Shown: positions 1 to 64,000 of the stretch, one piece after another | Layout of the letters: each line of letters opens with the position of its first letter | Position numbering within the stretch: the stretch's first letter is position 1 | Origin: Candidatus Saganbacteria bacterium | Lineage (GTDB): Bacteria > Margulisbacteria > WOR-1 > XYC2-FULL-46-14 > XYC2-FULL-37-10 | DNA length: 64,000 nt | Assembly (NCBI GenBank): GCA_016223245.1 | Contig: JACRPL010000021.1 | Location: forward strand, 37,725-101,724 | Reading direction: 5' to 3' | Notes under the pieces: generated by a model | Seen by the model: only the letters and a program-made list of their open reading frames with translations | Told to the model about the DNA's origin: nothing | The model's database searches: none | Made by a program: the position numbers and the translations under genes

Positions 1-97
1 GTTTTGTAACATCGACATTGGCAATCCTGCCGAATAGGTACCCAAAGGGGATCGAACCGAGAAAATAGCCGATAATAATGAGAAAAATTGTTGTCAT
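1..97 (-). CDS. plsY: Glycerol-3-phosphate acyltransferase PlsY, N-terminal fragment (gene continues past left edge)
   Basis: Reverse-strand ATG at 97-95 opens MTTIFLIIIGYFLGSIPFGYLFGRIANVDVTK, matching the conserved PlsY N-terminal helix. The frame stays open to position 1. Confidence 0.65.
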   Translation of the reverse strand, partial: MTTIFLIIIGYFLGSIPFGYLFGRIANVDVTK

Positions 98-164
98 ATA
101 GCTATTATAACCGAGTTGATAGTGGCAGGCAAGTATGCTAGAATTGAGTCTCAAACCTCTTCAT

Positions 165-238
165 CGCGGGGTGGAGCAGCCTGGTAGCTCGCAAGGCTCA
201 TAACCTTGAGGCCGTAGGTTCAAATCCTACCCCCGCTA
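165..238 (+). tRNA. Initiator tRNA-fMet (anticodon CAT)
   Basis: Hand-folded cloverleaf. Acceptor CGCGGGG/CCCCGCT has a C1:U72 mismatch. D-arm GAGC-AGCCTGGTA-GCTC has A11:U24. Anticodon loop is CTCATAA and T-arm is GTAGG-TTCAAAT-CCTAC. D and T arms are almost identical to E. coli tRNA-fMet as I recall it. No encoded CCA. Confidence 0.9.
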
Positions 239-245
239 TTTAATC

Positions 246-2645
246 TTGGAGAATGCCGTGAGTAATAAGTATATCCGGTTTTTTGATGACCTTAAGGCGG
301 CCGATGTCCCGATCGTCGGCGGGAAAAATGCCTCTCTTAGTGAAATGTATTCAAATCTCAAAGACCAAGGTATCCCTGTTCCCAATGGTTTCGCTACAAC
401 TTCCGAAGCTTATTGGCGATTTGTTGAAGAAAATCATATTAAAGAAAAATTTGCCGCACTCATAGCACAGTATCAAAAGAATCCAAAGACCCTAAGCAAA
501 GTCGGACTTGCTATCCGCGATCTATTTTTAGGATCAAAAATCCCTGACGAACTTAATGACGCAATTATTTCAAGTTATAGGGAACTTTCAAAATCTTATA
601 ACGTAAAAAATGCCGATGTGGCGGTCAGAAGCAGTGCGACAGCCGAAGACCTTCCTGATGCGAGCTTTGCAGGACAACAAGAAACTTTTTTAAATATCAC
701 ATCAGAAGAAGAGCTTTTGGATGCATGCAGACGATGCTACGCATCTTTGTTTACCGATAGGGCGATAGCCTACCGCGAAGAAAAAAAGTTCGACCATCTA
801 AAAGTCGCGCTTTCGATCGGCGTACAAAAAATGGTGAGGTCGGATCTCGCCGGCTCCGGCGTTATGTTTTCGCTTGATACCGATACCGGATTCCGTGATG
901 TTGTAATAATCAACGCATCGTGGGGACTGGGCGAGAATATCGTCCAAGGCACTGTCAATCCGGACGAATATATCCTCTTTAAGCCGCTTCTCGACAAAGA
1001 AAATTTTACTCCAATTTTGGAAAAAACAGTCGGCGCAAAAGAAAAGAAAATGATATATATGAAGAGCGGACCGAAAAAAACGAAAAACATCTTAACTACA
1101 ACAAAAGAACAACGATCTTATGTCCTAAATGATAAAGAAATACTCCAACTTGCCAAATGGGCTGTAATTATCGAAAAGCATTATGGCAAGCCAATGGATA
1201 TGGAATGGGCAAAGGACGGGAAGACCGGCGATCTATTTATTGTACAAGCGAGGCCAGAAACAGTCGAATCGCGAAAAGAAGCTTTCGCTTTTAAAGAGTT
1301 CAGACTTCTTGAAAAAGGAAAAGTTTTAATAGAGGGAATGGCTGTCGGGCAAGCAATAATATCAGGCAAAGCTCAAGTTATTAAGAACCCAAAAGATATC
1401 GGTAAATTTGAAGACGGGTCTATCCTAATAACCGAAATGACCGATCCTGATTGGGTCCCGATCATGAGAAAAGCCGCTGGTATTGTGACCGATCACGGCG
1501 GCAGAACTTCTCATGCGGCAATTGTGAGCCGAGAGCTCGGGATCCCGGCAATTGTAGGAACTGGTTTAGCTACGCAGAAACTTAAACATGGCCAAGAGAT
1601 CACGATCTCGTGCGCCGAGGGTGAGAAAGGTTTCGTGTATGAAGGTCTTCTAAAATTTGATCAGATCGATGTCGATCTGAAAAATCTTCCTAAGACCAAA
1701 ACGCAGATAATGATGAATATTGGCGACCCTGCGGCAGGATTCAGATGGTGGAGGCTTCCAACACAAGGGATCGGTCTTGCTCGAATGGAATTTATAATTA
1801 TCAATTCGATCAAGATCCATCCGATGGCTTTGGTAAAATTCAAACAGCTTAAAGATCTAAAAGCTAAAAAGAAAATTGGAAAGTTAACGGCTGGATATAA
1901 AGATAAAACGGAATTCTTTGTCGATAATCTTGCTCGCGGAATTTCGATGATCGCCGCATCGCAGTATCCGTATCCCGTAATTGTCAGGATGAGCGATTTT
2001 AAAACCAATGAATACGCAAATCTAATAGGCGGGGCCCAATTTGAATCCCATGAAGATAATCCGATGATCGGTTTTCGCGGAGCTTCCAGGTATTACAGCG
2101 AAAAGTACAAAGACGGCTTTGCGCTGGAATGCCGGGCTATCAAGCGTGTTCGAGACGAGATGGGGTTTGCAAATGTAGTCGTCATGATCCCATTTTGCCG
2201 CACAACCTCTGAAGCCGACAATGTCATTAAAGTTATGGAAGAGAACGGATTAAAGAGAGGGGAGAAAGGGCTGCAATTATATGTAATGGCCGAGATCCCT
2301 TCAAATATAATTCTTGCAGACCAATTCTCACAAAGGTTTGACGGATTTTCGATCGGGTCGAATGACCTAACGCAACTAACCCTTGGCATTGACCGCGATT
2401 CTGCGATCCTCGCAAAGCTTTTCGACGAGAGAAATGATGCCATAAAGAGATCGATCAAAAGCTTGATCGAAACAGCGCATAAATTCAATGTAAAGGTCGG
2501 TATATGCGGCCAAGCTCCAAGCGATTATCCCGATTTCGCGGAATTTCTTGTTGAATGCGGGATCGATTCGATGTCATTAAATCCCGATAGCGTAATTGAA
2601 ATTATCAAATCGGTCGCATTGGCCGAAAAAAAACTTACTATGTAG
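246..2645 (+). CDS. ppsA: Phosphoenolpyruvate synthase (pyruvate, water dikinase)
   Basis: 799-aa ORF with the full PpsA architecture: ATP-grasp N-domain, phospho-histidine swivel motif GGRTSHAAIVSRELGIPAIVG, and a PEP-utilising C-domain. TTG start at 246. Confidence 0.93.
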   Translation: MENAVSNKYIRFFDDLKAADVPIVGGKNASLSEMYSNLKDQGIPVPNGFATTSEAYWRFVEENHIKEKFAALIAQYQKNPKTLSKVGLAIRDLFLGSKIPDELNDAIISSYRELSKSYNVKNADVAVRSSATAEDLPDASFAGQQETFLNITSEEELLDACRRCYASLFTDRAIAYREEKKFDHLKVALSIGVQKMVRSDLAGSGVMFSLDTDTGFRDVVIINASWGLGENIVQGTVNPDEYILFKPLLDKENFTPILEKTVGAKEKKMIYMKSGPKKTKNILTTTKEQRSYVLNDKEILQLAKWAVIIEKHYGKPMDMEWAKDGKTGDLFIVQARPETVESRKEAFAFKEFRLLEKGKVLIEGMAVGQAIISGKAQVIKNPKDIGKFEDGSILITEMTDPDWVPIMRKAAGIVTDHGGRTSHAAIVSRELGIPAIVGTGLATQKLKHGQEITISCAEGEKGFVYEGLLKFDQIDVDLKNLPKTKTQIMMNIGDPAAGFRWWRLPTQGIGLARMEFIIINSIKIHPMALVKFKQLKDLKAKKKIGKLTAGYKDKTEFFVDNLARGISMIAASQYPYPVIVRMSDFKTNEYANLIGGAQFESHEDNPMIGFRGASRYYSEKYKDGFALECRAIKRVRDEMGFANVVVMIPFCRTTSEADNVIKVMEENGLKRGEKGLQLYVMAEIPSNIILADQFSQRFDGFSIGSNDLTQLTLGIDRDSAILAKLFDERNDAIKRSIKSLIETAHKFNVKVGICGQAPSDYPDFAEFLVECGIDSMSLNPDSVIEIIKSVALAEKKLTM

Positions 2646-3384
2646 TAACGTTAAAATAAATAGTCGTTGAAAGAGGCAATGTTACGGTTTTTCCGCGATC
2701 ATCGGTCCCGCTTAAAGTGACATTCGCTTTAATAGCAAGCCCAGTTGAGAGTGAAATTGTAAATGCGTATGGCGCCGCCGCGCTTGCCGATACTGAACCG
2801 ATCTTATTGAACACTTGCGTTGCAAGGGCCGAAGATGCGATATTCCCTATAGTTGCAGAGACGCTGCCCGAAACTTCGCCGCTTGCGCCAGTGCCTGAAG
2901 CCGCAGGAATCACAATGCTTACTCCCGATGTTTGCGCGTCGGGTTTCCACGAACCTGCGACCGATTGGGTATCGTTTACAACGCTGTATGTTACGGCCAT
3001 CGACGTGAAAGTGACCTGGGGAAGTATTATTGATGAGATGTTCTCTTTTGCCCTGGTCGACAGCGCAAAGCTTAGAGTTGGAAGGGTTTGTTTTACTATA
3101 TATCCCGTAGTTTTTGTGGTGTCGACGGAAGTTATTGAATATTGGACCAAAGCGCTTGAACTTGTCGACGAGGCGGAAAGGTTGTAATAGTCAGAAACAT
3201 TTAACTGCGTGCTGCAGCCGCTTACAACTAACAAACAAATCCCAAATCCCAATGACCAAATCCCAACAATGAATTTATTATATTTTTTATATCGCGAAGC
3301 GATACAATGTTGGTCATTGGTCATTGGACATTGGACATTACTTTTCATATGGCCTCCTGTGTGCTTCCAGGCAAAATATACCAC
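2638..3384 (-). CDS. Ser/Thr/Ala-rich putative lipoprotein (hypothetical)
   Basis: Signal peptide with lipobox LLVVSGC|S, followed by a low-complexity S/T/A-rich body. The true start is probably an internal Met (3348 or 3324). The first codons are built from the oligo-repeat at 3310-3339. Confidence 0.5.
   Translation of the reverse strand: MVYFAWKHTGGHMKSNVQCPMTNDQHCIASRYKKYNKFIVGIWSLGFGICLLVVSGCSTQLNVSDYYNLSASSTSSSALVQYSITSVDTTKTTGYIVKQTLPTLSFALSTRAKENISSIILPQVTFTSMAVTYSVVNDTQSVAGSWKPDAQTSGVSIVIPAASGTGASGEVSGSVSATIGNIASSALATQVFNKIGSVSASAAAPYAFTISLSTGLAIKANVTLSGTDDRGKTVTLPLSTTIYFNVTT
3237..3267. repeat. A/T-rich oligo-repeat (AAATCCCAA units with an ATGACCAA unit)
   Basis: aaatcccaaatcccaatgaccaaatcccaac, read directly. 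It lies in the lipoprotein/rpoN divergent region. Confidence 0.7.
3310..3339. repeat. Tandem CATTGG(T/A)C oligo-repeat
   Basis: ttggtcattggtcattggacattggacatt. On the minus strand it encodes SNVQCPMTNDQ, the same peptide flavour (MTND / QMSNV) as the GACAAATGTCAAAT family elsewhere. Confidence 0.7.
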
Positions 3385-3397
3385 TATTCATAAGTCG

Positions 3398-4255
3398 ATG
3401 CAACATGCTAGAATTAGATATATGCCTGATCTTAGTTTTGAGCAGAATATCAACCAAAGCTTGGAGATGCACTTATCCCCAAGGCTGTTATCAATGCTCA
3501 AGATATTGAGCCTTCCCTACGCAGATATGGTCTCGGAGATCGAAAAAGCATCGGAAGAAAACCCTTTCCTCGAGATCGAAAAACACGATTCCCTGATTGA
3601 GTATCTCAAATACCTTCAAACCAATAAAAAAGCCAAGAAAGAAGTTGATTTTAAGGAATATCCCGGTTTGGAGAATATCAAAGACATTGACAAGACCCTG
3701 CATACTTTTTTAGTCGACCAAATAAATAAGCTAGAGCTTGGCGAGATGGAGAACAAGATCGCGCTGGAATTGATATCTGACATCGATGCGCGTGGATATT
3801 TGAACGGCTATGATGAGCTAAAAAACAAGATCTCTAAGGAATTTGGTGTGACAGGGCCGAAAGTCGATGAAATATTGGAATTGGTGCAAACATTGGAGCC
3901 AGAAGGCGTGGGTGCCCGCAATCTTAAAGAATGCCTGTTAATCCAAGTCAATGAATTCGGGTTTGATAATGATATGCTTCAAGAAAAGATTGCGGAAGTT
4001 ATAACAGACCATCTCGAAGCTTTGGGAAATAAAGGATACAAAGAGATCGCGGGCGTGCTCCAAATAACTGAAGATGGAGTGAAAGAGATAAAGAATTTTA
4101 TCGAAAATAATCTCAATCCTTATCCTGGCTCTGGCTTCGGCGAGCCGGAGCACCAGATCACCCCGTCGTTCTCGATTACAAAAGAAGGCAAAGAATTGAA
4201 GCTTGTGAACCGCAATAATGGGGATCATTATGGAAACTCAAAAAGATTTTTTTGA
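3398..4255 (+). CDS. rpoN: RNA polymerase sigma-54 factor, N-terminal part (regions I-II and core-binding domain), ends at a frameshift
   Basis: LSFEQNINQSLEMHLSPRLLSMLKILSLPYADMVSEIEKASEENPFLE is a typical sigma-54 region I. Start is ATG 3398 or 3422. The ORF-track extension back to 3209 is repeat-derived read-through. Confidence 0.8.
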   Translation: MQHARIRYMPDLSFEQNINQSLEMHLSPRLLSMLKILSLPYADMVSEIEKASEENPFLEIEKHDSLIEYLKYLQTNKKAKKEVDFKEYPGLENIKDIDKTLHTFLVDQINKLELGEMENKIALELISDIDARGYLNGYDELKNKISKEFGVTGPKVDEILELVQTLEPEGVGARNLKECLLIQVNEFGFDNDMLQEKIAEVITDHLEALGNKGYKEIAGVLQITEDGVKEIKNFIENNLNPYPGSGFGEPEHQITPSFSITKEGKELKLVNRNNGDHYGNSKRFF

Positions 4256-4604
4256 AAAAGGCGCTTTATACCTTTTGCCCTTGGAACAAAAAGAGCTGGC
4301 AGTAAGGCTTGGTCTGCACCCGTCGACCATCTCGCGTGCGATCGCAGGGAAATATGCGCAAACACCTCTAGGTCTCCTGCCTTTGAAATTCTTGTGTCCC
4401 AGGGAATTCAAGGGCAATACCCCCGCCTCGATAAAGGCCAAAATGTCCGATTTGGTTTCAACAGAAGACAAGATGAGCCCTTTGAGCGACGATGACATAA
4501 AAAACACGCTGTTGAGCCTTGGAGTTAGGATCGAACGAAGGACCATTGCCGCTTACCGCAAACAGCTTGGCATTTTGCCTGCATCCGAGAGAATAAAAAA
4601 ATGA
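4218..4604 (+). CDS. rpoN: RNA polymerase sigma-54 factor, C-terminal part (HTH and RpoN box) in the +1 frame
   Basis: QKDFFEKGALYLLPLEQKELAVRLGLHPSTISRAIAGKYAQTPLGLLPLKFL is the sigma-54 DNA-binding HTH. RRTIAAYRKQLGI is RpoN-box-like. This frame is open only from 4209. Confidence 0.8.
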   Translation: MGIIMETQKDFFEKGALYLLPLEQKELAVRLGLHPSTISRAIAGKYAQTPLGLLPLKFLCPREFKGNTPASIKAKMSDLVSTEDKMSPLSDDDIKNTLLSLGVRIERRTIAAYRKQLGILPASERIKK

Positions 4605-5977
4605 ATAAAAAAGAAAAAATCGCGACTATCCTAATTGTTGACGATGAGGAATCAATAAGGGATTCGATGCGGATACTGCTTTCAGAAAATTATCACGTGT
4701 TATTCGCATCCGATGGGAGGCAGGCTATAGAGATCGTAAAGAATAGCCCGCCTGATCTCATGCTATTAGACATTAGGCTGCCGGAGATCGACGGAATCGA
4801 AGTCTTAAAACGCGTAAAAGACCTCGAACCTGATCTTGACGTCATAATGGTAACCGCTATGAATACGGTGCAGTACGCAGTCGAGGCGATAAAAGCGGGA
4901 GCGTACGATTATATTACAAAACCGTTTGATATTGCCACGATCTCAACGCTTGTCGAAAAAATAACAGAGAAAAAAGCATTGTTGAAAGAAAATCTCTACC
5001 TAAAAGAAGAGATCCATAAAAAGTTCCAATTTGAAAAGATAATAGGGAACAGCCCCGCAATGAGGGAGATATTTTCCTTGATATCGCAGATATCGCGCAA
5101 CGATTCGACCATATTGATCCAGGGTGAATCCGGCACCGGCAAAGAGCTTGTCGCCCGCGCGATACACAATACGAGCGGCCGCGTGAACAAGCTTTTTGTC
5201 CCCGTCAATTGCGCCGCGATCCCCGAAAACCTTCTGGAATCCGAATTGTTCGGCCATGAAAAGGGCGCGTTCACCGGGGCATTTGACCGCAAACTTGGGA
5301 AATTCGAAATAGCCGAAGGAGGTACCCTTTTCTTGGACGAAATAGGGAGCCTTCCGCTCTCCATGCAGGGGAAACTTTTAAGGGCTTTGCAGGAAAAAGA
5401 AATTGAGCGGGTGGGCGGGTCAAAGCCCATACCGACTGATGTACGGATCATTTCGGCAACGAATACGGACCTGAACCGCGCGGTCCTCGACGATAAATTC
5501 AGGAAAGACCTGTATTACAGGCTAAACGTTATTCCCATTATCGTCCCGCCCCTAAAAGACAGGCGTGAAGATATAACTTTTTTGGTCGAGCATTTCCTTT
5601 CATATTATAACAATGAGTTCGGGAAAAATATCAAAGGATTTTCTGAATCGGCAATGGGCGCGCTATACAATTACGATTGGCCGGGCAATGTCAGGGAACT
5701 GCAAAACCTTGTCGAAAGGGTTACGGCTCTCTCAAAAACAGATATTATAGAAGTTAACAGGCTGCCCAAAGAGATCGTAAGCAGGGAATCGGATTCCGTT
5801 ATCGATATTTCAAGCGACTTGGATTTTAAGAAAGCCTCGATGAAGTTTGAAGCCGCATTCATCAAAAGAGTCCTTGAAAAAGCAAAGGGCCGAAAATCAA
5901 AAGCCGCTGAACTTATGGGCATCCACCGCAACACCCTCCTCCAAATTGAAAGGAAATTGAAAGACCGCTCAAGCTAA
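4601..5977 (+). CDS. Sigma-54-dependent response regulator (NtrC/AtoC family: REC + AAA+ + Fis HTH)
   Basis: Receiver domain (ILIVDDEESIRD...DLMLLDIRLPEIDG), Walker A GESGTGKE, the sigma-54 contact loop GAFTGA, and a C-terminal HTH. ATGA overlap with the rpoN stop. Confidence 0.92.
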   Translation: MNKKEKIATILIVDDEESIRDSMRILLSENYHVLFASDGRQAIEIVKNSPPDLMLLDIRLPEIDGIEVLKRVKDLEPDLDVIMVTAMNTVQYAVEAIKAGAYDYITKPFDIATISTLVEKITEKKALLKENLYLKEEIHKKFQFEKIIGNSPAMREIFSLISQISRNDSTILIQGESGTGKELVARAIHNTSGRVNKLFVPVNCAAIPENLLESELFGHEKGAFTGAFDRKLGKFEIAEGGTLFLDEIGSLPLSMQGKLLRALQEKEIERVGGSKPIPTDVRIISATNTDLNRAVLDDKFRKDLYYRLNVIPIIVPPLKDRREDITFLVEHFLSYYNNEFGKNIKGFSESAMGALYNYDWPGNVRELQNLVERVTALSKTDIIEVNRLPKEIVSRESDSVIDISSDLDFKKASMKFEAAFIKRVLEKAKGRKSKAAELMGIHRNTLLQIERKLKDRSS

Positions 5978-7270
<1,293 letters not shown>

Positions 7271-7273
7271 AAA

Positions 7274-7305
7274 AATGACAAATGTCTAATGACAAATGTC
7301 AAATT
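7274..7305. repeat. Dispersed oligo-repeat, GACAAATGTCAAAT family (intergenic copy)
   Basis: aatgacaaatgtctaatgacaaatgtcaaatt, directly after the ahcY stop. Confidence 0.75.
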
Positions 7306-7323
7306 ATTGAATAAATTATATTA

Positions 7324-7590
7324 ATGGAACAGCAACAATTATTAGAAGCAATTGAGAATATTAGGCGCGATAAGCACGATCCCTGGCGGTATATGTTATT
7401 TACATTTTTGAACGGCATGGCGCAAGGACTTGGCGTCGCGCTTGGAATGACAGTGGTTTTGGGGTTAGCATTGTTTATTTTGACCCAGGTGATCGCCAAC
7501 ATGGTAAATGTCCCGATAATCGGGCATTATTTCAATGAGCTCGGGCGACTGATCGATATCTACAGCAAGCAAGGCGGCAAATTAAGGTAA
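7324..7590 (+). CDS. Small membrane protein (DUF5665-like, from memory)
   Basis: 88 aa with a central Gly-rich hydrophobic hairpin FLNGMAQGLGVALGMTVVLGLALFILTQV. Abuts lspA. Confidence 0.45.
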   Translation: MEQQQLLEAIENIRRDKHDPWRYMLFTFLNGMAQGLGVALGMTVVLGLALFILTQVIANMVNVPIIGHYFNELGRLIDIYSKQGGKLR

Positions 7591-8028
7591 ATGCTTTTTT
7601 TTGTTGTTTCTTCACTGATATTCCTTGCCGACCAGGCAATAAAATATCACGTTCATAATTTAATGTTTGTCAATCAAAGCATTCCTGTTATTGACGGCAT
7701 TATGAGCTTGACCTATGTCAGGAATAAAGGGGCGGCGTTCAGCTTATTTTCAGGAGAAAGCGCTTTTTTAATTATTGTCGGCGCGCTTGTAGTCGCAGCA
7801 ATAATTTATTTCCATGAAAAAATGGAATTCAACGATTTTCTCCAGTTCCCGCTTGCGATGCTTTTGGGCGGGAGCGTCGGCAATATTTTTGACAGGATAT
7901 TCCGCACATACGTCATAGATTATATAGATTTCCATTTTTTTCCGGTATTTAACCTGGCTGATATTGCGATAAATATTTCGGTCTTTCTTATTATCCTGCG
8001 CTTATTTTATAAAGGGAGGAAAGTATAA
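7591..8028 (+). CDS. lspA: Lipoprotein signal peptidase II
   Basis: 145 aa, four TM segments, conserved NKGAAFS and FNLADIAI motifs carrying the catalytic Asp residues. Confidence 0.9.
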   Translation: MLFFVVSSLIFLADQAIKYHVHNLMFVNQSIPVIDGIMSLTYVRNKGAAFSLFSGESAFLIIVGALVVAAIIYFHEKMEFNDFLQFPLAMLLGGSVGNIFDRIFRTYVIDYIDFHFFPVFNLADIAINISVFLIILRLFYKGRKV

Positions 8029-8765
8029 TGCATCCAGTGCTCATGAAATTGGGGCCGTTTTCTTTCTATTCGTATGGGTTCATGGTCGCGCTTGGTTTTG
8101 TCGCAGGCATCTTGCTGGCGTTTTTTCTTGCCAAAAAAGCCGGCATCGATCCGGAAAAAATATTTGATGTTGCCCTTTTTGTCATTGTAGGGTCGATATT
8201 AGGCGCGCGGCTTTTTTACGTGATATTCTATTGGCCGGACCTTAAAAGCCCATGGGAAGCTTTTATGATATGGAACGGCGGGCTTATTTTTTACGGCGGG
8301 GTATTGTTCGCGATATTCGGGGTCATTATCGCATCAAGGATATTTAAGATCGACATATTGGATATGCTTGACGTCGCGACTCCACCAACAGCTTTAGGTT
8401 ATGCATTCGGGCGAATTGGCTGCTTTCTAAACGGCTGCTGTTCGGGCGTCAAATGCGATCTTCCTTGGGCTATGCATTTCCCAAGTCTTGAGGGATTGAG
8501 GCATCCGACGCAATTATATTCTTCGATCTCAGGGCTTATAATGCTCGCAGTTTTGCTTCTGGTATTTTATAAACGAGGCTTTAAGGGCCAAGTTTTTTCT
8601 TTAGGCATTTGTCTTTATGCTGTCTATCGATTTATTGTCGAATATTATCGCGATCTTCCAAGAGTTTTTGTCGGGCTTACCGAAGCCCAGATCGCTTCAG
8701 TTTTTATCTTTGTTGCAGGCGTTATACTTTATGGAATATTTTATAAAAGAGCAGAATCAGAATAA
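8028..8765 (+). CDS. lgt: Prolipoprotein diacylglyceryl transferase
   Basis: 245 aa polytopic protein with Lgt motifs (GARLFYV, GRIGCFLNGC, HPTQLYS). ATG overlaps the lspA stop. Confidence 0.9.
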   Translation: MHPVLMKLGPFSFYSYGFMVALGFVAGILLAFFLAKKAGIDPEKIFDVALFVIVGSILGARLFYVIFYWPDLKSPWEAFMIWNGGLIFYGGVLFAIFGVIIASRIFKIDILDMLDVATPPTALGYAFGRIGCFLNGCCSGVKCDLPWAMHFPSLEGLRHPTQLYSSISGLIMLAVLLLVFYKRGFKGQVFSLGICLYAVYRFIVEYYRDLPRVFVGLTEAQIASVFIFVAGVILYGIFYKRAESE

Positions 8766-9663
8766 ACGGCTGGATGTCTTTGTTTCAAAACTAGATATCG
8801 GGCTATCAAGATCGCAGGCAAAGCGGCTCATAGACCATAACGAAATATTATTAAATGGGCTTCCCGCAAAATCGAGCCATGTTTTAAGGCCAAATGATAA
8901 AGTTGCCGTCAATATTCCGAAGCCCGCGAAACTTGAAGCAGTATCCCAAGATATTCCCCTTAATATTATTTATGAAGACCAGGATTTAATCGTTGTAAAC
9001 AAGCCGCGCGGAATGGTCGTCCATCCGGCGGCAGGGAATTATTCCGGAACTTTAGTCAATGCGCTGTTATTCCATTGTAAAGATCTTTCAGGAATTGGAG
9101 GCGTTATGCGTCCCGGCATCGTTCATCGTCTGGACAAAGATACAACAGGCGTAATTGTCGCCACAAAAAACGATAATGCGCACGCGTCATTAAGCAAACA
9201 ATTCAAAGATCATGCGGTAAAAAAAATATATCTTGCTTTGGTCAAAGGCATTGTAAAAGACGATAAAGGGGAGATAAACGAACCGATAGGGCGGCATCCC
9301 GTAAATAGAAAAAAAATGGCTGTCATCAGTAGGGTCAAGGGTCAAGGGGCAAGCGGCAAGACGAGGGAAGCTTATACCGAATATGAGGTCGTTAAGCGAT
9401 TTTCGGATACAACACTTCTAACAATTAATCTTGGAACAGGGCGCACTCACCAGATTAGGGTCCACATGGCGCATTTGGGCCATCCGCTTGTAGGTGATCC
9501 GGTGTATGGAAAAGGCCCCTCGACTTCGCTCGGGGTAAACGGACAAATGCTGCATGCCGAAACTTTAGGTTTTAAGCATCCAACGACCGGAAAATATATG
9601 GAGTTTAAGGCCGAGATGCCTGATGATATGAAAGTTTTTTTAGTAGATCACGTAAGAAGTTAA
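8731..9663 (+). CDS. rluD: 23S rRNA pseudouridine synthase, RluD family
   Basis: S4 domain followed by the catalytic HRLDKDTTG motif and RTHQIRVH. Start taken at ATG 8731. The ORF-track 8617 start overlaps lgt. Confidence 0.88.
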   Translation: MEYFIKEQNQNKRLDVFVSKLDIGLSRSQAKRLIDHNEILLNGLPAKSSHVLRPNDKVAVNIPKPAKLEAVSQDIPLNIIYEDQDLIVVNKPRGMVVHPAAGNYSGTLVNALLFHCKDLSGIGGVMRPGIVHRLDKDTTGVIVATKNDNAHASLSKQFKDHAVKKIYLALVKGIVKDDKGEINEPIGRHPVNRKKMAVISRVKGQGASGKTREAYTEYEVVKRFSDTTLLTINLGTGRTHQIRVHMAHLGHPLVGDPVYGKGPSTSLGVNGQMLHAETLGFKHPTTGKYMEFKAEMPDDMKVFLVDHVRS

Positions 9664-9927
9664 GAAGCCTAGGAACGCTGGGAAGAAAATAAAGATCGAT
9701 GTCTCAACAAGCCCGCCGAACTCGATGCCGACAAGCTTTAATATTCCATACATAGAAAGCCCGATTAGTACGCTTAGAAATGCCCCATGAAAAAATCTCT
9801 TTAATATAGAAATAATCGGATTAGTTTTAGGAATATTCTTTTCTTCAACAATAATATGCGGAACGCTTTCTTCCGGAAGCGGATGAAGAAGCCTTACTTG
9901 TATATTTGCCGGAACTTTCGCTAACAC
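9640..9927 (-). CDS. Hypothetical small membrane protein
   Basis: 95-aa ORF with two C-terminal hydrophobic helices. GGAGG lies 6 nt upstream of its GTG start. No recognisable family. Confidence 0.4.
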   Translation of the reverse strand: MLAKVPANIQVRLLHPLPEESVPHIIVEEKNIPKTNPIISILKRFFHGAFLSVLIGLSMYGILKLVGIEFGGLVETSIFIFFPAFLGFLTSYVIY

Positions 9928-10027
9928 TTTAAACCTCCAAGGATCCCTATTTTATTATCGCGTCGAAATATGAAAAATTTCAGTTTATTTTATTAAATTG
10001 TGAGATGTATAGGTACATCCAAGCGTA

Positions 10028-10036
10028 TGTTATAAT
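10028..10036 (+). promoter_or_regulatory. Extended -10 promoter (TGtTATAAT) for coaX, giving a near-leaderless mRNA
   Basis: TGTTATAAT at 10028-10036 lies only 9 nt upstream of the coaX ATG (10046). No Shine-Dalgarno fits in between. Confidence 0.4.
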
Positions 10037-10045
10037 TTATTGATA

Positions 10046-10840
10046 ATGCTAGCTATCGATGTCGGGAATACTTCAACAAGTGTTGGGCTTTTTGAAGGCT
10101 TAAGGCTTAAGAGGGAATGGCGGATGGAGACGGAAAGCCTAAAGGACTTTTTTGAACCTGCGAATGAATTCGCGGTTACAAAAAAGAGCAACATTGTGAG
10201 GAACCGAGAATTAATTCTCAGGTTCCGAACCGAGCTAGATTGTATTGTTTCATCTGTCGTCCCGAAAGTTGATAAGTTTATTAAAAAAGCTTTTCCAAAA
10301 GCGATCTTTATCAGCCACAAAAATATCGGGATCAGAATAAAAGTCAAAAATCCGTCCGAGGTTGGGGCGGATCGGCTGGTTAATGCATTAGCTGTAAGCA
10401 AATTGTATGGTACGCCAGCAATTGTCGTCGATTTCGGGACAGCTACGACTTTTGATGTCATCTCAAAAAATGGGGAATATTTAGGCGGAACTATTGTTCC
10501 GGGCATCCAAATGTCAGTTGATGCTTTGCACGAAAGGACCGCGAAGCTACCAAAGATAACTATCAAAGCACCAAAGAAAGTAATAGGGGATTCAACAATT
10601 TCCGCTATGCAATCAGGGATCCTTTATGGATATGTTTCGTTGGTGGAGGGAATGATCTCAAGAATTAAATCCGAAATCCTAAATTCGAAATCCGAAACAA
10701 ATTCTAAATCTAAAATCCTAATTGTGGCTACTGGAGGCTATGCTAAATTTATAGCGAAATACGCCTTAGGAATTGATATAATTGATACGGATCTCACTCT
10801 AAAAGGATTGATGGGAATAGCTTATGAACTGGATATTTGA
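10046..10840 (+). CDS. coaX: Type III pantothenate kinase
   Basis: MLAIDVGNTSTSVGLF, GADRLVNA, VVDFGTATTFD and IVATGG are the CoaX ASKHA-fold motifs. Confidence 0.88.
   Translation: MLAIDVGNTSTSVGLFEGLRLKREWRMETESLKDFFEPANEFAVTKKSNIVRNRELILRFRTELDCIVSSVVPKVDKFIKKAFPKAIFISHKNIGIRIKVKNPSEVGADRLVNALAVSKLYGTPAIVVDFGTATTFDVISKNGEYLGGTIVPGIQMSVDALHERTAKLPKITIKAPKKVIGDSTISAMQSGILYGYVSLVEGMISRIKSEILNSKSETNSKSKILIVATGGYAKFIAKYALGIDIIDTDLTLKGLMGIAYELDI
10667..10723. repeat. A/T-rich oligo-repeat (GAAATCC / TAAATC units) in frame inside coaX
   Basis: aaatccgaaatcctaaattcgaaatccgaaacaaattctaaatctaaaatcctaatt encodes KSEILNSKSETNSKSKILI, just before the conserved ATGG motif. Confidence 0.7.
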
Positions 10841-11366
10841 ATGGTTTCAAAATAGGCGCATCTACTACGAAGATATATTAAGGAAGCTTAACGAAAAGAA
10901 AATTAATTATCTTTTAGTCGGCGGGCTTGCTGTTTCCATGTACAAAGTCCCGCCAAGATTTACTATGGATATTGACCTGATCGTTGAATTTGCCCCCGAA
11001 AATGTTTCAAAATTCATCAAAGTGTTATTGGAGCTTGGCTACAAGCCTAAAGTACCGGTTGATCCGTCGGATTTTGCAGATCCTAAAAAAAGAGAGCAAT
11101 GGATAAAAGAAAAAAATATGAAGGTTTTTGCTTTTACCCACCCGGACAGGGATTATGAGCTTGTCGATGTATTTGTCGATTACCCGATGGATTATAAGGC
11201 GATGGAATCCGAAAAAAAAGTTATTAATGTAAAGGGAATGAAAATATTCGTTCCGAGCAAAAAGCATCTGATCGCCCTAAAGAAAATGGCCGGAAGGCCG
11301 GAAGATCTTGTCGATATTAAAAATTTGGAGGCCTTGCCGGATGACGAGGAGGAAATAAGAGAATGA
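10824..11366 (+). CDS. Nucleotidyltransferase-fold protein (TA-type, AbiEii/DUF6036-like)
   Basis: INYLLVGGLAVSMYKVPPRFTMDIDLIV resembles the minimal NTase G-G...D-x-D core. 180 aa. Overlaps the coaX end. Confidence 0.5.
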   Translation: MNWIFEWFQNRRIYYEDILRKLNEKKINYLLVGGLAVSMYKVPPRFTMDIDLIVEFAPENVSKFIKVLLELGYKPKVPVDPSDFADPKKREQWIKEKNMKVFAFTHPDRDYELVDVFVDYPMDYKAMESEKKVINVKGMKIFVPSKKHLIALKKMAGRPEDLVDIKNLEALPDDEEEIRE

Positions 11367-11542
11367 AATACGATTGGCAAGGGTCAAATTCTGAAAGATT
11401 TAAAAAGCTTTCTGCTTTAGATGTGCTTGAATGGATGGAGAAGACCAGCCAATTTTACAGAAAAGTCATGTCAAAAGATGATCTTGTTAAAATACGGGAA
11501 TTAAAGGAGAAAAATCTTCAAAATGTCAGAAGAACTAAGTGA
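11363..11542 (+). CDS. Small hypothetical ORF (59 aa), possible partner of the upstream NTase
   Basis: ATGA overlap with the NTase stop. Encodes MKYDWQGSNSERFKKLSALDVLEWMEKTSQFYRKVMSKDDLVKIRELKEKNLQNVRRTK. Hand-translated and below the ORF-track cutoff. Overlaps the lysS start by 20 nt. Confidence 0.25.
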   Translation: MKYDWQGSNSERFKKLSALDVLEWMEKTSQFYRKVMSKDDLVKIRELKEKNLQNVRRTK

Positions 11543-13073
11543 TCTGTTAAAAATTAGACGACAGAAACTTGATGACCTGCGAGCTGCGGGGATAAATCCA
11601 TTCCCATATAAATATGATAGAAGCATAACCGCGCAAGAGATCATAAAGAATTTTGATTCGCTTGTGGAACATCAAGAAAGCCCTGACATTGTGTCGGTTG
11701 CAGGCCGAATCATGACTAAGCGCGGCCATGGCAAAGCCTCATTCGCGACGATACAAGATGAATCTGGGAAAATACAAATATACGCAAGACAAGATGTATT
11801 GAACGAAAAATATGATTTTTACTCAAAATTGGATATCGGAGATATCATCGGGGTCAAAGGCCATGTCTTTAAAACAAAGACCGGCGAAACAACTGTTCGT
11901 GTAGAAGATTGGACACTTCTTTGCAAGAGCCTTCATCCGCTGCCAGAAAAATGGCATGGATTAACTGACAAAGAGCTTTGCTACCGCGAGCGGTATGTTG
12001 ATCTGATAACTAATTCGGAAACTCGAGATACATTCAAAAAGCGGTCAAAGATCATCTCTAATATAAGGAACTTTCTTGAAACAAAGGGTTTTATGGAAGT
12101 TGAAACACCTATACTCCACGTTTTACAGGGCGGAGCCGCCGCAAGGCCGTTCGAAACCTTCCACGACACACTCGATATGCCATTCTTCCTAAGAATAGCG
12201 CCAGAGCTTTATCTTAAAAGATTGATCGTCGGCGGATTTGAAAAAGTGTTCGAATTAGGGCGTGCTTTTAGGAATGAAGGAATGTCATTTAAACATAATC
12301 CTGAATACACAATGCTTGAAGTGTACGAGACTTATGTTGACTACCAAGCTGTAATGAAGATGACAGAGGATATGATAGTTGAAGTGCTACAGAAGGCTGT
12401 TGGGTCTCTCAAATTGGAATTTCGAGGGGAGCCAGTTGACTTTACGCCTCCATTCAAACGAATGCCTCTTCTTGAAGTGTTGAAGCATTACGGGAATATC
12501 GATATAGCAAACAAATCAGATGAAGAGATACGACAGATCGGAAAAACTAATGGGATAGAAGGGGCGATGGAGCTTGGTGTCGGAAAAGTAATAAATGAAC
12601 TTTACGACAAGTTTGTAGAGCCAAACCTCCGCCAGCCGACATTTATCATTGATTATCCAATTGAAACTTCGCCATTAGCCAAGAAGAAAAGAGATAACGA
12701 CAGGTTAGTCGAAAGATTCGAGTTGATAGTCTGCGGAATGGAGATAGCCAACGCTTTCTCGGAATTGAACGATCCGATCGATCAGCGCGAGAGATTTACC
12801 AAACAGGCAGAACTCAAAGCGGCAGGGGATATCGAGGCCGAATCAATGGATGAAGATTTCCTCCGAGCGTTAGAGTACGGAATGCCTCCAACGGGAGGGT
12901 TGGGCGTTGGGGTCGACCGTTTGGTGATGTTGGCGACAAATTCACCAACGATCCGCGATGTACTCCTGTTCCCTCATATGAAGCCGATCCAGAACGCGCA
13001 GACTAAAAAAGAAGAACTTGAAGTATTGGATCGACCCCCACTTAATCTCCCCCTTGGTAAGGGGGAGAAATAG
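11523..13073 (+). CDS. lysS: Lysine--tRNA ligase (class II) with a ~28-aa C-terminal tail
   Basis: OB-fold N-domain and class II motifs (FRNEG, ELIVCGMEIANAFSELNDP, GGLGVGVDRL). The tail after LLFPHMKP runs into a palindromic element (PLNLPLGKGEK). Confidence 0.93.
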   Translation: MSEELSDLLKIRRQKLDDLRAAGINPFPYKYDRSITAQEIIKNFDSLVEHQESPDIVSVAGRIMTKRGHGKASFATIQDESGKIQIYARQDVLNEKYDFYSKLDIGDIIGVKGHVFKTKTGETTVRVEDWTLLCKSLHPLPEKWHGLTDKELCYRERYVDLITNSETRDTFKKRSKIISNIRNFLETKGFMEVETPILHVLQGGAAARPFETFHDTLDMPFFLRIAPELYLKRLIVGGFEKVFELGRAFRNEGMSFKHNPEYTMLEVYETYVDYQAVMKMTEDMIVEVLQKAVGSLKLEFRGEPVDFTPPFKRMPLLEVLKHYGNIDIANKSDEEIRQIGKTNGIEGAMELGVGKVINELYDKFVEPNLRQPTFIIDYPIETSPLAKKKRDNDRLVERFELIVCGMEIANAFSELNDPIDQRERFTKQAELKAAGDIEAESMDEDFLRALEYGMPPTGGLGVGVDRLVMLATNSPTIRDVLLFPHMKPIQNAQTKKEELEVLDRPPLNLPLGKGEK

Positions 13074-13080
13074 AGGGGGT
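13034..13080. repeat. C-rich nested palindrome (CTTAATCxCCCC family) over the lysS stop
   Basis: Inner stem tctccccctt/aagggggaga (13046-13068, loop ggt). Outer stem accccc/gggggt (13034-39/13075-80). No T-tract. Confidence 0.75.
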
Positions 13081-13085
13081 ATAAG

Positions 13086-13952
13086 TTGAAAGTAATCGAT
13101 CTATTTAAGCCAGGCTATCAGACAATATCTTTCGAGTTCTTTCCGCCAAAAACCCTCGAACAAGAAGCAAATCTCTTTAAGGTTTTAGGCGAGCTTAAGA
13201 AATTCGATCCCGATTTTGTATCTGTAACTTATGGCGCAATGGGGACAACACGAGAGAAAACTTTTAAATGGGTAAAAATGATCAAAGAAGAATTTGGCAT
13301 TGAGCCCGTCGTCCACCTGACCTGCATTGCCGCCACAAAAGACTCGATTAAATCCCAGTTGGACGAATTATCCGCTATGGAAGTGTTTAATATCCTTGCT
13401 TTACGCGGTGATCCTCCAGAGGGTGACGATTCTTTTGAGCCGCCAAAGAACGGTTTTAAATATGCAAAAGATCTTGTTTTATTCATTAAAAATCATCACC
13501 CTGAGTTTTGTGTTGGTGTTGCCGGGTTTCCAGAGGGGCATATATCAACAAAAGATCTTACATTGGACATTAAATATCTAAAAGAAAAGATAGAAGCCGG
13601 CGCTCAATATATCGTCACCCAGATGTTTTTCGACAATAGATATTTCTTTGATTTTGTTGAACAATGCAAAAAAGCCGGTATTAATATCCCGATTGTCCCG
13701 GGAATTATGCCGATCACAAATTTAAAACAGGTAAAAAAGATCACAAGCATTTGCGGGGCGACTATTCCTCAAGAAGAATTAAATCAGTTGGAAGAATATG
13801 CGGATGACCAATGCGCCGTTGAAAAATTTGGGATCGATCGCGCGGTAAAGCAATGCAAAGAGCTGCTAGAATCAAAAGCTTGCGGTATTCATTTTTTTGT
13901 TATGAACCAATCAGGACCGATATCGAAAATAATTTCAAATCTTACTCGATAA
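13086..13952 (+). CDS. metF: Methylenetetrahydrofolate reductase
   Basis: ISFEFFPPKT, HLTC, LALRGDPP and the TIM-barrel MetF layout. TTG start. Confidence 0.88.
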   Translation: MKVIDLFKPGYQTISFEFFPPKTLEQEANLFKVLGELKKFDPDFVSVTYGAMGTTREKTFKWVKMIKEEFGIEPVVHLTCIAATKDSIKSQLDELSAMEVFNILALRGDPPEGDDSFEPPKNGFKYAKDLVLFIKNHHPEFCVGVAGFPEGHISTKDLTLDIKYLKEKIEAGAQYIVTQMFFDNRYFFDFVEQCKKAGINIPIVPGIMPITNLKQVKKITSICGATIPQEELNQLEEYADDQCAVEKFGIDRAVKQCKELLESKACGIHFFVMNQSGPISKIISNLTR

Positions 13953-16779
13953 ATTCCCTTAACTCTAAAATATATGGGCGTAATTTATTAAATGCAGCAA
14001 CTTCGATCTGTCTTATTCTTTCTCTTGTTAGACCAAGCATTTGACCGACTTCCTCGAACGTATGGTCGATATTTCCATTCAATCCAAATCTTTGTTCAAG
14101 CACAAATCTTTCTTTGCCCTTGAGCGATGTAACCAGTTCCTTTTTTAATGATTCACTTAACATCCTCTTCATTGTTTCAGCTTCAGGGTTTGGCGACGAT
14201 TGATCCGATACCCCACTTCCGAGTTCAGCATCTCCATCTAATTTGGGCGCATTTAAAGATAAAGTTTGTTGTGTTTGTTTTTTTATTCCTCTTAATTTTG
14301 CAAGAGGAATTTCGAGGTATGCCGCAATTTCCGACTCTTCCGGCTCCCGCTCGAAAGCGATCCGGAGTTCGCATTCCGCGCGATTTATTTTTTTCATGAT
14401 ATCTTGAGTATAGTTTGAAATCCATATCGTACGCCCTTGATTCCCAATTGCACGCAATATTTCTGCTTTGATCCAAATGCATCCATAATGGGCTAAAGTT
14501 CCTTTTTCCGGTTCGTACAATTCAACAGCCCTATATAGGCCAAGAATACCTTCTTGTACGAGGTCGGCAAAATCCAATCCTCTTCCAACATATTTCTTTG
14601 CCATCATGTAAACAAGTCTCATATTTTCGTTAACAGTGGCCCAATTTTTTCTGGAGAGGTCAGCGCTATTATCTACCGGCAGGTGCATTCGTTTTGTTGT
14701 ATTCCAATTTATTGAAGTCATTTCGTCTTCGGGGATCCCAAATTTATCGACCTTCATTCTTTTGAATATGGCCTCGTTCCCCGGAGTAGGGTGGCACAAG
14801 GCCCACCTTGTGAGATAGGATAAGTTCGGGTCGTTAAATAATACCTTTAAGGCCAGAAGCATTCTTTTTCCGGTGAATTTGTCAAAGTCGAGCAAGGAAG
14901 GCAGGAGCCTGAAAGCATTTTGGAAAAGATACGGATCGCTTCCGTAATATCCATGCGCCAATCCCGACAGAACTTCAAGGGCATAAGCAATGCTTGTCGA
15001 GTTGTGTGTTTCTTGATTGAAATACTGGGCAAGCGCCATTAAATTCTGTTCGCTTGTGTTGGACCTTGTTATGTTTTGGACGAGCCATTCATAGTATTCT
15101 TTTCTTTTTTTTAAGTGCGCTTCTCTTGTAAGGTCGGATGATTTTACTTCCATAGCTTTTTTCAATAGTTCAAAATCATAAGGATTCGCTCGATATGCTT
15201 CCGCGTATAATTCAAAAGCCTTATTAAAACCATCTGGATCAAGCAAACTTTTTCCCGCAGAATCAAAATGCACTGCCGCTTGTTTTGCTTTTTCACCCGA
15301 GATAGGCTTATCTACCGTTAGATCTTGTTCACCCGATCTTGCGCGAATGATAAGCTCGCACAATTCCCTTTCATCTCGGCTCATCCTCGCCGCGTCAGTA
15401 AAAAATAGCACTTCTTTCCCATCAAAAGCAAGAAGGGATAACTGCAATGGCTTCATTTCCCATGGGCACCTGTGCGTCACAAACATTAATACATCGCCGA
15501 ATTTGATCTTTTGTACGCTGTTCGCGACACTTGTACTGAATTGTTCGATCAGACGGTATCCGTGCAATTTATCTTTTTCAAGAAATGAGAAAGTAGTGTT
15601 TGCCAGTGTGAATTTTTCCCATGACCATTCCCAATTCAATACGAAAGGCAAAACGGTTCTGTTGTTTTTTTTATCTGTGTGGATAAGTGCGCAAACCTTA
15701 TTTCCAATCGCTTCAACTTCAAGCATAACGCCTGCTTGCAAGCCAAGTTTTTTGGCTATTTCTTCGCCAATTCGGATGACAGGTTTTTTACCGAAGCAGA
15801 TATAGTAGCTAGTTTTTCCCTTTACTGAGTCAGCGCAAACTTTAGTAAATATCTTTTCTTCAGCGTCTTTTAACTTATGTTTTTCTATTTGCTCTCCGCC
15901 AATCAAGATTGTAGTTTTTCCTTCTTTGTCATGTTTCCTTGTAATTGATAAAGGATTTTTACTGCTGTTTTCAGCAAATATCTGGTAGACGGAGCCATCT
16001 TTTATTCTTATCTTGAATACTTCGTTTTCTTTTCTTCGCCTCCCGGCAAAGAAAATCTTTATGCCAAATATTTCCGATGAAAATATCGAATCTTTTTTAT
16101 TTGAAACGACAAAATAATTTGTAATTCCTAGGTTTATAAAATAGAAGAGGAAGTTTTTTAGGTCGAAGTTAAGGTCGCCAATAAAACTATTATCTTTGGC
16201 ATTAAACATGAGCAGAATTATGTCTTCTCCGATTCTTTGCGGGGCAAGGAGAACTTCCGTTTTTTCGCGGATTCCCGTCGGATATGGGATCAGTTTGCCT
16301 TCGTGTTCAAACATAACTATCCCCAATTCGTCGGATTCGGTCCGAAGAAGTCCGGAAAATCCTATGCCAAGTTTTGCTTCATCCATGAAAGTCGTAAAAA
16401 AGTTATTTCGATCAGTTATTTCAGGCCTAGTTTTAAGTATTGCCCCATCATAGCCAAGAGCTACCTCCCAGAAGTTTATTCCTGGTTTTTTCTGTCCAAT
16501 CCCATTTACCGTATCTACAGGGATTCCGTTAACAACGAGAGGGCTCCCGTCGATCCTTAAAAATGCTCCATGGCGGTCAACAGGGATTGCAAGCTTTGCT
16601 TCGCCTGTTTTGTCAATAAACATTAAACCTGAACCAGAAGAAAATGAAACATTGCAGCCACCGCGCGCCAACATTTTGTTTGTCCCATTAGACCTCGAAA
16701 ATGAGAATTTCCAACCATTTACTCTAACTGCGGTTAACTGCGGGCTTGTATGAGGGGCTCTTGATCTTACAAGTTCCAT
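13942..16779 (-). CDS. Giant sigma-70-family protein: ~690-aa uncharacterised N-terminal region fused to sigma regions 2-4
   Basis: Single uninterrupted 945-aa ORF. The C-terminus has region 2 (DLVQEGILGLYRAVELYEPEKG...WIKAEILRAI), region 3, and region 4 HTH (TFEEVGQMLGLTRERIRQIEVAAFNKLR). The N-terminus has no family I recognise. Confidence 0.7.
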   Translation of the reverse strand: MELVRSRAPHTSPQLTAVRVNGWKFSFSRSNGTNKMLARGGCNVSFSSGSGLMFIDKTGEAKLAIPVDRHGAFLRIDGSPLVVNGIPVDTVNGIGQKKPGINFWEVALGYDGAILKTRPEITDRNNFFTTFMDEAKLGIGFSGLLRTESDELGIVMFEHEGKLIPYPTGIREKTEVLLAPQRIGEDIILLMFNAKDNSFIGDLNFDLKNFLFYFINLGITNYFVVSNKKDSIFSSEIFGIKIFFAGRRRKENEVFKIRIKDGSVYQIFAENSSKNPLSITRKHDKEGKTTILIGGEQIEKHKLKDAEEKIFTKVCADSVKGKTSYYICFGKKPVIRIGEEIAKKLGLQAGVMLEVEAIGNKVCALIHTDKKNNRTVLPFVLNWEWSWEKFTLANTTFSFLEKDKLHGYRLIEQFSTSVANSVQKIKFGDVLMFVTHRCPWEMKPLQLSLLAFDGKEVLFFTDAARMSRDERELCELIIRARSGEQDLTVDKPISGEKAKQAAVHFDSAGKSLLDPDGFNKAFELYAEAYRANPYDFELLKKAMEVKSSDLTREAHLKKRKEYYEWLVQNITRSNTSEQNLMALAQYFNQETHNSTSIAYALEVLSGLAHGYYGSDPYLFQNAFRLLPSLLDFDKFTGKRMLLALKVLFNDPNLSYLTRWALCHPTPGNEAIFKRMKVDKFGIPEDEMTSINWNTTKRMHLPVDNSADLSRKNWATVNENMRLVYMMAKKYVGRGLDFADLVQEGILGLYRAVELYEPEKGTLAHYGCIWIKAEILRAIGNQGRTIWISNYTQDIMKKINRAECELRIAFEREPEESEIAAYLEIPLAKLRGIKKQTQQTLSLNAPKLDGDAELGSGVSDQSSPNPEAETMKRMLSESLKKELVTSLKGKERFVLEQRFGLNGNIDHTFEEVGQMLGLTRERIRQIEVAAFNKLRPYILELREFIE

Positions 16780-16780
16780 G

Positions 16781-16791
16781 TATATATATCG
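16781..16791 (-). promoter_or_regulatory. CGATATATATA box immediately 5' of the giant-sigma ATG
   Basis: Minus strand reads tttCGATATATATAcATG. The same CGATATATAT core occurs at 18550, 29231 and 30848 in the sense orientation of the downstream genes. Confidence 0.5.
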
Positions 16792-16814
16792 AAAGAATTA
16801 GGGGCAGATTTCAG

Positions 16815-18188
16815 TTATCTTCCGCCGACAACGATCTGGGGAATTCTAATAGTAGGCTGGGCATCGGACACTGGTACATGGTCATATTTGCCGCAGATGC
16901 CGACCTGGAAGCCAAGGTCGGATCCTACCATATCAATAGTTTCTAAAACTCTAGGCCCGTTCCCTGTAAGAATTGCACCACGAACTGGATGCGTAACTTT
17001 TCCGTTCTCGATAAGATAGCCCTCATTTATTTCAAAAACAAAATCGCCATTGGCGACATTTACTTCTCCGCCGCCTATTCGAATAACTAATATTCCATTC
17101 TTTACGGAATCAATTATCTCTTGAGGATCGGAATGGCCTGAAGCGATCATTGTATTTGTCATGCGAGGAACAGGCTTTGTCCTGAATGATTCCCGGCGCC
17201 CATTTCCCGATGATTTTATTCCAAGTTCCCTTGCCGTATACCAATCGCTTAGAAATCCTTTTAGAATTCCATTCTCTATTAGAATGGTCTTTTGTGCAGG
17301 GGTTCCTTCATCATCAAATGCAGCTGATCCAAATTTTTGAGGAAGGGTAGTGTCGTCAATTACAGTTATAAGCGGGCTTGCGACGAATTTTCCAAGCTTC
17401 CCGTTGAAAATAGATGTTCCTTTCATAATAAAATCCGCTTCAAGCGAATGTCCGCATGCTTCATGAATTAATGTTCCGCCGGCTTCAGATGATAATACCG
17501 CCATCATTTTGCCTGATGGAGCATGAGGCGCATCAAGCATAAGCACAGCTCTTTTTGCAGCTTTACCCGCCATTTCAGCCGGAGGATAAATATCAAATAG
17601 TTCAAAACCGACAGATCCTCCAGGAGCTTCATATCCGGTTTGGAGCACTCCGTTCTTTTCGGCTATGACATTAATAAAATATCTTGAGCGGATGCGATTG
17701 TCTTCTATATATATGCCTTCAGAATTAGCGATCGTCACCGCTTGGTTTGTGTCGGAATATCTAACTGTTACTTGTTTTATCTTTGGGCCGAACGATCTTG
17801 CGGTTTTATTTAATATATCGACCATGCCGATCTTTTCATCTAGTACGATCAGGTTAGGCCTTTTAAGGATTGAACTCATTTGTTCAGGGATATTGGGAAC
17901 AATATCTTTTATTTTTTTTGGTTCGCCTTTGATCGATTGAGCGATCTTCTGCGCGGCGGATATTAGCCCCTCATAACTTGTATCAGTTGATGCTATGTAT
18001 GAAACTTCTTTATTTGAAATAAGGCGGATACCTGCGCCAATATCCGTGCCTGAGATTATCTTTTCTATTTTATTATCTTCGCAGGAAACGGTTGTCGCGT
18101 TCGATTCTTCAATAAAGACCTCGGCGAGATCCCCGCCGTTTTTGAGGGCGGTAGATAGAATTTCTTCAAGATTATTGAGAGAAAGCAT
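16815..18188 (-). CDS. tldD: Metalloprotease TldD
   Basis: 457 aa with the TldD/PmbA fold signature and HEACGHSLEADF metal site. Confidence 0.88.
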   Translation of the reverse strand: MLSLNNLEEILSTALKNGGDLAEVFIEESNATTVSCEDNKIEKIISGTDIGAGIRLISNKEVSYIASTDTSYEGLISAAQKIAQSIKGEPKKIKDIVPNIPEQMSSILKRPNLIVLDEKIGMVDILNKTARSFGPKIKQVTVRYSDTNQAVTIANSEGIYIEDNRIRSRYFINVIAEKNGVLQTGYEAPGGSVGFELFDIYPPAEMAGKAAKRAVLMLDAPHAPSGKMMAVLSSEAGGTLIHEACGHSLEADFIMKGTSIFNGKLGKFVASPLITVIDDTTLPQKFGSAAFDDEGTPAQKTILIENGILKGFLSDWYTARELGIKSSGNGRRESFRTKPVPRMTNTMIASGHSDPQEIIDSVKNGILVIRIGGGEVNVANGDFVFEINEGYLIENGKVTHPVRGAILTGNGPRVLETIDMVGSDLGFQVGICGKYDHVPVSDAQPTIRIPQIVVGGR

Positions 18189-18532
18189 CAGTTAGAGGTT
18201 AAGACTTTTTCTTCTATATGTTTGATTCTTTCTTCATGGTTCTCAAGCTTGACTTCTTGTCGGCGGGATTGAGCATATGACATCTTTTGTTCAATGGACA
18301 GATCTTCAAGTTTTTTCATTATTTTATCTTGGCTTGTGAGGATATCGTTTTTTAATTCTGATTTTAAGCTATTAAGACCGGTTTGAAGTTCCTGTTTTGT
18401 GGCAAATATTGCAGAAAACTTAATAATAATGTTTTCAATGTCTTTTTTTGTGATTACCATATTAAGAATATTATATATATCCAGCTTATTAATTGCAACA
18501 TGAAATTTTAATTCTTCTTTCGCCTGCTGCAA
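18188..18532 (-). CDS. Hypothetical coiled-coil protein
   Basis: 114 aa, heptad-rich (ELQTGLNSLKSELKNDILTSQDKIMKKLEDL). Its TGA shares one base with the tldD ATG. Confidence 0.4.
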   Translation of the reverse strand: MQQAKEELKFHVAINKLDIYNILNMVITKKDIENIIIKFSAIFATKQELQTGLNSLKSELKNDILTSQDKIMKKLEDLSIEQKMSYAQSRRQEVKLENHEERIKHIEEKVLTSN

Positions 18533-18549
18533 TTATCTAGTGTTTTTGA

Positions 18550-18618
18550 CGATATATATGCGGGCCAAAAAGAAAAAGATAATCCATGGGAAAATGGGTT
18601 GATTTTTCAGAGGTCTCA
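18550..18618 (+). promoter_or_regulatory. Conserved leader element, copy X (upstream of the 252-aa orphan gene)
   Basis: cGATATATATGCGGGCCAAAAAGAAAAAGATAATCCATGGGAAAATGGGTTGATTTTTCAGAGGTCTCA. 67 of 68 nt are identical to the reverse complement of 29163-29230. Confidence 0.8.
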
Positions 18619-18634
18619 GTAAGAGATAAACAAA

Positions 18635-19393
18635 TTGATCAATACGAATTTATATATTAAACCCGGGCAGTTAAGACCCTTAGGGCTTGGAAAAGTTGAA
18701 CAGAGAATGGTACTAAATGTTGTAAATGGAATTGGGCGCCTCGAAAGCCGTTTTCTTTTGCTTTTCCATATATTTTATTTCAGCAAGGGCAAAATGGATG
18801 TTTGCCAGCATGCAGCTTTCGCGTTATCGCGAGTGCTTGGAGCAAGATATGATCTTCCGGTGTCCAACACTTTGAAGCCAAATATTGATCATATAGAAAT
18901 AGCAGTCGGGGTATTTGCTCCGCAGGATCTTTCGAGATCCTTTCATCAGACATTTTTAAAAGTGTTTCTTAAAGGCAAGACATTTTACCTCGATCCAACC
19001 CTTAAGTATTTAGAGGAGGATGTCCCATCGATCATTTTGCGCGAATATCCGGCTGGCGAATTCGACAGCCGCCTTCAAAATGAATTCATGATAGAACCGT
19101 ACGCTCCAAACCATCGTGCTTATGCGCACCGTGCCATAATTGCAAGCCAGTACCTTGATCTCGGAAGCCGTGCAAAATACGTTGAGGCATCGTTACGATT
19201 GCTGCATGATCCAAAACTGGTCGTTGATGTTGACCAACGCGAAGCGATATATTTCAGCCAGGATGACTGGACTAGACTTGATAGGATAATAAGAGCTATT
19301 GAACCAAAGGGAGGCCTTCCTTCTATTGAAACACAAGTTGAACAATTATCTGGTGATGAACTTTTGCGCTGGAGTGTATTTGGCGGCATTTAG
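18635..19393 (+). CDS. Hypothetical protein, possible transglutaminase-like/papain-like Cys-His-Asp fold
   Basis: 252 aa. Ordered candidate triad: C in KMDVCQHAAFALSRVLG, H in IDHIEIAVGVF, D in TFYLDPT. Start uncertain (TTG 18635 or ATG 18707). Confidence 0.45.
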   Translation: MINTNLYIKPGQLRPLGLGKVEQRMVLNVVNGIGRLESRFLLLFHIFYFSKGKMDVCQHAAFALSRVLGARYDLPVSNTLKPNIDHIEIAVGVFAPQDLSRSFHQTFLKVFLKGKTFYLDPTLKYLEEDVPSIILREYPAGEFDSRLQNEFMIEPYAPNHRAYAHRAIIASQYLDLGSRAKYVEASLRLLHDPKLVVDVDQREAIYFSQDDWTRLDRIIRAIEPKGGLPSIETQVEQLSGDELLRWSVFGGI

Positions 19394-19399
19394 TCCAGC

Positions 19400-22180
19400 T
19401 CACTTCGCTTCCGCCCAGTTCTCCCCAACTCCAATATCAATTTTTAGAGGGACAGAAAGCTTTAAGGCATTCTGCATTTCATCTTGGATGATCTTTTTAA
19501 CTTTATCGACTTCAGAATTCGGGACTTCGAAGACCAATTCGTCGTGGACCTGCAGGATCATTTGACATTTGACACTTGACATTTGACATTTGCGATGGAT
19601 ATTTACCATCGCTAACTTTATCATATCGGCTGCGGTTCCTTGGACTGGAGTATTTATAGCCGTTCTCTCGGCAAAACCTCTCATTCCTTGATTGGGAGAA
19701 TTAATATCGGGTAGGGGGCGTTTTCGCCCAAGCATCGTTGTTACAAATCCTGTATCTTTAGCATCTTTAATAGTTTTTTCTATAAAAGCCTTTATGCCGG
19801 GATATCTTTTGAAATATTTTTCAATAAATTGCTCGGCTTCCGTTCTTTTGATCTTTAAACTTTTAGCCAAGCCAAAACCGGATATCCCGTAAATGATCCC
19901 AAAATTAACTGTTTTAGCGCTTGATCTCATTTCTTTTGTAACTTTATCAAGAGGTACATTGAAGATATCGGCAGCCGTTGCAGTATGGATATCTTCATCC
20001 AATTTGAAAGCCTCAATAAATTTTTCATCTTGTGAAAGATGCGCGAGAACCCTTAATTCAATTTGAGAATAATCGGCCGCAATTATCTTATATCCTTTAT
20101 TTTGCGGGACAAATGCTTCTCTTACTCTTTTTCCAAGTTCGGATTTTACGGGAATATTCTGCATATTTGGATTTGAGCTCGATAACCTGCCTGTCGCAGT
20201 GATCGTTTGGTTGAAATTTGCATGAACGCGTCCGGTTTCTTTATTTATTAGTTCCGGCAAAGTATCAACGTAGGTTGATTTGAGTTTGTTCAATCCTCGA
20301 TATTCCAGAAGTTTTTCAGCGATCTCAAATTGGCCGGACAATTCTTCCAATACTTCCGCATCTGTTGAAGCGCCTGTTTTTGTTTTCTTAATTATGGGCA
20401 GCTTTAGTTTCTCAAATAAAACTACAGCCAATTGCTTTGGAGAGTTCAAATTGAAAACTTCTCCGCATATGGCAAAGATGTGCCGCTCAAGATCTTTCAT
20501 TGCAAGTTCGATCTCTTGGCTAAGTTTCTTTAAGTATTTGGCATCGATGAAAACACCTGTCTCTTCCATTTTGATCAACACATCAAGCAATGGCATCTCA
20601 ATTTTGTTAAAGACATCCTCCATATTTTCCGACTTGAGAGTTTTCTCAAAGACTTCTTTTAACCCGCGAGTCACATCGGCATCCGAACATGCGTAATCTT
20701 TCGCGACATCTATCGGAACTGTTGCGAAGTTGCCTTCAGACCCAAGTTCATCGAAGTTTATCATTTCTGTTCGGCCAAGATACTGCGCGCCGACTTTCTT
20801 TAAACTATACCTGCCGATAGTCGGGTCGATCAAATATGCGGCTACCATGGTGTCGAAATAGGGTGACGATACTTCAATATCGTATTTTTTCATCACCTCG
20901 ACGTCGTACTTTAAATTATGTCCGATCTTGAGCTTGGTTTTATCTTCAAAAATCGGTTTTAGCGCAGTTAATGCCATTTTAATATTAACTTGCGGCTGAA
21001 CGCCGCGGTTAATGCTTTTGGAACCGCGAGCCGTGCCTACCGGCAGGCAGGGTTCACTCGCAGGTTCCACCTTGTGCCCAAAAGGCAAATAAAAAGCTTC
21101 GCTTTCGTCAATTGAAAAAGATATACCTATAAGATTTGCTTTGAAAGTATTGAGGCTGTCTGTCTCGGTATCAAAGGCAAAAGACTCGCATTCTTTTAAT
21201 TTATGGATTAGGTTTTGATAATGATTATCATTATCAATTAGCTTGAAGTTGAATTTCGAAATTTCTTTCCTTTTTGTCTCAACCTTGTCGAATAGATTGG
21301 GGGTTTGATGCTCCTTGTATTTGTTTATCAGAGTCTTGAATTCCATTCGTTCGAAGAATTTAATGACTTTTTCCCAGTCCGGGGTTTGAGTTGATGTGAA
21401 ATCGGTTTCGAGTGGTACGTCAGTTATAATCGTTACCAGCATTTTGCTCAAATGCGCTTTTTCTTGTTCGTTCAATAATGTTTCGCGAAGCTTTGGCTTT
21501 TCGATATCTTTGGCATGAGCTAATAAATTATCAAGTGTATGATATTTTTTTAATAGTTCAGCGGCTGTTTTATCTCCGATCCCGGGCATTCCCGGGACAT
21601 TGTCAGATGTATCGCCTTTTAAAGCTTTAAAATCAATTAATTGGTTTGGTTTGAGGCCATATCTTTCCTCAACTGCTTTTTCGTCATAGATAACTATGTC
21701 GGAGATCCCTTTCCTGGTAGTCATTACTTTTATTTTCTCTGTTACAAGCTGTAATGCGTCGCTGTCGCCTGTTACTATTTCTACTTCAAAGCCTTCTTTT
21801 TCTGCCTTCTTGGCCAAAGTTCCTATGAGATCGTCGGCTTCAAAGCCTACTAATTCATAGATCGGGATATTTAGGTCTTCGACCAGTTCTTTTATATACG
21901 GAAATTGAGGATGGAGGGTGGGAGGCGCTTTATCTCTTGTTCCCTTGTATTCTTTGTATTTTATATGGCGGAAGGTCGGTTCTTTCCTGTCGAAAGCGAC
22001 TGCAATATAATCCGGTTTTTCCTCGACAAGCTTTAGGATCATCGAAGTGAAGCCATATATGGCATTAGTTACTATGCCTTCGGAGTTCTTCATGGTGTCT
22101 GGAAGCGCATAAAAAGCGCGGTAGGCAAGCGAGTTGCCGTCGATCAGGATTGCTTTAGGGTTGTATAAAGATTTGACCAA
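19400..22180 (-). CDS. polA: DNA polymerase I
   Basis: 926 aa with 5'-nuclease (ILIDGNSLAYRAFYA), 3'-5' exonuclease and polymerase domains (RRSAKTVNFGIIYG-type motif B, QVHDELVFE motif C). The TTG start abuts the HEPN stop. Confidence 0.95.
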   Translation of the reverse strand: MVKSLYNPKAILIDGNSLAYRAFYALPDTMKNSEGIVTNAIYGFTSMILKLVEEKPDYIAVAFDRKEPTFRHIKYKEYKGTRDKAPPTLHPQFPYIKELVEDLNIPIYELVGFEADDLIGTLAKKAEKEGFEVEIVTGDSDALQLVTEKIKVMTTRKGISDIVIYDEKAVEERYGLKPNQLIDFKALKGDTSDNVPGMPGIGDKTAAELLKKYHTLDNLLAHAKDIEKPKLRETLLNEQEKAHLSKMLVTIITDVPLETDFTSTQTPDWEKVIKFFERMEFKTLINKYKEHQTPNLFDKVETKRKEISKFNFKLIDNDNHYQNLIHKLKECESFAFDTETDSLNTFKANLIGISFSIDESEAFYLPFGHKVEPASEPCLPVGTARGSKSINRGVQPQVNIKMALTALKPIFEDKTKLKIGHNLKYDVEVMKKYDIEVSSPYFDTMVAAYLIDPTIGRYSLKKVGAQYLGRTEMINFDELGSEGNFATVPIDVAKDYACSDADVTRGLKEVFEKTLKSENMEDVFNKIEMPLLDVLIKMEETGVFIDAKYLKKLSQEIELAMKDLERHIFAICGEVFNLNSPKQLAVVLFEKLKLPIIKKTKTGASTDAEVLEELSGQFEIAEKLLEYRGLNKLKSTYVDTLPELINKETGRVHANFNQTITATGRLSSSNPNMQNIPVKSELGKRVREAFVPQNKGYKIIAADYSQIELRVLAHLSQDEKFIEAFKLDEDIHTATAADIFNVPLDKVTKEMRSSAKTVNFGIIYGISGFGLAKSLKIKRTEAEQFIEKYFKRYPGIKAFIEKTIKDAKDTGFVTTMLGRKRPLPDINSPNQGMRGFAERTAINTPVQGTAADMIKLAMVNIHRKCQMSSVKCQMILQVHDELVFEVPNSEVDKVKKIIQDEMQNALKLSVPLKIDIGVGENWAEAK
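19559..19592. repeat. Dispersed oligo-repeat, GACAAATGTCAAAT family, in frame inside polA
   Basis: catttgacatttgacacttgacatttgacatttg encodes (minus strand) KCQMSSVKCQM, directly before the conserved ILQVHDELVFE motif. Confidence 0.8.
21020..21068. repeat. CCTGCC/GGCAGG-type palindromic element in frame inside polA
   Basis: ggaaccgcgag-ccg-tgcct-accggc-aggca-gggttca-ctcgc-a-ggttcc, three nested stems. Encodes VEPASEPCLPVGTARGSKS between the exonuclease motifs. Confidence 0.7.
22095..22159. repeat. 65-bp direct repeat, copy 1 (codons 2-23 of the original polA, now in the live gene)
   Basis: 60 of 65 nt are identical to 23100-23164. Confidence 0.9.
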
Positions 22181-22582
22181 TTATAAAAACTCTTTAATTC
22201 GTTTTTTTAATAACAGGGCTAATTTCTTTGTTGTCTTAATAACTTTTTTTAATTCTTCCGAGGTAATGTCTTCTCCTGGATACCTAAAACCAACGGCATA
22301 GGGATTTAATATCTTGAATTCAGAATATATTCCATACAAAAATGGGTCTTTTGGCTGGAGCAGTTTTAATAATTCAATTAGGTCATGTGTTTTAGGGAAT
22401 AATATCTCATGGCTGAGAAGTAATGTTTTTAGGTATTTTTCGATTGCTTGCTGGCAATGGAAAGCAATGATATAGAATGTTTTCTTTTTGCTTTTGTTTT
22501 TATTTAATGTTAACGCGGCTTCTAAGTCTCCCTCAGCCTTATCCTCCCACTCAATAACCAAGGATTTACTTGGATGAATCAT
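22181..22582 (-). CDS. HEPN-domain toxin (HepT-like) of an MNT/HEPN module
   Basis: 133 aa all-helical protein with QQAIEKYLK, KTHDL and RYPG motifs typical of HEPN. Overlaps the MNT gene by 17 nt. Confidence 0.75.
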   Translation of the reverse strand: MIHPSKSLVIEWEDKAEGDLEAALTLNKNKSKKKTFYIIAFHCQQAIEKYLKTLLLSHEILFPKTHDLIELLKLLQPKDPFLYGIYSEFKILNPYAVGFRYPGEDITSEELKKVIKTTKKLALLLKKRIKEFL

Positions 22583-22931
22583 ATAAGACTTTGCCCTTAT
22601 TTATTATTTCATGATAAAAAGGATCTCCCATTTTAAGTCGTTTTTTTACTTCACTAGGAGTTTTGATTAAGATGTCCATTGGAAAAAGATGCTCGATGTG
22701 TCGAGTTGCCCATGAATAACGCTTCATACCTTTCAACCTTGTATCTTTTATGAACAATAAATCAACATCGCTATCTTTGTTGGGATTTCCATAAGCATAT
22801 GATCCAAAAAGAATAACCTTTTCCGGTTTTATACTCTCCGCCGCAGTTTTAATTACTTTTGTTAGCTGCCGCTTAAAAAGTCGTTGCTTTGTCATAGTTG
22901 TTTGCCTTGTGAATATTATAGCATGAAACAT
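22566..22931 (-). CDS. Minimal nucleotidyltransferase antitoxin (MntA-like)
   Basis: GSYAYGNPNKDSDVDLLF is the classic GSx10DxD MNT motif. The likely true start is Met13 (22895), downstream of a TGcTATAAT box. Confidence 0.8.
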   Translation of the reverse strand: MFHAIIFTRQTTMTKQRLFKRQLTKVIKTAAESIKPEKVILFGSYAYGNPNKDSDVDLLFIKDTRLKGMKRYSWATRHIEHLFPMDILIKTPSEVKKRLKMGDPFYHEIINKGKVLYDSSK

Positions 22932-22940
22932 AAAATAGCA

Positions 22941-22967
22941 TTGACATTTTCTGGGGGGGGGTAGAAT
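22941..22967 (+). promoter_or_regulatory. Promoter-like TTGACA-N15-TAGAAT with a G9 homopolymer in the spacer
   Basis: TTGACA 22941-46, TAGAAT 22962-67. The spacer ttttct+GGGGGGGGG (G-run 22953-22961) is 2 nt shorter than optimal. Confidence 0.35.
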
Positions 22968-23025
22968 AAAAAAACAGAATATCAGAAGATCAGAGCGTCG
23001 GAATATAAATAGGAGGTGAAAAATT

Positions 23026-23151
23026 ATGTCAGAAATTTTAGGTTCCAGTTTTCACAAACCTGATCCGAGGAAATCGGCCAACTTTAAAGAGACTGCTGTG
23101 TGTCTGGAAGCGCGTAAAAAGCGAGATAGGCAAGCGAGTTGCCGTCGATAA
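23026..23151 (+). CDS. Small ORF (41 aa) with a consensus Shine-Dalgarno, antisense to the polA fossil
   Basis: AGGAGGTG lies 7 nt before the ATG. Encodes MSEILGSSFHKPDPRKSANFKETAVCLEARKKRDRQASCRR. Hand-translated. Coding status uncertain. Confidence 0.25.
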   Translation: MSEILGSSFHKPDPRKSANFKETAVCLEARKKRDRQASCRR

Positions 23152-23167
23152 GAATTGCTTTAGGCAT
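23084..23167 (-). pseudogene. polA: Fossil 5' end of polA (27 codons then stop), left behind by the cassette insertion
   Basis: Minus strand ATG CCT AAA GCA ATT... gives MPKAILIDGNSLAYLAFYALPDTQQSL*. Located 25 nt downstream of the tsf stop. Confidence 0.7.
23100..23164. repeat. 65-bp direct repeat, copy 2 (in the fossil polA start)
   Basis: Five differences from 22095-22159. Four are synonymous in the polA frame. Confidence 0.9.
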
Positions 23168-23192
23168 TGAACCTATTTTATCACAAAATAGA

Positions 23193-23795
23193 TTACGACT
23201 TCTCGCCTAGTTGGTATCTTGTAAATCGCCTTACAACGATGTTTTCGCCGATCTTTGCGGATAGTTCGCCTAAAAGGTCCTTTATCTTGACTTTTGGATC
23301 CTTGATAAAAGCCTGGTCCATTAAGCATACTTCTTCGTAAAACTTCTCGAGGCGTCCGATCATGATCTTTTCCATGGCGGCCGCAGGCTTCTTTTCCGTT
23401 TCTGCCTGTTTGAGCAATACTTCTTTCTCATGTTCTATCGAGGCTTCGGGAACTTCGCTTCTTGTGATATATTGCGGATTCTGCGCGGCTATTTGCATCG
23501 AGACGTCTTTTGCGAAATTATGGAAATCGGAATTCTTGGCGACGAAATCCGTTTCGCAATTGAGTTCGAGCAATACTCCAAGTTTTCCACCCATATGTAT
23601 GTAAGAGTTGATAATCCCTTGTGCGGCAACACGTTTCGCGCGTTTGGCAACAGATGCCAAACCTTTTTGCCTCAAAAGATCGACAGCTTGATCAATGTTG
23701 CCTTTGGTCTCGACCAAAGCTTTCTTGCAATCCATCATCCCGCAGCCTGTCTTTTCCCTTAGCTGTACGATTATTTCAGTTGTGATGTCGCCCAT
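23193..23795 (-). CDS. tsf: Elongation factor Ts (short form)
   Basis: UBA-like N-terminus LREKTGCGMMDCKKALVE and the EF-Ts core. 200 aa. Confidence 0.93.
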   Translation of the reverse strand: MGDITTEIIVQLREKTGCGMMDCKKALVETKGNIDQAVDLLRQKGLASVAKRAKRVAAQGIINSYIHMGGKLGVLLELNCETDFVAKNSDFHNFAKDVSMQIAAQNPQYITRSEVPEASIEHEKEVLLKQAETEKKPAAAMEKIMIGRLEKFYEEVCLMDQAFIKDPKVKIKDLLGELSAKIGENIVVRRFTRYQLGEKS

Positions 23796-24665
23796 TTAAA
23801 ATCCAACCCTTTCTTCGGTTTCTTTTTCTTTGACCAATACTTTAGGAGCAAGTTCCGCCAGCCTTTCTTCTTCGCTTAACATCATAGCTTCTTCCATGGT
23901 GGTTTCTTCTGTTTCGGCAGGCTTTGCTTCTCCTTCTTCCGCGGGAACGGCAATTTCTATAGTTCTTTCTTCGATCGGTTTGCCCATTTCACGGCCTGCA
24001 ATAACTGCTTCAGCGACGATTGCTGTCAATAACTTGATCGAGCGGATAGCGTCGTCATTTGCCGGAATAGGGAAGTCGACAACATCAGGATCGCAGTTTG
24101 TATCGACTACAGCGACAACTGGGATGTCTAGCCTTTTTGCTTCGGCGATCGCCGTTGCTTCTTTTTGCGAGTCTACGATAAATATGACGCTTGGAGGATT
24201 GACCATTTCACGGATACCGCCAAGGCCTCGGACTAGCTTCCCGTATTCTCGTTCAATACCTGCAACTTCTTTTTTCGGTAACTTTTCATAAGTGCCGTCA
24301 GTCTTCATTTTTTCAATTTCTTTCATACGGACGATGTTCTTCTTTAATGTTTTGAAATTGGTGAGTGTTCCGCCAAGCCATCTGTCCCTGACATAGAACA
24401 TGCCGCAGCGTTTTGCTTCTTCTTCGATAGCGTCCTGGGCTTGTTTCTTTGTTCCTACAAATAAAACAGTACCGTTGTCTTTTACCGCGTTCTTGATGAA
24501 ATCACATGCTTTTTCGATCAACGGAATGGTCTTGTGAAGGTCGATAACATGGATGTTATTTCTCGACGAATAAATATACTTTCCCATTTTTGGATTCCAA
24601 CGTTTACTTTGGTGCCCGAAATGAACCCCCGCTTCGAGCAACTCTTTCATGGTTACTACTGGCAT
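23796..24665 (-). CDS. rpsB: 30S ribosomal protein S2 with an acidic C-terminal tail
   Basis: [19 protein letters not shown] and the rest of the S2 fold. Abuts tsf. Confidence 0.95.
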
Positions 24666-24911
24666 TGCTTCCTCCTTAAATTATTAGGTCTATAGTTTTT
24701 CAAGCAGACAAACAATAATTTTATCACAGAATTGGCTTTTTTGCCAATGAAATTTGGACGGGATTGGACGATAATAACATAGAGAGCTCCGAAAAATTTG
24801 CAAGATAAAAAATATAGCAATTAATATGGTTGTTTTTTAAATCTGCCTGCCTTGGCTCGATCTTATAGCGTTCTCCTTTCATCACGATTTCATATTCCTC
24901 AAACCTGCGCT

Positions 24912-24929
24912 CGGCAGGATATCCTGCCG
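24912..24929. repeat. Perfect 18-nt palindrome of the CCTGCC/GGCAGG family (intergenic)
   Basis: cggcaggatatcctgccg, with ctgcctgcc also at 24843-24851. Confidence 0.7.
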
Positions 24930-25229
24930 GGCAAAAAAGGATTGATCATTTTGCCGACAATCTTTTTTTTCCTCATTTTTTTGTTTTTTCCCTTCTTCGT
25001 CAAAATACTCATCTTTCCTTTCTTCCAATATCCTGTCCAGGCTACCAGACAATAAGGAAAGGTTCCATCAGTCGCTTGATAACAAAACTCCTTGGCAGGT
25101 TTACTGCGGAGGGATCGTTGAAGGCTATGAAGTCCAGCCTTTAATGAGTGAGGTTTTCTATCTTAATTGTAGCAAGGAATTGGTCTTGACAAACCCGACC
25201 ACTTCACTTGGGGCATTAAAAAGGTAGGA

Positions 25230-25832
25230 TTATTTAACTAAAGCCATTCTGGACCAAAATGCAACGGCTCGCGCATATGCTTTAAGATCAATTGGCACAG
25301 GATTCGCAACTCCTCCAAAGTCTATTCCCAAACCATTTCTTAAAATCGTAATCGGCAGCATCGGTTCTTCTTTGCAGCCTGTAATGCCATTAATTGAAAT
25401 GATTCCCCAATTGGAATCAGCTGGATCAATTGCCTCGCCTTCAGTTTTAAGTTCTTCACTTGTATAAAGAATGATATCTAAATACGGCGCCTTGGGAGGG
25501 ACAACATCAGCTGAATCGAACCATCTTGTAAGTACTGGAAGCTCTTCCGTCTTGCGCGCAACATAACCCGTTTTAATAAATTTTTCATTGGCAGCCGTTA
25601 TTTCAACGACCCCGGCTCTTGCATCCGTAAAGTTCTCAAGAAATAAATGCGCGCAAAAAGAGACATAACCTGGCGTTAGCGATTTTCCTTGAGCCAATTG
25701 GTTCGCTTTATTCGTAAAAGCATTAGAATCTATATTACCAATTTTTGTTCCAGGAAATTCCGGGTTAAAATGCCTTCCTGCAGCAAACTGGGTCATTCCA
25801 ATTTTTATCATATTTCCAGCGGCAACATCCAT
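25230..25832 (-). CDS. Hypothetical 200-aa protein (DUF3228-like, from memory), translationally coupled to the 1091-aa gene
   Basis: ATG lies 2 nt after the upstream stop, with AGGAGG embedded in the upstream gene's 3' end. No catalytic motif recognised. Confidence 0.5.
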   Translation of the reverse strand: MDVAAGNMIKIGMTQFAAGRHFNPEFPGTKIGNIDSNAFTNKANQLAQGKSLTPGYVSFCAHLFLENFTDARAGVVEITAANEKFIKTGYVARKTEELPVLTRWFDSADVVPPKAPYLDIILYTSEELKTEGEAIDPADSNWGIISINGITGCKEEPMLPITILRNGLGIDFGGVANPVPIDLKAYARAVAFWSRMALVK

Positions 25833-25834
25833 TT

Positions 25835-28800
25835 TTATCTCCTCCTTGATAATTGCGACAACAAGTATGTTCCCATTTGTTCTTTTGCCCTAAGGATCCT
25901 AGGGTTCGTCCCTAGTTCTGCATCAGCCAACGTTTCCCCTTCTTTCCCTGGGATATCCGAAAAATAACCCATCATTGAAACTGACAAAGATGGCTTAGCG
26001 CCAAGACCTCTAACAAGCGGCCCCATTTCAAGTTCAACAGAAGTTGCCTTTCTTCCCATAAGGTCCGCAAGAAAAGCATCATGTTCTTGTAAAGGAGAAT
26101 CTACATAGCCCGCATGTGTTGTCAGGACAAATCTTATGGCACTATCTCCTGCTTTACTATCTGTGCCTCCAGCCAAATCAACAACTTCTTGCCTTTGAGC
26201 TAAAGCATAGGAAACAACATCATTGACAAAGCCATTAGCCTCTCCTTTTTCTTCAAGCATCGTACTTGGGACAAATAGATCCCCGACATTTATTTCTGTT
26301 TGATTTTGGCCCGCTCCGGCGATAAAACCGCCATTTCCAAAAAACGTCACATTTTCGACATTCTCTTCGGCAACTGCTTGCCCTAAATAACCTGATAAGC
26401 TCCCAAAAGGAATTGTTACCATAAGGAATGGCGCTTTCCCCGGCAATCTTATTAAACTTGCCTGGTAAACATCATTAGGCACGCGGGCTTTCATGCTTTC
26501 CGGTTTCAACTTCTCTGGCAATATAAAAGGAGGGTTTCTATTCATCCCAAGCTTCGCATAAACGCCTTCAAGCTTGTCTCTAAGCGCCAATAGCCTTGCA
26601 GCAAGGTTAGGATTAAGCATTATTTCTTCAGGATCTAGTGAAAAAGCCGCCGTCAAATTCGTTTTATCATCAAAAATTTGTCCAATGATTTTTGGCGTAA
26701 GCACTCTGATCTCAGCTTGAATATTTGGGATAGCTTGTTCTATCTCTTCATTTTGAGCAGTTTCATAGCTTTCAATTAAAATAATACCAAATTCCGCAAG
26801 AAGTTTTAAGCATTGTTTTATTCTCTTAATAAATACATTTTTCATCTCTTGCGCCGGTATTTTTGGATTGTTTTTTGTAAACGAGCCATAATCAAGGTTT
26901 GCCGCCAATTCCTCCAATTTCATATTAACTGCTCGGCTTAGATCTGCCTCAACTTCATTAAGCAATTCTTCGCCTTTCAACCCTGGTTTAAGGAAAGCAG
27001 CTAATACTCTTGCGGCATTTATCCTCTCTGCTAAAATATAGCTTATCGTTCCCCCTGGACCAACAACTACCATTTTTGGGAATTTGCCATTGTTTTTGCT
27101 TTTGGTTGCGGCAATCAAATTTTTGGCGTCCACCATATAATCTTCAGAATAGACATGATGGTATATTTTTTCAACGGATAATCCCGCATAAGTTAGATAC
27201 AGCCTCATATGCATCAATTTTGTTTCGCCAAGAATATTAACAACAATAAATTGATTAGTCCCTTTTACCCTATACCAATGCTGCTTAACGCCGTCTTCTG
27301 TTCTTTCTACCGCAAGCCGCTCCAATTGTGAACGTTTATCGGTGATATATTGCATGCTTGTAGAAAGCGGGCCATGATGCAATTCAATTGAAACAAATTT
27401 ACCTTCATCCAATAGGTCCAATGCGGCTTTTGGGATTCTGGGGATAAGATATTCAGGCAAATTCAATGAATGCCTGCGATACATTGCGACCCCTTGGCGC
27501 ACGTTTTCGATAACAGGCATTCTGCCGATAGCAGATACAATATCGTCAATTGAAAGCGATGTTTTTCTTTGTTCTGCCGGAAGCTCTTTTGGGAACATAG
27601 GAGATCCTCCCGCCTTTGAAAATCCGCCCCAACCCTTTCGCAGCTCCGAAAAGCCCAGTGTTGCTCTCTTTTTCTTTTCCTCTTGGCCTAACTTTTCCCA
27701 TAAATTTGTAAGGTCTATCTCGACTTCAAGCGAAGAATTCGGGTCGATCCCGACCATATATTCATATCCCATATTGCATTCAGCGTCATATGAGATGGCA
27801 AGATGTATCTGGTCCTTCGCGGCCCTTTTTCGGTTATACCCTTCCATGAACGCATATATCCCCCTGCGACTGACAACTTTTTTCCATTCAACATCCCCTC
27901 TCCAAGGATGTTTCACAATAATGGTATTTCCTCGAATTTCAACGCTTGTGTTGTTTGAATCATTTATCGCTTGAGCTAAATATTCGACTTCTCTTTCCAA
28001 TACTTCCCGCGCTCCTCTGTAAATCGCCAAATAACCATTAGGGAGGGTCGCTTCATGTTCTAGGCTATCAAGTATGCGGCAAAGATCTGAAAATACATTA
28101 TCTCTTAACACGGGGAATGCGGCTGCGCAACTTGTATGATAATCTTTGATCTCGAGGAATTTACCCCTTTCCAAAGAATACATTTCTTCAAGCAATAGCA
28201 TAAGTTTTCCGCCATCGGAACGGACGGATCCTTTCTGAAGATCAGATAGGTCCGAAGCTTCTAGTAATATTTTTTTCTGCCCTTCGCTTAAATAAAGCGC
28301 CAATCCAGGATTACATAACAGCCACTGTTCAATAAACGCATAACAATCGGAATAAACTTTAATTTTTCGGCCGTTTAAGGATTCCCTTTGAAGTGTTTCA
28401 AGTTTTTCGGTTGCTTCCATTATTTCTTTTGTTTGCGTAGTATCTTTATGCGGCAGGAAAAGGAAATCCTTTAATTCTGCCAATCGCTTCTGAATTGTTT
28501 CTCCGTTCATCCCGCGATTCTTTAATATAGCAGCAACCGGTTCACCAATATTTTTATCAAAATCAATATTATATCGTAAGGTAACCATAGACATTAATAT
28601 CCCTTGTTCAAGATTATCCGCAATTATTGGGACTAATTTATCAATATCGCTTGTGTCTACAAATAAAGCTTCTGGTTTTGAGTCAATGATCGTGCGCTGT
28701 CCGGCAAGAGATTGAGAAGGTTGGCTAACAGCCATTGCGCATGCAGCAGGGTTCGAAACGCCTGAAAGATCCAATGAATATACTGCTCCACAGAAAAATA

Positions 28801-29110
28801 CATCAATATTATTTCGCCCAAAATCCCTGCGATCGACCAAAACGACTGCAGTTTTCGATCTGCCGATTCTCATTGTTACAAGGCTAAGGTTTCGCAATTC
28901 TAATTCTTGAGGCGATAAATTTCCTTGTAATATGCTAGCGCGAAGATCTGTTTCAAGTGCAACAGTTGCTAATGCAGCTTCGCTAAAAGCATGTTTTTTT
29001 AATGCCAGCAAAGCACTTGCGCTATGCATTAAGGGAGCCAAATGTGATTTTTGCATTAGGGCTAAAGGGGTCAATTTTTGTGCGGTTGGGCCAACTACTT
29101 GAATATTCAC
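25835..29110 (-). CDS. 1091-aa orphan protein with a nucleoside phosphorylase/nucleosidase-like C-terminal domain
   Basis: Uninterrupted ORF with GGAGG 9 nt before the GTG start. The last ~250 aa show PNP/UDP/MTAN-like motif order (FLMVTIPFG, FFGNGGFIAG, VGDLFVPS, SVELEMGP, GYFSDIP). The rest is unassigned. Confidence 0.6.
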   Translation of the reverse strand: MNIQVVGPTAQKLTPLALMQKSHLAPLMHSASALLALKKHAFSEAALATVALETDLRASILQGNLSPQELELRNLSLVTMRIGRSKTAVVLVDRRDFGRNNIDVFFCGAVYSLDLSGVSNPAACAMAVSQPSQSLAGQRTIIDSKPEALFVDTSDIDKLVPIIADNLEQGILMSMVTLRYNIDFDKNIGEPVAAILKNRGMNGETIQKRLAELKDFLFLPHKDTTQTKEIMEATEKLETLQRESLNGRKIKVYSDCYAFIEQWLLCNPGLALYLSEGQKKILLEASDLSDLQKGSVRSDGGKLMLLLEEMYSLERGKFLEIKDYHTSCAAAFPVLRDNVFSDLCRILDSLEHEATLPNGYLAIYRGAREVLEREVEYLAQAINDSNNTSVEIRGNTIIVKHPWRGDVEWKKVVSRRGIYAFMEGYNRKRAAKDQIHLAISYDAECNMGYEYMVGIDPNSSLEVEIDLTNLWEKLGQEEKKKRATLGFSELRKGWGGFSKAGGSPMFPKELPAEQRKTSLSIDDIVSAIGRMPVIENVRQGVAMYRRHSLNLPEYLIPRIPKAALDLLDEGKFVSIELHHGPLSTSMQYITDKRSQLERLAVERTEDGVKQHWYRVKGTNQFIVVNILGETKLMHMRLYLTYAGLSVEKIYHHVYSEDYMVDAKNLIAATKSKNNGKFPKMVVVGPGGTISYILAERINAARVLAAFLKPGLKGEELLNEVEADLSRAVNMKLEELAANLDYGSFTKNNPKIPAQEMKNVFIKRIKQCLKLLAEFGIILIESYETAQNEEIEQAIPNIQAEIRVLTPKIIGQIFDDKTNLTAAFSLDPEEIMLNPNLAARLLALRDKLEGVYAKLGMNRNPPFILPEKLKPESMKARVPNDVYQASLIRLPGKAPFLMVTIPFGSLSGYLGQAVAEENVENVTFFGNGGFIAGAGQNQTEINVGDLFVPSTMLEEKGEANGFVNDVVSYALAQRQEVVDLAGGTDSKAGDSAIRFVLTTHAGYVDSPLQEHDAFLADLMGRKATSVELEMGPLVRGLGAKPSLSVSMMGYFSDIPGKEGETLADAELGTNPRILRAKEQMGTYLLSQLSRRR

Positions 29111-29162
29111 CTGGTATTTTCCTCCATTGTTTTCCTAGCTATCATGATCATCTCGCTTACTA

Positions 29163-29231
29163 TGAGACCTCTGAAAAATCAACCCATTTTCCCATGGATT
29201 ATCTTTTTCTCTTTGGCCCGCATATATATCG
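29163..29231 (-). promoter_or_regulatory. Conserved leader element, copy Y (upstream of the 1091-aa gene)
   Basis: The reverse complement matches 18551-18618 at 67 of 68 nt. Weaker similarity continues about 15 nt further toward the gene. Confidence 0.8.
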
Positions 29232-29263
29232 ACAGCCCCCACCGAAGATTTCACTATGGAACA

Positions 29264-29297
29264 AACTATTTCCCAACTATTTTCCCAACTATTTCAA
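29264..29297. repeat. Three tandem 11-12-nt direct repeats (AACTATTT(T)CCC)
   Basis: aactatttccc aactattttccc aactatttcaa. They straddle the stop of the ARH gene, upstream of leader copy Y. A related ccaaccaactatttt occurs at 30875-30889. Confidence 0.65.
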
Positions 29298-30878
29298 ATG
29301 GATACGAGATAATTGATCTGCATAAGCGCTGATTTCTCTGTGTTCAATAAGCCCTTCGATCCATTCATTTGGTATTACTGTTAATCCATTATGTGCTGCG
29401 CTTATTGCTCCAGCTAATCCTGCAATGCTATCGGAATCTCCTTGCGTATTGACCCCGGCAATAATTGTTCTTCTAAAATCCGGTAAGCTTTTCAAAAAGC
29501 AATAAATTGCCGATGGAACCACTCCAAGCGCTTTCATTCCAGTTTTGACTTTTTTCCCATCAATGTTGCTTGGGATTTGGTTTAAACCATCTTCTGTAGA
29601 TACTTGCATCAATGACGGCAATCTTCTTATTTCAAATGCCATTTTTGGACTTTCATTTTCTATATATTGCGCCGTTCTTTCAACAATTCCCTCTACTGAA
29701 TCCGGAAGCCGGCTTAAACGACCTTGATTAATAAGATATGCGATCGCCAAAGCGCCGCCGAGCGCTTCCTTGCCTGTTTTTGTGATCAATGTTACAGCTC
29801 CTACGCTTTTTCTTAGCAATGCAAGGTCATCAATAATTAAGCCCAAGGGCACAACTGCGGTTGCCGGCCCACAGCCGTCGCTTTGGTTTGCCGCTAACCG
29901 CCAATTTAGCCCCGCATATAACCTTCTATAAGATGTAAGAGTACTATTAGAATAACCGACATTCCTGGTCAAGCCCATGTCAAGCTTTAAACCAAAAGCC
30001 GCAAAAATTCCGGCCATGTCGTTTGGATCGATCTTTCCAGTGCGAATGATCGACTTGGCAACCATAAGGGCCATTTGGGTATCATCCGTATAATCGCCGG
30101 GAAATAATGGGCGCACAGGATCTTTCAAAAAACCGTCTACATATCCTATCCGTCTGATTTCTTCAAGCGATGAAAATTCTACTGGCGCTCCCATCGCATC
30201 GCCTATTGCTTCGCCAAATAAAACAGCTCGATGAATATCGAAAGAAGTTGGACTCGACAATTCGACATTCACCTGCGCTTTTGGATAAAGAAAAGAAAAG
30301 GACGTTTCTCTTATCGACAAAGCGGCATCCTCTTCAAACTCCTTTATTAAATTCAAATCACCGAATCTGCCCAACATGTGTACCGCAAGATTCTTTATTG
30401 CTTCAGGGCCTTGAAGTCCTGTTTTTATTAAGGGTACGATTCCGGAAACAATTCTTTGCATTTGCATTATTGAAGCAAGCATCCAGTTTTCGGATTTTTG
30501 CGTTCGCAGCAATCTCCCGAGTTCAGCAATATATTTATGGGGATCAGACGCTCCCAAGGAAAGGGCGGAAAACCAGCGGACTTGGCCATCGGGATCTTGA
30601 AGCATTGTTTTCAATGTTGCGGCCGCTTGTTCCTGCTCAACCCAAGCCATCATTTTTTTTGATGTTTCCCTTCGGACTCTTGAGCTTGGATCAGAGCTCA
30701 AAGGTAATATTGCCGCAAGATCTTGTGCCGCTCGAATAGAAGAAAGCTTCGCCTCAATAATAGGATTAGCTCTATAATAAGTTCTTAGCATTGCGCTTTT
30801 TGCGCAAGATGCATATATTTGCATGTGTTTGGCCTCACATATATATCGGCCCCCCTCATCGAAAATTTCATTTTCCAA
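29289..30878 (-). CDS. HEAT-repeat / ADP-ribosylglycohydrolase fusion protein
   Basis: N-terminal HEAT-like repeats (DPSSRVRRE, DPDGQVRWFSALSLG). ARH domain motifs GDAMGAPVEF, DYTDDTQMAL, GDSDSIAGLAGAISAA. The real start is probably ATG 30824 (GAGG Shine-Dalgarno) rather than TTG 30878. Confidence 0.8.
   Translation of the reverse strand: MENEIFDEGGRYICEAKHMQIYASCAKSAMLRTYYRANPIIEAKLSSIRAAQDLAAILPLSSDPSSRVRRETSKKMMAWVEQEQAAATLKTMLQDPDGQVRWFSALSLGASDPHKYIAELGRLLRTQKSENWMLASIMQMQRIVSGIVPLIKTGLQGPEAIKNLAVHMLGRFGDLNLIKEFEEDAALSIRETSFSFLYPKAQVNVELSSPTSFDIHRAVLFGEAIGDAMGAPVEFSSLEEIRRIGYVDGFLKDPVRPLFPGDYTDDTQMALMVAKSIIRTGKIDPNDMAGIFAAFGLKLDMGLTRNVGYSNSTLTSYRRLYAGLNWRLAANQSDGCGPATAVVPLGLIIDDLALLRKSVGAVTLITKTGKEALGGALAIAYLINQGRLSRLPDSVEGIVERTAQYIENESPKMAFEIRRLPSLMQVSTEDGLNQIPSNIDGKKVKTGMKALGVVPSAIYCFLKSLPDFRRTIIAGVNTQGDSDSIAGLAGAISAAHNGLTVIPNEWIEGLIEHREISAYADQLSRIHLK
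30828..30864 (-). promoter_or_regulatory. Partial third copy (Z) of the leader 5' module, at the 5' end of the ARH gene
   Basis: Minus strand tttcgatgaggggggcCGATATATATGTGAGGCCAAA aligns with copy Y tcttcggtgggggctgtCGATATATATGCGGGCCAAA. Confidence 0.6.
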
Positions 30879-30938
30879 CCAACTATTTTGGAAAATATAA
30901 GTGTTGACTCTTTAACCTTCCCCGCCTAAAATCAAATC

Positions 30939-31592
30939 ATGCCAACGATCGCGCAAAAAATAGCCGATATAAAACAACAAATATCTTCAACTATCACTCT
31001 GCTCGCTGTTGTGAAAAACGTCTCAACTGAAAAGATCTTTGAAGCGCTGGATGCCGGGATAGATACTATCGGCGAAAATCGCATCCAAGAAGCATCGGAG
31101 CGAATCCAGGCGATCAGGCAAAAATATCCAAATATCAAAATCCATTTCATCGGCCATCTGCAATCCAATAAGATAAATCAAGCTCTTCAAATGTTTGATG
31201 TTATAGAGTCTGTCGATAGTTTTGAATTGGCAGAAGCAATAAATAAGAGGGCGGAAAAGCCAGTCGAAATTTTTGTTGAAGTTAATACTTCGGGTGAACA
31301 AAGCAAAAATGGCGTCGATCTTAAAGATGCGATCGACCTTATCGATAAAATTTCAACTTTTAAGAATTTAAGGCTTACAGGCCTAATGACAATTGGCGCA
31401 AACAGTTCCGATGAAGAAAAAGTCCGGGCATGTTTTAGAAAACTTCGAGAAATTAGAGACGAATCAAGCAAAAAGGGGTATACTAATATCGTCCATCTTT
31501 CCATGGGAATGTCGCACGACTTTCCTATAGCAATTGAAGAAGGTTCTGATATAATACGGATAGGAACAGGGATCTTTGGAAATAGGAGGTAA
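30939..31592 (+). CDS. yggS: YggS-family pyridoxal-phosphate homeostasis protein
   Basis: 217 aa alanine-racemase-N fold. AVVKNV (PLP Lys), HFIGHLQSNK and SMGMSHDF motifs. Confidence 0.88.
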   Translation: MPTIAQKIADIKQQISSTITLLAVVKNVSTEKIFEALDAGIDTIGENRIQEASERIQAIRQKYPNIKIHFIGHLQSNKINQALQMFDVIESVDSFELAEAINKRAEKPVEIFVEVNTSGEQSKNGVDLKDAIDLIDKISTFKNLRLTGLMTIGANSSDEEKVRACFRKLREIRDESSKKGYTNIVHLSMGMSHDFPIAIEEGSDIIRIGTGIFGNRR

Positions 31593-31597
31593 TTTGA

Positions 31598-32059
31598 ATG
31601 GAAAACTTATTGAAACGTGCGAAAGCTTTTATCGGACTTGAAGAGGGAGATGAAGATTTTACACCTAGCGACAACACGCGCCAAATGGAAATCACTCAAG
31701 TATTCAAAGCAAGACGCGAAAAAGAAAATCACAACGGGAATTTCGACGACGCATCCGAAATTATTGTGTATGAACCAAAGATATATGAGGACTCGCTCAA
31801 TATATCGGGCAATTTGAGGCATGGCAAACCGGTCATTATTAATCTCAAGCATTTAGAGCCCGCCGAAGGAACAAGGCTGATCGATTTCATTTGCGGCGCG
31901 GCTTACGCGATAGACGGCCATATGATGAAGATCGGTGAATCGATCTTTTTATTTACCCCGGGATCCATAAGAATAACCGATGCCGAAGAACGCTCATCGC
32001 TTGGAGAGGAGATCTCGTCCATTGAGTCCCAAAAAGAAAGTTTTTTCTCGCGCAGATAG
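31598..32059 (+). CDS. sepF: Cell division protein SepF
   Basis: The C-terminal DUF552 core IIVYEPKIYEDSLNISGNLRHGKPVIINL...DFICGAAYAIDGHMMKIGESIFLFTP is the SepF signature. Canonical yggS-sepF-proC order. Confidence 0.85.
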   Translation: MENLLKRAKAFIGLEEGDEDFTPSDNTRQMEITQVFKARREKENHNGNFDDASEIIVYEPKIYEDSLNISGNLRHGKPVIINLKHLEPAEGTRLIDFICGAAYAIDGHMMKIGESIFLFTPGSIRITDAEERSSLGEEISSIESQKESFFSRR

Positions 32060-32852
32060 GCTCGCGTTCATCGGAGGAGGCAAGATGGCGGAAGCCATCA
32101 TTTCCGGCCTTGTTGGATCAAAGAGCGTTTTATCTTCACAAATTATTGTTTCTGACATTAATGAAGAGAGGTTGATCTATCTTCACGATGTATTCGATGT
32201 TGAGACAACAAAAAGAAATCAAAAAGCCTTGGATGAAGCAACAATTGTAATATTGGCCGTTAAACCTCAAAGTTTTTCAGAAGTTTTATCGGGGCTGGAT
32301 TTTTCTGGCGCAAAAATCGTTATATCTATTGCCGCGGGGATCACTATAGGATATCTTGAAGCGAAAATACAAAACAAGCCTATTATCAGGGTCATGCCGA
32401 ATAATCCCGCTTTTGTAGGCTCGGGAATAACGGCTATCGCACTTGGATCTTGCGCAAAAGAAAGCGACTCCAAGATCGCTGAATCTATCTTTAAAACTGT
32501 AGGCGAAGTTATCCATGTTGAAGAGCCTGATATGGATGCTGTTACAGGCATGTCGGGTTCAGGACCGGCTTTCGTATATTTGTTCTGTGAAGCGATGGTC
32601 GAGGCCGGAGAAACTCTCGGGATCACAAAAACAGTTGCCAAAAAACTGGCGATCCACACATTGCTTGGATCGGCCGAAACACTGTTGAAAACAGGAAAAG
32701 ATCCAAAAGAATTAAGGGAAATGGTCACATCTCCCAATGGCACGACCAAGGCAGGTTTAGGCGTGCTTTCCGAAAAAGGGTTTAACCAGGCTGTGATTGA
32801 TGCTATAATAGCAGCAGCCAAGAGATCCAAAGAACTAAATCTCTCCACTTAA
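31980..32852 (+). CDS. proC: Pyrroline-5-carboxylate reductase
   Basis: Rossmann FIGGGKMAEAI plus the P5CR dimerisation domain (SPNGTTKAGL). Start uncertain: TTG 32019 with a GGAGAGGAG Shine-Dalgarno is a better candidate than ATG 31980, which overlaps sepF. Confidence 0.85.
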   Translation: MPKNAHRLERRSRPLSPKKKVFSRADRLAFIGGGKMAEAIISGLVGSKSVLSSQIIVSDINEERLIYLHDVFDVETTKRNQKALDEATIVILAVKPQSFSEVLSGLDFSGAKIVISIAAGITIGYLEAKIQNKPIIRVMPNNPAFVGSGITAIALGSCAKESDSKIAESIFKTVGEVIHVEEPDMDAVTGMSGSGPAFVYLFCEAMVEAGETLGITKTVAKKLAIHTLLGSAETLLKTGKDPKELREMVTSPNGTTKAGLGVLSEKGFNQAVIDAIIAAAKRSKELNLST

Positions 32853-32857
32853 ATAAT

Positions 32858-33757
32858 ATGTCGCTATTAATTGCAGGAACAGTCGCATTAGATTCAGTAG
32901 AAACACCGTTTGGCAAGAAAGATAATATCTTGGGCGGGTCAGCCGTCCATGCATCGATTAGCGCAAGTTTTTTTACCGATATCGTTCTATCCGGTGTTAT
33001 CGGAGAGGATTTTCCATCCGAACATCTTGATTTTTTAAGATCAAAAAATATCGATGTCTCGGGGCTTATTGTTGATCCAGGCAAGACATTCAGATGGGCG
33101 GGCTTTTACGAATACGATATGAACCAGGCCCATACGCGAGATACGCAATTAAATGTATTGGCAGGATTTGATCCCAAGCTTTCAAAAAAACAAAAAGGTT
33201 CCGATTTCGTTTTTTTAGCCAATCTTGATCCTGATATCCAATTAAAAATTATCGGCCAATTGGAAGGGCCAAAGATGGTCGCGGTCGATACTATGGATTT
33301 TTGGATCAAAAGCAAACGCAAATCGCTCCACGAAGTCATAAAGAAAGTTGATTTTGTTCTGATAAATGAATCAGAAATAAGAATGTTCATGGAAACGCCG
33401 AACATTCCGCTTGCCGCAAGAAGGCTTTTGGAGCTTGGGGCAAAGGGTGTTATCGTAAAACAGGGTGAACATGGAGCGCTGGTTTTTTCCGATGGAATGC
33501 ATTTCTCCGCGCCTTCGTATCCGCAGGAAATGTTCCGCGATCCGACCGGAGCGGGGGATTCGTTCGCCGGCGGGTTTATGGGGCATCTTTCGAAAACAAA
33601 TGATATCTCGCAAGCAAATATACGAAAAGCTGTGATATTGGGATCGGTCATGGCTTCGTTTAATATTGAAGAATTCAGCGCGGACCGCATGCGCTCGCTT
33701 AAGATGCACGAAATATTGGAAAGATTCGACGAGTTTAAAAAGTTTACGGAATTTTAG
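32858..33757 (+). CDS. PfkB-family sugar/nucleoside kinase
   Basis: Ribokinase-fold signatures GGSAVHASI and DPTGAGDSFAGGF. Confidence 0.8.
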   Translation: MSLLIAGTVALDSVETPFGKKDNILGGSAVHASISASFFTDIVLSGVIGEDFPSEHLDFLRSKNIDVSGLIVDPGKTFRWAGFYEYDMNQAHTRDTQLNVLAGFDPKLSKKQKGSDFVFLANLDPDIQLKIIGQLEGPKMVAVDTMDFWIKSKRKSLHEVIKKVDFVLINESEIRMFMETPNIPLAARRLLELGAKGVIVKQGEHGALVFSDGMHFSAPSYPQEMFRDPTGAGDSFAGGFMGHLSKTNDISQANIRKAVILGSVMASFNIEEFSADRMRSLKMHEILERFDEFKKFTEF

Positions 33758-33766
33758 GAGGAAAAA

Positions 33767-34423
33767 ATGCTCGAGCAATTTCAATTTGTAGGACGAAAGC
33801 TGTTTGAAGAAGGATTAGTCGGGTCGCACAACGGAAGTTTAAGCGTTAGAGAAGGGGACAAGATAGCTATTACGGTCAAGAATGCGATGCTATCCGAAAT
33901 AAAAAAAGAAGATATTATAGAAGTCCCGCTTGAAGGCGAAATCCCTGCAAATGCCCCATTCGACCTTCCGGTCCATAGGTCGATCTATGCAAATACTAAA
34001 ACCCAGGCAATAGTCCATGCGAAATCCCCGTATGGCATTTCGATCTCGATCCATGAAGAAAAGATAATCCCCCAAGACCACGAAGGCAAACAATTTTTAA
34101 AATCAATTCCCGTCATCCGCGTACGCGAACCCATAACAACGGAAGAAGTTATCAGGTTCTTAACGCCGACGTTCAAGAGCGGCTATAACGCGCTGCTTGT
34201 CCGAGGTTTTGGAAGCTATGCGGGAAATTCAACCTTAGAAAACGCATATAGGTTGACATCGATCCTTGAAAATTCATGCAAGGTAAGCCTTTTATCAAAA
34301 GCGCCGTCAACTCCGCCTCCCGCTCCAAAAAGAGAGGATAAGCGAGCGCCTTACAGGTCGGCGATCCCGCCATCGATCGGGGTCATGGACCGGTCTTATA
34401 ACAGGGACCGCGGTAAGAGATGA
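33767..34423 (+). CDS. Class II aldolase/adducin-family protein with a Pro/Arg-rich tail
   Basis: GSHNGSLSVR and the HAKSPY metal-site region. The C-terminal ~40 aa are low-complexity and overlap the relA start. Confidence 0.65.
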   Translation: MLEQFQFVGRKLFEEGLVGSHNGSLSVREGDKIAITVKNAMLSEIKKEDIIEVPLEGEIPANAPFDLPVHRSIYANTKTQAIVHAKSPYGISISIHEEKIIPQDHEGKQFLKSIPVIRVREPITTEEVIRFLTPTFKSGYNALLVRGFGSYAGNSTLENAYRLTSILENSCKVSLLSKAPSTPPPAPKREDKRAPYRSAIPPSIGVMDRSYNRDRGKR

Positions 34424-36567
34424 CGATCGATGACCTTAAAGCAAAACTAAAATATATAAAAGATCCCGATCTTTCCCTTCTCGATAGAGTTTACAAATTC
34501 GCGGAAGAAAAACATCGCAATCACAAAAGGCTTTCAGGCGAGCCATATATTTCGCATCCACTTGCCGTTGCCTCTGTTTTGACCGATCTCGAACAAGACC
34601 TTCCGACTATTTGCGCGGCGCTCTTGCATGACACGATAGAAGACAGCGGCGTTACATTTGTGGAAATTTCCGAAAAATTCTCGCCAGAGATCGCAAAGCT
34701 TGTTGAAGGCGTCACAAAATTGAGCCAATTGATCTATGAATCAAAGGAAGAAAGGCAAGCGGAGAACTTTAGGAAAATGTTCATGGCAATGGGCGAGGAC
34801 CTTCGGGTAATTGTGATCAAATTGGCGGATCGTTTGCATAATATGCAGACATTGAAATATTTATCGCAAAAAAAAATCAAAGAAACATCCCTTGAAACCA
34901 GGGAGATCTTTTCCCCTTTAGCGCATCGCTTGGGCATGTGGAAGCTTAAATGGGAATTAGAAGACCTGTCTTTTGGTTTTCTTGAGCCCGATAAATATGC
35001 CGATATCCAAGCAAAAGTTTCTGAAAGCCGCGAGGCTCGTGAAGCATATATAAAGAATTTCGTCGAAAAACTAACTGAAGTTTTAAAAAAAGTAAGCCTT
35101 ATATCCGATGTTTACGGCAGGCCAAAGCATTTATTTTCAATTTATCATAAAATGGTCGATCAAAATTTGGATTTCTCCGAAATTTACGACCTGACAGCTG
35201 TTAGGGTAATTGTCGAATCAATAAAAGATTGTTACGCGGTATTGGGCATCGTTCACGCTACTTGGAAGCCCATACCAGGAAGATTCCGCGATTATATTGC
35301 TGTCCCAAAGAGTAATGGGTACCAATCGCTGCATACAACGGTTATTGGGGAAGAAGGAAAGCCTGTTGAAGTGCAGATAAGGACTCGGGAGATGCATAGG
35401 ATCGCCGAGTATGGAGTTGCCGCCCACTGGGTATATAAGGAAGAAGCGACAGATAAGGCATTCGATAAGAAAATGGCTTGGTTCAGACAAATGCTTGAAA
35501 CCCAGACCGAACTCAAAGACGCCAAAGATTTTCTTGATTCGCTAAAGATTGATCTTTTTGTCGATGAAGTATTTGTTTTTACCCCAAAAGGGCAAGTCAT
35601 TCAAATGCCGATCGGGGCTACTCCTATCGATTTTGCGTACCATGTCCATACAGAAGTAGGCCATAGGACAGCGGGGGTCAAAGTCAATGGCAGGATACTT
35701 CCGTTGGATTCAATTCTAAAAAATGGGGATATAGTTGAGATCATTACTTCAAAGATCGGGAATCCGTCGCTTGATTGGCTTAATTTCGTTAAAACTTCCG
35801 GCGCCCGCACAAAAATTAAGGGTTGGTTCCGCAAAGTAAAGAGGGACGAAAGTATTGAGAGGGGGAGAGTACAGCTTGAAGAAGAGCTTAAAAAATTCAG
35901 GCTTCATCCAAAAACCGTTCTTATCTATGAAAATATAAAAAATTTCATAGCTTCGCAAAAATTAAAAACAGAAGACGATTTTTTCGCGGCGATCGGATAC
36001 GGCGATATTTCGGCATACGATATAGCTAGAAAAATGCATTCTATCCTAAAACCGGAAGACAAAGAAGAAATGACCGAAAAGCCAAAAACAGTTCGTCCTC
36101 GAAAGAGAAATATTGTTCATGGTGTAAACGTGTCCGGCTTAACAGGCGTCATGGTCAAAATGTCAAAATGCTGCAGGCCGCTGCCTGGGGACGATATTAT
36201 CGGATTTGTGACCCACGGCAAAGGCGTTGCTGTCCACAGGAAGGATTGCGCCACACTGCTTCGCAATAAGCCCGATCCAAAGAAGCTCGTCAAAGTCGAC
36301 TGGGAATTGTCAGCGGATATTTATTATCCTGTTGAGATCGAAATTGAAGCATTCGACAGGGTGGGAGCATTGAAAGATATCATGACCCAAATATCCGAAA
36401 CAAAGACGAACGTAGCCTCGGCATACATTAAAACAAAGCGCGGAAGCACTGCGTTTTTGCGAATTGTTGTTGACGTAAAAAATGTCGATCAATTGCAGCT
36501 TGTAATGCAGTCCCTCCGCAATGTTTCCGACGTTTATGACGTCAAGCGGTATGATATAATCAAGTGA
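34420..36567 (+). CDS. relA: Bifunctional (p)ppGpp synthetase/hydrolase (RelA/SpoT homologue)
   Basis: HD hydrolase (HPLAVASVL...HDTIED), synthetase (YQSLHTTV), TGS and ACT domains. 715 aa. Confidence 0.93.
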   Translation: MTIDDLKAKLKYIKDPDLSLLDRVYKFAEEKHRNHKRLSGEPYISHPLAVASVLTDLEQDLPTICAALLHDTIEDSGVTFVEISEKFSPEIAKLVEGVTKLSQLIYESKEERQAENFRKMFMAMGEDLRVIVIKLADRLHNMQTLKYLSQKKIKETSLETREIFSPLAHRLGMWKLKWELEDLSFGFLEPDKYADIQAKVSESREAREAYIKNFVEKLTEVLKKVSLISDVYGRPKHLFSIYHKMVDQNLDFSEIYDLTAVRVIVESIKDCYAVLGIVHATWKPIPGRFRDYIAVPKSNGYQSLHTTVIGEEGKPVEVQIRTREMHRIAEYGVAAHWVYKEEATDKAFDKKMAWFRQMLETQTELKDAKDFLDSLKIDLFVDEVFVFTPKGQVIQMPIGATPIDFAYHVHTEVGHRTAGVKVNGRILPLDSILKNGDIVEIITSKIGNPSLDWLNFVKTSGARTKIKGWFRKVKRDESIERGRVQLEEELKKFRLHPKTVLIYENIKNFIASQKLKTEDDFFAAIGYGDISAYDIARKMHSILKPEDKEEMTEKPKTVRPRKRNIVHGVNVSGLTGVMVKMSKCCRPLPGDDIIGFVTHGKGVAVHRKDCATLLRNKPDPKKLVKVDWELSADIYYPVEIEIEAFDRVGALKDIMTQISETKTNVASAYIKTKRGSTAFLRIVVDVKNVDQLQLVMQSLRNVSDVYDVKRYDIIK

Positions 36568-36568
36568 C

Positions 36569-36637
36569 AACTCACCCCCTTAATCCCCCTCTCTTAATAA
36601 GAGAGGGGGAAACCGACGAAGTCGAAGGGGGTGAGTT
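36569..36637. repeat. C-rich nested palindrome (CTTAATCxCCCC family) between relA and trpD
   Basis: Outer stem aactcaccccc/gggggtgagtt. Inner stem ccccctctctt/aagagaggggg (loop aat). Third mini-hairpin cgac-gaa-gtcg. Translating it gives the spurious THPLNPPLLIREGE N-terminus. Confidence 0.8.
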
Positions 36638-36650
36638 AGCAGATTTATTT

Positions 36651-37667
36651 ATGATAAAAGAAGCAATAAAGAAAGTAATCGACGGTAAAAATTTAACGGA
36701 AGAAGAAGCCTCGCTTACCGCAAGAACCATCATGAGCGGGGAAGCGACTCCCAGCCAAATAGGATCCCTTTTAACAGCTTTGCATATTAAAGGCGAAACA
36801 GTTTCCGAGATCACGGGATTTGCAAGAGAAATGCAGGCATATGCCCAAAAAATCGAACCTAATGTCTCTAATTTAGTGGACACTTGCGGTACAGGCGGTG
36901 ATTCTTCCCAAACATTTAATATTTCAACGATCTCTGCATTAGTAGTAGCCGGCGCAGGTGTTCCTGTGGCAAAACACGGGAATAGATCGATCTCGAGCAA
37001 ATGCGGAAGCGCCGATCTTCTCGAGGCTCTAGGCGCCAAAGTAGACCTTCAACCGGAAAAAGTTAAAGAATGTATAGAAAAGATCGGATTCGGGTTCATG
37101 TTTGCGCCTATTTTCCATCCAGCGATGAAATACGCGGGTCCTACTAGAAAAGAAATTGGTTTCAGGACAATATTTAATGTATTAGGGCCGCTAACAAATC
37201 CTGCCCAAACAAAAAAACAAATTATCGGAGTTTATTCAGAAAAGCTTGTTGATGTAATAGCTGAAGTCCTAAAAAATCTTGGCATAGAGCACGCCATGGT
37301 TGTCCACGGGATGGATGGACTAGACGAGATATCCTTGTCCGATAAAACTAAAGTCGCTGAACTGATTAATGGGAAAATTAAAAAATATTTTGTTTCGCCT
37401 AAAGATTTTTATCTGAAAAAAGCCGAGAAGAATATCTTCAAAGTACAGAATGTCGAAGGATCTAAAATTGTCGCGTTGTCGATATTAGAGCGGCGTGAAA
37501 CGGGCCCGTTAAGGGATATTGTAGTACTAAATGCCGCGGCGGCCATCTATTTAGCCGGATGCGCAAAAGATATTAAAGAAGGTTTCAAATATGCGAATGA
37601 ATCGATAGATTCAGGCGCCGCATTTAATAAATTGAATGAAGTTATAAAATTCACCCAAGGAGCATAG
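36651..37667 (+). CDS. trpD: Anthranilate phosphoribosyltransferase family protein
   Basis: CGTGGDSSQTFNIST, KHGNRSISSKCGSADLLEALG and the GP-family fold. Start taken at ATG 36651, after the palindrome. Confidence 0.82.
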   Translation: MIKEAIKKVIDGKNLTEEEASLTARTIMSGEATPSQIGSLLTALHIKGETVSEITGFAREMQAYAQKIEPNVSNLVDTCGTGGDSSQTFNISTISALVVAGAGVPVAKHGNRSISSKCGSADLLEALGAKVDLQPEKVKECIEKIGFGFMFAPIFHPAMKYAGPTRKEIGFRTIFNVLGPLTNPAQTKKQIIGVYSEKLVDVIAEVLKNLGIEHAMVVHGMDGLDEISLSDKTKVAELINGKIKKYFVSPKDFYLKKAEKNIFKVQNVEGSKIVALSILERRETGPLRDIVVLNAAAAIYLAGCAKDIKEGFKYANESIDSGAAFNKLNEVIKFTQGA

Positions 37668-37668
37668 C

Positions 37669-38391
37669 GTGTTTATAAAAACCGAAAAATTGGTGAAATC
37701 TTATAATAAGAAACGCGTAGTCGATGAAATATCGATCGAGGTGTCGCAAGGCGAGATAGTCGGCCTATTGGGCCCGAACGGCGCCGGCAAAACAACCACT
37801 TTCTATATGACCGTAGGCCTTGTTAAACCGGATTCGGGCAATGTTTATCTTGGCGAGCAAAATATCACGAACCTTCCGATGCATAAAAGGTCCCAGCACG
37901 GGATAGGGTACCTCCCGCAGGAAGCCTCTATCTTCCGCAAGCTTACAGTCGAGGAGAATATTTTGATTCTTTGGGAACTGATGCCGCAAATCCCAAAAAA
38001 AGAATATGAAGAAAGATTGGTCGCACTTCTTAATGAACTTGGCGTCACGCATTTAAGGGAGCAAAAAGCATATACGTTATCGGGCGGTGAATCGAGGCGG
38101 GTAGAAATTGCGCGCGCCTTGGCAACGGGCCCTTCTTTTTTGCTTTTGGACGAGCCGTTCACGGGGATCGACCCTAAAACCGTGAATGATATCCAGCAGA
38201 TCATAAGATATTTGAAGCAAAAAGGGATCGGGATATTGATCACCGACCATAATGTCAGGGAGACTCTTGCAATAACAGACCGGGCATACATCATTTCAAA
38301 AGGAAAAATACTTGTTTCAGGCAATGCAAAAACAATATCTGAATCCGATGTCGCCAAAAAGTCTTATCTTGGAGAGCAATTCACTTTGTGA
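37669..38391 (+). CDS. lptB: LPS export ABC transporter ATP-binding protein
   Basis: Walker A GPNGAGKTT, signature LSGGESRR, Walker B LLLDEPF. 240 aa. Followed by an LptF/G permease. Confidence 0.88.
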   Translation: MFIKTEKLVKSYNKKRVVDEISIEVSQGEIVGLLGPNGAGKTTTFYMTVGLVKPDSGNVYLGEQNITNLPMHKRSQHGIGYLPQEASIFRKLTVEENILILWELMPQIPKKEYEERLVALLNELGVTHLREQKAYTLSGGESRRVEIARALATGPSFLLLDEPFTGIDPKTVNDIQQIIRYLKQKGIGILITDHNVRETLAITDRAYIISKGKILVSGNAKTISESDVAKKSYLGEQFTL

Positions 38392-39479
38392 TAAAGACAA
38401 TCGATAAATATATCTTCAAAGAGCTTATCGATCCATTTTTTTTCGGTTTGCTCTCTTTTTCATTGATACTTTCCGCATCAATGGTCCTTTTCGAACTCGT
38501 CCGCGCTGTCGTATTACAAGGAATGCCTCTTTTGACAGCCTTTAAGGTTTTTATTTTCAGGATGCCGTCGGTTGTCGTGTATATTTTCCCTATGGCGACG
38601 CTTTTGGCCGCGCTTCTGGGATTTTCTAGGCTTTCGAAAGATTCAGAAATAATCGCCTTCCGCGCTTCCGGGGTCTCGCTCTACAGGCTTATGGTATCTG
38701 TCATCGTATTCGGCCTTTTGGTTTCATTTATTACACTTGCTTTCTACGAAGTAGTTGTGCCCGAATCGAATAAGACCGTGAAAAACCTTCTCCTCGAAAC
38801 TGCCGCTAATAGGTCCCCCAAGATCGAACAAAATATCTTTGTTCCCGAGATGCAGGCAGGCGCTTTAAAGAGGATATTTTACGCACAAAAAATGCAGGGC
38901 AGCAATCTTTCCGGCGTCATTGTTTCCGAATTCGACAGCGGAAAGCTAATCCAGATCGTGAACGCGAAATCCGCACTATGGAACAAAGAAAAGAACCAAT
39001 GGCTGTTTCGTAATGGGATAGTTTATCTTTTATCGGAAGCTGGAGAGTATAAGCATCTGATAAAATTCGATGAACAATATGTTTCGATAAAATACACTCC
39101 GGCCGATCTATCGGTCGGCGACAAGTCGCCTGACGATATGAACGTAGCCGAACTTCGTGATTACATAACACTTAAAGAAAAAATGGGTATTAAAGTTATG
39201 GATTTTAAGATCCAGCTTAACATGAAGATGGCTATCCCTTTTGCGAGCCTTGTTTTCGCGCTCCTTGGCGCCCCGCTCGGGCTTTCGCCTCGCCGTACAT
39301 CCTCTTCTATGGGGCTTGGTCTTTCTATTATCGTTATTTTTGTATATTATGTTTTAATGTTCGCGTCGATCGCCCTTGGGGAGCTTGAGATCGTATCACC
39401 GGGCTTGTCCGCATGGCTTCCGAACATTATAACTCTGGGACTGGGCTTTTTGATACTTCGGCGCACGGCAACATCATGA
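38388..39479 (+). CDS. LPS export permease, LptF/LptG (YjgP/YjgQ) family
   Basis: 363 aa with 3+3 TM segments and a central periplasmic beta-jellyroll segment. N-terminus KYIFKELIDPFFFGL is typical. Confidence 0.8.
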   Translation: MIKTIDKYIFKELIDPFFFGLLSFSLILSASMVLFELVRAVVLQGMPLLTAFKVFIFRMPSVVVYIFPMATLLAALLGFSRLSKDSEIIAFRASGVSLYRLMVSVIVFGLLVSFITLAFYEVVVPESNKTVKNLLLETAANRSPKIEQNIFVPEMQAGALKRIFYAQKMQGSNLSGVIVSEFDSGKLIQIVNAKSALWNKEKNQWLFRNGIVYLLSEAGEYKHLIKFDEQYVSIKYTPADLSVGDKSPDDMNVAELRDYITLKEKMGIKVMDFKIQLNMKMAIPFASLVFALLGAPLGLSPRRTSSSMGLGLSIIVIFVYYVLMFASIALGELEIVSPGLSAWLPNIITLGLGFLILRRTATS

Positions 39480-40456
39480 CATACGCATTCGCGATAAAAT
39501 TATTATTGGTCTTGTTCTTTCTCTCGGGCATAATAGCCTACGTTGGAAATGTCATAGGCCGGGCTTTCGGGAAAAGAAGGCTATCGATATTCGGCCTGCG
39601 TCCTAAATACACGGCGATGGTTTTTACGATAGTTTCCGGCATTGTCATCATGGCTCTGACTTTTACGACCCTGATCGTGATATCGGCCGATGTAAGGACA
39701 GCGCTTTTTGGCATGGAAGAATTGAGAGGGCAGATATCGCAAACGCATGCCGAATTGGAAAAAAACAAGAAAGAATTATCGAAAATCAGCAATGATCTGG
39801 CATTGATCCAGATAGAAAAATTAAATCTGGAGAAACTTAGGGACAGCCAACGGAAAGAATTGGGCAAGCAAACTTTGCAATCGGTCGTTTTCTTCGCGAA
39901 TAAGACAGTTTATACGACATCAATTAAAGGCGGGCAAGGCAAGAGTGTTGCTGAAAAAGAATTAAAAGAGATACTCTCAAAACTTGACAAAGAAGTCAAG
40001 AAATATAAAATCCAGGATGTCGAGGTGAACAAAGCCGATTTCAATTCAACGGTTTCATATATAGCCAATATGTCTTCAAGCGTACTTTTAAAGATCATTT
40101 CAGTAAAAAATGTTGTCATGGGCGGGAATTTGCCTGTCGTATTTGATGTGTCGCAAAATAATCTGATCTTCCATGAAGGGGACGAGATATTGAAAGTTAA
40201 AATTTCAGGCTTGCTTCCGCTCTCCGAGATCGAAACCAAATTAAAAGAAATAATCCAAGCAGCCGACCTTATTGCGGCAAATCGAGGGATATCCCCAAGT
40301 TTAACTGGCGCAATATCGGATGTTCCATACACTGATATTTTAGATTCGGCAAAACGTATAAAAGGCTATGGCCGAGTGGCAAATATTAAAGCCATAGCTG
40401 CGCGAGATATTTTTTCGATCGGTCCCCTCCAGATAAGATTTACGGTAGATATATGA
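39476..40456 (+). CDS. DUF3084-like membrane/coiled-coil protein
   Basis: N-terminal TM pair with GNVIGRAFGKRRLSIFGLRPKYTA, then a long coiled coil. ATGA overlap with the lptF/G stop. Confidence 0.5.
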   Translation: MTYAFAIKLLLVLFFLSGIIAYVGNVIGRAFGKRRLSIFGLRPKYTAMVFTIVSGIVIMALTFTTLIVISADVRTALFGMEELRGQISQTHAELEKNKKELSKISNDLALIQIEKLNLEKLRDSQRKELGKQTLQSVVFFANKTVYTTSIKGGQGKSVAEKELKEILSKLDKEVKKYKIQDVEVNKADFNSTVSYIANMSSSVLLKIISVKNVVMGGNLPVVFDVSQNNLIFHEGDEILKVKISGLLPLSEIETKLKEIIQAADLIAANRGISPSLTGAISDVPYTDILDSAKRIKGYGRVANIKAIAARDIFSIGPLQIRFTVDI

Positions 40457-40842
40457 TCCTCGCCCTCGATCCCGGCCTCCTAAAATGCGGATTAGCGGTG
40501 CTCGACGCGTCAGCCCATGTTCTCGATAAGAAAATAATTGAGATCAAGACGCTCGATTTTGAAATAACGTCTTTTGTCGCAAAATACGCCGTAAATACCG
40601 TCGTTGTGGGATCGGGCACTGGATCAAAAGAAATACAAAAAAGCATTTCAAAATTAAACCTTCCCGCCGATATCGCAACTATTCGGGAGGCCAATTCAAC
40701 ACTTGAAGCAAAAAAACTATATTTCAGAGAAAATCCGCCAAGTTTTTTTATGCGGCTTATTCCGATCTCTCTTCAGACTCCACCGCGGCCGATAGATGAT
40801 TATGCCGCCATAATTCTAGGGGAGCGGTATCTGAAAGGTTAA
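40453..40842 (+). CDS. RNase H-fold protein, YqgF/RuvX- or RuvC-like putative nuclease
   Basis: The MILALDPGLLKCGLAVLD N-terminus resembles the first acidic-residue strand of RuvC/YqgF folds. 129 aa. Confidence 0.4.
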   Translation: MILALDPGLLKCGLAVLDASAHVLDKKIIEIKTLDFEITSFVAKYAVNTVVVGSGTGSKEIQKSISKLNLPADIATIREANSTLEAKKLYFRENPPSFFMRLIPISLQTPPRPIDDYAAIILGERYLKG

Positions 40843-42180
40843 ATAGCCCCGTTCATTTAGCTTTAGTTTCTTTAATACTCTTCCATATGGATCGATAAAT
40901 CCTGATATGCCTGTGTTTGCGCATTGGATAACAGATCTCCTGTTCTCGATCGCGCGAAATATAGCCTGGTTGAAGTGTTCATAAGGAGCGCTGGAATCGT
41001 AAAACCACGCGTCATTGGTAACGACCAATAAAATATCCGCGCCTTCTTTTACTTTTTGCCGCGCCATTTCCGGGAATGTTGATTCAAAACATATTAACGC
41101 CCCGAAGTTTATGCCTAAAACTTTGATCGGTCTCTTTTCTGGCCCGGGATAGAAATCATTGTCAAAATAATTTGTCATCTTTAAAAACGGGTAAAGGATG
41201 GGCCTGAAAGGCAGGTATTCGCCGAATGTCACTAAATGCTGTTTATCATATCGTCCGACGACTTCACCAGAGGGTGAAATGGCTGCGATCGAGTTGTAGG
41301 CTTCTTTTTTTTCGTCAAAATTCGGTGTCCCGATCATAAGATATGCTTTTGTATCTTTGGCTAGCCGTTTTATTTTATTCATATAAATCTGATCGTGCAA
41401 TAAATAACTGAATACCGTCGTTTCTGGCCATATGATGATATCGGGGGATTCCTTTGCAGCTTGGAGCGTAAGGCCCGCATGGATGCTAAAATTCTCGCCA
41501 TTAAAACTTGATGACATTTTCTTTTCCTGGGAGATATTGCCTTGGATAATAGCGATCTTAATAATTTTATTTTGGAAACCGCGACGCTTGTCCCGATTCC
41601 CACATCGGGATTTAGTCGCAGGTTTCCCATTCGAGGCCAAAGAATTGTTCTTCAGCTCCAAACTTCCATAGATCAACGCCGCGATAATTAATATTACAGA
41701 TGATATTAGTAATATCGGGTTCTTTTTTGCGATAAGCTTCGCGCATGCGATATTAAATAAAATTATCAAAAAAGACACTCCAAAAACCGTAAAGATCGAA
41801 GCGATCTGTATCAAGGGAAGAATTTCAAACTGCGAGTAGCCGAGGACTCCTTCCGAAACGCCGAAAGCGCCCATCCCGCGCGCATATTCTATCGCAACCC
41901 ACAGCAGCGCCTGTAGGAAAGTTAGGTTGATATTTAGTTTCTTTGAGAGATATGCAAAAACGGCTAAAAATACGGATTGGAAAAGGGCAAGGGTTATCCA
42001 TCCAAGGACCGCAAAAAAACCGACAAAACTCGTCAAAGTATTTATCCAAAAGAAACTGCAGCCAAATAATAATATTCCAAATATAAAGCCAAATAATGCG
42101 GATCGTTTTGGACTTTTGCTTTTTTCGATCAAGATCAATAGCGGGATGATCGCAAACCAGGCAATGATAGAGTAAATCAC
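40816..42180 (-). CDS. lnt: Apolipoprotein N-acyltransferase
   Basis: Polytopic N-domain plus CN-hydrolase domain (IIWPE, LICFESTFPE). 454 aa. Confidence 0.88.
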   Translation of the reverse strand: MIYSIIAWFAIIPLLILIEKSKSPKRSALFGFIFGILLFGCSFFWINTLTSFVGFFAVLGWITLALFQSVFLAVFAYLSKKLNINLTFLQALLWVAIEYARGMGAFGVSEGVLGYSQFEILPLIQIASIFTVFGVSFLIILFNIACAKLIAKKNPILLISSVILIIAALIYGSLELKNNSLASNGKPATKSRCGNRDKRRGFQNKIIKIAIIQGNISQEKKMSSSFNGENFSIHAGLTLQAAKESPDIIIWPETTVFSYLLHDQIYMNKIKRLAKDTKAYLMIGTPNFDEKKEAYNSIAAISPSGEVVGRYDKQHLVTFGEYLPFRPILYPFLKMTNYFDNDFYPGPEKRPIKVLGINFGALICFESTFPEMARQKVKEGADILLVVTNDAWFYDSSAPYEHFNQAIFRAIENRRSVIQCANTGISGFIDPYGRVLKKLKLNERGYLTFQIPLP

Positions 42181-42845
42181 GGCAAACTTATCTTCCAGCT
42201 TAAAATATCGAGCGCGGAATTTAGGTCGGAGCTTGTTTCGTCGGATTTTGAGATGACCGTCCCCTTGATCGGCTCAAAATTGTTTGTCGGGGGCGATATC
42301 CTGTCTTTTAGGACTTTGAGGGAATTTTGCGGGTATGATGCCGCGATAACATCTATATATAATTGTTTCGGCAATGTTGCGCCAAAAAGCCTGTCGAGGC
42401 GGACAGTAAATGCAAGTTTATTGGTAACAGTTCCAAGTCCTGAAATGAGTTCCCTCGTGACAGCATTGGTCGCAATAAAAGGGCCATTTACCAGGGAATA
42501 TCCTTGGCTATCGATAACTACATAGCTTGACCAAGTGGAATAATATTGGCTGAAGTAATCTGATATTGATTTTGCGCCTGGCTGCGGGGCAGAGCCAGGT
42601 TCCAAAAATTCATCTTGGCTATCTGGCGGGGGAAGAGGGATTTGGTATGATTCCATCGTAGAAAATATAACAAAATACCTGTTGTTTATTACATCGGCCG
42701 AGGCCCCGAGGGTGATTTCAATATTCAATTCATTCCCGAACGTTGGCATTGTAGTAACGGTCCTTGAGCAACCAGCTAAGATAAAAATACTAAATACTAA
42801 TATCGAAATTCTAAACAAATCCAAAATTCTAATGTTTGTTTTCAT
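42177..42845 (-). CDS. Putative lipoprotein (possible LptE analogue)
   Basis: Lipobox ILAGC|S. 222 aa. 4-nt overlaps with lptD upstream and lnt downstream. Confidence 0.45.
   Translation of the reverse strand: MKTNIRILDLFRISILVFSIFILAGCSRTVTTMPTFGNELNIEITLGASADVINNRYFVIFSTMESYQIPLPPPDSQDEFLEPGSAPQPGAKSISDYFSQYYSTWSSYVVIDSQGYSLVNGPFIATNAVTRELISGLGTVTNKLAFTVRLDRLFGATLPKQLYIDVIAASYPQNSLKVLKDRISPPTNNFEPIKGTVISKSDETSSDLNSALDILSWKISLP
42785..42834. repeat. A/T-rich oligo-repeat (AAATACT / GAAATTC / AAATCC units) forming the lipoprotein signal peptide
   Basis: aaatactaaatactaatatcgaaattctaaacaaatccaaaattctaatg. The minus strand encodes NIRILDLFRISILVFSIF. Confidence 0.65.
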
Positions 42846-45151
42846 CTCTTTGGCGACTCCATTTGAGTTTGTTCTTTTAGCGCTTTGTCAAACGTGTCAA
42901 AATAGAACCCTCGGCCTGTCTTATAACCGATCGGATCTCCCGGGAAAGCCTTAAGCGTGAACATCATTGCTATTTCCTTCCTGTAATCGGAATACGTATA
43001 GCTTATTTCCCAGCAGTGCAGATCCTTGGCTATCATGATATCACGAAGCTTCAGCTCTTTTGAAGCCGGTTCATATACATAGCCGTATTTGAATTTCCAA
43101 TGGTTGCCCCAATCTTTCTCGTCGGCGGTTTCCAGCTCTAAAAGCATATTCCCGTATTTTATGCCGCCAAAGTTCAGGTCGTTCACAAAACTTAAATTTG
43201 TCGAGAACTTGTCCCAAGGGAGCAGCCTGATATTAGAGCTTAGGTCGAGGTATTTTTGGTTTTCGATATCAAAACCCGATACAAAATTCATGTTTACGGC
43301 GTTTAACGGGCGGATCATCATGGAAGAGTCGTAATTAAAATATTTATTCGTCTCATAATTGTATCCGCATGAATTTGTCCAATTCCAATAGTTCCCATAA
43401 TAAAAAACCAACGTATCTCTTATATTGTGGTATTTTGTGGAAAATTTATCAAAAAAGAATGGCGAGTTCCCGTCGGATATACCCCTGGAATAACTCAAGT
43501 CATTTCTCATGAAATCATATCCCTGCGTTGATAAACCCGCATCTTCCCTGAATGCGTTCATCGCGTCGCCCGGGTCGTACAAAAATTGGTCAAGCCCAGC
43601 GCCAAGCCTGAAGGTTGTTCCCAAACCTAATGGGATCGATTTGTTGGCATTTATGGCCGCCTTATACCTCCCTGTCGAATAATCGCGGTTCGCGTTAATG
43701 CCCGACGCGTAATGTATTTCGTGGAACCATCCGTAATTGAGCGAAGAGCTAAGGCTTACAAGTTTTAGGTCGACAGGATTTAAGTTCAGGGTTATTTCTG
43801 GCTGTGTCTCAAGATATTGGTCGTTTGAATCCCCCGTATACAGGTTCCTATCAAGATCGATATGGGCGTTCTCGTAAAGCCGAAGATTATAAAATGAGCC
43901 TGAATTAATTATTTCGATATTCGGTTCGAACAGTTCGTCGCCGTATATCCCTGCGTTTTGTATGGCGCGGTAATATGCAGCATTAAAATTAAGCCTTGTG
44001 TTCCCAAGCGGAAGCTGCTGGCTATGGGACAACCTTTGGGTGTTCCTTATATATCTTCCGTCCCCTTTGCTTTGGTCCAAATTGAAGCCATAACTTGTAT
44101 TGGCAGACGAAAGCGAACGGTTGACCGAAAAGTCCAGATGTTCCTGGTTTCCGGCGCGGTTGTCGAAAACATTCATTGTAGAACTAAAATTTGCGTCAGT
44201 AGTCCCTGTCCCCGTATGGTTAAGGTTTATCGAATATGATGTTTGGCTTAGCCTTCCAGCGGGGATCTGATACATGTTGTTAAGCGCAAAAGCAAGCCCG
44301 AGCTTTGTTTTATCATTTATCCCGATGTTATGGTTTATTTTTGCGACCCAATCGGTCAATCCAGCGTCTGCTTCTTCAACATGATATAAATATAATGACC
44401 CGTTATTGTTTTGGTTGTTGTAATCATATGTAAATCCCTGTCCCGAGCTTTTTTTCTGCATTTCATCGAGAAATATCTGGCCGTGGGGGTATCCCCATGT
44501 TGTTTTGATAAAATCACCTTCCACATCGTTATGCCCAAACGACCAATTCCGGTCGCGTTTGCCATGCAAGTCGTAGACAAGAAAAGGCAGCCAAAATACG
44601 GGTATATCCATGATATATAATGTGTTGCTGTAGCCTATGATCTTATCTTCCGGGTAATACTCGACGCGCTTGGATGCAGAAAAATAATGCGGGTCGGACT
44701 TGTCGCAAGTAGTGACTTTCCCTTCTTGTCCGGTCATTTTATTCCTCAAATCGTTTATTTCGTCGGCTTTTAAGTAGAGGCTTCCTCGGACATTGGATGG
44801 GGATACTATGCTTTGAAAACCTTTATAAGAAGCGGTTTCTTGGCTTACCAAATAAAGCATCGAAGCGCATTGGGCGTCGTAATCAAGGCCCGACATCAAT
44901 ACGTTGCCTTCAGCCGTGACAATGTTTGTTTTTGTATCCATGATGAGCGAATCGGCGCGGATCGTAACGCGATCAAGCTTGACCTCGACCGATCCTTCAG
45001 CTCGAATTATACTTGTGCCCTCAATGTACTTTAGCTTTTCGGCTTTGATATTGACTGGTATCTCCTCTTCGGCAAATGCTGTTGTTGCGATAGAAATAAA
45101 TATTAATAATAATAGAAACCTTTTCACCACTTTGATTATATCAGAAAGCAT
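42842..45151 (-). CDS. lptD: LPS-assembly outer-membrane protein LptD (OstA family)
   Basis: Signal peptide, OstA-N jellyroll (IKAEKLKYIEGTSIIRAEGSVEV...ADSLIMDTKTNIVTAEGNV), then a large aromatic-rich beta-barrel region. Confidence 0.75.
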   Translation of the reverse strand: MLSDIIKVVKRFLLLLIFISIATTAFAEEEIPVNIKAEKLKYIEGTSIIRAEGSVEVKLDRVTIRADSLIMDTKTNIVTAEGNVLMSGLDYDAQCASMLYLVSQETASYKGFQSIVSPSNVRGSLYLKADEINDLRNKMTGQEGKVTTCDKSDPHYFSASKRVEYYPEDKIIGYSNTLYIMDIPVFWLPFLVYDLHGKRDRNWSFGHNDVEGDFIKTTWGYPHGQIFLDEMQKKSSGQGFTYDYNNQNNNGSLYLYHVEEADAGLTDWVAKINHNIGINDKTKLGLAFALNNMYQIPAGRLSQTSYSINLNHTGTGTTDANFSSTMNVFDNRAGNQEHLDFSVNRSLSSANTSYGFNLDQSKGDGRYIRNTQRLSHSQQLPLGNTRLNFNAAYYRAIQNAGIYGDELFEPNIEIINSGSFYNLRLYENAHIDLDRNLYTGDSNDQYLETQPEITLNLNPVDLKLVSLSSSLNYGWFHEIHYASGINANRDYSTGRYKAAINANKSIPLGLGTTFRLGAGLDQFLYDPGDAMNAFREDAGLSTQGYDFMRNDLSYSRGISDGNSPFFFDKFSTKYHNIRDTLVFYYGNYWNWTNSCGYNYETNKYFNYDSSMMIRPLNAVNMNFVSGFDIENQKYLDLSSNIRLLPWDKFSTNLSFVNDLNFGGIKYGNMLLELETADEKDWGNHWKFKYGYVYEPASKELKLRDIMIAKDLHCWEISYTYSDYRKEIAMMFTLKAFPGDPIGYKTGRGFYFDTFDKALKEQTQMESPKR

Positions 45152-45165
45152 GATAAAATATCATT

Positions 45166-45396
45166 ATGCGCCTGCCTAAGGAATTCAAAAAATACTTTTG
45201 GGATGTCGATTTTAACAAGCTGTCCTATAAAAAATACCCTAAATTTGTCTTAAGCAGAATAATGCAATATGGAGATCTTTTTGCCCTTAAATGGCTGATG
45301 AAGATGCCAAAAAGAACAATTCTTGGTGTAGCGAGGACTAGCAGGGAAATTGATGACAAAACAAAGAACTATTGGGAAACAGTCTATGGGAGATAA
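45166..45396 (+). CDS. Small protein, putative antitoxin partner of the AbiEii-like NTase (DUF6922-like, from memory)
   Basis: 76 aa with FWDVDFNKL...RIMQYGDLFALKWL. Overlaps the downstream NTase gene by 11 nt. Confidence 0.45.
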   Translation: MRLPKEFKKYFWDVDFNKLSYKKYPKFVLSRIMQYGDLFALKWLMKMPKRTILGVARTSREIDDKTKNYWETVYGR

Positions 45397-46030
45397 ATTC
45401 CACTTAGAGATATTGCCAAAAAGACAACGGATCTTATTTGATGTTTTTTCCCGGTCCGACTGGATATCGCAATTTTATTTGGCAGGAGGCACGTCGTTAG
45501 CTCTGCAGATCGCGCATAGAAGATCAATTGATTTCGACTTTTTTTCGGAACAAGAATTCGATACTAGGCTTGTAAAAGAAAAACTCGCAAAAATCGGCGA
45601 TTACCAAATATTATCAGAGTCGGAACAAATACTTGACGGCCGATTGAATGATGTCCGCGCATCTTTTTTTAATTTGCCTTTTCGCTTGATAAGACCCGTC
45701 AAAAATTTCTGGAAATTACGGATCATTTCTAAAGAAGATGCTGCTGCAATGAAATTGAGCGCGATTTCTATGAGAGGCAGCAGGAAGGATTTTATTGATA
45801 TTTATTTTCTATTAAAAGAGTTTTCATTGGAGCAAATGTTCGATTATTTTAGGCAGAAATACGGAGAAAACAAAGAAAATATTTTTTGTGCGTTAAAGGG
45901 GCTTGTTTATTTTAACGATGCGGAAGAAATGCCAATGCCAAGCATGATCCGTCATGTTGTTTGGGGAAATATCAAGAAAACAATTTTGTCCGCCCATAAA
46001 AAGTATATCGACACACTTAGAAACGAATAA
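45386..46030 (+). CDS. Nucleotidyltransferase, AbiEii/AbiGii toxin-like
   Basis: FYLAGGTSLALQIAHRRSIDFDFF (G-G-T...S-x-D-x-D) and a downstream KDFIDIYFL motif. Start taken at ATG 45386. Confidence 0.6.
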   Translation: MGDKFHLEILPKRQRILFDVFSRSDWISQFYLAGGTSLALQIAHRRSIDFDFFSEQEFDTRLVKEKLAKIGDYQILSESEQILDGRLNDVRASFFNLPFRLIRPVKNFWKLRIISKEDAAAMKLSAISMRGSRKDFIDIYFLLKEFSLEQMFDYFRQKYGENKENIFCALKGLVYFNDAEEMPMPSMIRHVVWGNIKKTILSAHKKYIDTLRNE

Positions 46031-46034
46031 TTTT

Positions 46035-47483
46035 GTGTTTGACGACTTTCAAATCAAAGGCCTCTCCTATGATTCCCGTAAAGTAAAACCAGGCGATGTG
46101 TTTGTCGCGATCCCCGGTTCAAATGTTGACGGCTATGATTTTATTCTACAGGCGATCGAAAATGGAGCACGAGCGGTTGTGGCCGAAAAAGATTTTCCCG
46201 CGCCGTCACATGTTCAAAAATTAATTGTTCAGAATGCACGGCAAGCATTGGCGGAACTTTCAAATAGATTCTATGATTATCCGTCAAAGAAGCTCAAATT
46301 GATCGGTGTAACCGGGACTAACGGCAAAACAACGATCTCATATTTGATCGAATCGATATTAACAACTGCGGGTTTCAAGGTTGGATTAATTGGGACGATC
46401 GAAACAAGAATAGCCGGCAGGCCGATCGAATCAAATCTAACAACTCCGGAATCCCTAGAACTCCAAGCCTTGCTCTCGCAAATGGAAAAAGAGGGCGTTA
46501 CGCATGTTGTTATGGAAGTTTCTTCCCATTCTTTAGCACAATATCGGGTTTACGGATGTGGGTTCGATGTAGCGATCTATACCAATTTAACCCATGACCA
46601 TTTGGATTTCCACAAGACAATGGGACAATATTTAGAAGAAAAGAAAAAACTTTTTAGGATGCTTAAGCCTGAAGGCTTGGCTATTGTGAATATTGATGAC
46701 CCATACGCGAACGAAATAATATCCGAGGTCGAAAATGAAGTAATATTCTATGGCATAAAAGAGGCTAAGCATGAACTTAAAAGCGCAAAATATAGTGAAT
46801 TGGACCTTCAGTTTAAAGATTATTCTTTCGATCTGGACCAAATGCGCATAAAGATCGATTCTTTGGAAATAATGACTCAATTGATCGGTACATATAATGT
46901 ATATAATGTTTTGGCGGCATATCAGTGCGGCCTTTCTTTCAATCTAAGCCGCGATATTATTAAAAATGGTATTGAGAAAACAGTAGTGTCTGGGCGGATG
47001 GAAAGGATCGAAAACAATAAAGGCATCAAGATAATTGTAGATTTCGCACATTCACCTGATGCTCTGCAAAAACTTCTTGAAACCCTTAAACCATATGCTA
47101 AAGGCAATCTGATATTAGTTTTTGGTTGTCCTGGCGATCGCGATCGCGATAAGCGCCCGATCATGGGGAAAATTGCTTCTGATTTGGCGGATCACGTGAT
47201 TGTAACAACAGACGATCCGCACACCGAACCTCCTGGTCAAATAATATCTGAGATATTAAGCGGAATGACAAATGACAAATTTCAAATGTCAAATTATGAA
47301 GCAATTCAAGATCGAAGAGATGCGATCGAAAAAGCTTTGAGTATCGCCAAGAAAGGAGACATTTTGGTCATCGCGGGCCGCGGGCACGAGAAATTTCAGG
47401 ATTTTAGTGGGAAGAAGGTTCTGATCGATGATAGGGAAGTTGTGAGGGGATTTTTTAGGAGCGATAAAGTTGGAAAAAGTTAA
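46035..47483 (+). CDS. murE: UDP-N-acetylmuramoyl-L-alanyl-D-glutamate--2,6-diaminopimelate ligase
   Basis: DSRKVKPGDVFVA, P-loop GVTGTNGKTT, and a DNPR-type motif region. Start set at GTG 46035, after the upstream stop. The N-terminus is short. Confidence 0.9.
   Translation: MFDDFQIKGLSYDSRKVKPGDVFVAIPGSNVDGYDFILQAIENGARAVVAEKDFPAPSHVQKLIVQNARQALAELSNRFYDYPSKKLKLIGVTGTNGKTTISYLIESILTTAGFKVGLIGTIETRIAGRPIESNLTTPESLELQALLSQMEKEGVTHVVMEVSSHSLAQYRVYGCGFDVAIYTNLTHDHLDFHKTMGQYLEEKKKLFRMLKPEGLAIVNIDDPYANEIISEVENEVIFYGIKEAKHELKSAKYSELDLQFKDYSFDLDQMRIKIDSLEIMTQLIGTYNVYNVLAAYQCGLSFNLSRDIIKNGIEKTVVSGRMERIENNKGIKIIVDFAHSPDALQKLLETLKPYAKGNLILVFGCPGDRDRDKRPIMGKIASDLADHVIVTTDDPHTEPPGQIISEILSGMTNDKFQMSNYEAIQDRRDAIEKALSIAKKGDILVIAGRGHEKFQDFSGKKVLIDDREVVRGFFRSDKVGKS
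47264..47295. repeat. Dispersed oligo-repeat, GACAAATGTCAAAT family, in frame inside murE
   Basis: aatgacaaatgacaaatttcaaatgtcaaatt encodes MTNDKFQMSN. Same length as the intergenic copy at 7274-7305 and the same 3' end (caaatgtcaaatt). Confidence 0.8.
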
Positions 47484-48642
47484 GGTTGCGATAATTGGCG
47501 CGGGGGTCGTTGGGCTTGCAATTGCCGAAACTCTTTCAAGAAAGATCGACGGAGATATTGTTGTCTTTGAAAAGCATGATAAGTTCGGGCAAGAAACAAG
47601 CAGCCGCAACAGCGAAGTGATCCATGCAGGGATCTATTACCCAAAAAATTCTTTGAAAAGCGCATTATGCCTGCGCGGCAATAAAATGCTATATGACATA
47701 TGTAAAAAAGAAGGCATCAAATATAAAAATTGCGACAAATTAATTATATCAACTAACGATAGCGAAGCAAAAAGGATCCTGTCAATTCACGAAAACGCGG
47801 TTTCAGTTGGCGTTCCAGGGCTAAGTCTTCTTACAAAAAACGAAATTGCCGATCTTGAGCCTAATATTTTCGCATTAAATGGAATATTTTCTGAAACAAC
47901 GGGGATCATTGATTCTCACGGGCTTATGAACTACTTGTGTAAATCTTCTGAATCAAATGGCGCGATGTTCTCGTTTGGAAATGAAGTCACAGGGATTGTG
48001 AGGAGAGGGGCGGGAGGAGGGGGCCTGCCTGCCGGACAGGCAGGGAGTAGCACAGATTCTGGATACATATTAAGGACAAGTGATGGCGAAGAAATTTTAT
48101 CGGAATTTGTAATTAATTCTGCGGGGCTTTTGTCTGATAAGATCGCCCGAATGGCAGGGTTTGATATTGATGCTTTGCACTACAACTTGCATTTTTGCAA
48201 AGGAGATTATTTCTCGATCAAAGGTTCATCAGGAAAACTAAATCATCTTGTGTATCCTGTTCCGCATGAAAAAGGGCATGGATTGGGGGTTCATGCAACG
48301 CTTGATCTGGATGGATATATTAGGCTTGGGCCTGACACCGAATATGTTGATAGAATATATTACGATATCGATCCAAAAAAGAGATTGGATTTTTATAAGG
48401 CGGCTAAAACATATCTTCCTTGGCTAAATGAAGAAATGCTGGCTCCAGATACTTCCGGAATGAGGCCAAAACTCCAAGGCCCAGATGACGCCATGCCTGA
48501 CGGCAGGCAGGGGTTCAGGGATTTTATTATAAAAGAAGAATCGGAAAACGGATTTCCTGGATTTATTAATCTGATAGGAATTGAATCTCCCGGGCTAACG
48601 AGTTGTTTGGCTATTGGAAAATTCATCTTGAATTTGTTATAA
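47470..48642 (+). CDS. FAD-dependent oxidoreductase (L-2-hydroxyglutarate oxidase LhgO-like)
   Basis: Dinucleotide fold VAIIGAGVVGLAIA with the DAO-family layout. Contains two hairpin-derived inserts. Confidence 0.78.
   Translation: MEKVKVAIIGAGVVGLAIAETLSRKIDGDIVVFEKHDKFGQETSSRNSEVIHAGIYYPKNSLKSALCLRGNKMLYDICKKEGIKYKNCDKLIISTNDSEAKRILSIHENAVSVGVPGLSLLTKNEIADLEPNIFALNGIFSETTGIIDSHGLMNYLCKSSESNGAMFSFGNEVTGIVRRGAGGGGLPAGQAGSSTDSGYILRTSDGEEILSEFVINSAGLLSDKIARMAGFDIDALHYNLHFCKGDYFSIKGSSGKLNHLVYPVPHEKGHGLGVHATLDLDGYIRLGPDTEYVDRIYYDIDPKKRLDFYKAAKTYLPWLNEEMLAPDTSGMRPKLQGPDDAMPDGRQGFRDFIIKEESENGFPGFINLIGIESPGLTSCLAIGKFILNLL
48024..48044. repeat. CCTGCC/GGCAGG hairpin in frame inside the oxidoreductase
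   Basis: cctgcctg-ccgga-caggcagg (8-bp stem) within a G-rich insert encoding RRGAGGGGLPAGQAGSST. Confidence 0.75.
48494..48509. repeat. CCTGCC/GGCAGG hairpin in frame inside the oxidoreductase (second copy)
   Basis: tgcctg-acgg-caggca encodes MPDGRQG. Confidence 0.7.
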
Positions 48643-48646
48643 TAGA

Positions 48647-49018
48647 TTGAGCGAGGTGCTTGCAATGGGAATTACGTTTATCGAAGGAAAAGTTAAAGGT
48701 CCCGACGGAATCGAAAAAAATGTGCGTTTTTTGGTTGACAGCGGCGCTACCTATTCATTGCTTCCCAAAGTGGATTGGCAGGAGATCAATTTAACGCCGA
48801 AACGCGAGGTAACTTTTTCGCTGGCTGACGGCAGTAAGATAATGCGAAAGGTTTCGGAATGTTATTTTGAATTGCCTCAAGGGGAAGGACATGCGCCGGT
48901 AATTTTGGGCGAGAATGGCGACGAGGCTCTATTAGGAGCCGTGACGCTTGAGGTCTTAGGCCTGGTGCTTGACCCGTTTAAGCGGACACTGCAGCCAATG
49001 CACATGCTGTTAGCATAA
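48647..49018 (+). CDS. Retropepsin-like (clan AA) aspartic protease
   Basis: 123 aa with the FLVDSGATYSLLP active-site motif and C-terminal LLGAVTLEVLGLVLDP. Confidence 0.65.
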   Translation: MSEVLAMGITFIEGKVKGPDGIEKNVRFLVDSGATYSLLPKVDWQEINLTPKREVTFSLADGSKIMRKVSECYFELPQGEGHAPVILGENGDEALLGAVTLEVLGLVLDPFKRTLQPMHMLLA

Positions 49019-49045
49019 TAAACCAATGTCTGCTTGATCAACCAT

Positions 49046-49074
49046 TTGTAGGCTAGCTTTGCCCATGGTATAAT
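49046..49074 (+). promoter_or_regulatory. Sigma-70-type promoter for the polysaccharide export operon
   Basis: TTGTAG (49046-51), 17-nt spacer, TATAAT (49069-74) with an upstream TGG. Lies 30 nt before the wza-like start. Confidence 0.45.
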
Positions 49075-49103
49075 TACTAAATTAAGAAAGCGAGGGAATA
49101 ATA

Positions 49104-51296
49104 TTGTTTAAGAATAAGGCTATGTTGAAGTATTGTTCGGTATTTCTTTTATTGATCTTTTCCTGCCCTTGTTTTGCTGAAGTCCAAATATCAGATGTGT
49201 TATCGAATCCCGCGGCAAGGCAAGCCGCTCAAGATTATATAAACACCCAGAATCCAGCACAAGATAATGTTAATGTCGCAACAGAAAAATATACTTCTGA
49301 AAATAGAGCTGTTAATGCCCAAAAAGGTAATGCCCCAAAAAAATATTATGATGAGAATTATAATCCAACACTTGAGATAAAGGGAAAGATTTCTGGCTTG
49401 GAAGCAATGTTCTCTGAATCTGTTTCTCTTGAGGGTTTTTCTGAAATAAAACAGTTTGGGTATGATATTTTTAACAAATCCGCTTCGAATTTTATCTCTC
49501 CCCAAAAAAATACTCCGGTCGGCGATAATTATTCTATAGGGCCTGGAGACAGTTTTGATGTGACAATGTGGGGGGTTAGCGAGGGAACTTTCAAAGTTAC
49601 TGTCAATCCAAATGGAGAAATAACTCTACCTAAAGTTGGCTTGGTTTCTGTCGCAGGTTTAAGTTATTCGCAGCTAAAGCCTTTTCTTGAATCCCAGCTT
49701 AATAGGTTTTATCAGGGGATAAATCTTGGGATAACCTTCGATACAATTAAAACTATACAGGTTTATGTCGTTGGCGAAGTGAAACAACCGGGAAGCTATC
49801 CTATAAGTTCTCTTTCCTCCGCATTTAATGCATTATTTTACGCAGGAGGGCCGACAAAACAAGGTTCTTTGCGCGATGTGAGGATATTGCGCAATGGAAA
49901 GGTTGTTGCGCGTTTAGATCTTTATAAGTTTCTCTTAAAAGGCGACAATAGCCAAGACGTTGCATTAAGAGCGGGCGATACTGTTTTTGTCCCGTTGATA
50001 GGCGGCGTTGTGGCAGTTGCCGGTAATGTAAAGCGTCCTGCAATATATGAGGTAAAAGGAACGGTGGATCTTTCTGATATTTTGTCTTTGGCAGGGGAAG
50101 TCAACCCTTCGAGTTATTTGAACCGCATTCAGATCGAACGGATTGTTGCCCATCAAAAAAAGATAGTTATCGACAAAGAGATATCAATTGCTGATGCAGC
50201 AGGGAATTTGGGGATCCCAGTCCAAAATATGGACCTGGTGAAAATATTCCCGATCTATGCGCAAGTGAACAATAAAATATACGTCAAAGGCGCCGTGAAA
50301 TATCCCGGGAGTTACGCGTACAAAGAAGGGATTAGGCTGCTGGATATTCTAAATGAAGACGCTCTTGTTTCATATTATTATTTTCCCAAAATTGAGGTAA
50401 CCCGCATAATAAGCAGCCATTCTTTTAAAATAGATATTTACGATGTTGATTATGATAAATTATTCAAAGAAAAAGATGATTCCTCAAATATTTATTTGCA
50501 GCCAGGGGATGTAATAAGCATTTTCGCTTCAAAAAAGAATGCGGAGAAAATCACAGTACAGGGCGAGATTAAGCGACCTGGTGAATATGTTGTAAGGGAT
50601 GGGGAGAGGATAAGCTCTGTTCTTGAGCGCGCAGGCGGCTATAATGATTCCGCATTTTTATACGGGGCAATTTTAACAAGAAAAAATGCCATTGATATCG
50701 AATCGGAAAACTATTCCAAAATGGTCGGTAATTTGGAATTGGACCTTTTGCGCAAGCAAAGGGAGCTTTCTTCAAGTTTTGTGGTAAAAGAGGATATCGC
50801 GACCCGCCAAATGTCCTTTGCGCAGACCAGGCAAATTGTTGATTTCATGAAATCAGCCTCTATGAAAGGAAGAGTTATCATCAACTTGGATTCAATAGAA
50901 AAATTAAAAAACAGCCCGAATGATATTGAGATCGAGGATGGGGATGTGCTGTATATTCCAAAAACTCCAAAAAGCGTAATCGTCCTTGGCCAGGTTTATC
51001 ACCAAACCGCCGTAGCTTTCGACCATAAAAAGAACGGCAGGGGTTATGTCGACATGGCAGGGGGGGCGACTAATACCGCGAACGAAGGGGATGCATATGT
51101 AATAAGGGCTAACGGGTCTGTTATTAGCAATCGGCAGGGGGTTAATATTTATTCATCAAAGCTTTTCCCCGGCGATACAATTATTATTCCAGAAAAGATT
51201 GATACAAGAAGCATTTGGTCTGTGTTCCAGGACTTTACCCATTGGGCTTACGAGGCCGTTGTGTCGGCAATTGTACTTAAGAAAATATTGCAGTAG
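49104..51296 (+). CDS. Polysaccharide export protein (Wza/SLBB-domain family)
   Basis: Signal peptide, Poly_export motif (YSIGPGDSFDVTMWG), then repeated SLBB-like modules (GEVKQPGSY, GAVKYPGSY, GEIKRPGEY). 730 aa. Confidence 0.8.
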   Translation: MFKNKAMLKYCSVFLLLIFSCPCFAEVQISDVLSNPAARQAAQDYINTQNPAQDNVNVATEKYTSENRAVNAQKGNAPKKYYDENYNPTLEIKGKISGLEAMFSESVSLEGFSEIKQFGYDIFNKSASNFISPQKNTPVGDNYSIGPGDSFDVTMWGVSEGTFKVTVNPNGEITLPKVGLVSVAGLSYSQLKPFLESQLNRFYQGINLGITFDTIKTIQVYVVGEVKQPGSYPISSLSSAFNALFYAGGPTKQGSLRDVRILRNGKVVARLDLYKFLLKGDNSQDVALRAGDTVFVPLIGGVVAVAGNVKRPAIYEVKGTVDLSDILSLAGEVNPSSYLNRIQIERIVAHQKKIVIDKEISIADAAGNLGIPVQNMDLVKIFPIYAQVNNKIYVKGAVKYPGSYAYKEGIRLLDILNEDALVSYYYFPKIEVTRIISSHSFKIDIYDVDYDKLFKEKDDSSNIYLQPGDVISIFASKKNAEKITVQGEIKRPGEYVVRDGERISSVLERAGGYNDSAFLYGAILTRKNAIDIESENYSKMVGNLELDLLRKQRELSSSFVVKEDIATRQMSFAQTRQIVDFMKSASMKGRVIINLDSIEKLKNSPNDIEIEDGDVLYIPKTPKSVIVLGQVYHQTAVAFDHKKNGRGYVDMAGGATNTANEGDAYVIRANGSVISNRQGVNIYSSKLFPGDTIIIPEKIDTRSIWSVFQDFTHWAYEAVVSAIVLKKILQ

Positions 51297-51305
51297 AAGG
51301 GATTT

Positions 51306-51971
51306 ATGGAAGACGAGATTAATATTGTTGATTATTTAAGGGTTGTAAATAAGAGGAAATGGGTGATCCTCATTTTTATAGTAGCTGGCGCGGCAACCAT
51401 GTTTTTTCAAACATTATCTGCTCCAAAACTTTATAAGGCTGAAGTGACATTCCTTTCTTTAGGTTCGAATATTGGGAATCTGTCACAAGCTTTTTCATCA
51501 CTTGGTTTAGGCGGCGGGGGACAGGGTGAAGGGGCGAATATCGACACTATATTAAAAAGCCGCACCTTATCTCGCATGGTTGCACAACATGAAGGTTTGA
51601 AAAAAATTGTATTTAAAGAATTGTGGGATGCACAAAATAATAGGTGGCTTGATAGAGAGCCTACCCTTGATGAAGCCGCTTCTGCGGTTAGTGGTGGAAT
51701 TTCGGAAGGAAGCCAAACACATATTGAAGTTGTGTGGAATAATGCTGAAACTGCAGCCAATATTGCCAATACTTATGCAATAGAGCTAATAAGATTTTTG
51801 AATCAAAAATCCATTGGGGTAAACCTACAGATCTTAGATGAAGCACAACCACCAAAGGCGCCTTTTAATAAAAAATCAAATCTTAGTGCATTTATTGGCG
51901 GGATATTTGGATTGTTTATTGGTCTTTTCTTAACATTTTCATTGGAATATTGGTTAAACATTAAAAAGTAG
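51306..51971 (+). CDS. Wzz-type chain-length determinant protein (no kinase domain)
   Basis: N-terminal Wzz motif INIVDYLRVVNKRKWVIL plus TM, periplasmic helical region, and a C-terminal TM. Confidence 0.7.
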   Translation: MEDEINIVDYLRVVNKRKWVILIFIVAGAATMFFQTLSAPKLYKAEVTFLSLGSNIGNLSQAFSSLGLGGGGQGEGANIDTILKSRTLSRMVAQHEGLKKIVFKELWDAQNNRWLDREPTLDEAASAVSGGISEGSQTHIEVVWNNAETAANIANTYAIELIRFLNQKSIGVNLQILDEAQPPKAPFNKKSNLSAFIGGIFGLFIGLFLTFSLEYWLNIKK

Positions 51972-52008
51972 CCGCCGCTTACTAATTCTGACAAGAATAG
52001 TTGTACTC

Positions 52009-52036
52009 TTGACAAGATTTGAATATGGCATATAAT
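52009..52036 (+). promoter_or_regulatory. Consensus sigma-70 promoter giving a leaderless mRNA for the HTH gene
   Basis: TTGACA (52009-14), 16-nt spacer, TATAAT (52031-36). The ATG at 52043 begins 7 nt after the -10, with no room for a Shine-Dalgarno. Confidence 0.55.
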
Positions 52037-52042
52037 TAATAT

Positions 52043-52264
52043 ATGCTTGTTGATGAAAAAGAAATCTATACTCCACAGGAAGTCATATCAATTCTAAAAG
52101 TTTCAGATTCCACTTTTCGCAGGCTGGTCCGAAAAGGGATACTTCGTGCAGGTAAAATTGGAGGACAATACCGAGTCCTTGGAAAGCATATTTTGCAATT
52201 ATTGAATCCTGAATTGCCTGAAGAAGTTAAAAAAACATATAAAAACATAATTTCTAAGATATGA
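52043..52264 (+). CDS. Excisionase/MerR-family helix-turn-helix DNA-binding protein
   Basis: YTPQEVISILKVSDSTFRRLVRKGILRAGKIGGQYRV is the excisionase-type HTH_17 pattern. 73 aa. Confidence 0.7.
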   Translation: MLVDEKEIYTPQEVISILKVSDSTFRRLVRKGILRAGKIGGQYRVLGKHILQLLNPELPEEVKKTYKNIISKI

Positions 52265-52295
52265 TCATTTATTTTTTTAAACGAGATAATATGTT

Positions 52296-54234
<1,939 letters not shown>

Positions 54235-54235
54235 A

Positions 54236-55384
54236 TTGGTTCAAATTCCTTATGCGACGCAATGGATAGATGAAGAAGATGTAAAAGAGGTCATTGAAGT
54301 TCTGCGCTCGGGATATTTAACCCAGGGGCCCAGAATTGCCGAGTTCGAGAAAAAAGTAGCGGATTATTGTGGCGCAAAATACGCAGTTGTTGTCAATTCG
54401 GGCACTGCGGCGTTACATGCCGCCTGTTTTGCCGCCGGCATAAAACCTGGCGATGAAGTAATAACTTCGCCGATCACATTCGTTGCTTCAGCCAATTGCA
54501 TTTTGTATTGTGGCGGGAAGCCGGTGTTTGCGGATATCCAGGCCGACACCATTAATATTGATCCGAAAGAGATCGAGAAAAAGGTCGGCTCTAAAACGAA
54601 AGCGGTCATCCCGGTTCACTTTGCCGGCCATCCTTGTGACCTTGAAGAGATTGCCGATGTCGCCAAAAAGAAAAAATTGATTGTGATAGAGGATGCGGCG
54701 CATGCTTTGGGCGCAGAATATAAGGGCGCAAGAATCGGTTCTTGTAAATATTCTGATATGGCCATCTTCTGTTTTCATGCCACAAAGATTATTACTACTG
54801 GCGAAGGCGGGATGATATTAACAAATAATGAAGAATATTATAGAAAGCTGTTAATGTTCAGGACGCATGGAATTACAAGAGATCCTAAAATAATGAAAAA
54901 TAATAATGAAGGCGATTGGTATTATGAGATGCAATATCTTGGATATAACTATCGGCTCACAGATTTTCAGTGCGCATTGGGAATAAGACAGATGGATAAA
55001 CTGGAAGGATTTGTTGCCCGCCGAAGAGAGATCGCGGGCAAATATAATCAGGCCTTTAGAGATATAGATGGAATTGGGTTGCCGGTGGAAAAGGAGCAGG
55101 TCAAATCGTCTTGGCATCTTTATCCGATACAAATTAAGAACAATCGTCGGAAAGTTTTTGAAGATTTGCGGAGCGAAGGGATAGGGGGCAATGTTCATTA
55201 CATCCCGGTTTACCTGCAGCCGTATTATCAAAAGCTTGGTTATCGGCAAGGGCTTTGCCGTCTGGCTGAAGAATATTATTGGCAGTGCATCTCTCTGCCG
55301 ATGTATCCAAAACTAACTGATAGTGACCAGGACTATGTCATCAAGATATTTTGTGCGGTTTTGAGCTCGGTAAATATGAGGTGA
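54236..55384 (+). CDS. pseC: UDP-4-amino-4,6-dideoxy-sugar aminotransferase, PseC-like (DegT family)
   Basis: IPYATQWIDEEDVKEVIEVLRSGYLTQGP, and the PLP-Lys region FHATKIITTGEGG. Confidence 0.8.
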   Translation: MVQIPYATQWIDEEDVKEVIEVLRSGYLTQGPRIAEFEKKVADYCGAKYAVVVNSGTAALHAACFAAGIKPGDEVITSPITFVASANCILYCGGKPVFADIQADTINIDPKEIEKKVGSKTKAVIPVHFAGHPCDLEEIADVAKKKKLIVIEDAAHALGAEYKGARIGSCKYSDMAIFCFHATKIITTGEGGMILTNNEEYYRKLLMFRTHGITRDPKIMKNNNEGDWYYEMQYLGYNYRLTDFQCALGIRQMDKLEGFVARRREIAGKYNQAFRDIDGIGLPVEKEQVKSSWHLYPIQIKNNRRKVFEDLRSEGIGGNVHYIPVYLQPYYQKLGYRQGLCRLAEEYYWQCISLPMYPKLTDSDQDYVIKIFCAVLSSVNMR

Positions 55385-55387
55385 AGC

Positions 55388-56368
55388 ATGAGAAGCATGG
55401 AATTGGCGTCGCGTGATCTGTTATATTCTGTAGTCATTCCTGTCTATAATAGTGAAAAGACCATAGAAAATGTTTGTCGCAGGATCATTGACCTTTTCGA
55501 GGGGGTGCAAAAAAGATTCGAAATCATCCTTGTCAATGATGGCAGCCGGGATGGCTCGTGGCAGGCCATGCAAAAGCTCGTGTTTAATAGCCGGAAAATA
55601 AAAATAATAAACTTGATGCGGAACTTTGGCGAGCACAATGCAGTCATCGCAGGGCTAAATTATTCCCGAGGAGAATATGTTATTGTTATGGATGATGATG
55701 GGCAAAACCCGCCTGAAGAAATTGGCAGATTGATCAATAAAATGCACGAGGGCTATGATGTTGTTTTTGCCTATTACGAGACTATGAGACAGAGCTTATT
55801 AAGAAATCTGGGTAGTGCTTTTAATGACAAGATAGCCACAATCCTGTTAAGAAAACCGAAAGGCTTATATCTTTGCAGTTTTAAGATCATCAGTCGTGCG
55901 CTTGTTAATGAAGTCGTGAAATATGCAGGGCCATTTCCTTACATCGATGGGCTTATCTTTAGGAGCACGCATAATATCGGAACCGTTTTAGTTGACCACA
56001 AAGAACGGGCTTATGGCCATTCAAACTATACCATAGGTAAATTGGTCGCCCTGTGGTTGAATATGTTCACAAATTTTTCCATCCTTCCCTTAAGGATTGC
56101 AACATTAGTCGGCTTGTTATTCTCTATCATCGGTTTTGTCTCAGCCTTGTATTACGCCGTTGAGAAAATAGTCCATCCCGATTCATCTATCGGGTTTGCT
56201 ACATTGATTATTGCTATTTTGATGTTTTCCGGAATCCAGCTCTTGACCGTGGGTGTGATTGGTGAATATATCGGCCGATTGTTCATGTCGCTAAATCGTA
56301 CGCCCCAGTTTATCGTCAGGGAGATGAAAGGATTCCATGATATTCCAACTTCTGATTTTGGAGGCTGA
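55388..56368 (+). CDS. GT2 polyprenyl-phosphate sugar transferase (ArnC/GtrB-like)
   Basis: VVIPVYNSE, LVNDGSRD and MDDDGQNPPEE (DxD), plus two C-terminal TM helices. This is the ArnC/GtrB/DPM1 architecture. Confidence 0.8.
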   Translation: MRSMELASRDLLYSVVIPVYNSEKTIENVCRRIIDLFEGVQKRFEIILVNDGSRDGSWQAMQKLVFNSRKIKIINLMRNFGEHNAVIAGLNYSRGEYVIVMDDDGQNPPEEIGRLINKMHEGYDVVFAYYETMRQSLLRNLGSAFNDKIATILLRKPKGLYLCSFKIISRALVNEVVKYAGPFPYIDGLIFRSTHNIGTVLVDHKERAYGHSNYTIGKLVALWLNMFTNFSILPLRIATLVGLLFSIIGFVSALYYAVEKIVHPDSSIGFATLIIAILMFSGIQLLTVGVIGEYIGRLFMSLNRTPQFIVREMKGFHDIPTSDFGG

Positions 56369-56369
56369 C

Positions 56370-56786
56370 GTGGCTTTATTAGATAAAATCAACTGGCTCA
56401 AATTGCCTTCGGCAACCGATGTACGAGGTGTGCTGACGTCGATTGAAAGTGAAATTGACGCTCCGTTCATGATCAACCGAGTCTTTTATATGCATCACAT
56501 CGTTTCCGAAAGAGGCGGTCATGCGCATATGGATACGGACCAGATCGTGATCGCAGTGGCCGGGTCGTTCAAATTGTCTCTTTCTGATGGTGTTGATAAA
56601 AGAACATTCGTTCTGGACGATGCTAAAATTGGACTCTATATTCCGCGTCAGATCTTTATTAATATCAGTGATATTTCGCCCAACGCAGTTTGTCTCGTTT
56701 TAGCAAGTTCGCATTATGACATCAAAAGATCGATCCGGAGCTGGGATGATTATCTAAAATATCTTGGCTGTGAAAAAAAACAATAA
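56370..56786 (+). CDS. FdtA/WxcM-type NDP-sugar 3,4-ketoisomerase (cupin)
   Basis: ERGGHAH motif and cupin barrel. GTG 56370 with a GGAGG Shine-Dalgarno is preferred over ATG 56337, which overlaps the GT2 gene. Confidence 0.7.
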   Translation: MALLDKINWLKLPSATDVRGVLTSIESEIDAPFMINRVFYMHHIVSERGGHAHMDTDQIVIAVAGSFKLSLSDGVDKRTFVLDDAKIGLYIPRQIFINISDISPNAVCLVLASSHYDIKRSIRSWDDYLKYLGCEKKQ

Positions 56787-56789
56787 TAT

Positions 56790-58217
56790 ATGCCAAAGCC
56801 ATATCTTGATATTAATAATATCGATGGGAGTTTTTTGCAGTCAGCACTGTTGACGGGCAGCGAACTGCTCGGCCTCGGCGACTTTGAACGGTGGCTTGAA
56901 GCGCGGTATAAGGCGAGCGATTTTGAAGTTAGGCAGATACCATTCAATGAACTCGATAATTGGTATTTTGAGGAATCCCTCGGCAGCCTTATCCACAAAA
57001 GTGGGAAATTCTTTAAGATCGAAGGCTTGAGCGTCAAAACTAATTTCGGTCGCACCGCGGAATGGGAACAGCCGATCATCAACCAGCCGGAGATCGGAAT
57101 ACTGGGGATCATAACAAAGAAGATCAATAGCATCCGCTACTTTCTTATGCAGGCCAAAATGGAGCCCGGCAATATCAATACTATCCAATTATCACCGACT
57201 GTCCAGGCCACAAAAAGCAATTATATGCAAGTCCACGAGGGAAAAAAGCCTCTGTTCCTCAATTACTTTTTGGACCGGACTAAATCAAAAGTCCTGATCG
57301 ATCAACTGCAATCAGAGCAGGGGGCGAGATTTTTGCGTAAAAGGAACAGGAACATGGTTGTCGAGGTTGAGCAGGAACTGGATATCCCCGATGATTTTTG
57401 CTGGTTGACACTGGGGCAGATCAAGCAATTATTAGCGATTGATAATCTGGTCAACATGGATGCCAGATCGGTTTTGTCCACAATCCGGTTGTTCGACGGG
57501 TTGCCTGTCAGGGATATCCACTTCAATGCTTTACAGGTGTCTGAGTTTTCTCTTGACATTCTTCGCTCTCTAGTGGAAGACGGCCCATTGCACAGCCACA
57601 CCGAAATCTTGAGTTGGTTTACCGGCTTAAAAACGCAATATTTTTGCCAGGTCGAAAGCAAACCATTATTAAGCATCAGAAAATGGCGGCGCTCCGAATC
57701 GGAAATATTCCATGAGTCGGGGGGGCTCTTTTCCGTTATGGCGGTTTCGGTCAGCGCAGGAAACCGGGAAGTGAATAAATGGACGCAGCCGCTCATAAAA
57801 CAAAACGGCATTGGCATTGTGGGATTTGTCTGTAAAAAAATAAACGGTGTCTTGCATTTTCTGGTTCAGGCCAAAGTCGAAGCCGGATATATTGACATTA
57901 TTGAAATGGTCCCGACCCTTTCGATCTCAAACCTCAAAGCAAATATGGATGGCACTCAGCTTTTTGCAGAAATATTTATGGATCCGCCGCTGGAGCGGGT
58001 TCGATTTTCGGCTATTTTGTCCGAAGAAGGCGGTCGTTTTTACCATGCGCAGAACAGGTATATGATTGTTGAGGCGGCTGAAGGGGCAGACTTTGATCTC
58101 CCAGAAAATTATATTTGGATGACCCTGGGTCAATTGCTTGAGTTTGAGCAATACAGCAATTACGTCGCAATCGAGACACGAAGTTTGTTGTCATGCGTAA
58201 AATTGAAATGCTTGTGA
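56790..58217 (+). CDS. NDP-hexose 2,3-dehydratase (EvaA family, tandem Nudix-like domains)
   Basis: Two internal repeats (GILGIITKKINSIRYFLMQAKMEPGN... and GIVGFVCKKINGVLHFLVQAKVEAGY...), each followed by EQGARF/EEGGRF. Typical EvaA/TylX3 layout. Confidence 0.8.
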   Translation: MPKPYLDINNIDGSFLQSALLTGSELLGLGDFERWLEARYKASDFEVRQIPFNELDNWYFEESLGSLIHKSGKFFKIEGLSVKTNFGRTAEWEQPIINQPEIGILGIITKKINSIRYFLMQAKMEPGNINTIQLSPTVQATKSNYMQVHEGKKPLFLNYFLDRTKSKVLIDQLQSEQGARFLRKRNRNMVVEVEQELDIPDDFCWLTLGQIKQLLAIDNLVNMDARSVLSTIRLFDGLPVRDIHFNALQVSEFSLDILRSLVEDGPLHSHTEILSWFTGLKTQYFCQVESKPLLSIRKWRRSESEIFHESGGLFSVMAVSVSAGNREVNKWTQPLIKQNGIGIVGFVCKKINGVLHFLVQAKVEAGYIDIIEMVPTLSISNLKANMDGTQLFAEIFMDPPLERVRFSAILSEEGGRFYHAQNRYMIVEAAEGADFDLPENYIWMTLGQLLEFEQYSNYVAIETRSLLSCVKLKCL

Positions 58218-58230
58218 TAAGGGAGCAGAG

Positions 58231-59652
58231 ATGAATATATTGCTTGTTCGGCCGCCGGATTCGTTACAAAATGCGACCTTGTTAAGCCATACAAAACCAA
58301 TCAACCTTGCTTATATTGCGGCTTATCTGTTGCAGAAAGGCTTTAATGTCAAGATTATCGATTATGAAATACAGGCTTTTTCTAGCGAGGCCTTCTTGAA
58401 CATTTTGAGTGAGTTCAAGCCTGGAGTGATCGGCGTTTCATGTATGACCCCTACAATAAAGAATGGGGCTGCAATCTGTGAGCTAGCGAAACAACATGAT
58501 ATTAATATAAAAACCGTTGTAGGCGGAGTGCATGCAAATGGCCTTCCTGTAAGGACACTTGATGAATTTGATTCTTTCGATTATCTTGTTTATGGGGAGG
58601 GGGAGATCACATTTCATGAATTATGCTTGTGTTTTCAGGACAAAAAGAGCGTTGCAGAAGTAACTGGCATCGTCTATCGCGATGACAGAGGCGTGATCGT
58701 CAAAAATTCTCCCCGTGCATTAATCAAGGATTTGGATATTCTGCCTTTTCCGGCACGTGATTTGATCGATTTTGGACAACAAGTTGGACATTCATCAAGA
58801 GGTTTCACAAACAAAATAAGATCAGCCGAAATATTCACATCGCGTGGATGTCCTGTCGGGTGCACTTTTTGCGCTATCCAGGCGACTTTTGGCCGCATGG
58901 TCAGGTTTCGAAGCCCTGTTTATATCGAACGTGAGATCAAAGAATGTGTCGAGAAGTACGGGTGTAATCATATCGTCATTGCCGATGATACGTTTACGCT
59001 GATCAAGGAGCACGCGTTGAAAATTTGCGATATTTTAAAACGCTCTGGGATCAAGTCCTGGAATTGTGATACGAGGGTCAACACAGTTAGCGAAGAATTG
59101 CTTACTGCCATGAAAGACAGCGGTTGCCAAAAAGTTGCCTTTGGCGTAGAGTCGGGCAGCCAGAGGATCATTGATCTCATCGGGAAAAAGATTACGGTTG
59201 AACAGGTCAAAAATGCTGTATCACTGGCTAAAAAGGTTGGCATCAAACATATCGAAGGTAATTTTATTATCGGCAGCGACCCTTCAGAAACGCTGGAAGA
59301 CGTCGCCCAGACCAAAAAATTGATCAATTCTTTGTCCTGGACTTTTGTTTCAGTCACCGTGATCGTACCTTATCCTGGCACGCCTCTTTATGATTCAATG
59401 CAGGCGAAAGGCCTGTTAAAAGTTGAGGAGTGGGAAGATTTTGTTATGTTTGGCAAGGTGCCAAAATGGCGGACAGAAAATTTTACTGCAACAGAGTTGG
59501 TTGGCCTCCAGAAGGAGTTAACAAAATCATTTTATCTAAATCCAAAATATATCATTCGCCAGTTATTAGGCATAAGAACCATAAAAGATGTTCAATATTG
59601 GGCTAATGCAGGATTTTCGTATATTAAATGGTATTTAACGGGGAAGGTTTGA
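58231..59652 (+). CDS. B12-binding-domain radical SAM enzyme
   Basis: N-terminal cobalamin-binding Rossmann region (VIGVSCMTP), then the CxxxCxxC cluster RGCPVGCTFC. Confidence 0.85.
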   Translation: MNILLVRPPDSLQNATLLSHTKPINLAYIAAYLLQKGFNVKIIDYEIQAFSSEAFLNILSEFKPGVIGVSCMTPTIKNGAAICELAKQHDINIKTVVGGVHANGLPVRTLDEFDSFDYLVYGEGEITFHELCLCFQDKKSVAEVTGIVYRDDRGVIVKNSPRALIKDLDILPFPARDLIDFGQQVGHSSRGFTNKIRSAEIFTSRGCPVGCTFCAIQATFGRMVRFRSPVYIEREIKECVEKYGCNHIVIADDTFTLIKEHALKICDILKRSGIKSWNCDTRVNTVSEELLTAMKDSGCQKVAFGVESGSQRIIDLIGKKITVEQVKNAVSLAKKVGIKHIEGNFIIGSDPSETLEDVAQTKKLINSLSWTFVSVTVIVPYPGTPLYDSMQAKGLLKVEEWEDFVMFGKVPKWRTENFTATELVGLQKELTKSFYLNPKYIIRQLLGIRTIKDVQYWANAGFSYIKWYLTGKV

Positions 59653-59662
59653 ATTCAATAAA

Positions 59663-60625
59663 ATGATAATTTTGATCTTAGGCTATTCGAGGATCGCGCG
59701 GAAGAGGGTCATTCCGGCGTTAGCGCAAATCGACAATGTGAAGCAGGTCGAGGTGGCCTCCGTCTCGTCGGCCAATCGTGTGGTCTTGCCAGAAAAGATC
59801 GCTGGCGCGGTTTATAATGATTATGATGCTGCTCTATCTGCAAGTAAAGCTAACGTGGTTTATGTCTCAACTTTCAACGGCGACCACTCCCGACTTATCG
59901 AAAAAGCTCTCAAACGAGGTTTCCACGTGATCGTCGATAAACCAGCCATGACTGATTATCGTGATGCGAAAATGCTGGCAATCCTTGCACGCGAAAAACG
60001 GCTCTGCCTGGCCGAGGCAACCGCTTATGCCTTTCATCCGCAAATAATACAGGCAAAAAATATTTTTCTCGACGCCGACCGGCAGCCGAAACGTTTGACG
60101 GTAATCTTTACTTTTCCGCCAATCGACGCGAATGATTTCCGCTATGACAAGGATTTGGGCGGCGGCGCGCTGCTTGATCTTGGCCCGTACGCCGTCAGCA
60201 TTGGGCGGGTATTCTTTGAGGTAAAGCCGGACGAGGTATTTTGTCGACTGCTCTCTTTCGGCGGCAAAAACAATGTTGAGACAGCTTTCAGCCTGCTCGC
60301 GACTTATCCTGGCGGGCGGGCGATGGTCGGCCATTTTGGTTTTGATGCCGAATACAGGAATTACGTCAATATTTTGAGCGAGGGCGTCTCCCTGGAATTT
60401 GAGCGTGTTTTTACGATTCCTCATGATCAAGAAAATATCCTCAAGATCAAACAGGCTAACCAGCCAAAAGAGGTAAAAGCGACGGCGGGCGATTGTTTCG
60501 CCCTTTATTTAGATAATGTGCTGGCGGGCATTCGTAGCGGCGATTATCAGTATCACATCGACAATTTGTTGTCCGACGCCTATGTCTTGCAGCAATTGCG
60601 CCTAGCGGCAAATGGGGCAGCTTAA
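59663..60625 (+). CDS. Gfo/Idh/MocA-family oxidoreductase (candidate NDP-hexose 3-ketoreductase)
   Basis: N-terminal Rossmann fold, EKPMA-like VDKPAM motif, C-terminal alpha/beta domain. Noticeably higher GC than its neighbours. Confidence 0.7.
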   Translation: MIILILGYSRIARKRVIPALAQIDNVKQVEVASVSSANRVVLPEKIAGAVYNDYDAALSASKANVVYVSTFNGDHSRLIEKALKRGFHVIVDKPAMTDYRDAKMLAILAREKRLCLAEATAYAFHPQIIQAKNIFLDADRQPKRLTVIFTFPPIDANDFRYDKDLGGGALLDLGPYAVSIGRVFFEVKPDEVFCRLLSFGGKNNVETAFSLLATYPGGRAMVGHFGFDAEYRNYVNILSEGVSLEFERVFTIPHDQENILKIKQANQPKEVKATAGDCFALYLDNVLAGIRSGDYQYHIDNLLSDAYVLQQLRLAANGAA

Positions 60626-61735
60626 ATGACCATAAAAGTTTGGGATTACTTGGCAGAATACGACAGCGAGAAGACGGAAATCATGGCGGCTGTGGAAAAG
60701 GTTTTTTCATCCGGCCGGCTGATCCTGGGCCAGAATGTCCAGGATTTTGAGTCGGAGTTTTCAAAATATTGCGATGTAAGATTTGGTGTTGGTGTCAACA
60801 GTGGCACGGACGCCCTGTTTCTTGCTTTAAAGGCGATTGGCGTTGCGCAGGGGGATGAGGTGATCACGGTCGCCAATACCGCCGTGCCGACCGTTTCGGC
60901 CATCGTTTCGTCCGGTGCTCGTCCGGTTTTTGTTGATATCGATCCTGCGACTTATCTGATGGACACGGCACAGCTTGAGGACGCCGTCACGCCCAGGACG
61001 AAATGTATTATGCCGGTCCATTTGTTCGGGCAGTGCGTTAATATGGCCGCGGTACAAAAAGTTGCACAGGCACACGGCTTAAAAGTGATCGAAGATTGCG
61101 CGCAATCGCACGGTGCGATGTTTAAGAGTAAAAAAGCTGGTTCCCTCTCTGATTTGGCGGCCTTCTCGTTTTATCCCACCAAGATTCTAGGTGGTTTTGG
61201 CGACGGGGGGATGGTCATTACTGACAATCAGGAGTATTATGAAAGATTAAAAAGATTGAGATTCTATGGGATGGAAACGGCTTATTATTCCAAGGAACAT
61301 GGCTATAACTCCAGGCTTGACGAATTGCATGCTGCCATTCTTCTGTCTAAATTAAAGCATTTGGATGGCTATATCGCTCGCCGCAGGGAACTGGCAAAAA
61401 AATACGATGAGCTATTGAAGAATTCGGGTCTTGTCCTGCCGACCACCGCGGACGATAATTTCCACGCTTATTACCTTTATGTCTGTCGTCACGCCAAGCG
61501 GGATCAGATAATTGCGGGACTGAAGCAGAGGGATATTGTTGTCAACATCAGTTATCCCTGGCCGATCCATACGATGACCGGCTATGAATTCCTGGGTTAC
61601 AAGAGCGGGGATCTCCCGCAAACCGAAGCGGTTTGTAAAGAGGTATTTTCCTTGCCTATGTATCCTGCGCTGACCGACAATGAACTTGGCTCGGTCGTGT
61701 CGGCCTTGATAGAAATATTGCGAGACATTATTTGA
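60626..61735 (+). CDS. DegT/DnrJ/EryC1/StrS-family NDP-sugar aminotransferase
   Basis: NSGTDALFLAL, and the PLP-Lys region FSFYPTKILGGFGDGG. 369 aa. Confidence 0.88.
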   Translation: MTIKVWDYLAEYDSEKTEIMAAVEKVFSSGRLILGQNVQDFESEFSKYCDVRFGVGVNSGTDALFLALKAIGVAQGDEVITVANTAVPTVSAIVSSGARPVFVDIDPATYLMDTAQLEDAVTPRTKCIMPVHLFGQCVNMAAVQKVAQAHGLKVIEDCAQSHGAMFKSKKAGSLSDLAAFSFYPTKILGGFGDGGMVITDNQEYYERLKRLRFYGMETAYYSKEHGYNSRLDELHAAILLSKLKHLDGYIARRRELAKKYDELLKNSGLVLPTTADDNFHAYYLYVCRHAKRDQIIAGLKQRDIVVNISYPWPIHTMTGYEFLGYKSGDLPQTEAVCKEVFSLPMYPALTDNELGSVVSALIEILRDII

Positions 61736-61767
61736 TCCGAATTGATTATTGGCTGGGAGGTTGAATT

Positions 61768-62523
61768 ATGTTAGAAAAAGAATATGAAACAATGTATAAC
61801 GTTGAGGACAATCATTGGTGGTACGTTGGTATGCATAGAATATTTTTTGATATACTTAAAAAATATCTTTTTAATAGGGGGGAGAGAGGCCAAAATCTAA
61901 AAATCTTAGATGCAGGTTGTGGAACAGGGAAAGTGATGGAAAGCTTATCAAAATATGGAGAAACGCTGGGCATAGATTATTCAGAGTATGCTATTGTTTT
62001 TTGTAAAAAACGTGGATTTAATAGTGTTTTTCAATGCTCAATAGAAAAATTGCAATTCCCTGATGAATATTTTGATGTTATCACATGTTTTGATGTATTA
62101 TCTAATGTGGATGACAAGAAGGCACTTGATGAGCTTTATCGAGTTTGTAAACCTGGAGGTTTGATCTTAATTAATGTGGTTGCTTGGCAATCTTTATTTA
62201 GTACTCATGACATGGCTGTAGGCGTAAAAAGAAGATATTCAAAAAATGAATTGGAGGAAAAGATAAATAAATCCGGCCTTATTATCAAAAAAATCACTTA
62301 TCTTAATTGTTTTCTATTTCCACTAATAGCTTTAGTCAGGATTCTAAAAAAACGGATGATTAATGGTAATATTATTGAATCTGATTTAGTAATGCCCATT
62401 CCTATATTAAATTTCATCCTAACTCGCGTTTTATATTTAGAAGCATTTTTGGCAAGGAAAATTAATCTGCCGATTGGTCTTTCTCTTTTTTGTGTAGCTG
62501 AAAGGCAGCAAAAAGACAAATAA
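61768..62523 (+). CDS. Class I SAM-dependent methyltransferase
   Basis: Motif I ILDAGCGTGK and motif post-II CKPGGLILI. A C-terminal hydrophobic segment is present. Low GC. Confidence 0.85.
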   Translation: MLEKEYETMYNVEDNHWWYVGMHRIFFDILKKYLFNRGERGQNLKILDAGCGTGKVMESLSKYGETLGIDYSEYAIVFCKKRGFNSVFQCSIEKLQFPDEYFDVITCFDVLSNVDDKKALDELYRVCKPGGLILINVVAWQSLFSTHDMAVGVKRRYSKNELEEKINKSGLIIKKITYLNCFLFPLIALVRILKKRMINGNIIESDLVMPIPILNFILTRVLYLEAFLARKINLPIGLSLFCVAERQQKDK

Positions 62524-62537
62524 AAATAGAATAAATT

Positions 62538-64000
62538 ATGTACTCTGAGGCAAAAAATACTGTTTCATTCTTATCCGCCATTATTGCGTTAATAATGGCA
62601 ACTGTTTATTGCGTCCTCAGGCTCGGGTTCGATAATTCCGGCGATACCTCGTTGCTCTCCGTATTTAATATCCTGGCGCTCGGCTGGTTCGTTTTATTAT
62701 TGCCGGCCAATTTGCGGCGCGCCAGGTCGGTCCTTAAGATTAAAGAGATCGGCGGCTGGGCCGGCAACGACGCCTTTGTTTTACTGGTCGGCTTGTTTAT
62801 TGTCGCCGTCGCCGGCCTGTGGGTTTCGTTCGGCGGGTTAAGCCTTGCCCCGATCTTTGTGCCGGCCGGAATTATATTTTTCATCTTTAGTTTTTTCGAT
62901 TTCCTGAAACAAGCCAGGCTTTTTTATCTTGTCATCACGACATTGTTCGCGGTCTTTTATGCCCTGTGGATCGCCGGTTTGATCTGGGGTTCCGGCGTCT
63001 TTGACCCTCTTTTTCTTGAAAGGATATTTACCGGCGTGGGTTATGTCGATGTACTATTCCATGCTTCGATAGTCGGCATGATCAAAACATACGGCCTGGT
63101 TTCAACCGGTTTGGACGGTCTGCCCTTTGTCGGTTTTCATTTCGGCAGCCACTGGCTGTACGCCCAGTTTGCCGGCCTGTTAAGGATGCGAGCGATAACT
63201 TTTTATCAATTGGGTTTTCCTGTAATCTTTCTCCCGCTCATGACCAATGTTTTCATGTTGACGGCACTCTATTTTAGGAATATCGTGTCGCCTAAAAATG
63301 TCTTTGAGATCGCGAAAGACTATTGGTTTTGGATCTTTTTTATCGCTCTTCAAATCGGCATTTTCCCGATGCGCCTTTATTCAGAAATGAGCGCGATCGT
63401 CTGGTACAGGCGCTACGGCAGTGATTCTTATTCGCTTTCGCTTACACTTTTCCTGCTCTTATTTATGCTCTGCGGTCATTTTTGGCAGGAGAGAGAAAAG
63501 AATAAATTTTCCGAGGTTTTGTTCTTAATCGTCGTTGTGCCGCTGTTTTTGGGATTGATTGCCATAACCAAGCTCTTCACCGGGTTTCTGGTTACTGCCC
63601 TAGGCCTTTATCTTTTTATCCGGCTTGGCTTGTACAAAAAAGCGTTGTATAATGCGAGCTGTTGTCTGGGGCTTCTAGCGACATACCTGGCTTATAATAT
63701 CTCTTCCGGCATGCATACTGGCATGGTTTCCGCCGGCCGGGCGATCGCTTTGAAACCGTTCTATAGCATTTACTCCATGCCCTTAGTTCTGCTCCCGTTC
63801 TATCCTGTCTTTTTTTACTTGTTCCCATTGATATTAATCATTTTCAGGCTGCACCAGATGAAGATTGGCACGCTGGGGCAGTTTTTTTGTGCTGTGAAAG
63901 CCAAGCAAATGATCGACATCGAAATTGTTCTGGCGTTAAGCGTCATTGGTTTCATTCCCGCTGCGATGTTTTATATACCCGACGGCAGCGGCCTGTATCT
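62538..64000 (+). CDS. Large polytopic membrane protein, partial (candidate glycan polymerase or GT-C glycosyltransferase)
   Basis: I hand-translated from ATG 62538 and the frame stays open to the window end (over 480 codons). At least 10 hydrophobic segments. High GC. Not in the ORF track because it has no stop. Confidence 0.6.
   Translation, partial: MYSEAKNTVSFLSAIIALIMATVYCVLRLGFDNSGDTSLLSVFNILALGWFVLLLPANLRRARSVLKIKEIGGWAGNDAFVLLVGLFIVAVAGLWVSFGGLSLAPIFVPAGIIFFIFSFFDFLKQARLFYLVITTLFAVFYALWIAGLIWGSGVFDPLFLERIFTGVGYVDVLFHASIVGMIKTYGLVSTGLDGLPFVGFHFGSHWLYAQFAGLLRMRAITFYQLGFPVIFLPLMTNVFMLTALYFRNIVSPKNVFEIAKDYWFWIFFIALQIGIFPMRLYSEMSAIVWYRRYGSDSYSLSLTLFLLLFMLCGHFWQEREKNKFSEVLFLIVVVPLFLGLIAITKLFTGFLVTALGLYLFIRLGLYKKALYNASCCLGLLATYLAYNISSGMHTGMVSAGRAIALKPFYSIYSMPLVLLPFYPVFFYLFPLILIIFRLHQMKIGTLGQFFCAVKAKQMIDIEIVLALSVIGFIPAAMFYIPDGSGLY

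Follow-up and report, generated by a model that had tools for sequence, protein, structure and literature searches.

The locus described here raises the question of whether a sigma-70 factor and a large N-terminal region are truly encoded as one protein, and of what such a protein would do. In the window (the whole 64-kb stretch of DNA that was analyzed), the list of ORFs contains a real, uninterrupted 945-aa reading frame on the minus strand (13942..16779, stop codon included), which a sequence-only reading had described as a fusion of a ~690-aa region to a sigma-70 factor. The ORF is present as described, with Pfam regions 2, 3, and 4 found in it, and comprises an N-terminal module (N-module) followed by a sigma-70-family domain. 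No paralogues of the gene were found elsewhere in the 64-kb window.

Integrity, position, and start of the gene

An independent Logan contig (SRR12113407_1174420) is base-identical in DNA to the ORF over 13942..16779, and a collinear homologue in a second organism (L002) has one ORF across the same junction; the gene is therefore a single intact gene of a Margulisbacteria/Saganbacteria-type bacterium and not an assembly chimera. Both observations contradict an assembly error joining two genes, which had been named in advance as grounds for discarding the fusion. An artifact in the wider sense, in which a misassembly or missed frameshift joined two genes or a normal-length sigma factor is made from an internal start, is highly improbable and already largely refuted: the second assembler yielded an identical sequence, the homologue sharing the junction within one ORF is only ~30% identical, homology extends over the entire reading frame, and no in-frame start carrying a Shine-Dalgarno-like site was found in residues 600-730.

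The sigma ATG (16779) follows the tldD stop codon (16815) on the same strand after a gap of 35 nt, and the tldD start is overlapped by 1 nt by a 114-aa gene, so that these coordinates bear out the arrangement originally described, a 35-nt gap to tldD with a coupled gene upstream. A functional link to tldD did not hold up, since about 40 relatives keep the coaX-lysS-metF> <tldD synteny without having the gene, and among the loci examined tldD adjoins this family member alone. TldD was also considered as a processing protease and rejected, because the adjacency is not conserved. In most relatives having both genes in the examined locus metF and tldD abut, and the gene occupies a variable site between them. 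Other family members adjoin lon and hrcA; across the family loci there is neither a conserved neighbor gene nor a conserved neighborhood with transcription genes.

A motif search located a promoter-like sequence, TGAAAT-N17-GATATA(TAT), at 16782..16813 (minus strand), and the same geometry is found upstream of family genes at three other loci (L004, L005, and L086). Since the GATATA ends 5 nt ahead of the ATG, the mRNA would have no leader or almost none. The motif occurs 29 times in 627 kb of Margulisbacteria/Saganbacteria loci plus the window, as opposed to 0 times in 619 kb from other phyla. A CGATATATAT box had been claimed to be shared by the 5' ends of this gene and of orphan genes at 18.6, 29.1, and 30.8 kb; the four occurrences in the window (0.16 expected by chance) are indeed there, but the box is the -10 half of the phylum-wide promoter TGAAAT-N17-GATATA and marks no private link among these genes. 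Its interpretation as the mark of an autoregulated regulon was rejected, as the motif is phylum-wide and also stands upstream of family genes without a sigma domain.

Residues 1-109 (16453..16779, minus strand) form a low-confidence N-terminal segment (pLDDT mostly below 65). A beta-hairpin motif in it, NGWKFSF (residues 21-27), is conserved and can be aligned to P0005, P0013, and the extended L004 ORF; this conservation supports M1 as the start. Promoter and start codon thus fit, given the motif 5 nt before the ATG, its identical geometry elsewhere, and the conserved hairpin, and the most likely start of translation is M1, on a leaderless mRNA. A phylum-specific, sharply conserved promoter motif, often placed for leaderless translation, is a side result of this analysis that would directly aid the annotation of gene starts and the prediction of promoters in Margulisbacteria/Saganbacteria genomes.

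The sigma part

Sigma70_r2, r3, and r4, which had been assigned to the C-terminal end without HMM searches, all exceed their Pfam gathering scores and together span residues 716-934. Region 2 covers residues 716-783 (14431..14634, minus strand; PF04542, 54.9 bits versus a cut-off of 24), region 3 residues 796-867 (14179..14394, minus strand; PF04539, 45.7 versus 25.3 bits), and region 4 residues 885-934 (13978..14127, minus strand; PF04545, 47.3 versus 24.1 bits), regions 2 and 4 being supported also by alignment with primary sigmas. Foldseek matched the sigma part to sigma70/sigmaA structures with E about 1e-13; alignments of the full-length model with E. coli sigma70 extended over ~500 columns at a TM of only about 0.13-0.24 and are uninformative on region 1.2/NCR.

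In the alignment with primary sigmas, the core-binding motif of region 2.1-2.2 (DLVQEGILGL) is retained and the helix-turn-helix of region 4.2 (LTRERIRQIE) is identical. The -10-reading segment is CIWIKAEILR where primary sigmas have TWWIRQAITR, with replacement of the equivalents of Trp433, Gln437, and Thr440, residues of the -10 melting/reading segment in E. coli numbering; region 3.0 has WISNYT in place of RIPVHM. Given the conserved core-binding and helix-turn-helix elements, with the -10-reading residues changed, and the Foldseek matches, the sigma part looks competent.

The best sequence matches of the sigma part are primary RpoD proteins, at 41-44% identity, yet the curated models place it apart from them. 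It scored about half of the cut-offs of the RpoD equivalog models (TIGR02393, 184.7 versus 354; NF004208, 182.9 versus 555) and missed those for FliA/WhiG (83.8 versus 189.6), SigB/F/G (80.7 versus 234), and RpoH (89.9 versus 323); the sole NCBIfam model above its cut-off was the generic superfamily TIGR02937. Regions 1.1 (PF03979) and 1.2 (PF00140) were not found in the protein by Pfam at E<=1; PF00140 is carried by almost every one of the 120 best sigma homologues. The N-terminal part had been described as unlike region 1.1 and unlike the known non-conserved regions, and both this result and the lack of any family match are consistent with that description. Region 3 is present, so that the protein does not have the ECF (group 4) architecture of regions 2 and 4 without region 3. 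RpoD/SigA and RpoS are thus the closest relatives in sequence over regions 2-4, sharing the core-binding and region 4.2 motifs, but differ in possessing regions 1.1/1.2, in their -10-reading residues, and in reaching the curated cut-offs. On the basis of the missing regions 1.1/1.2, the 41-44% identity to primary sigmas, and the changed -10-reading residues, the sequence identifies an alternative sigma-70-family factor, RpoD-like but divergent, with regions 2, 3, and 4 only.

That the protein is instead the primary (housekeeping) sigma of the organism, with an unusually large N-terminal extension, would agree with its top matches and its identical region 4.2. We regard this as very unlikely, however, in view of the modest identity, the absence of regions 1.1 and 1.2, the three substituted -10 residues, the scores at about half of the RpoD cut-offs, the roughly 40 relatives that lack the gene in the syntenic slot, and the extreme rarity of the N-module family. 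A separate primary rpoD is assumed to lie elsewhere in the same genome.

The N-terminal module and its family

Residues 1 to ~700 had no match in Pfam at E<=1, NCBIfam, PHROGs, or PADLOC, and the N-module had none in a PDB sequence-profile search; it was absent from phage and plasmid collections, and no ligand-binding or enzymatic signature was found in it. Modeling of the N-terminal 690 aa, suggested in the sequence-only reading, gave a folded multidomain module without a known fold match (AF2 pLDDT 79 for the N-module, above 90 for its helical domain): Foldseek searches of its folds against PDB and BFVD returned nothing below E=0.01, the top hits being beta-propeller, MORN, and OspA-like noise. 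The whole protein has a KD19 hydropathy that peaks at 1.15 and is predicted to be soluble.

In the AF2 model, the ~700-residue N-module is shown as folded into two beta-rich domains and one helical domain. Residues 110-294 (15898..16452, minus strand; pLDDT about 85-95) form a beta-hairpin-rich domain with no known fold match, and residues 309-462 (15394..15855, minus strand) a second beta-rich domain with the family-alignment motifs RIPFIL.NW, GYRVLEQ, and PWE. Residues 468-680 (14740..15378, minus strand; pLDDT mostly above 90) form an all-alpha domain, which exceeds the rest of the N-module in conservation and in model confidence; its motifs in the family alignment include HN.TS.AY.LE.L.GLA and L.Y..RW.L.HP. 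The linker from the N-module to sigma region 2, residues 681-711 (14647..14739, minus strand), has no regular secondary structure (pLDDT about 50-70, below 50 at 704-711) and is predicted to be flexible.

Two local resemblances had been pointed out within this region. The AbrB/SpoVT-type segment corresponds to residues 331-366 (15682..15789, minus strand; KKPVIRIGEEIAKKLGLQAGVMLEVEAIGNKVCALI), a beta-alpha-beta element (AF2: E334-337, H339-344, E352-358, E361-368) that resembles half of an AbrB/MazE swapped-hairpin or double-psi barrel. The segment and its family counterparts collected matches solely from the cradle-loop barrel fold group, so that the likeness is coherent, but it is weak, and every one of these matches is below threshold. 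MazE_antitoxin (PF04014) matched three of nine family segments (best E=0.0016), and family segments also matched CDC48_N (E=1.5e-4) and AbrB-like (PF14250, E=0.042), the window's own segment matching CDC48_N alone (E=0.12); with NCBIfam, the homologue P0004 matched an AbrB-family model (TIGR01439, E=0.0023) and FwdD (E=8e-5); and in a PDB profile search the Nap Mo-binding double-psi barrel scored E=0.0078, followed at E=0.3-0.5 by MazE (about 0.3-0.45) and designed DPBB proteins. Shared with AbrB/MazE/SpoVT and double-psi barrels is a beta-alpha-beta of the G-L-x-x-G-D-x-L-x-V type; unlike AbrB/MazE/SpoVT, a single half-barrel element per chain was detected here, and unlike in the small DNA-binding AbrB-type dimers it is embedded in a larger beta domain. 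The TPR-like stretch, a helix pair near residue 519, does lie in the confidently helical domain, but no TPR model reached threshold: Pfam found none in the window protein at E<=1, and TPR_11 appeared only in the homologue P0005 (E=0.008, 16.3 bits versus a cut-off of 26.8).

When 1.84 billion representatives were searched exhaustively with HMMER, 12 related clusters came up, none of them annotated, and 9 of the 13 listed matches (self included) had E<=1e-10. Word-indexed homologue searches, whether started from the whole protein or from the family alignment, returned the query alone, and the N-module by itself had no match in 185,579 species genomes, which places the species and the gene outside the GTDB representatives. 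All 12 clusters probably derive from genomes of the Margulisbacteria type, and the module family appears to be very small and restricted to the phylum. Conserved motifs span the entire module in the family alignment, and one MAG holds two paralogues. The sigma domain is absent from P0002-P0007 and P0011, which have a Pro/Lys-rich linker, in the position of the window's 681-711 linker, followed by weakly related helical tails; in most family members this tail is ~70 aa, and a sigma domain replaces it in two lineages. The window module is equally close to the non-sigma P0003 (38% identity) and to pieces of the sigma-fused L002 (30-38%). Because most relatives retain the N-module with a small helical tail replacing sigma, the module looks like a fixed "input" whose C-terminal "outputs" can be exchanged.

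The same fusion was searched for in relatives, as had been recommended, and L002 provided the second example. Its homologue is collinear with residues 202-916, with a weaker profile match back to ~110, and ORF P0012 of this locus runs from the module tail into sigma r2-r4. The L002 fusion is broken by three single-base frameshifts on a contig labeled as 2x coverage, and this copy could be a decaying pseudogene rather than a victim of sequencing errors. The window and L002 sigma domains are 31% identical (86 bits), no closer to each other than either is to primary sigmas, and a common origin of the fusion is therefore not established. A HEAT/ADP-ribosylglycohydrolase gene is present at both sigma-fused loci, which makes a link to a reversible ADP-ribosylation cycle possible.

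Candidate modes of action

The protein is probably a transcription factor carrying its own control domain. The reading that we favor, at roughly even confidence, is a one-polypeptide, self-regulated signaling sigma in which the N-module serves as input and control and the C-terminal part as output. The N-module would bind a ligand, a partner, or itself, the last perhaps by pairing through the single AbrB/double-psi-barrel-like half element, and this binding would decide whether the attached sigma joins core RNA polymerase. The sigma would then direct transcription from a promoter set differing from the housekeeping set at the -10 element, and a TTGACA-like -35 element may still be read because region 4.2 is unchanged.

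Sigmas with on-board regulatory extensions have precedent in ECF41/42 (C-terminal) and ECF36 (N-terminal), and ECF extensions are mostly C-terminal and small or consist of transmembrane anti-sigma-like segments (PMC8999054). These "one-component" ECF sigmas offer the best functional analogy, as here too an extra domain lies on the same polypeptide and no adjacent anti-sigma gene is recognized. ECF sigmas, however, are of group 4 with regions 2 and 4 only, whereas the window sigma is RpoD-like with region 3, and its extension is N-terminal, about 700 aa long, soluble, and of no known fold match.

A special case of the control-domain model, raised at the outset, is a pro-sigma in which the N-module keeps the sigma inactive until proteolysis of the linker frees a ~240-aa sigma. 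The predicted flexibility of linker 681-711, the adjoining metalloprotease gene tldD, and the presence of lon and hrcA beside other family members would suit this scheme, and pro-sigma-E/K of Bacillus sporulation likewise bear an N-terminal extension before region 2 that could in principle inactivate the sigma. We nevertheless consider it rather improbable: dedicated proteases remove propeptides of about 20-30 residues from pro-sigma-E/K, whereas the extension here is a ~700-aa folded module of several domains, which is also found in proteins lacking sigma; the position of tldD beside the gene is coincidental, since it is the same in relatives without the gene and tldD stands beside no other member; and neither a cleavage motif nor a dedicated protease was identified. 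Possible, though unlikely, is a Rosetta-stone or delivery relationship, in which the module family acts as a factor or scaffold associated with transcription or RNA polymerase and the sigma brings the module to polymerase or promoters. The prevalence of the module without sigma and with its own small tail, the two paralogues in one MAG, and sigma fusion in two lineages speak for it, but the module resembles no known polymerase-binding protein and transcription genes form no conserved neighborhood with the family. MzaA (NF041931, PDLC02203), the long defense sigma of the MZA anti-phage system, also has an RpoD-like sigma r2-r4 in its C-terminal ~230 residues behind a large non-sigma part (profile length 726), and its models are among the sigma-family matches (NCBIfam 164 bits, PADLOC 94 bits). 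Membership in this type is most improbable, since the alignment is confined to the sigma part, with NCBIfam (profile positions 480-702; 164.3 bits versus a cut-off of 800) as with PADLOC, and leaves out the N-terminal parts, PADLOC found no mzaB-E partner and no other match among the three neighbors tested (tldD, the 114-aa gene, and a 252-aa gene), and the module is absent from the phage and plasmid collections. Nothing relevant was found in the literature on MZA and on Margulisbacteria sigma factors.

Extending the favored self-regulated sigma to the whole family, we only tentatively propose that the module defines a class of modular one-component regulators, so far undescribed and confined to Margulisbacteria, whose outputs can be exchanged; one of these outputs would be a region-3-containing, RpoD-derived sigma. 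To our knowledge, built-in control domains of sigmas are known almost only among ECF sigmas, where the extensions are small; the present case would show that a large soluble module can be linked directly to an RpoD-like sigma with regions 2, 3, and 4. An unannotated family, from a sister phylum of Cyanobacteria about which little is known, would thereby gain its first functional handle, a link to transcription suggested by domain fusion. If the proposal is true, this would be the first non-ECF "one-component sigma," with a large cytoplasmic sensor hard-wired to promoter selection.

The fusion gene and its sigma domain

The 945-aa ORF at 13942-16779 (minus strand) carries Sigma70_r2 (residues 716-783), Sigma70_r3 (796-867) and Sigma70_r4 (885-934), each above its Pfam gathering score, which confirms the C-terminal placement of the sigma regions proposed in the sequence-only reading. 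Nothing else in the whole protein matched Pfam at E<=1; regions 1.1 and 1.2 are absent, and the earlier statement that the N-terminal part is not region 1.1 holds. The position of the gene was likewise described correctly: the tldD stop lies at 16815 on the same strand, 35 nt upstream, and the start of tldD is overlapped by a coupled 114-aa gene. The GC content of the fusion gene is that of its neighbours. A stretch of 5.5 kb including the entire ORF is base-identical in the Logan assembly of run SRR12113407, and a search of other genomes turned up the same fusion in a second organism (locus L002, ENA ERZ26051151), where the homologue is collinear with residues 202-916 at 29-37% identity and a weaker profile match extends back to residue ~110. 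Three single-base frameshifts, two of which fall in base runs, break up the L002 copy on a contig labelled "2x"; either sequencing error or recent decay would explain them. One of its ORFs, P0012, runs uninterrupted from the tail of the N-terminal module directly into sigma r2-r3-r4. The identical Logan assembly and this junction-crossing ORF led us to reject an artefact that joined two genes, and it is highly probable that the gene is real and the fusion genuine. No internal in-frame start with a Shine-Dalgarno-like site was found in residues 600-730, and no hydrophobic segment in the window protein.

The fusion protein fits none of the curated sigma subfamilies of NCBIfam: its best models are of the RpoD type, reach about half of their cut-offs (TIGR02393, 184.7 vs 354) and align solely from residue ~714 on. 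Identity with MzaA was rejected because only the sigma part aligns, with a score of 164 against a cut-off of 800, and because the three neighbouring genes searched (tldD, the 114-aa gene and the 252-aa gene) have no defence-system matches. The sigma part comes closest to primary sigmas from Chloroflexota, Saccharibacteria and other groups (41-44% identity), with no long protein among the best 120. In an alignment with primary sigmas, the core-binding motifs of region 2.1-2.2 and the helix-turn-helix of region 4.2 (LTRERIRQIE) are conserved, while the -10-reading stretch has CIWIKAEILR in place of TWWIRQAITR and region 3.0 has WISNYT in place of RIPVHM. The changed positions correspond to W433, Q437, T440 and H455 of sigma70, residues responsible for melting and recognising the -10 and extended -10 elements. 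From this combination of conserved and changed motifs we infer normal core binding, a preference for a TTGACA-like -35 element and a different -10 specificity, and the C-terminal part looks like a competent alternative sigma.

The N-terminal module and its family

AlphaFold2, run with the family alignment (mean pLDDT 78.8 for residues 1-705 and 79.6 at full length), predicted a poorly defined N-terminus (residues 1-109), a confident beta-hairpin-rich domain (110-294), a second beta domain (309-462), an all-alpha domain with pLDDT >90 (468-680) and an irregular, low-confidence linker (681-711), after which come the sigma domains, which are helical and in which region 3.2 is disordered, as is usual. 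The full-length model matched sigma70/sigmaA chains in Foldseek at E ~1e-13 via its sigma part; for the module, Foldseek gave no fold match in PDB or viral proteins below E=0.01, and a PDB sequence-profile search gave no match. The AbrB-like segment suggested earlier (residues 331-366) is weakly supported: it and its family counterparts drew matches solely from the cradle-loop barrel group (MazE, AbrB, CDC48_N, FwdD, the Nap molybdopterin-binding domain and designed double-psi barrels), all of them sub-threshold. What was read as TPR-like amounts to one helix pair within the helical domain.

An exhaustive phmmer search of 1.84 billion cluster representatives with residues 1-705 retrieved 12 relatives, with E<=1e-10 for 9 of the 13 listed matches (query included), and every named relative is called "hypothetical protein". 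Members without a sigma domain include the full-length P0002 (770 aa), P0004 (811 aa), P0005 (960 aa) and P0007 (756 aa), the short form P0006 (506 aa) and P0011, a fragment truncated where its contig stops; two module paralogues occur in one MAG, GCA_043816125.1. The module ends in a conserved ..RW.L.HP..G..LF.RR....P.....I.W, past which the non-sigma members continue into a Pro/Lys-rich linker and a weakly conserved helical tail of ~70 aa, longer in P0005. The module is a previously undescribed family without recognisable fold relatives. The window module is equally similar to the non-sigma P0003 (38%) and to the sigma-fused L002 pieces (30-38%), and the sigma domains of the window and L002 (31% identity, 86 bits) resemble each other no more than they resemble primary sigmas (91-98 bits); they have in common an ELY(E/Q)PEKG motif and the deletion of a single residue. 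The fusion may have arisen either once or twice, and in both cases the C-terminal end acts as a replaceable part.

Genomic neighbourhood and the promoter-like motif

The window LysS shares 63-73% identity with the LysS proteins of MAGs assigned to Candidatus Saganbacteria, Margulisiibacteriota and WOR-1, as against <=53% for other phyla, and the order coaX-lysS-metF> <tldD ... <polA is kept in ~40 of these relatives. In most relatives whose fetched locus has both genes, metF abuts tldD. This junction is a variable slot in the phylum, empty in most relatives: it holds the 2.8-kb sigma fusion in the window (13952-16815), a 763-aa gene with an HD-type motif, read by eye as RelA/SpoT-like, in L006 (12397-14688) and a 678-aa Ala-rich orphan in L039 (12334 onward); L019 and L024 were also among the loci compared. 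The relatives' loci contain no homologue of the fusion, save that L012 has part of a family member without sigma. Because the slot is variable, adjacency to tldD carries no functional message, and the hint earlier drawn from it falls away. Gene content varies also between tldD and polA (window 16815-19400), where the window has the 114-aa coiled-coil-like gene and a divergent 252-aa orphan, several relatives have ~2 kb of other sequence, and the two genes abut in L025. No neighbour gene is conserved between family loci. Proteostasis genes adjoin 3 of 7 family loci (tig-clpP-lon in L086-L089 with P0006, hrcA in L005 with P0004, tldD in the window), a sample too small for a conclusion.

The box CGATATATAT does recur at the fusion gene and the orphan genes, with four window copies against 0.16 expected, and all four fit TG(A/C)AAT-N17-GATATA (16782-16813, minus; 18528-18559, plus; 29222-29253, minus; 30839-30870, minus). 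Under the strict pattern TGAAAT-N17-GATA[TA]A, with expectations from shuffles, 29 matches were found in 627 kb of Margulisbacteria/Saganbacteria loci and the window (0.3 expected), none in 619 kb of other-phyla loci (0.1 expected) and five in 69 kb of module-family loci (0.1 expected); motif-bearing loci also comprise L002-L006, L011, L015, L021, L026, L032, L033, L035, L036, L038, L039, L082 and L086. The sequences define a putative phylum-specific bipartite promoter, TGAAAT-N17-GATA(T/A)A, and the window rpsB promoter region looks like a degenerate version of it in which the geometry is kept. The motif stands directly upstream of non-sigma family genes (GATA[TA]A to ATG, 9 nt in L004, 6 nt in L005, 10 nt in L086) and of unrelated genes in many relatives; it therefore marks no private regulon of the fused sigma, and the proposed private tie between the fusion gene and the orphan genes is not borne out. 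Most likely it is the motif of a sigma that is conserved throughout the phylum, and its presence suggests that all family loci come from the Margulisbacteria/Saganbacteria phylum. A recent preprint reports that promoters are often incompletely predicted for Margulisbacteria.

The motif often lies 5-10 nt from the ATG, which suggests leaderless mRNAs. For the fusion gene, GATATA ends 5 nt before the ATG at 16779, this ATG is the sole in-frame start ahead of residue 36, and residues ~13-27 (..VNGWKFSF) are conserved in P0005, P0013 and the extended L004 ORF; on these grounds M1 is the probable start and the mRNA would be leaderless or nearly so.

Other window features were recorded alongside. 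A 72-nt inverted duplicate (18547-18618 and 29163-29234, 97% identity), consisting of the promoter box and a 59-nt leader, is common to the 252-aa orphan gene (18635-19393, plus) and the operon of a 1091-aa orphan and DUF3228 (25230-29110, minus); no fetched locus contains a homologue of either orphan. A 65-nt direct repeat (22095-22159 and 23100-23164, 92% identity) flanks a gene pair for a HEPN protein (22181-22582) and a nucleotidyltransferase (22566-22931). Its upstream copy still codes for a dead piece of the polA N-terminus (MPKAILIDGNSLAY...stop), and its downstream copy forms the present 5' end of polA; the arrangement resembles the insertion of a toxin-antitoxin-type cassette into the polA start, with the first ~24 codons duplicated. 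Runs of GTCAAAT/ATTTGAC-type heptamers occur at 7273-7307, 19538-19591 and 47264-47316, one of them within the 3' portion of polA, whose product has a repeated KCQM segment there.

Possible role of the fusion

The analysis establishes the architecture: a folded module that stays constant is joined by a flexible linker to a C-terminal part that can be exchanged. On the most economical reading, to which we give about an even chance, the module would serve for input or control, with the sigma as its output. Like ECF sigmas with fused regulatory extensions (PMC8999054), the window protein would carry a regulatory-type extension on the sigma chain, but its sigma is RpoD-like and its N-terminal module far larger. 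The proteolytic release of a pro-sigma held inactive by its N-terminal domain, put forward in the sequence-only reading, is a possible sub-mechanism of control by the module, although we found no specific support for it. The main alternative is a delivery or Rosetta-stone role, in which the module would act at RNA polymerase. A HEAT-repeat and ADP-ribosylglycohydrolase gene (29289-30824, minus), preceded by the promoter motif, has a 37% identical homologue in L002 (534-2023, minus), also behind the motif and at a distance of 1.6 kb from the one other family member with a fused sigma; no such gene was seen in the six non-sigma family loci, and a functional link with the sigma fusion is possible from these two cases. 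Sigma factors that carry extra domains are already known; the module family itself is new.

Follow-up and report, generated by a model that had tools for sequence, protein, structure and literature searches.

The box that recurs at gene starts in this 64,000-nt window (the whole stretch of DNA that was analyzed) belongs to a bipartite promoter that recurs across the class and is, with good probability, read by an alternative sigma factor of the sigma-28 family, and not by RpoD or by the giant sigma factor encoded in the window. About 70 transcription units in the genome would begin with this promoter. The window contains five of these, and the giant sigma gene would be among the targets.

An exact search for the 10-mer CGATATATAT returned four matches in the window (Table 1) against 0.16 expected, and none of 100 shuffles reached four. 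The preliminary description had reported four copies where fewer than one was expected, each in sense orientation at a gene 5' end. Both statements hold, as all four copies lie upstream of the genes that it named, and the looser ATATATAT runs that it mentioned are present at 1053 and 17707. Its further observation that an ATG directly follows the box in three copies is literally correct, but these ATGs (copies 2, 3, and 4) are not gene starts. They open a 14-codon frame in copies 2 and 3 and read ATG-TGA in copy 4, and all of them are upstream of the predicted transcription start. The giant sigma copy is the only one in the window with the ATG of a real gene beside the box.

In every window copy, a -35-like TGAAAT (TGCAAT in copy 2) is located exactly 16 nt upstream of CGAT. 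CGATATATAT is not a stand-alone box, but a -10 element, CGATAT, plus an ATAT stretch that reaches toward the transcription start. From its sequence and placement, we infer that the full element, aaNTGAAATt-N15-CGATA(A/T) followed by A-t-A-t, is a bipartite promoter, whose predicted transcription start is a purine 12 nt downstream of the C in CGATA. The spacing between the boxes is rigid: GAAAT-N16-CGATAT occurs 23 times, against 0 to 8 occurrences at every other spacing tested (8 to 25), which gives a sharp peak at one spacing only, N16 after GAAAT, or 17 nt after GAAA. The genome-wide scan that had been proposed as a check of the motif, performed here with a PWM on the 1.65-Mb genome, identified 72 sites, nearly all in sense orientation and just upstream of open reading frames (ORFs), against 1 in the reversed genome used as a control. 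Among the 72 sites, the five bases of the -10 core were found in 57 (C), 71 (G), 71 (A), 64 (T), and 65 (A) cases, and the G and the final T of TGAAAT in 70 and 71, respectively. The two positions upstream of CGATA, which are GC in sigma-28 promoters, are unconserved here.

At 13 of 61 PWM sites, the giant sigma site included, an ATG is located precisely 12 nt past the C of CGATA (binomial P of 4e-11), and these sites have no ribosome-binding site. Most of the other sites are followed by GGAGG and a start codon 11 to 40 nt downstream. An ATG that coincides with the predicted +1 implies a leaderless mRNA; about a fifth of the regulon mRNAs, that of the giant sigma among them, would thus be leaderless if the 5' ends are as predicted. 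The giant sigma ATG (16779-16777) is exactly at the predicted start, 2 nt past the box, and all 35 nt between the tldD/pmbA stop codon (16815-16817) and this ATG are taken up by its promoter. Gene starts are corrected by the promoter positions. The position of copy 4 places the start of the ARH (ADP-ribosylglycohydrolase) gene at ATG 30824, with GAGG before it and a predicted leader of 12 nt, and not at TTG 30878 farther upstream; several genes, including the giant sigma gene, become leaderless by prediction.

Table 1. Predicted promoters of the bipartite class in the window and the genes and leaders associated with them
Feature	Position	Strand	Details
Giant sigma gene, 945 aa	13942..16779	-	sigma-70 regions 2, 3, and 4 at residues 716-934
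Promoter of giant sigma gene	16777..16813	-	PWM score 33.9; distance to start codon 0; -35 TGAAAT 16813-16808; 16-nt spacer; -10 CGATAT 16791-16786, then ATAT; CGATATATAT 16782-16791
Promoter copy 2	18528..18562	+	PWM score 27.9; weaker -35 TGCAAT 18528-18533; 16-nt spacer; CGATATATAT 18550-18559; predicted start G18562
5' leader after copy 2, common to copies 2 and 3	18562..18634	+	predicted hairpin at about 18572-18608
252-aa orphan gene after copy 2 leader	18635-19393	+	start TTG 18635 or ATG 18704 (uncertain)
Promoter copy 3	29219..29253	-	PWM score 33.9; -35 TGAAAT 29253-29248; CGATATATAT 29231-29222; predicted start G29219
109-nt leader of 1091-aa gene	29111..29219	-	same hairpin module as copy 2
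1091-aa gene	25835-29110	-	GTG start, GGAGG before it
Promoter copy 4	30836..30870	-	PWM score 32.6; -35 TGAAAT 30870-30865; CGATATATAT 30848-30839; predicted start G30836
Fifth promoter, same class, without the exact 10-mer	9948..9982	-	PWM score 32.4; both boxes within 9956-9982; TGAAAT 9982-9977; 16-nt spacer; CGATAATAAA from 9960
95-aa membrane-protein ORF after fifth promoter	9640-9927	-	GGAGG; GTG at 9927

Copies 2 and 3 lie within a 72-nt repeat that is 97% identical between its two arms (18547-18618 and, inverted, 29163-29234), and they would represent a duplicated cassette of promoter plus hairpin leader. The genome contains nine copies of this module of about 125 nt, about 90 to 100% identical and located before unrelated genes, of which two are in the window. 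The leader is predicted to form a hairpin (-17 kcal/mol, z -2.6; covariation is uninformative because the nine copies differ too little), and an Rfam search of 16500-31200 matched the shared leader to no family. Near-identical inverted arms that bracket 10.5 kb, in a module present nine times, could also derive from a mobile or invertible element, as its ends or as what remains of it, and have no promoter role. We rejected this reading, which is extremely unlikely, because the bracketed segment contains polA, rpsB, and other core genes and because each arm serves as the leader of a downstream gene, every copy being directed into a gene whose ribosome-binding site and start codon follow it. Furthermore, the copied module is only one subfamily, the other approximately 60 sites having just the two boxes in common, and the boxes are kept at orthologous rpoD loci across the class despite diverged spacers.

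Every one of the 64 other class genomes has motif matches, between 10 and about 190 each, against 0 to 3 in the control. We chose rpoD as the query for footprinting, as a search at 1e-30 with the N-terminal 200 aa of the Rel-like protein, whose gene has the motif, had found almost nothing. Of 30 class loci, 29 have TGAAATT-N15-CGATA(A/G) before rpoD in register, and 1 has it shifted by 1 nt; the spacers between these boxes have diverged. Outside the class, motif counts are at or near background in four families of the phylum (f39, f43, f45, and f50), in which rpoD does not have the motif, and two non-class genomes that we checked, G028 and G071, have it at rpoD. The same promoter type precedes three other long sigma-fusion genes in relatives, as well as a stand-alone homolog of the middle region of the giant sigma, which has no sigma domain, in the class genome G142.

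This distribution bears on the role of the giant sigma. Its N-terminal region of about 700 aa matches no known family and was found in 3 of 146 phylum genomes. Its sigma domain is 43% identical to the RpoD of its own genome, and its nearest relative in the 38 other class genomes is likewise RpoD (41 to 44% identity). Region 2.4 departs from RpoD at the residues that read -12, and sigma-28-type substitutions are absent; at the melting and -12-reading positions, W433 is changed to I, Q437 to A, and T440 to L, so that the -10 specificity of the giant sigma is probably not TATAAT. In the preliminary description, the giant sigma was proposed to read the box, to autoregulate through it, and to coregulate a small, local regulon of four genes. 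The box directly upstream of its own gene and the altered region 2.4 are both consistent with this model, and the sequence of region 4.2 (TRERIRQIE) would in principle allow it to read a -35 with TGA. However, a motif that is universal in the class and has about 70 regulon members scattered across this genome is hard to assign to a protein with so rare an N-terminal region, whose sigma domain has no homolog closer than RpoD in those 38 genomes, and whose middle-region homolog in G142 retains the promoter without a sigma domain. The four-gene model is therefore highly improbable, and it is very unlikely from these comparisons that the giant sigma reads the box or autoregulates through it. The rarity of the N-terminal region and the affinity of the sigma domain to RpoD, set against a class-wide motif that also drives rpoD, point to the giant sigma as a target. 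What stands of the earlier proposal is that a shared promoter links the giant sigma to the orphan genes and, being marked by the box, defines a regulon, although one that is neither small nor local.

Another conceivable reader is RpoD, in which case the motif would be a variant housekeeping promoter with a GTGAAA -35, an 18-nt spacer, and a GATAAT/GATATA -10. GTGAAA agrees with TTGACA at 4 of 6 positions and GATAAT with TATAAT at 5 of 6, the distance from box to ATG suits a sigma-70-type start, and the motif-driven rpoD of the class could be a case of autoregulation. This reading is nevertheless quite unlikely. Canonical TTGACA-N16-18-TAnnAT promoters form a separate class in the genome (25 occurrences of TTGACA-N17-TAnnAT against 3 in the control) with flexible spacing of 16 to 18 nt, and the boxes of the two sets do not mix. 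In primary sigma-70 promoters (TTGACA-N17[+/-1]-TATAAT), T-12 and A-11 are the most conserved bases, and RpoD needs them; here, the most invariant bases are the C, G, and A of CGATA, in another register, and the spacing has one fixed value, which at 18 nt would be suboptimal for a primary sigma. The region 2.4 residues of RpoD in this genome are canonical.

The features of the motif instead resemble those of sigma-28 promoters (FliA/SigD/WhiG, group 3). The fliC promoter of Pseudomonas aeruginosa consists of (-36)TCTAAAG(-30) and (-15)GCCGATAA(-8), with 17 nt between AAA and CGATAA; in FliA, residues Y76, R80, and D87 are tied to -10 reading, and R97 reads the upstream GC (PMC12784957). The promoter described here shares the CGATA(A/T) core, the rigid 17-nt distance from AAA to CGATA, and an expected transcription start about 12 to 13 nt after the C. 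It differs in its -35, TGAAAT instead of TAAA(G), with G for the first T in nearly all sites, and in the absence of the GC "extended -10" of GCCGATAA. Canonical TAAA-N15-GCCGATA, the GCCGATAA type, is not enriched in the genome (3 occurrences against 3 in the control).

The reader is probably one of two FliA-family sigmas that are encoded by this genome and occur across the class. The first, of 240 aa, has regions 2, 3, and 4 and is encoded within the flgFGAHI-flgBC-fliEFG basal-body operon; the second, of 196 aa, has regions 2 and 4 only, and its gene directly follows flhA. Small ORFs beside these sigma genes, such as one of 71 aa between flhA and the 196-aa sigma, may encode an anti-sigma partner. 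When compared with FliA of P. aeruginosa and Escherichia coli, both retain residues equivalent to Y76, R80, and D87, and both have R at the position of Q228. Both have also lost the equivalent of R97, matching the absence of the upstream GC from the motif. Neither gene has the motif upstream of it in this genome. Outside the class, motif count correlates weakly with similarity to either sigma (rho 0.27 and 0.12). Neither the residue comparison nor the phyletic profiles thus distinguish the two.

We slightly favor the 240-aa sigma as the reader. A 196-aa, ECF-like two-domain reader is a less probable but serious alternative, for which there are several arguments. Of the 65 class genomes, 64 have this sigma, and one of these is G142 (95% complete, 107 motif sites), in which no 240-aa ortholog was detectable. 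It also keeps S224 in region 4.2, and a two-domain architecture suits rigid spacing without an extended -10. Moreover, the motif is similar to the sigma-W (ECF, group 4) promoter of Bacillus subtilis, TGAAAC-N16-CGTATA, in having two blocks, a 16-nt spacer, a TGAAA-type -35, and a -10 that begins with CG, and ECF sigmas, like the 196-aa protein, have no region 3. Several points count against it, however. G142 also lacks flgI, so the flg operon may simply be unassembled there. The 196-aa sigma is equally conserved (31 to 40% identity) in the four families near motif background, whereas G028 and G071, which have the motif at rpoD, have the best 240-aa homologs outside the class. Finally, ECF hallmarks are lacking: the motif has AAT (T in 71 of 72 sites) where ECF promoters have AAC and CGA where they have CGT, and the candidate sigma gene has no upstream motif that would suggest autoregulation and no anti-sigma evident in its transcription unit.

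Whichever of the two FliA-family sigmas reads the promoter, the regulon content is not that of a classical sigma-28 regulon. Among 44 annotated downstream genes, none is a flagellar or chemotaxis gene, and the one motif site beside the flhA cluster precedes a nonflagellar DUF3467 gene. Neither flagellin N- or C-terminal domains nor FlgM were found in the genome, which is rated 100% complete; basal-body genes are present, without the motif. Most downstream genes either are lineage specific with unknown function or encode large surface proteins; the genes for RpoD, a Rel/SpoT enzyme, and the giant sigma are also among them. Chlamydial sigma-28 drives late developmental genes. WhiG of Streptomyces is a sigma-28-family factor used in sporulation (PMC12871210). 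The candidate described here would similarly be a FliA-family sigma serving a program other than late flagellar genes. Unlike in those systems, the gene of the favored candidate is still inside the basal-body operon, and the regulon would be far more extensive, with 70 to about 190 sites in each genome, and would include the primary sigma gene. We consider it unlikely that the sigma encoded in the operon of this flagellin-less basal body has been repurposed as a global switch, with the state of the export apparatus controlling those promoters. If true, a flagellar checkpoint would have become a master regulator of cell state, in a program spanning rpoD, the Rel enzyme, the sporadic giant sigma fusions, and most lineage-specific orphans.

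The predicted leaderless starts also set this promoter apart from classical sigma-28 promoters. Leaderless mRNAs with a -10 a few bases before the ATG are known from Actinobacteria and Deinococcus-Thermus, and the sites with an ATG at the predicted +1 and no ribosome-binding site are similar to these; unlike them, they would start from an alternative-sigma promoter and not from TATAAT. In the literature searched, we found no report of such a design for this lineage, no paper combining Saganbacteria with a sigma factor, and nothing relevant on promoters in Margulisbacteria. For this uncultivated lineage, the motif offers a promoter model that can be tested, and it would join about 70 mostly unannotated genes in one coregulated set.

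In the proposed cascade, an alternative sigma would act above both the gene of the primary sigma and the odd giant sigma fusions, with the giant sigma switched on by the promoter of this alternative sigma. Placing the giant sigma gene in such a cascade, with autoregulation removed, limits the circumstances in which its product can be expected. Its promoter is also approximately 80% identical, spacer included, to that of a gene encoding an 819-aa protein with RelA/SpoT domains. The two proteins are unrelated; it is the promoter, and not the gene, that was copied.

The 10-mer CGATATATAT, which the preliminary description had noted at the 5' ends of four genes, has exactly four matches in the window (0.16 expected; 0 of 100 shuffles get to four), each in sense orientation at the gene named for it. 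Across the 24 contigs of the genome (1.65 Mb, rated 100% complete) we found 32 copies, 19 of them with TGAAAT, TGCAAT or a close variant 15 to 16 nt upstream. A search for GAAAT-Nx-CGATAT gave one sharp peak, at x = 16, with 23 sites, while other spacings from 8 to 25 gave 0 to 8 each. An iterated position weight matrix (PWM) recovered 72 sites in the genome versus 1 in the reversed genome, with the consensus a-a-N-T-G-A-A-A-T-t-N15-C-G-A-T-A-(A/T)-A-t-A-t and a purine 12 nt past the C. The 10-mer thus appears to combine a -10 element with the sequence most often found between -10 and the transcription start. Nearly all PWM sites are sense-oriented and immediately ahead of an ORF. The shared predicted promoter thus does join the giant sigma factor gene to the orphan genes, as had been proposed, but with about 70 sites the set is no small regulon. 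The window itself holds a fifth site, reported here for the first time.

Predicted promoter sites, sigma factors and related loci (window coordinates unless a contig or extracted locus is named; G000 is this genome)
Feature	Location	Strand	Remarks
CGATATATAT copy 1	16782-16791	-	upstream of 945-aa giant sigma gene, 13942-16779 (-)
CGATATATAT copy 2	18550-18559	+	upstream of 252-aa orphan, 18635-19393 (+)
CGATATATAT copy 3	29222-29231	-	upstream of 1091-aa orphan, 25835-29110 (-)
CGATATATAT copy 4	30839-30848	-	upstream of HEAT/ADP-ribosylglycohydrolase (ARH) gene, 29289-30878 (-), listed from first possible start codon
Fifth site	9956-9982	-	CGATAATAAA; then GGAGG and GTG opening a 95-aa membrane-protein ORF
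RpoN (sigma-54)	3209-4604	+	two overlapping frames: 3209-4255, activator-interacting and core-binding domains; 4218-4604, DNA-binding domain
RpoD			350 aa
Giant sigma	13942-16779	-	regions 2-4 43% identical to RpoD; W433, Q437, T440 replaced by I, A, L; region 4.2 kept
240-aa sigma			FliA/WhiG-type; within flgF-G-A-H-I ... flgB-C-fliE-F-G operon
196-aa sigma			regions 2 and 4 only; directly 3' of flhA
71-aa ORF	L011 13047-13262 (G000:C6)		between flhA and 196-aa sigma gene, overlapping sigma start region; no family match
Flagellar loci	G000 C5:99000-111000 (L010); C6:44000-62000 (L011)		FlhA, FlgB/C/F/G/A/H/I, FliE/F/G
RelA/SpoT-domain gene promoter	G000 C11:82036-82075		gene encodes 819-aa protein
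Long sigma fusion, 1014 aa	L117 (G137:C1)
Long sigma fusion, 760 aa	L118 (G142:C6)
Long sigma fusion, 777 aa	L119 (G113:C33)
Giant sigma homologue, 506 aa	L007 1396-2916 (G142:C4)		stand-alone; lon and leuS either side

The position of the start codon relative to the motif falls into two patterns. Of the 61 sites for which a downstream gene is clear, 13 have an ATG exactly 12 nt past the C (binomial P about 4e-11), the giant sigma site included; in most of the remainder, a GGAGG-type ribosome-binding site precedes a start codon 11 to 40 nt downstream. The giant sigma promoter takes up the whole 35-nt gap that follows the stop codon of tldD/pmbA. The ATG of the giant sigma gene (16779) coincides with the predicted +1, which would make the mRNA leaderless. 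The ATGs said to follow the box directly, those of the other three copies, are not gene starts: they open a 14-codon frame or read ATG-TGA, upstream of the predicted transcription start. The promoter places the start of the ARH gene at ATG 30824, behind GAGG and an 8-nt spacer, rather than at TTG 30878, a correction made here.

The motif should not be equated with the housekeeping promoter, since canonical TTGACA-N16-18-TAnnAT promoters form a separate enriched set (25 versus 3 in the control at N17) with flexible spacing and no mixing of their boxes with TGAAAT and CGATA. We compared it with the P. aeruginosa fliC promoter, (-36)TCTAAAG(-30) and (-15)GCCGATAA(-8) (PMC12784957). The distance from AAA to CGATAA, 17 nt in fliC (PMC12784957), is identical in the Saganbacteria motif, and the predicted transcription start likewise lies 12 to 13 nt past the C. 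In spacing and -10 core, the predicted promoter would therefore work like one of the sigma-28 family. However, 70 of the 72 sites have G for the first T of TAAA, conservation does not extend to the upstream GC, and canonical TAAA-N15-GCCGATA is not enriched in the genome (3 versus 3 in the control).

The downstream genes differ from a classical sigma-28 regulon as well. None of the 44 that we annotated is flagellar, and about half lack a Pfam match. The others include rpoD and the giant sigma gene, very large Ig-like, SLH or OMP-like surface proteins, GH5 and GH8 hydrolases, a multihaem cytochrome, an Rrf2 regulator, a response regulator, a PhzF-like protein and a PLP enzyme, as well as a full-length Rel/SpoT enzyme and the 819-aa RelA/SpoT-domain protein, both predicted to be leaderless. 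Although a complete complement of basal-body and export components is encoded (see table), neither a flagellin N- or C-terminal domain nor FlgM is detectable in this genome rated 100% complete, which may have a filament-less basal body. The motif departs from sigma-28 in -35 sequence, GC, flagellar regulon and FlgM, and we therefore class it as a variant of the sigma-28 kind outside the classical class. In the literature on this lineage, we found no paper mentioning sigma factors or promoters.

TGAAAT-N16-CGATA is present in 64/64 other genomes of the class, with 10 to about 190 sites per genome versus 0 to 3 for a control pattern. We also compared the rpoD loci of 30 class genomes. In 29, TGAAATT-N15-CGATA(A/G) stands ahead of a GGAGG and the start codon, and the last has it with a 1-nt register shift. 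The boxes are kept while the spacers have diverged, a phylogenetic footprint that marks the primary sigma gene as a conserved regulon member. Beyond the class, the motif stands at rpoD in two motif-rich genomes (G071 and G028) and was not found there in families with genome-wide counts at or near background.

Autoregulation by the giant sigma, the possibility initially raised, fits this distribution poorly: its first 700 residues have homologues in only 3/146 phylum genomes, and it is very unlikely to read a promoter found throughout the class. Its sigma domain has nothing closer than RpoD (41 to 44%) across 38 other class genomes. The G142 homologue matches residues 320-664 (31% identity, 1e-41), lacks a sigma domain and has TGAAAT-N16-AGATAT right ahead of its start, which suggests that in the origin of the giant sigma a regulon member became fused with a sigma domain. 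A sigma-domain search identified three further long fusions, sporadic in the class, whose sigma-70 regions are C-terminal and whose N-terminal parts are unrelated or unknown (one weak PAS match). All three have the class promoter immediately upstream (PWM scores 17 to 19), with ATG at +12 in one. The giant sigma and its like are therefore predicted to be recurrent targets of the promoter rather than its readers, a relationship newly described here.

The candidate readers are instead the two small FliA-family sigmas. Residues Y76, R80 and D87, tied to the -11A, -12G and -13C bases in a P. aeruginosa structure (PMC12784957), have equivalents in both; R97, which reads the upstream GC (PMC12784957), has none in either, in agreement with a motif lacking GC. 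The class motif was not found upstream of either gene. The 240-aa sigma has strong orthologues (59 to 80% identity) in 56/64 class genomes, the exceptions being mostly incomplete or having a contig edge next to flgI; in 95%-complete, motif-rich G142 no orthologue is detectable, and flgI is missing too. The 196-aa sigma is present in 96/97 phylum genomes (at least 85% complete), including families without motif enrichment; one (f39) has neither the motif nor a 240-aa homologue. Outside the class, motif count correlates weakly with similarity to either sigma (240-aa, rho 0.27, P 0.07; 196-aa, rho 0.12, P 0.43). Because the 196-aa sigma occurs in motif-poor families and the best outside homologues of the 240-aa sigma are in G028 and G071, we lean modestly toward the 240-aa protein, with the 196-aa sigma a less probable but serious contender. 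The 71-aa ORF beside the latter may encode a partner or an anti-sigma factor. For the split in rpoN, a frameshift, a pseudogene and an assembly error are all possible explanations.

Several promoters appear to be duplicates. The giant sigma promoter (16777-16813) is ~80% identical to that of the RelA/SpoT-domain gene, across the spacer and the acATGG start, although the proteins are unrelated. Copies 2 and 3 are arms of a 72-nt inverted repeat (97% identical), part of a nine-copy genome family of about 125 nt that comprises promoter and a 5' leader predicted to form a 14-bp hairpin, ahead of genes that are unrelated to each other and mostly orphans; the leader has no match in Rfam. Because the segment between the two window copies contains polA and rpsB, we rejected a mobile or invertible element in favor of promoter reuse. 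Short tandem repeats of the aatagttggga type (29264-29297) lie directly upstream of copy 3, overlapping the ARH stop codon. The stretch upstream of copy 3 is also partly common to copy 4, as a direct repeat (29212-29271 and 30829-30888, 75% identical).

Follow-up and report, generated by a model that had tools for sequence, protein, structure and literature searches.

The locus and the two repeat copies

The window, that is, the whole 64-kb stretch of DNA that was analysed, contains two near-identical short sequences in inverted orientation, here called copies X and Y. Both lie in sense orientation upstream of an open reading frame, X before a 252-aa ORF (TTG at 18635) and Y before a 1091-aa ORF (GTG at 29110), as the initial annotation had described. 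Across the 10.5 kb that separates them, the genes are, in sequence, the 252-aa gene, polA, a HEPN/nucleotidyltransferase pair, tsf and rpsB, then a DUF3228 gene and, last, the 1091-aa gene. The best-named homologues belong to MAGs of Candidatus Saganbacteria or WOR-1. The main features are as follows.

18547 to 18618, plus strand: repeat copy X, 72 nt, with a core (18550-18618) identical to Y at 68 of 69 positions
18635 to 19393, plus strand: conserved hypothetical gene of 252 aa behind X (homologues P0003-P0009)
25230 to 25832, minus strand: DUF3228 gene, separated by 2 nt from the 1091-aa gene upstream
25835 to 29110, minus strand: 1091-aa gene behind Y, with a 5′ UTR of ~108 nt and the Shine-Dalgarno (SD) sequence GGAGG
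29163 to 29234, minus strand: repeat copy Y, with the −10 element, the predicted +1 and the hairpin inside
29289 to 30824, minus strand: HEAT and ADP-ribosylglycohydrolase gene (529 aa), probable start ATG at 30824, conserved upstream partner of the 1091-aa gene

The core of copy X at 18550-18618 (plus strand) was aligned with the reverse complement of 29163-29231. The core sequence is CGATATATATGCGGGCCAAA[A/G]AGAAAAAGATAATCCATGGGAAAATGGGTTGATTTTTCAGAGGTCTCA, read from 18550 to 18618 on the plus strand and from 29231 to 29163 on the minus strand, and its single mismatch is A at 18570 in X against G at 29211 in Y. None of 100 shuffles gave a comparable match, and the 67/68 identity first reported for this leader is borne out. 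A repeat search stretched the arms to 72 nt (18547-18618 and 29163-29234; 70/72, 97%). The edges of the repeat are sharp and the flanks are unrelated. In gapped local alignments of ~100 nt of flank, the score of the downstream pair was reached by 1106 of 2000 shuffles and that of the upstream pair by 175 of 2000, in agreement with the earlier statement that similarity ends right after the element. The faint likeness that had been seen between the N-termini of the two proteins was not upheld by BLASTP (best E 3.3).

X and Y are the sole copies in the window when up to 3 mismatches are allowed. A covariance model run over the window with filters off scored them at 91 bits, and the next match at 14 bits. 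Covariance-model searching, which the initial annotation had proposed, was extended with a model of the hairpin to the window and nine related loci and again matched X and Y only. Exact 18- or 20-nt probes gave 7 matches in the GTDB representative genomes, JGI metagenomes and IMG/VR, all with unrelated flanks and attributable to chance; these scans find exact matches only, and diverged copies would escape them. Rfam covariance models at gathering thresholds matched neither copy; at E values up to 10, X gave noise and Y gave no match. With just two copies in the window and matches in the collections that are due to chance, the element does not show the pattern of a common dispersed repeat. In an independent Logan assembly (run SRR12113407), contigs L001 and L012 each open with the final 29 nt of the element, GAAAATGGGTTGATTTTTCAGAGGTCTCA, and run on into the two different downstream genes, which backs the 3′ junctions of both X and Y. 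The repeat is thus genuine and not an assembly artefact; we infer that the contig ends reflect the breaking of a k-mer graph at a true repeat.

The two downstream genes had been regarded as orphans, which they are not. The 252-aa protein has 7 homologues on Saganbacteria/WOR-1-type contigs (a family of 8), and an exhaustive representative search found 4 homologues of the 1091-aa protein, which also has a conserved partner gene. The AlphaFold (AF2) model of the 252-aa protein had a pLDDT of 87.5 and a pTM of 0.86, and residues Cys57, Asp85, Glu88, His104, Asp120 and His160 are invariant in its family. A PDB structure search with the model returned nothing significant; the best match had an E of 0.25, and vasohibin- and SseI-type Cys proteases were matched faintly. 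An assignment of function from structure was therefore rejected, confident as the model is. The 1091-aa family is without a Pfam domain, and one of its members is fused to DUF6687, which in locus L022 is a separate neighbouring gene. The DUF3228 gene is probably cotranscribed with the 1091-aa gene. A gene pair in which a HEAT/ADP-ribosylglycohydrolase gene precedes one for a protein of 1100-1500 aa that lacks known domains is found here and also at L022 4318-9498 and L024 2460-8446.

Loci L006 and L015 have the same gene order and orientation: TldD, the 252-aa gene, polA, then tsf and rpsB. Therefore, the inverted copies bound no mobile or inverted segment, and a transposon or invertible segment delimited by the 72-nt repeats was rejected. 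A recently acquired island was likewise rejected, given the uniform base composition and the presence of the ADP-ribosylglycohydrolase/giant-gene pair, with promoters of the class described below, in other genomes.

Other features of the window were recorded. A 65-nt direct repeat (92% identical; 22095-22159 and 23100-23164) accompanies a cassette at 22181-22931 on the minus strand, and a remnant of the polA 5′ end (MPKAILIDGNSLAYLAFYALPDTQQSL*, 23166-23083, minus strand) lies upstream of the nucleotidyltransferase/HEPN pair. This sequence arrangement suggests that the pair was inserted at the polA start, duplicating its first ~23 codons. The same cassette lies between polA and tsf in L015. 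A dispersed repeat of ~35-53 nt, built of TGACAAATG-like units, occurs at 7273-7307, 19538-19591 and 47264-47316; one copy is in polA (encoding ...KCQMSSVKCQM...), another in a Mur ligase gene, and the third is intergenic. The 560 nt that separate rpsB from the DUF3228 gene (24666-25229) lack a long ORF; they include an SD-preceded, Lys-rich ORF of 37 codons (25012-24899, minus strand) and a perfect palindrome, CGGCAGGATATCCTGCCG (~24929-24912), whose arms are 8 bp long. The sigma-54 gene is split into overlapping ORFs at 3209-4255 (activator-interacting and core-binding) and 4218-4604 (DNA-binding domain), followed by an NtrC-type activator gene at 4601-5977. The split could result from a frameshift or a sequencing error, or mark a pseudogene.

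The promoter motif and the predicted start site

The initial annotation treated the repeat as one cis-regulatory element. A sense-oriented element before two genes is indeed present, and its sequence divides it in two: the first ~13 nt form a predicted −10 element that belongs to a conserved class of alternative promoters, and the remainder would be 5′ UTR. What had been called the CGATATATATG box proves to be the −10 element within a bipartite promoter of the form GAAAT(Y)T-N13-CGATAW. The sites in the window are as follows.

18528 to 18533, plus strand: −35-like box TGCAAT of the X promoter (class consensus TGAAAT), outside the repeat; TGAAAY-N16-CGATA with 1 mismatch, PWM 19.3 bits
18548 to 18559, plus strand: −10 element GACGATAT of the X promoter with ATAT extension (the CGATATATATG box), hexamer and spacing as in the orthologues
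29248 to 29253, minus strand: −35 box TGAAAT of the Y promoter, outside the repeat and correctly spaced; PWM 23.7 bits
29233 to 29226, minus strand: −10 element GTCGATAT of the Y promoter, within copy Y
30839 to 30870, minus strand: promoter of the HEAT/ADP-ribosylglycohydrolase (529-aa) gene, TGAAATTTT-N11-GCCGATAT; PWM 28.1 bits
16782 to 16813, minus strand: class promoter directly before the ATG of a 945-aa sigma-70-family gene, a leaderless arrangement
9951 to 9982, minus strand: class promoter before a 95-aa, membrane-protein-like gene, found by PWM and motif match

The motif GAAATTTY-N13-CGATAW is located, with invariant spacing, upstream of all seven 252-aa orthologues that have upstream sequence (L006, L015, L016/L017, L018, L019 and L021); the 253-aa gene of L019 has GGATAT in place of the CGATAW hexamer. 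A PWM was trained on these orthologue promoters only and applied with a cut-off of at least 18 bits. It gave 5 matches in the window, compared with 1 in 30 shuffles, and all five are sense-oriented and lie 3-112 nt upstream of an ORF start or first ATG. They precede the 252-aa gene (X), the 1091-aa and DUF3228 genes (Y), the HEAT/ADP-ribosylglycohydrolase gene, the 945-aa sigma-70-family gene and the 95-aa gene. The CGATAW core is present at 5 of 5 window sites and at 12 of 13 sites in related loci. The −35 boxes of X (TGCAAT) and Y (TGAAAT) and the spacers differ, and both boxes are outside the repeat. The 529-aa gene promoter has CGATATATATGnG(n)GGCCAAA in common with X and Y, without the hairpin. 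In L006 the motif is also found before a phosphofructokinase gene and before a 250-aa gene, and in L019 before an HD-domain gene. The leader behind class promoters ranges from ~0 to ~108 nt. Outside the window, class-promoter sites were recorded at L006 10278-10303 and 11101-11126 (both minus strand), L019 1459-1484, L022 3349-3374 and 5922-5948, and L024 1253-1278.

The rpsB gene and a divergent 114-aa gene have TTGCAA/TATAAT-type boxes, and therefore GAAATTTY-N13-CGATAW represents an alternative promoter class. The published sigma-28/FliA consensus of E. coli is TAAAGTTT-n11-GCCGATAA (PMC2859248), and the sigma-28 −10 element spans −15 to −8 (PMC12784957). The −35 box GAAATTTY agrees with TAAAGTTT at 6 of 8 positions, and the n11/N13 spacing is invariant. 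In its boxes and spacing, the class is sigma-28/FliA-like, and a sigma factor of that type may read it. It resembles sigma-28/FliA/SigD/WhiG promoters in the bipartite motif, the spacing and the CGATA(A/T) −10 core. The sigma-D promoter of Bacillus subtilis is TAAA-N15-GCCGATAT, and the promoter of the 529-aa gene also reads GCCGATAT. The class differs from the sigma-28 consensus in having G for T at the first −35 position and an AT-rich extension after the −10 element. Sigma-28 regulons consist of late flagellar, chemotaxis or developmental genes, whereas the genes behind this class encode phosphofructokinase and an HD protein, an ADP-ribosylglycohydrolase and a sigma factor, besides several large proteins; many members of the class are apparently leaderless. 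A Pfam search of the downstream genes and most window ORFs found no flagellar or chemotaxis domains, and no flagellar gene was present in the fetched loci. A FliA-family sigma gene was found neither in the window nor in the fetched related loci.

The 945-aa sigma-70-family protein is a candidate cognate sigma factor of the class, though it is RpoD-like by score (RpoD_Cterm 185 bits, FliA_WhiG 84 bits). It is encoded at 13942-16779 on the minus strand. Its ~700 N-terminal residues match no Pfam domain, and regions 2, 3 and 4 lie behind them at 716-934; its RpoD-like match falls below all curated cut-offs. Because a class promoter precedes this gene in a leaderless arrangement, the gene may be autoregulated. 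It is missing from the syntenic position in L006 and L015.

The 9-mer AATAGTTGG occurs exactly three times in the window, always on the minus strand (29273-29281, 29285-29293 and 30879-30887), compared with ~0.5 expected by our own estimate. The sequence immediately upstream of the Y promoter has two of the copies and a degenerate third, and that immediately upstream of the 529-aa promoter has one. Judged by position and sequence, these copies could be a shared upstream binding site.

In three genes (the 945-aa sigma gene, the L006 phosphofructokinase gene and the L019 HD gene), the called ATG is located exactly 6 nt past CGATAW. This fixes the likely start site and implies that several members of the class have leaderless mRNAs. 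From the consensus geometry and this leaderless spacing, the start is predicted at the seventh or eighth nucleotide past the hexamer, which is G18562/3 in X and 29219/8 in Y. The prediction bears on a short ORF that had been noted at the ATG of the box.

18558 to 18602, plus strand: 14-codon ORF, judged not to be expressed from the X promoter

This ORF is present, and its ATG (18558-18560) begins 2 nt past the CGATAT hexamer, at −5 to −3 of the predicted start. With a start at G18562/3, the ATG would fall outside the transcript. A leader peptide is therefore unlikely: the ATG precedes the predicted start, an SD is absent, and the only X/Y difference is non-synonymous within the ORF (Lys to Glu). 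The Lys-rich 37-aa ORF at 25012-24899 (minus strand) was considered as a relative of the 14-codon ORF and rejected; the DNA alignment score of 18 was lower than every shuffled-control maximum (23-36), and the likeness was put down to low-complexity chance.

The leader hairpin

Folding of the leader, also proposed in the initial annotation, gave a stable hairpin on the sense strand; it showed no covariation, as expected for two copies that are one base apart.

18562 to 18616, plus strand: X leader hairpin from the predicted +1 (G18562/3), computed fold, −15.8 kcal/mol
18562-18566 with 18612-18616, plus strand: helix P1 of X, GG(G)CC/GGUC(U)
18572-18577 with 18603-18608, plus strand: helix P2 of X, GAAAAA/UUUUUC
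18580-18587 with 18594-18601, plus strand: helix P3 of X, UAAUCCAU/AUGGGUUG
18588-18593, plus strand: apical loop GGGAAA of X, from the fold
29219 to 29165, minus strand: Y hairpin, predicted +1 at 29219/8, loop at 29193-29188

The ~55 nt from the predicted +1 form three stacked helices that would open at the first transcribed base. The small hairpin AUCCAU-GGGAAA-AUGGGU of the initial annotation is present as the tip of this longer stem-loop. In X, the hairpin has a z of −2.8 and accounts for 76% of the ensemble; in Y, it accounts for 57%. For the antisense strand the value is no better than −5.4 kcal/mol (z +0.8), as several of the sense pairs are G-U. These values favour a structure at the RNA level, in the sense strand, over a palindrome in the DNA. 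Within a longer context of 101-141 nt, the fold is unremarkable (z −1.1 to −1.3). The lone X/Y difference is placed in an internal loop. Past the closing helix, the repeat continues for only 2 nt.

The orthologous leaders showed no detectable conservation of the X/Y hairpin sequence (p 0.1-0.44). Shared stretches (AUGGGAAA, GGUUGAUUU and CCAAAA..AAAAGA) were considered as signs of similarity and rejected at these p values. The orthologous leader of L015 opens with a stable hairpin (z −3.5) that has a different stem and a loop beginning with GGGAAA. Since the leader sequence similarities are not significant, the likeness of this hairpin to that of X and Y is suggestive only. The leaders of the remaining orthologues are short or absent.

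Stem-loops at the 5′ end stabilise mRNAs such as those with the ompA 5′ UTR of E. coli and the aprE and ermC leaders of B. subtilis. With the predicted start, the X/Y stem-loop would resemble these in opening at or within 1 nt of the 5′ end, upstream of the ribosome-binding site. Another arrangement to compare is the CsrA-bound leader of the sigma-D-dependent flagellin mRNA (hag) of B. subtilis, in which a sigma-D-type promoter is followed by a 5′ hairpin with GGA in its loop. CsrA/RsmA-regulated leaders are marked by GGA motifs, both in a hairpin loop and over the SD. X and Y each have the loop GGGAAA; GGAGGA occurs at the SD of Y, and the SD region of X (AAGAGA) has no GGA. The loop context matches the CsrA consensus at GGA only, and no csrA or fliW gene was seen.

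Probable origin and proposed role of the shared leader

The 1091-aa homologues of L022 (42% identity) and L024 (35%) lie directly downstream of a HEAT/ADP-ribosylglycohydrolase gene, which in L022 is 46% identical to the 529-aa gene of the window. In L022, a class promoter (5922-5948) is embedded in the 3′ end of the HEAT/ADP-ribosylglycohydrolase gene, ~50 nt upstream of the large gene, and the L024 operon with both genes opens with a class promoter. Together with the motif before the 252-aa orthologues and the −35 box of Y outside the repeat, these arrangements show that class promoters are ancestral at both the X locus and the Y locus. With ancestral promoters at both loci, and only −16 to +56 shared between X and Y, the identity is best explained by recent copying or gene conversion, which we consider most likely, and not by proven selection. 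The initial annotation had taken conserved non-coding sequence beside diverged coding sequence as a sign of selection. That contrast does not demonstrate selection, because the flanks were never homologous, and a neutral copying event of ~70 bp accounts for the identity equally well. An older and larger duplication with decayed flanks was rejected; neither the flanks nor the 252-aa and 1091-aa proteins are similar.

We believe that each copy is a promoter-proximal module, consisting of a sigma-28-like −10 element, a start site and a 5′ hairpin, which was recently copied or converted between two members of one regulon and acts post-transcriptionally; we give this reading a probability of about 0.6. 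The module would comprise the −10 element (NNCGATAT and ATAT), a start ~7 nt downstream and the first ~55 nt of the mRNA. One leader would recently have been copied or converted onto the other, with the shared −10 consensus as the seed of homology, so that two members of one regulon would bear the same 5′ end. After transcription, the hairpin would most likely guard the 5′ end from decay, present its loop to an RNA-binding regulator, or both.

The hairpin may also be a neutral passenger of a recent duplication, because its sequence has no detectable conservation in orthologous leaders. In this account, template switching or gene conversion copied ~70 bp of one promoter region and the hairpin has no function. 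A 68/69 identity beside unrelated flanks requires no selection, and the orthologous leaders without the hairpin, together with the range of class leader lengths, agree with it. Yet the edges of the repeat coincide with functional ones, as it runs from the −10 element through the closing helix; in addition, the fold is strongly specific to one strand and makes up most of the ensemble, and a 5′ hairpin occupies the corresponding position in L015. We regard the purely neutral account as possible and clearly less probable than the module described above.

A bolder proposal is that the 5′-terminal hairpin with the GGGAAA loop is a new cis-regulatory RNA motif, recognised by a dedicated post-transcriptional regulator of a non-flagellar sigma-28-like Saganbacteria regulon with concerted evolution preserving its identity at the two loci; the L015 hairpin, with its different stem and like loop start, would be a second, covarying instance. 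This is speculative, and we hold it to be slightly less likely still than the neutral account.

Short repeats that carry promoters or hairpins, such as Correia/NEMIS, REP/BIME and ERIC, are well known in intergenic regions. X and Y are like them in being short, sharp-edged, near-identical, hairpin-forming and placed in 5′ UTRs. A non-autonomous mobile or REP/MITE-like palindrome of ~50 nt (~+8 to +56) could have been inserted independently downstream of two class promoters, the shared −10 element and GGCCAAA then being class consensus. As such an insertion would predict, the unit is imperfectly palindromic and sharply bounded, and the 529-aa promoter has CGATATATATGnG(n)GGCCAAA without a hairpin. 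However, the filters-off covariance model finds just the two copies in 64 kb, exact-probe scans of the GTDB representative genomes, JGI metagenomes and IMG/VR gave no true match, and the copies have neither a target-site duplication nor terminal inverted repeats apart from the stem. In these respects X and Y also differ from the Correia/NEMIS, REP/BIME and ERIC families, and we consider such an insertion improbable.

Two further explanations are very unlikely. In an attenuator, the Lys-rich 14-codon ORF would be translated, and the position of the ribosome would set the AAUCCAU/AUGGGUU hairpin and a U5 terminator; the stop codon UGA does adjoin the 3′ arm, and the hairpin with GAUUUUUC is like a weak intrinsic terminator, but the position of the ATG relative to the predicted start, the missing SD and the Lys to Glu difference speak against translation, the stem has 2 G-C pairs, a terminator scan was negative and an alternative antiterminator pairing is not evident. 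A double-stranded DNA operator, in which a dimeric repressor bound to the imperfect palindrome AATCCAT-N6-ATGGGTT (+19 to +38) would block both promoters, matches the 7-bp inverted repeat with a 6-bp spacer that X and Y share, but G-U wobble pairs make the symmetry good only in the sense RNA (−15.8 vs. −5.4 kcal/mol), the outer helices P1 and P2 are left without a role, and the other three class promoters in the window have no such site.

Overall, the X/Y element is largely of an ordinary type, a duplicated alternative-sigma promoter with a leader hairpin, and not a new kind of element. The host lineage is uncultivated and is sister to the Cyanobacteria. For such a lineage, a previously unexplained repeat becomes usable annotation, in the form of a promoter class and a rule for predicted start sites. 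The promoter matrix and the covariance model are directly applicable to whole genomes of Saganbacteria or Margulisbacteria. The sites outline a small conserved regulon, which would comprise the 252-aa family, the module of ADP-ribosylglycohydrolase and giant protein, and the 945-aa sigma factor with a class promoter of its own. Within it, X and Y are an example of two members of a regulon coming to share an identical 5′ UTR.

Follow-up and report, generated by a model that had tools for sequence, protein, structure and literature searches.

A nucleotidyltransferase-HEPN cassette between two copies of the polA 5′ coding sequence in a groundwater member of Margulisbacteria

Organization of the polA locus

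The window, which is the whole 64,000-nucleotide stretch of DNA that was analysed, originates from a groundwater member of Margulisbacteria. Apart from the divergent open reading frame X′ and the elements that precede it, all features described here are located on its minus strand. The rpsB gene (23796..24665), encoding ribosomal protein S2 (Pfam Ribosomal_S2, E = 8e-96), is the first of a conserved rpsB-tsf-polA array and is followed by tsf (23193..23795), encoding elongation factor Ts (Pfam EF_TS, E = 2e-40). The order rpsB-tsf-polA is common to the lineages L002-L006, L175, L176, and L178.

The live polA gene (19400..22180) encodes a DNA polymerase I of 926 aa, which begins MVKSLYNPKAILIDG and has the full set of Pol I domains (Pfam 5_3_exonuc_N, 5_3_exonuc, DNA_pol_A_exo1, and DNA_pol_A). 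The closest PolA proteins in databases, from Margulisbacteria/WOR-1, have identities of 76% and 68%, and those of the best N-terminal PolA fragments are 71-75%. The gene has a new 5′ end (22160..22180), composed of a TTG at 22180 and six codons (VKSLYN). The TTG abuts the stop codon TAA of the HEPN gene (22183-22181) and is the sole canonical in-frame start before codon 30. This predicted start and the resulting N-terminus MVKSLYN, both proposed in the sequence-only reading, agree with the sequence.

The 940 nt between the two copies of a direct repeat encode a Polbeta/NTP_transf_2 nucleotidyltransferase (MNT) and a HEPN protein. The pairing of HEPN with a minimal nucleotidyltransferase is usually seen as a selfish or defence module that resembles toxin-antitoxins. 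The MNT (22566..22895, 109 aa) is a minimal member of the Polbeta superfamily (Pfam Polbeta 7.9e-12, NTP_transf_2 6e-9) and carries the GS-x10-DxD motif (GSYAYGNPNKDSDVD). It scores 36.6 bits against the NCBIfam MntA model, under the cut-off of 60, and matches the MntA structure 5yep in the PDB with E = 1e-3. The gene of the HEPN-domain protein (22181..22582, 133 aa; Pfam HEPN PF05168, E = 4e-22) and the 3′ end of MNT overlap by 17 nt. In the columns of the family alignment, the HEPN protein has R100-x4-D105 where Rx4-6H is expected, and H42 and H66 are invariant. The family profile matches the solved HEPN proteins 1wol, 1ufb, and 1o3u. The cassette had been labelled a toxin-antitoxin, a predicted role that applies at the level of the families; the HEPN protein has the R-x4-D motif, and the MNT score is below the MntA equivalog cut-off. 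A D-for-H variant, in which a second His is conserved, is known for the PF05168 HEPN family (PMC3710099).

The extended -10-like sequence TGcTATAAT (22915..22923) upstream of MNT is a candidate cassette promoter, which a consensus scanner misses because a -35 element is absent. At the aligned position, L086 and L091 show TTGTCA-17-TATACT. The divergent ORF X′ (23026..23151, plus strand, 41 codons), which is also a gene call in Logan, is formed of about 25 codons of other origin fused to the antisense of the fossil polA start described below. It is preceded by the ribosome-binding site GGAGGTG (23012-23018) and a promoter-like TTGACA-15-TAGAAT (22941-22967). X′ has no Pfam match, and a search of 1.8 billion representatives gave no informative homologue. 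The C-run/TTGACA segment by X′ is common to L086 (score 34 versus 17 ± 2.4, with 1 of 2000 shuffles as high), and X′ probably represents the 5′ part of a gene that was truncated and arrived with the cassette. The cassette has a foreign composition, with a GC content of 0.338, below the 0.419 of the window. The insert contains no terminal inverted repeats, transposase, or integrase, and the neighbouring genes include no integrase or recombinase.

Fossil polA start and the direct repeat

The tsf gene is followed by a 25-nt spacer (23168..23192) and an orphaned polA start (23084..23167), which reads ATG, MPKAILIDGNSLAYL... The spacer contains an extended -10-like sequence, TGaTAAAAT (23183-23175), which ends 7 nt before the fossil ATG (23167-23165) and is a candidate promoter. 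The fossil has 27 codons: the ATG, 22 polA codons, and four foreign codons before the stop (MPKAILIDGNSLAYLAFYALPDTQQSL). The PolA N-termini of relatives read MPKAYLIDG or MKAILIDG. Intact, empty junctions are present in relatives. In L176 and L177, tsf is followed by 17 nt and then by ATGCCTAAAGCA; the L176 spacer, to which the spacer of the window is orthologous, reads TAATGTGATACC...ATGCCTAAAGCA, and the motif TGTGATA is common to this junction and the window. In L178 and L179, polA overlaps the end of tsf. The fossil junction matches these intact junctions, in agreement with its earlier identification as the ancestral one: the ancestral order in this Margulisbacteria lineage was rpsB-tsf-polA, with the polA ATG 25 nt after tsf. 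Among relatives, the tsf-polA interval varies (17 nt, 378 nt, 1.6 kb, 2.7 kb, and 5.4 kb).

The downstream, live copy of the repeat (22095-22159) comprises codons 8-29 of the live polA, and the upstream copy (23100-23164) is located within the fossil polA start. The copies are identical at 60 of 65 positions, and the homology stops sharply at either side, which bears out the repeat proposed previously in every detail. The insertion had been placed exactly at the start codon; the homology does end there, but the start codon is not a cut site. The pair is the only direct repeat of at least 35 nt in the window, where about 3e-21 such pairs are expected by chance. The mismatches are at positions 12, 15, 39, 41, and 51 (ATC/ATT, CTG/CTT, TAC/TAT, CGC/CTC, and TAT/TAC), and the longest exact match is 23 nt. 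In comparison, any two lineages share 42-54 of the 65 positions. Just past the repeat, the live polA encodes MKNSEG, the native clade type that is also seen in L002 and L003.

Four of the five differences are synonymous, and CGC/CTC changes Arg to Leu. The Arg is invariant in 120 of 120 PolA relatives; therefore, the fossil has decayed at Leu15 and cannot be regarded simply as another functional allele, contrary to the suggestion that both copies derive from functional polA alleles. The synonymous differences had been taken as an argument for a foreign allele, for which the count, although correct, is weak alone: the probability of at least four synonymous changes among five is 0.08-0.13 for divergence in situ in which only the live copy was under selection, and 0.015-0.03 if all five changes arose in the fossil. 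The pattern taken alone is thus compatible with in-situ divergence after duplication, which is a point against capture.

Assembly support

The window is derived from a metagenome, in which the polA 5′ ends of other organisms share short stretches with the repeat, and extra depth at 23100-23150 comes from a 7.7-kb contig of another organism. An artefact could have joined the strain variants tsf-polA and X-cassette-polA via their shared polA 5′ sequence. However, an independent assembler produced one Logan contig of 2524 nt that crosses both repeat copies, is 100% identical to 21039-23562, and has an even depth of 37.9x (neighbours 38.7x and 37.2x). In a second sample (X2), separate contigs cross the left junction (21854-22189) and the right junction (23001-23317) with zero differences. 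Logan assemblies are built of 31-nt words, and the repeat copies should not collapse because their longest identical run is 23 nt. No contig leads from the fossil sequence to the polA body, and no contig with an empty site, an excised form, or an alternative junction was seen in four runs. These observations largely refute a mis-assembly, which is highly improbable.

Relatives of the cassette

Three further lineages of Margulisbacteria have homologous MNT-HEPN cassettes immediately upstream of polA. In L086, polA follows after an 8-nt gap and starts with ATG, and in L091 and L175 the TTG start of polA overlaps the HEPN 3′ end. Related cassettes precede two other housekeeping genes, encoding a chorismate-binding enzyme in L087 and a folC-like protein in L172, and contain neither polA-like sequence nor flanking repeats. 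The search for cassettes with polA-derived flanks thus identified cassettes adjoining polA, but no flanking duplication is present in L175, or in L172 and L087; the contigs of L086 and L091 stop before the upstream side.

The window and L086 are 82% identical in MNT, 73% in HEPN, and 62% in the adjacent PolA N-terminal domain. The nearest PolA relatives of the window, L002 (82.5%) and L003 (70%), do not have the cassette. The closer similarity of the cassette than of PolA to L086, together with its absence from the nearest PolA relatives, indicates transfer of the cassette. As a point against capture, neither a donor genome nor an empty-site strain of the exact lineage of the window was found in databases, in which the closest PolA is 76% identical. 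One distant cassette relative (39% identity), and no other, is found on viral contigs.

Origin of the insertion

The cassette of a relative, together with the 5′ end of its polA, was probably integrated via homology in the polA 5′ coding sequence, which duplicated 65 nt. In such an event, the cell would have acquired a piece of a fairly close relative's DNA. In the donor, the cassette would already have been directly upstream of polA, with the donor-type allele TTG ... VKSLYNPKAILIDG right after HEPN. Donors of this kind exist, since the cassette family is found at this position in L086, L091, and L175. The donor may have been close because the copies are more similar than those of any two lineages and the native-type MKNSEG follows the repeat. 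The piece would have spanned the inside of the divergent X′, the cassette, and the first approximately 29 codons of the donor polA. Its homology to the recipient would have been one-sided, provided by the highly conserved polA 5′ coding sequence (LIDGNSLAYRAFYALPDT), which is plausible because the tsf-polA interval differs in every relative and the insert ends in a truncated divergent ORF. With homology on one side only, integration would have proceeded through the polA 5′ anchor, either by circularisation of the fragment and a single crossover or by homology-facilitated illegitimate recombination. Either route would duplicate the homologous 65 nt at both sides of the 940-nt insert. If the copies already differed as they do now, an uninterrupted identity of 23 nt would have been marginal for recombination of the RecA type, which counts against capture. 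The native, promoter-proximal polA start would have stayed beside tsf as the fossil and gained the Arg-to-Leu change later, whereas the live polA would have taken the donor 5′ end. Transcription of polA may now start from the cassette promoter or result from rpsB-tsf read-through, and its translation may be coupled to HEPN termination. None of the RNA runs contains the locus.

The empty junctions, the cassette-polA linkages, the incongruent identities, and the absence of transposon features support the earlier proposal of homology-anchored capture of foreign DNA over a transposon-style target duplication. It is possible, but unlikely, that an illegitimate insertion, by staggered-break repair or template switching, duplicated a 65-nt part of the polA of the recipient itself, and that the differences arose later while selection kept those of the live copy synonymous. 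The copies are far closer than those of any two lineages, the proportion of synonymous changes does not reject divergence in situ, and the Arg-to-Leu change at an invariant residue is that of a drifting fossil. Furthermore, at the three sites where L002 matches one copy, it is always the live one, which weakly suggests that the fossil changed. However, the synonymous pattern is improbable with all changes in the fossil, the insert lacks both inverted ends and a transposase, and no transposition mechanism is known to yield a 65-nt target duplication. In-situ duplication also requires a lucky in-frame, stop-free extension of seven codons with a start abutting HEPN, whereas cassette-polA fusions of this kind exist in L091, L175, and L086. 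It leaves unexplained a cassette family beside polA where PolA is far more distant than the cassette.

The 65-nt repeats could also be attL and attR of an element that targets the polA 5′ end and carries a replacement gene end, in which case the 940 nt would be either its remnant or an element without integrase that was mobilised in trans. The anatomy formally equals that of icd/icdC around e14 (PMC13626634), and the tsf-polA gap and the operon flanks are variable among relatives. Nevertheless, such site-specific integration is quite improbable given the lack of an integrase or recombinase in the insert and adjacent genes, the L087 and L172 cassettes devoid of polA-like sequence and repeats, the absence of an excised or empty form from the four runs, and the single distant relative on viral contigs.

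Comparison with known systems

The locus is a clear case of a known kind of event and not a new system. The type VII toxin-antitoxins HepT/MntA, including Shewanella SO_3165/3166 and Legionella HEPN-MNT (PMC4621449, PMC11586414), similarly combine a minimal Polbeta-type nucleotidyltransferase with HEPN in overlapping genes with their own promoter, which is a candidate in the window, and the MNT is weakly MntA-like. In contrast, the HEPN protein of the window belongs to PF05168 'HEPN-T' and not to HepT/DUF86, and has R-x4-D in place of the Rx4-6H RNase motif. It has whole-domain profile similarity to the HEPN-T structures 1wol, TT1696 (1ufb), TM0613 (1o3u), and sacsin HEPN, with which it shares the QQxxEKxxK helix, the conserved His, and the RYP motif. 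These structures have no demonstrated toxin role, and none is described beside polA.

Insertion of e14 or phage 21 into E. coli icd supplies the 3′ end of the gene and leaves the icdC pseudogene, according to Hill et al. 1989 as cited in PMC13626634. As in the window, the insert gives a working end to a housekeeping gene and the displaced native end persists at the far border as a short pseudogene; the copies differ mostly synonymously and, by recombining, would restore a chimeric gene. However, e14 is a 15-kb prophage that provides a 3′ end, has its own integrase, and has been observed to excise, whereas in the window a 940-nt insert without a recombinase provides a 5′ end together with the start codon and promoter, and its excision product was not observed.

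In E. coli, single crossovers that join a circular molecule, bearing a partial homologue, to the chromosome result in homologous duplications of 109-950 bp that flank the insert (PMC3240628). Conserved gene ends anchor the exchange of selfish two-gene modules, the T6SS effector-immunity pairs (PMC5361080), and homology-facilitated illegitimate recombination is attributed to de Vries & Wackernagel 2002 and Prudhomme et al. 2002 (cited with PMC3240628; PMC5361080). The window resembles these cases in that a one-sided anchor captures adjoining foreign DNA and, as in a Campbell-type single crossover, the homologous segment is duplicated at both sides of the insert. Unlike the window, they are laboratory events or displacements of 3′-end modules; here, the anchor is just 65 nt of the 5′ coding sequence of an essential-type gene, and the translation start was replaced.

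Two copies of the polA 5′ end flank an MNT-HEPN gene pair

The genes discussed here are encoded on the minus strand. The array begins with rpsB (24665-23796) and tsf (23795-23193), followed by a 25-nt spacer and by a fossil polA start, whose ATG at position 23167 opens a 27-codon reading frame (MPKAILIDGNSLAYLAFYALPDTQQSL, then a stop). A non-coding stretch of about 190 nt separates this reading frame from the gene of a 109-aa Polbeta-type nucleotidyltransferase (MNT, 22895-22566), which overlaps the gene of a 133-aa HEPN protein (22582-22181). The live polA, encoding 926 aa with all four Pol I domains, starts with the TTG at 22180, directly after the TAA of the HEPN gene.

The segment 22095-22159 of the live polA and the segment 23100-23164 of the fossil are identical at 60 of 65 positions (92%), and the likeness ends sharply at either edge. 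This pair is the sole direct repeat of at least 35 nt within the 64-kb window, where the chance expectation is about 3e-21. The five differences, given as live/fossil codons, are ATC/ATT, CTG/CTT, TAC/TAT, CGC/CTC, and TAT/TAC. The upstream limit of the repeat is codon 2 of polA, beyond which the flanks on the tsf side and the HEPN side are unrelated. The downstream limit is a sharp joint between GACAC and ACAGCAG. Every coordinate, codon, and frame in the sequence-only reading of the locus proved correct on re-check.

The window originates from a groundwater metagenome, and the sequence-only reading had named mis-assembly of two strain variants as the outcome that would overturn it. Contig-level evidence contradicts this, since both junctions were recovered independently. 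A 2524-nt contig from Logan, an independent assembly of the sequencing runs made with a different assembler, is 100% identical to positions 21039-23562 and spans both repeat copies. Its depth of 37.9x is even with the 38.7x and 37.2x of its neighbours. A second sample of the same study yielded separate small contigs over the left (21854-22189) and right (23001-23317) junctions with zero differences. The longest identical run between the copies is 23 bases, shorter than the 31-nt words used in Logan assembly, and the copies should therefore not be confused. All loose contig ends at the repeats are accounted for by the other copy or by polA of other organisms. No contig skipping the cassette through a joint that omits the 1005 nt was present in four runs, at a contig level where rare variants could be missed. 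A search for other runs carrying the flanks of the strain minus the cassette matched only runs of the same study, with zero empty sites. An assembly artefact is thus rejected, and the structure itself is real.

The right copy corresponds to the native tsf-polA junction

The best matches of the PolA protein are from Margulisbacteria, candidate division WOR-1, and Saganbacteria, the closest being P0002 (76% identical) and P0003 (68%). The order rpsB-tsf-...-polA is kept in all relatives examined. The junction is empty in the Saganbacteria loci L176/L177, in which tsf is followed by 17 nt and then by ATGCCTAAAGCA... The spacer of these loci opens with TAATGTGATA..., as it does in the window (TAATCTATTTTGTGATA...ATGCCTAAAGCA). 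The junction is also empty in L178/L179, where the GTG start of polA lies inside the last tsf codons. The PolA N-termini of relatives (MPKAYLIDG, MKAILIDG, and MPPKKAILIDG) match the MPKAILIDG of the fossil. Together, these N-termini and the empty junctions identify the right repeat copy as the original polA start at the original tsf-polA junction. The earlier assignment of this copy to an ancestral rpsB-tsf-polA junction is borne out, and the empty-site comparison with relatives that had been proposed to check it gave junctions that match the flank of the fossil. No same-species empty site was found in the contigs of the four runs or in the N-terminal PolA search, and the latter returned no close relative or empty-site allele above 75% identity. 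A contig search with the N-terminal 300 aa of PolA, which used poorly conserved peptides, recovered one Margulisbacteria locus (L006) among 80. Among the matches listed in a metagenome search with aligned PolA N-termini, identity reached 57-59% in the best, none of which lay close to tsf, MNT, or HEPN.

The gap between tsf and polA differs among other relatives. It contains a 508-aa orphan ORF in L002 (4376-6000); 378 nt with an opposite-strand remnant of another Polbeta nucleotidyltransferase in L003-L005 (L003 5623-6000); 5.4 kb of mostly orphan ORFs in L006 (1565-7000); and a 620-aa orphan ORF together with the cassette in L175 (3589-6331). The large ORFs from these gaps are mutually unrelated and have no Pfam or NCBIfam match. 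Across the roughly ten lineages covered, which were fetched singly, the tsf-polA junction is a hypervariable spot among Margulisbacteria.

The upstream (rpsB) flank of the operon is variable, as is the tsf-polA gap. L176 carries a different MNT paired with NTase_sub_bind (PF08780) between a yggS-like gene and rpsB (2615-3384), and L178 has nothing between these genes (3506-3585). The window has about 6 kb from rpsB to the yggS-like gene (24666-30938), encoding a DUF3228 protein, a 1091-aa orphan, and an ADP-ribosylglycohydrolase/HEAT protein.

The cassette encodes a putative MNT-HEPN module

The HEPN protein is a member of the HEPN-T family. Residues 11-124 match Pfam PF05168 with 79 bits (cut-off 22, E = 4e-22), and a sequence profile of 36 homologues matches the solved HEPN structures 1wol (1.8e-8), 1ufb (TT1696, 1.2e-7), and 1o3u (TM0613, 7e-5), as well as the HEPN domain of sacsin (3o10, 2e-3). 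The protein lacks the canonical R-x(4-6)-H RNase motif and instead has the variant form found in the family, R100-YPGE-D105, with D in place of H. R100, Y101, P102, H42, and H66 are invariant in the 36 homologues. The D-for-H variant with a conserved H elsewhere has been reported for the HEPN-T family, and an alternative active site has been suggested (PMC3710099). The 133-aa protein has no NCBIfam or PADLOC match.

The MNT has a Pfam Polbeta / NTP_transf_2 match and a GS...DxD motif, which make it a member of the superfamily only; its score against the NCBIfam MntA equivalog NF047752 (36.6 bits) is below the cut-off of 60. The stop codon of MNT (22566) is located 17 nt beyond the start of the HEPN gene (ATG, 22582), and the same overlapping architecture is present in L086, L091, L087, L172, and L175. 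The adjacent and overlapping MNT and HEPN genes resemble the type VII system HepT/MntA. However, two defining features of that system are missing, as the HEPN protein lacks Rx4-6H and the MNT falls under the MntA cut-off. The designation of the insert as a toxin-antitoxin cassette is therefore retained in a reduced form: the gene pair has the architecture of what is usually annotated as a toxin-antitoxin-type module, and the module is putative.

Elsewhere in the window, a 180-aa protein (10824-11366) has weak matches to DUF6036, DUF2204, and AbiEii, a type IV toxin-antitoxin toxin-like family, and may be the product of another toxin-antitoxin-type gene.

Related cassettes adjoin polA and other housekeeping genes

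A total of 41 HEPN homologues are detectable, the closest of which is 73% identical and belongs to L086 (MNT 82%). In this locus the MNT-HEPN pair is followed by 8 nt and the polA ATG (MPKIILIDGNSLVYRAFYALPDT...). In L091 (about 60% / 64%) the TTG start of polA overlaps the 3′ end of the HEPN gene, and in L175 (about 59% / 65%), with the order rpsB-tsf-[620-aa ORF]-MNT-HEPN, the polA TTG start also overlaps HEPN. In the WOR-1 loci L087-L090 and L173-L174, the cassette adjoins the gene of a chorismate-binding enzyme with zero gap, the TAG stop being directly followed by ATG (L087 4679-5402), and in L172 it is flanked by valS and a folC-like gene (1566-2286). The HEPN gene of L173/L174 is shortened to 99 aa and is probably decaying. 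Of the six distinct contexts retrieved, four thus have the cassette immediately in front of polA, and in all six the downstream housekeeping gene begins at most 29 nt from the HEPN stop or overlaps it. The proposal that the same cassette with polA-derived flanks might be found elsewhere holds for the position in front of polA (L086, L091, and L175); no flanking duplication occurs at the other loci with a visible upstream side, those of L086 and L091 being off the contig. A search of viral contigs with the HEPN profile gave one distant match (39%), and there is accordingly no sign of a viral vector.

The homology between the window and L086 continues upstream beyond the promoter of MNT, where it takes in a C-run and a TTGACA box of divergent orientation. 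The alignment score of this part is 34, compared with 17 ± 2.4 for shuffled sequences, and was reached by one of 2000 shuffles.

The cassette was probably acquired by transfer

The MNT and HEPN of the window are 82% and 73% identical to those of L086, whereas the adjacent N-terminal domain of PolA is only 62% identical. The nearest PolA relatives of the window are L002 (82.5%) and L003 (70%), neither of which has such a cassette. For comparison, L086 and L091 are 77% identical in PolA and 74% / 67% in the cassette, as expected for co-descent. The cassette has a GC content of 0.338 versus 0.419 for the window. The mismatch in identities, the cassette-free nearest relatives, and the AT-rich composition point to secondary acquisition, and the cassette therefore probably entered the lineage of the window by transfer, not by vertical descent. 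The immediate donor must have been close, because the 65-nt copies agree at 60 positions, compared with 42-54 for any two sampled lineages, and the live polA carries the MKNSEG signature of the native clade right after the repeat.

The sequence-only reading had argued that the two copies come from different functional polA alleles, as four of their five differences are synonymous. This argument is weak when taken alone. For copies that started out identical, with selection acting on the live one only, at least four of five differences would be synonymous with P = 0.08-0.13; for all five changes in the fossil, P = 0.015-0.03. The Arg replaced by Leu is that of ...SLAYRAFYAL..., which is invariant in 120/120 relatives, indicating that the fossil decayed at that site. 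This Arg and the Asp of LIDG are both part of the conserved active-site region in the 5′ nucleases of Pol I enzymes. Polarising the five differences by outgroups encounters synonymous sites that are saturated at these distances. The live PolA N-terminus, M-VK-SLY-NPKA..., is similar to N-termini that occur naturally in polA, for example VKNPKAYLIDG. It is this likeness together with the comparative evidence, and not the synonymous pattern, that argues for a foreign allele.

One-sided homology would explain the capture

The repeats would represent a segment homologous between the incoming DNA and the chromosome, and they end where the homology ends, as they would after a single crossover or homology-facilitated illegitimate recombination (HFIR). 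We propose that a fragment with one homologous arm, consisting of a divergent ORF (X′), promoters, MNT, HEPN, and the polA 5′ end, joined the chromosome through the polA 5′ anchor. Two routes could lead to this outcome: the fragment was circularised and recombined with the chromosome by a single crossover, or it remained linear and was joined by HFIR through its one arm of homology. The linkage expected of a donor, MNT-HEPN directly upstream of polA, exists in L086, L091, and L175. A clean double crossover was probably unavailable, since the DNA from tsf to the cassette differs between lineages. In experiments with E. coli, single crossovers left the insert between duplicated copies of the homologous segment, 109-950 bp in length (PMC3240628), and HFIR has been proposed as the way in which effector-immunity modules are acquired at the conserved ends of genes (PMC5361080).

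The joint between GACAC and ACAGCAG cuts a small ORF on the other strand, X′, which consists of about 25 codons of its own and continues antisense through the fossil to a total of 41 codons. It is preceded by a strong ribosome-binding site (GGAGGTG) and a promoter-like TTGACA-15-TAGAAT. X′ resembles the 5′ part of a neighbouring gene that was cut short and may have been brought in with the cassette. A search of its 41 aa against 1.8 billion representatives gave only self and low-complexity matches. Local alignment gave no support for the 21-nt spacer after the HEPN stop as a relic of the tsf 3′ end, modelled on the overlapping L178 junction. The -10-like boxes upstream of polA in L002, upstream of MNT in L175, and in the window spacer, considered by eye as marks of cassette ends, are confounded by the promoter consensus.

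Insertion of a transposon, IS, or MITE would also leave a duplication around the insert. However, a 65-nt duplication with 92% identity differs from a transposon target duplication, the best end-to-end match between the termini is 13/25, which amounts to no terminal inverted repeats, and no transposase is encoded in the insert or the surrounding housekeeping genes; this explanation was rejected. Among classical cases, the outcome is most like that of e14 or phage 21 inserted in icd of E. coli. In that case a new end of the gene is provided by the element, and the displaced native one persists as the pseudogene icdC (PMC13626634). The icd case concerns a 3′ end and an integrase, whereas the present insert lies at a 5′ end and has no integrase. 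The insert contains only MNT, HEPN, and the 41-codon ORF, and no integrase or recombinase is encoded in it or in the surrounding housekeeping genes. Neither an excised circle nor an empty attB is present in the contig-level data of the four runs, which also argues against an integrase-mediated element. Capture by homology with foreign DNA, the mechanism of the sequence-only reading, is supported by the donor-type loci, the incongruent identities, the composition, and the lack of transposon or integrase features, and is sharpened to one-sided homology. The kind of event is ordinary, a homology-anchored capture of a toxin-antitoxin-type cassette that leaves a gene-end fossil, and not a new mechanism. 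The locus is an unusually clear record of a small selfish or defence-type module entering a housekeeping operon without a recombinase of its own. The orphaned start, the sharp homology limits, and the truncated neighbouring gene record one-sided capture in an uncultured phylum, in which such events are readable only from sequence.

Expression of the live polA may depend on the cassette

Upstream of Met30, polA has a single canonical start in frame, the TTG at 22180, and a start at Met30 would drop the conserved LIDGNSLAYRAFYALPD segment. A scan of the sequence between HEPN and polA found no terminator-like or promoter-like site. Together with the TTG touching the HEPN stop, this makes it most likely that polA shares a transcript with the cassette and that its translation depends on termination-reinitiation coupling. 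Candidate starts of this transcript are TGcTATAAT (22923-22915), an upstream start at rpsB-tsf, and the TGaTAAAAT of the fossil. Similarly tight TTG coupling of polA to HEPN occurs in L091 and L175. A search for RNA runs that contain the window locus found none.

In several Margulisbacteria, polA would thus come third in a unit with MNT and HEPN and begin at a non-ATG codon that is coupled to the stop of the HEPN gene; gene callers may miss or misplace this start. The recurrence of the coupled arrangement is a modestly interesting lead, with a bearing on how toxin-antitoxin-like cassettes become hard to lose. We consider it unlikely that this MNT-HEPN family is specifically adapted to a position in front of polA in Margulisbacteria, spreading between lineages through the ultra-conserved polA 5′ anchor and replacing the promoter and start of polA, so that polA is made only by coupling to the cassette. 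If this were true, loss of the cassette would cost polA expression, a form of addiction by housekeeping-gene capture.

By eye, the MNT ATG lies 7-10 nt after a -10-like box in L086 (145-176), L091 (50-86), L172 (1545-1568), and L175 (5596-5618), and the same applies to the polA ATG of L002 (5975-6003), L003, and the window fossil (23165-23183). This spacing suggests that leaderless or near-leaderless mRNAs may be used in these bacteria.

Insertion in PolA and the polA 3′ flank

The 3′-5′ exonuclease domain of PolA (20990-21085) contains a 23-aa in-frame insertion, VEPASEPCLPVGTARGSKSINRG, which the closest relatives lack. At the DNA level, a strong hairpin is formed (-45 kcal/mol for 101 nt), and the word depth of the insertion in the metagenome is about 2350x, compared with about 40x around it; Logan contigs break at this position. 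The window contains no other copy. A similar insertion is present at this site in the PolA P0009. The sequence resembles a palindromic repeat element, short and widespread, that has inserted in frame.

The two genes just downstream of polA (18188-18532, 114 aa, and 18635-19393, 252 aa) match nothing in Pfam or NCBIfam. The genes 3′ of polA in relatives encode an RRM protein (L002), RelA/SpoT (L003), and an acetyltransferase (L178), and the polA 3′ flank therefore also varies.
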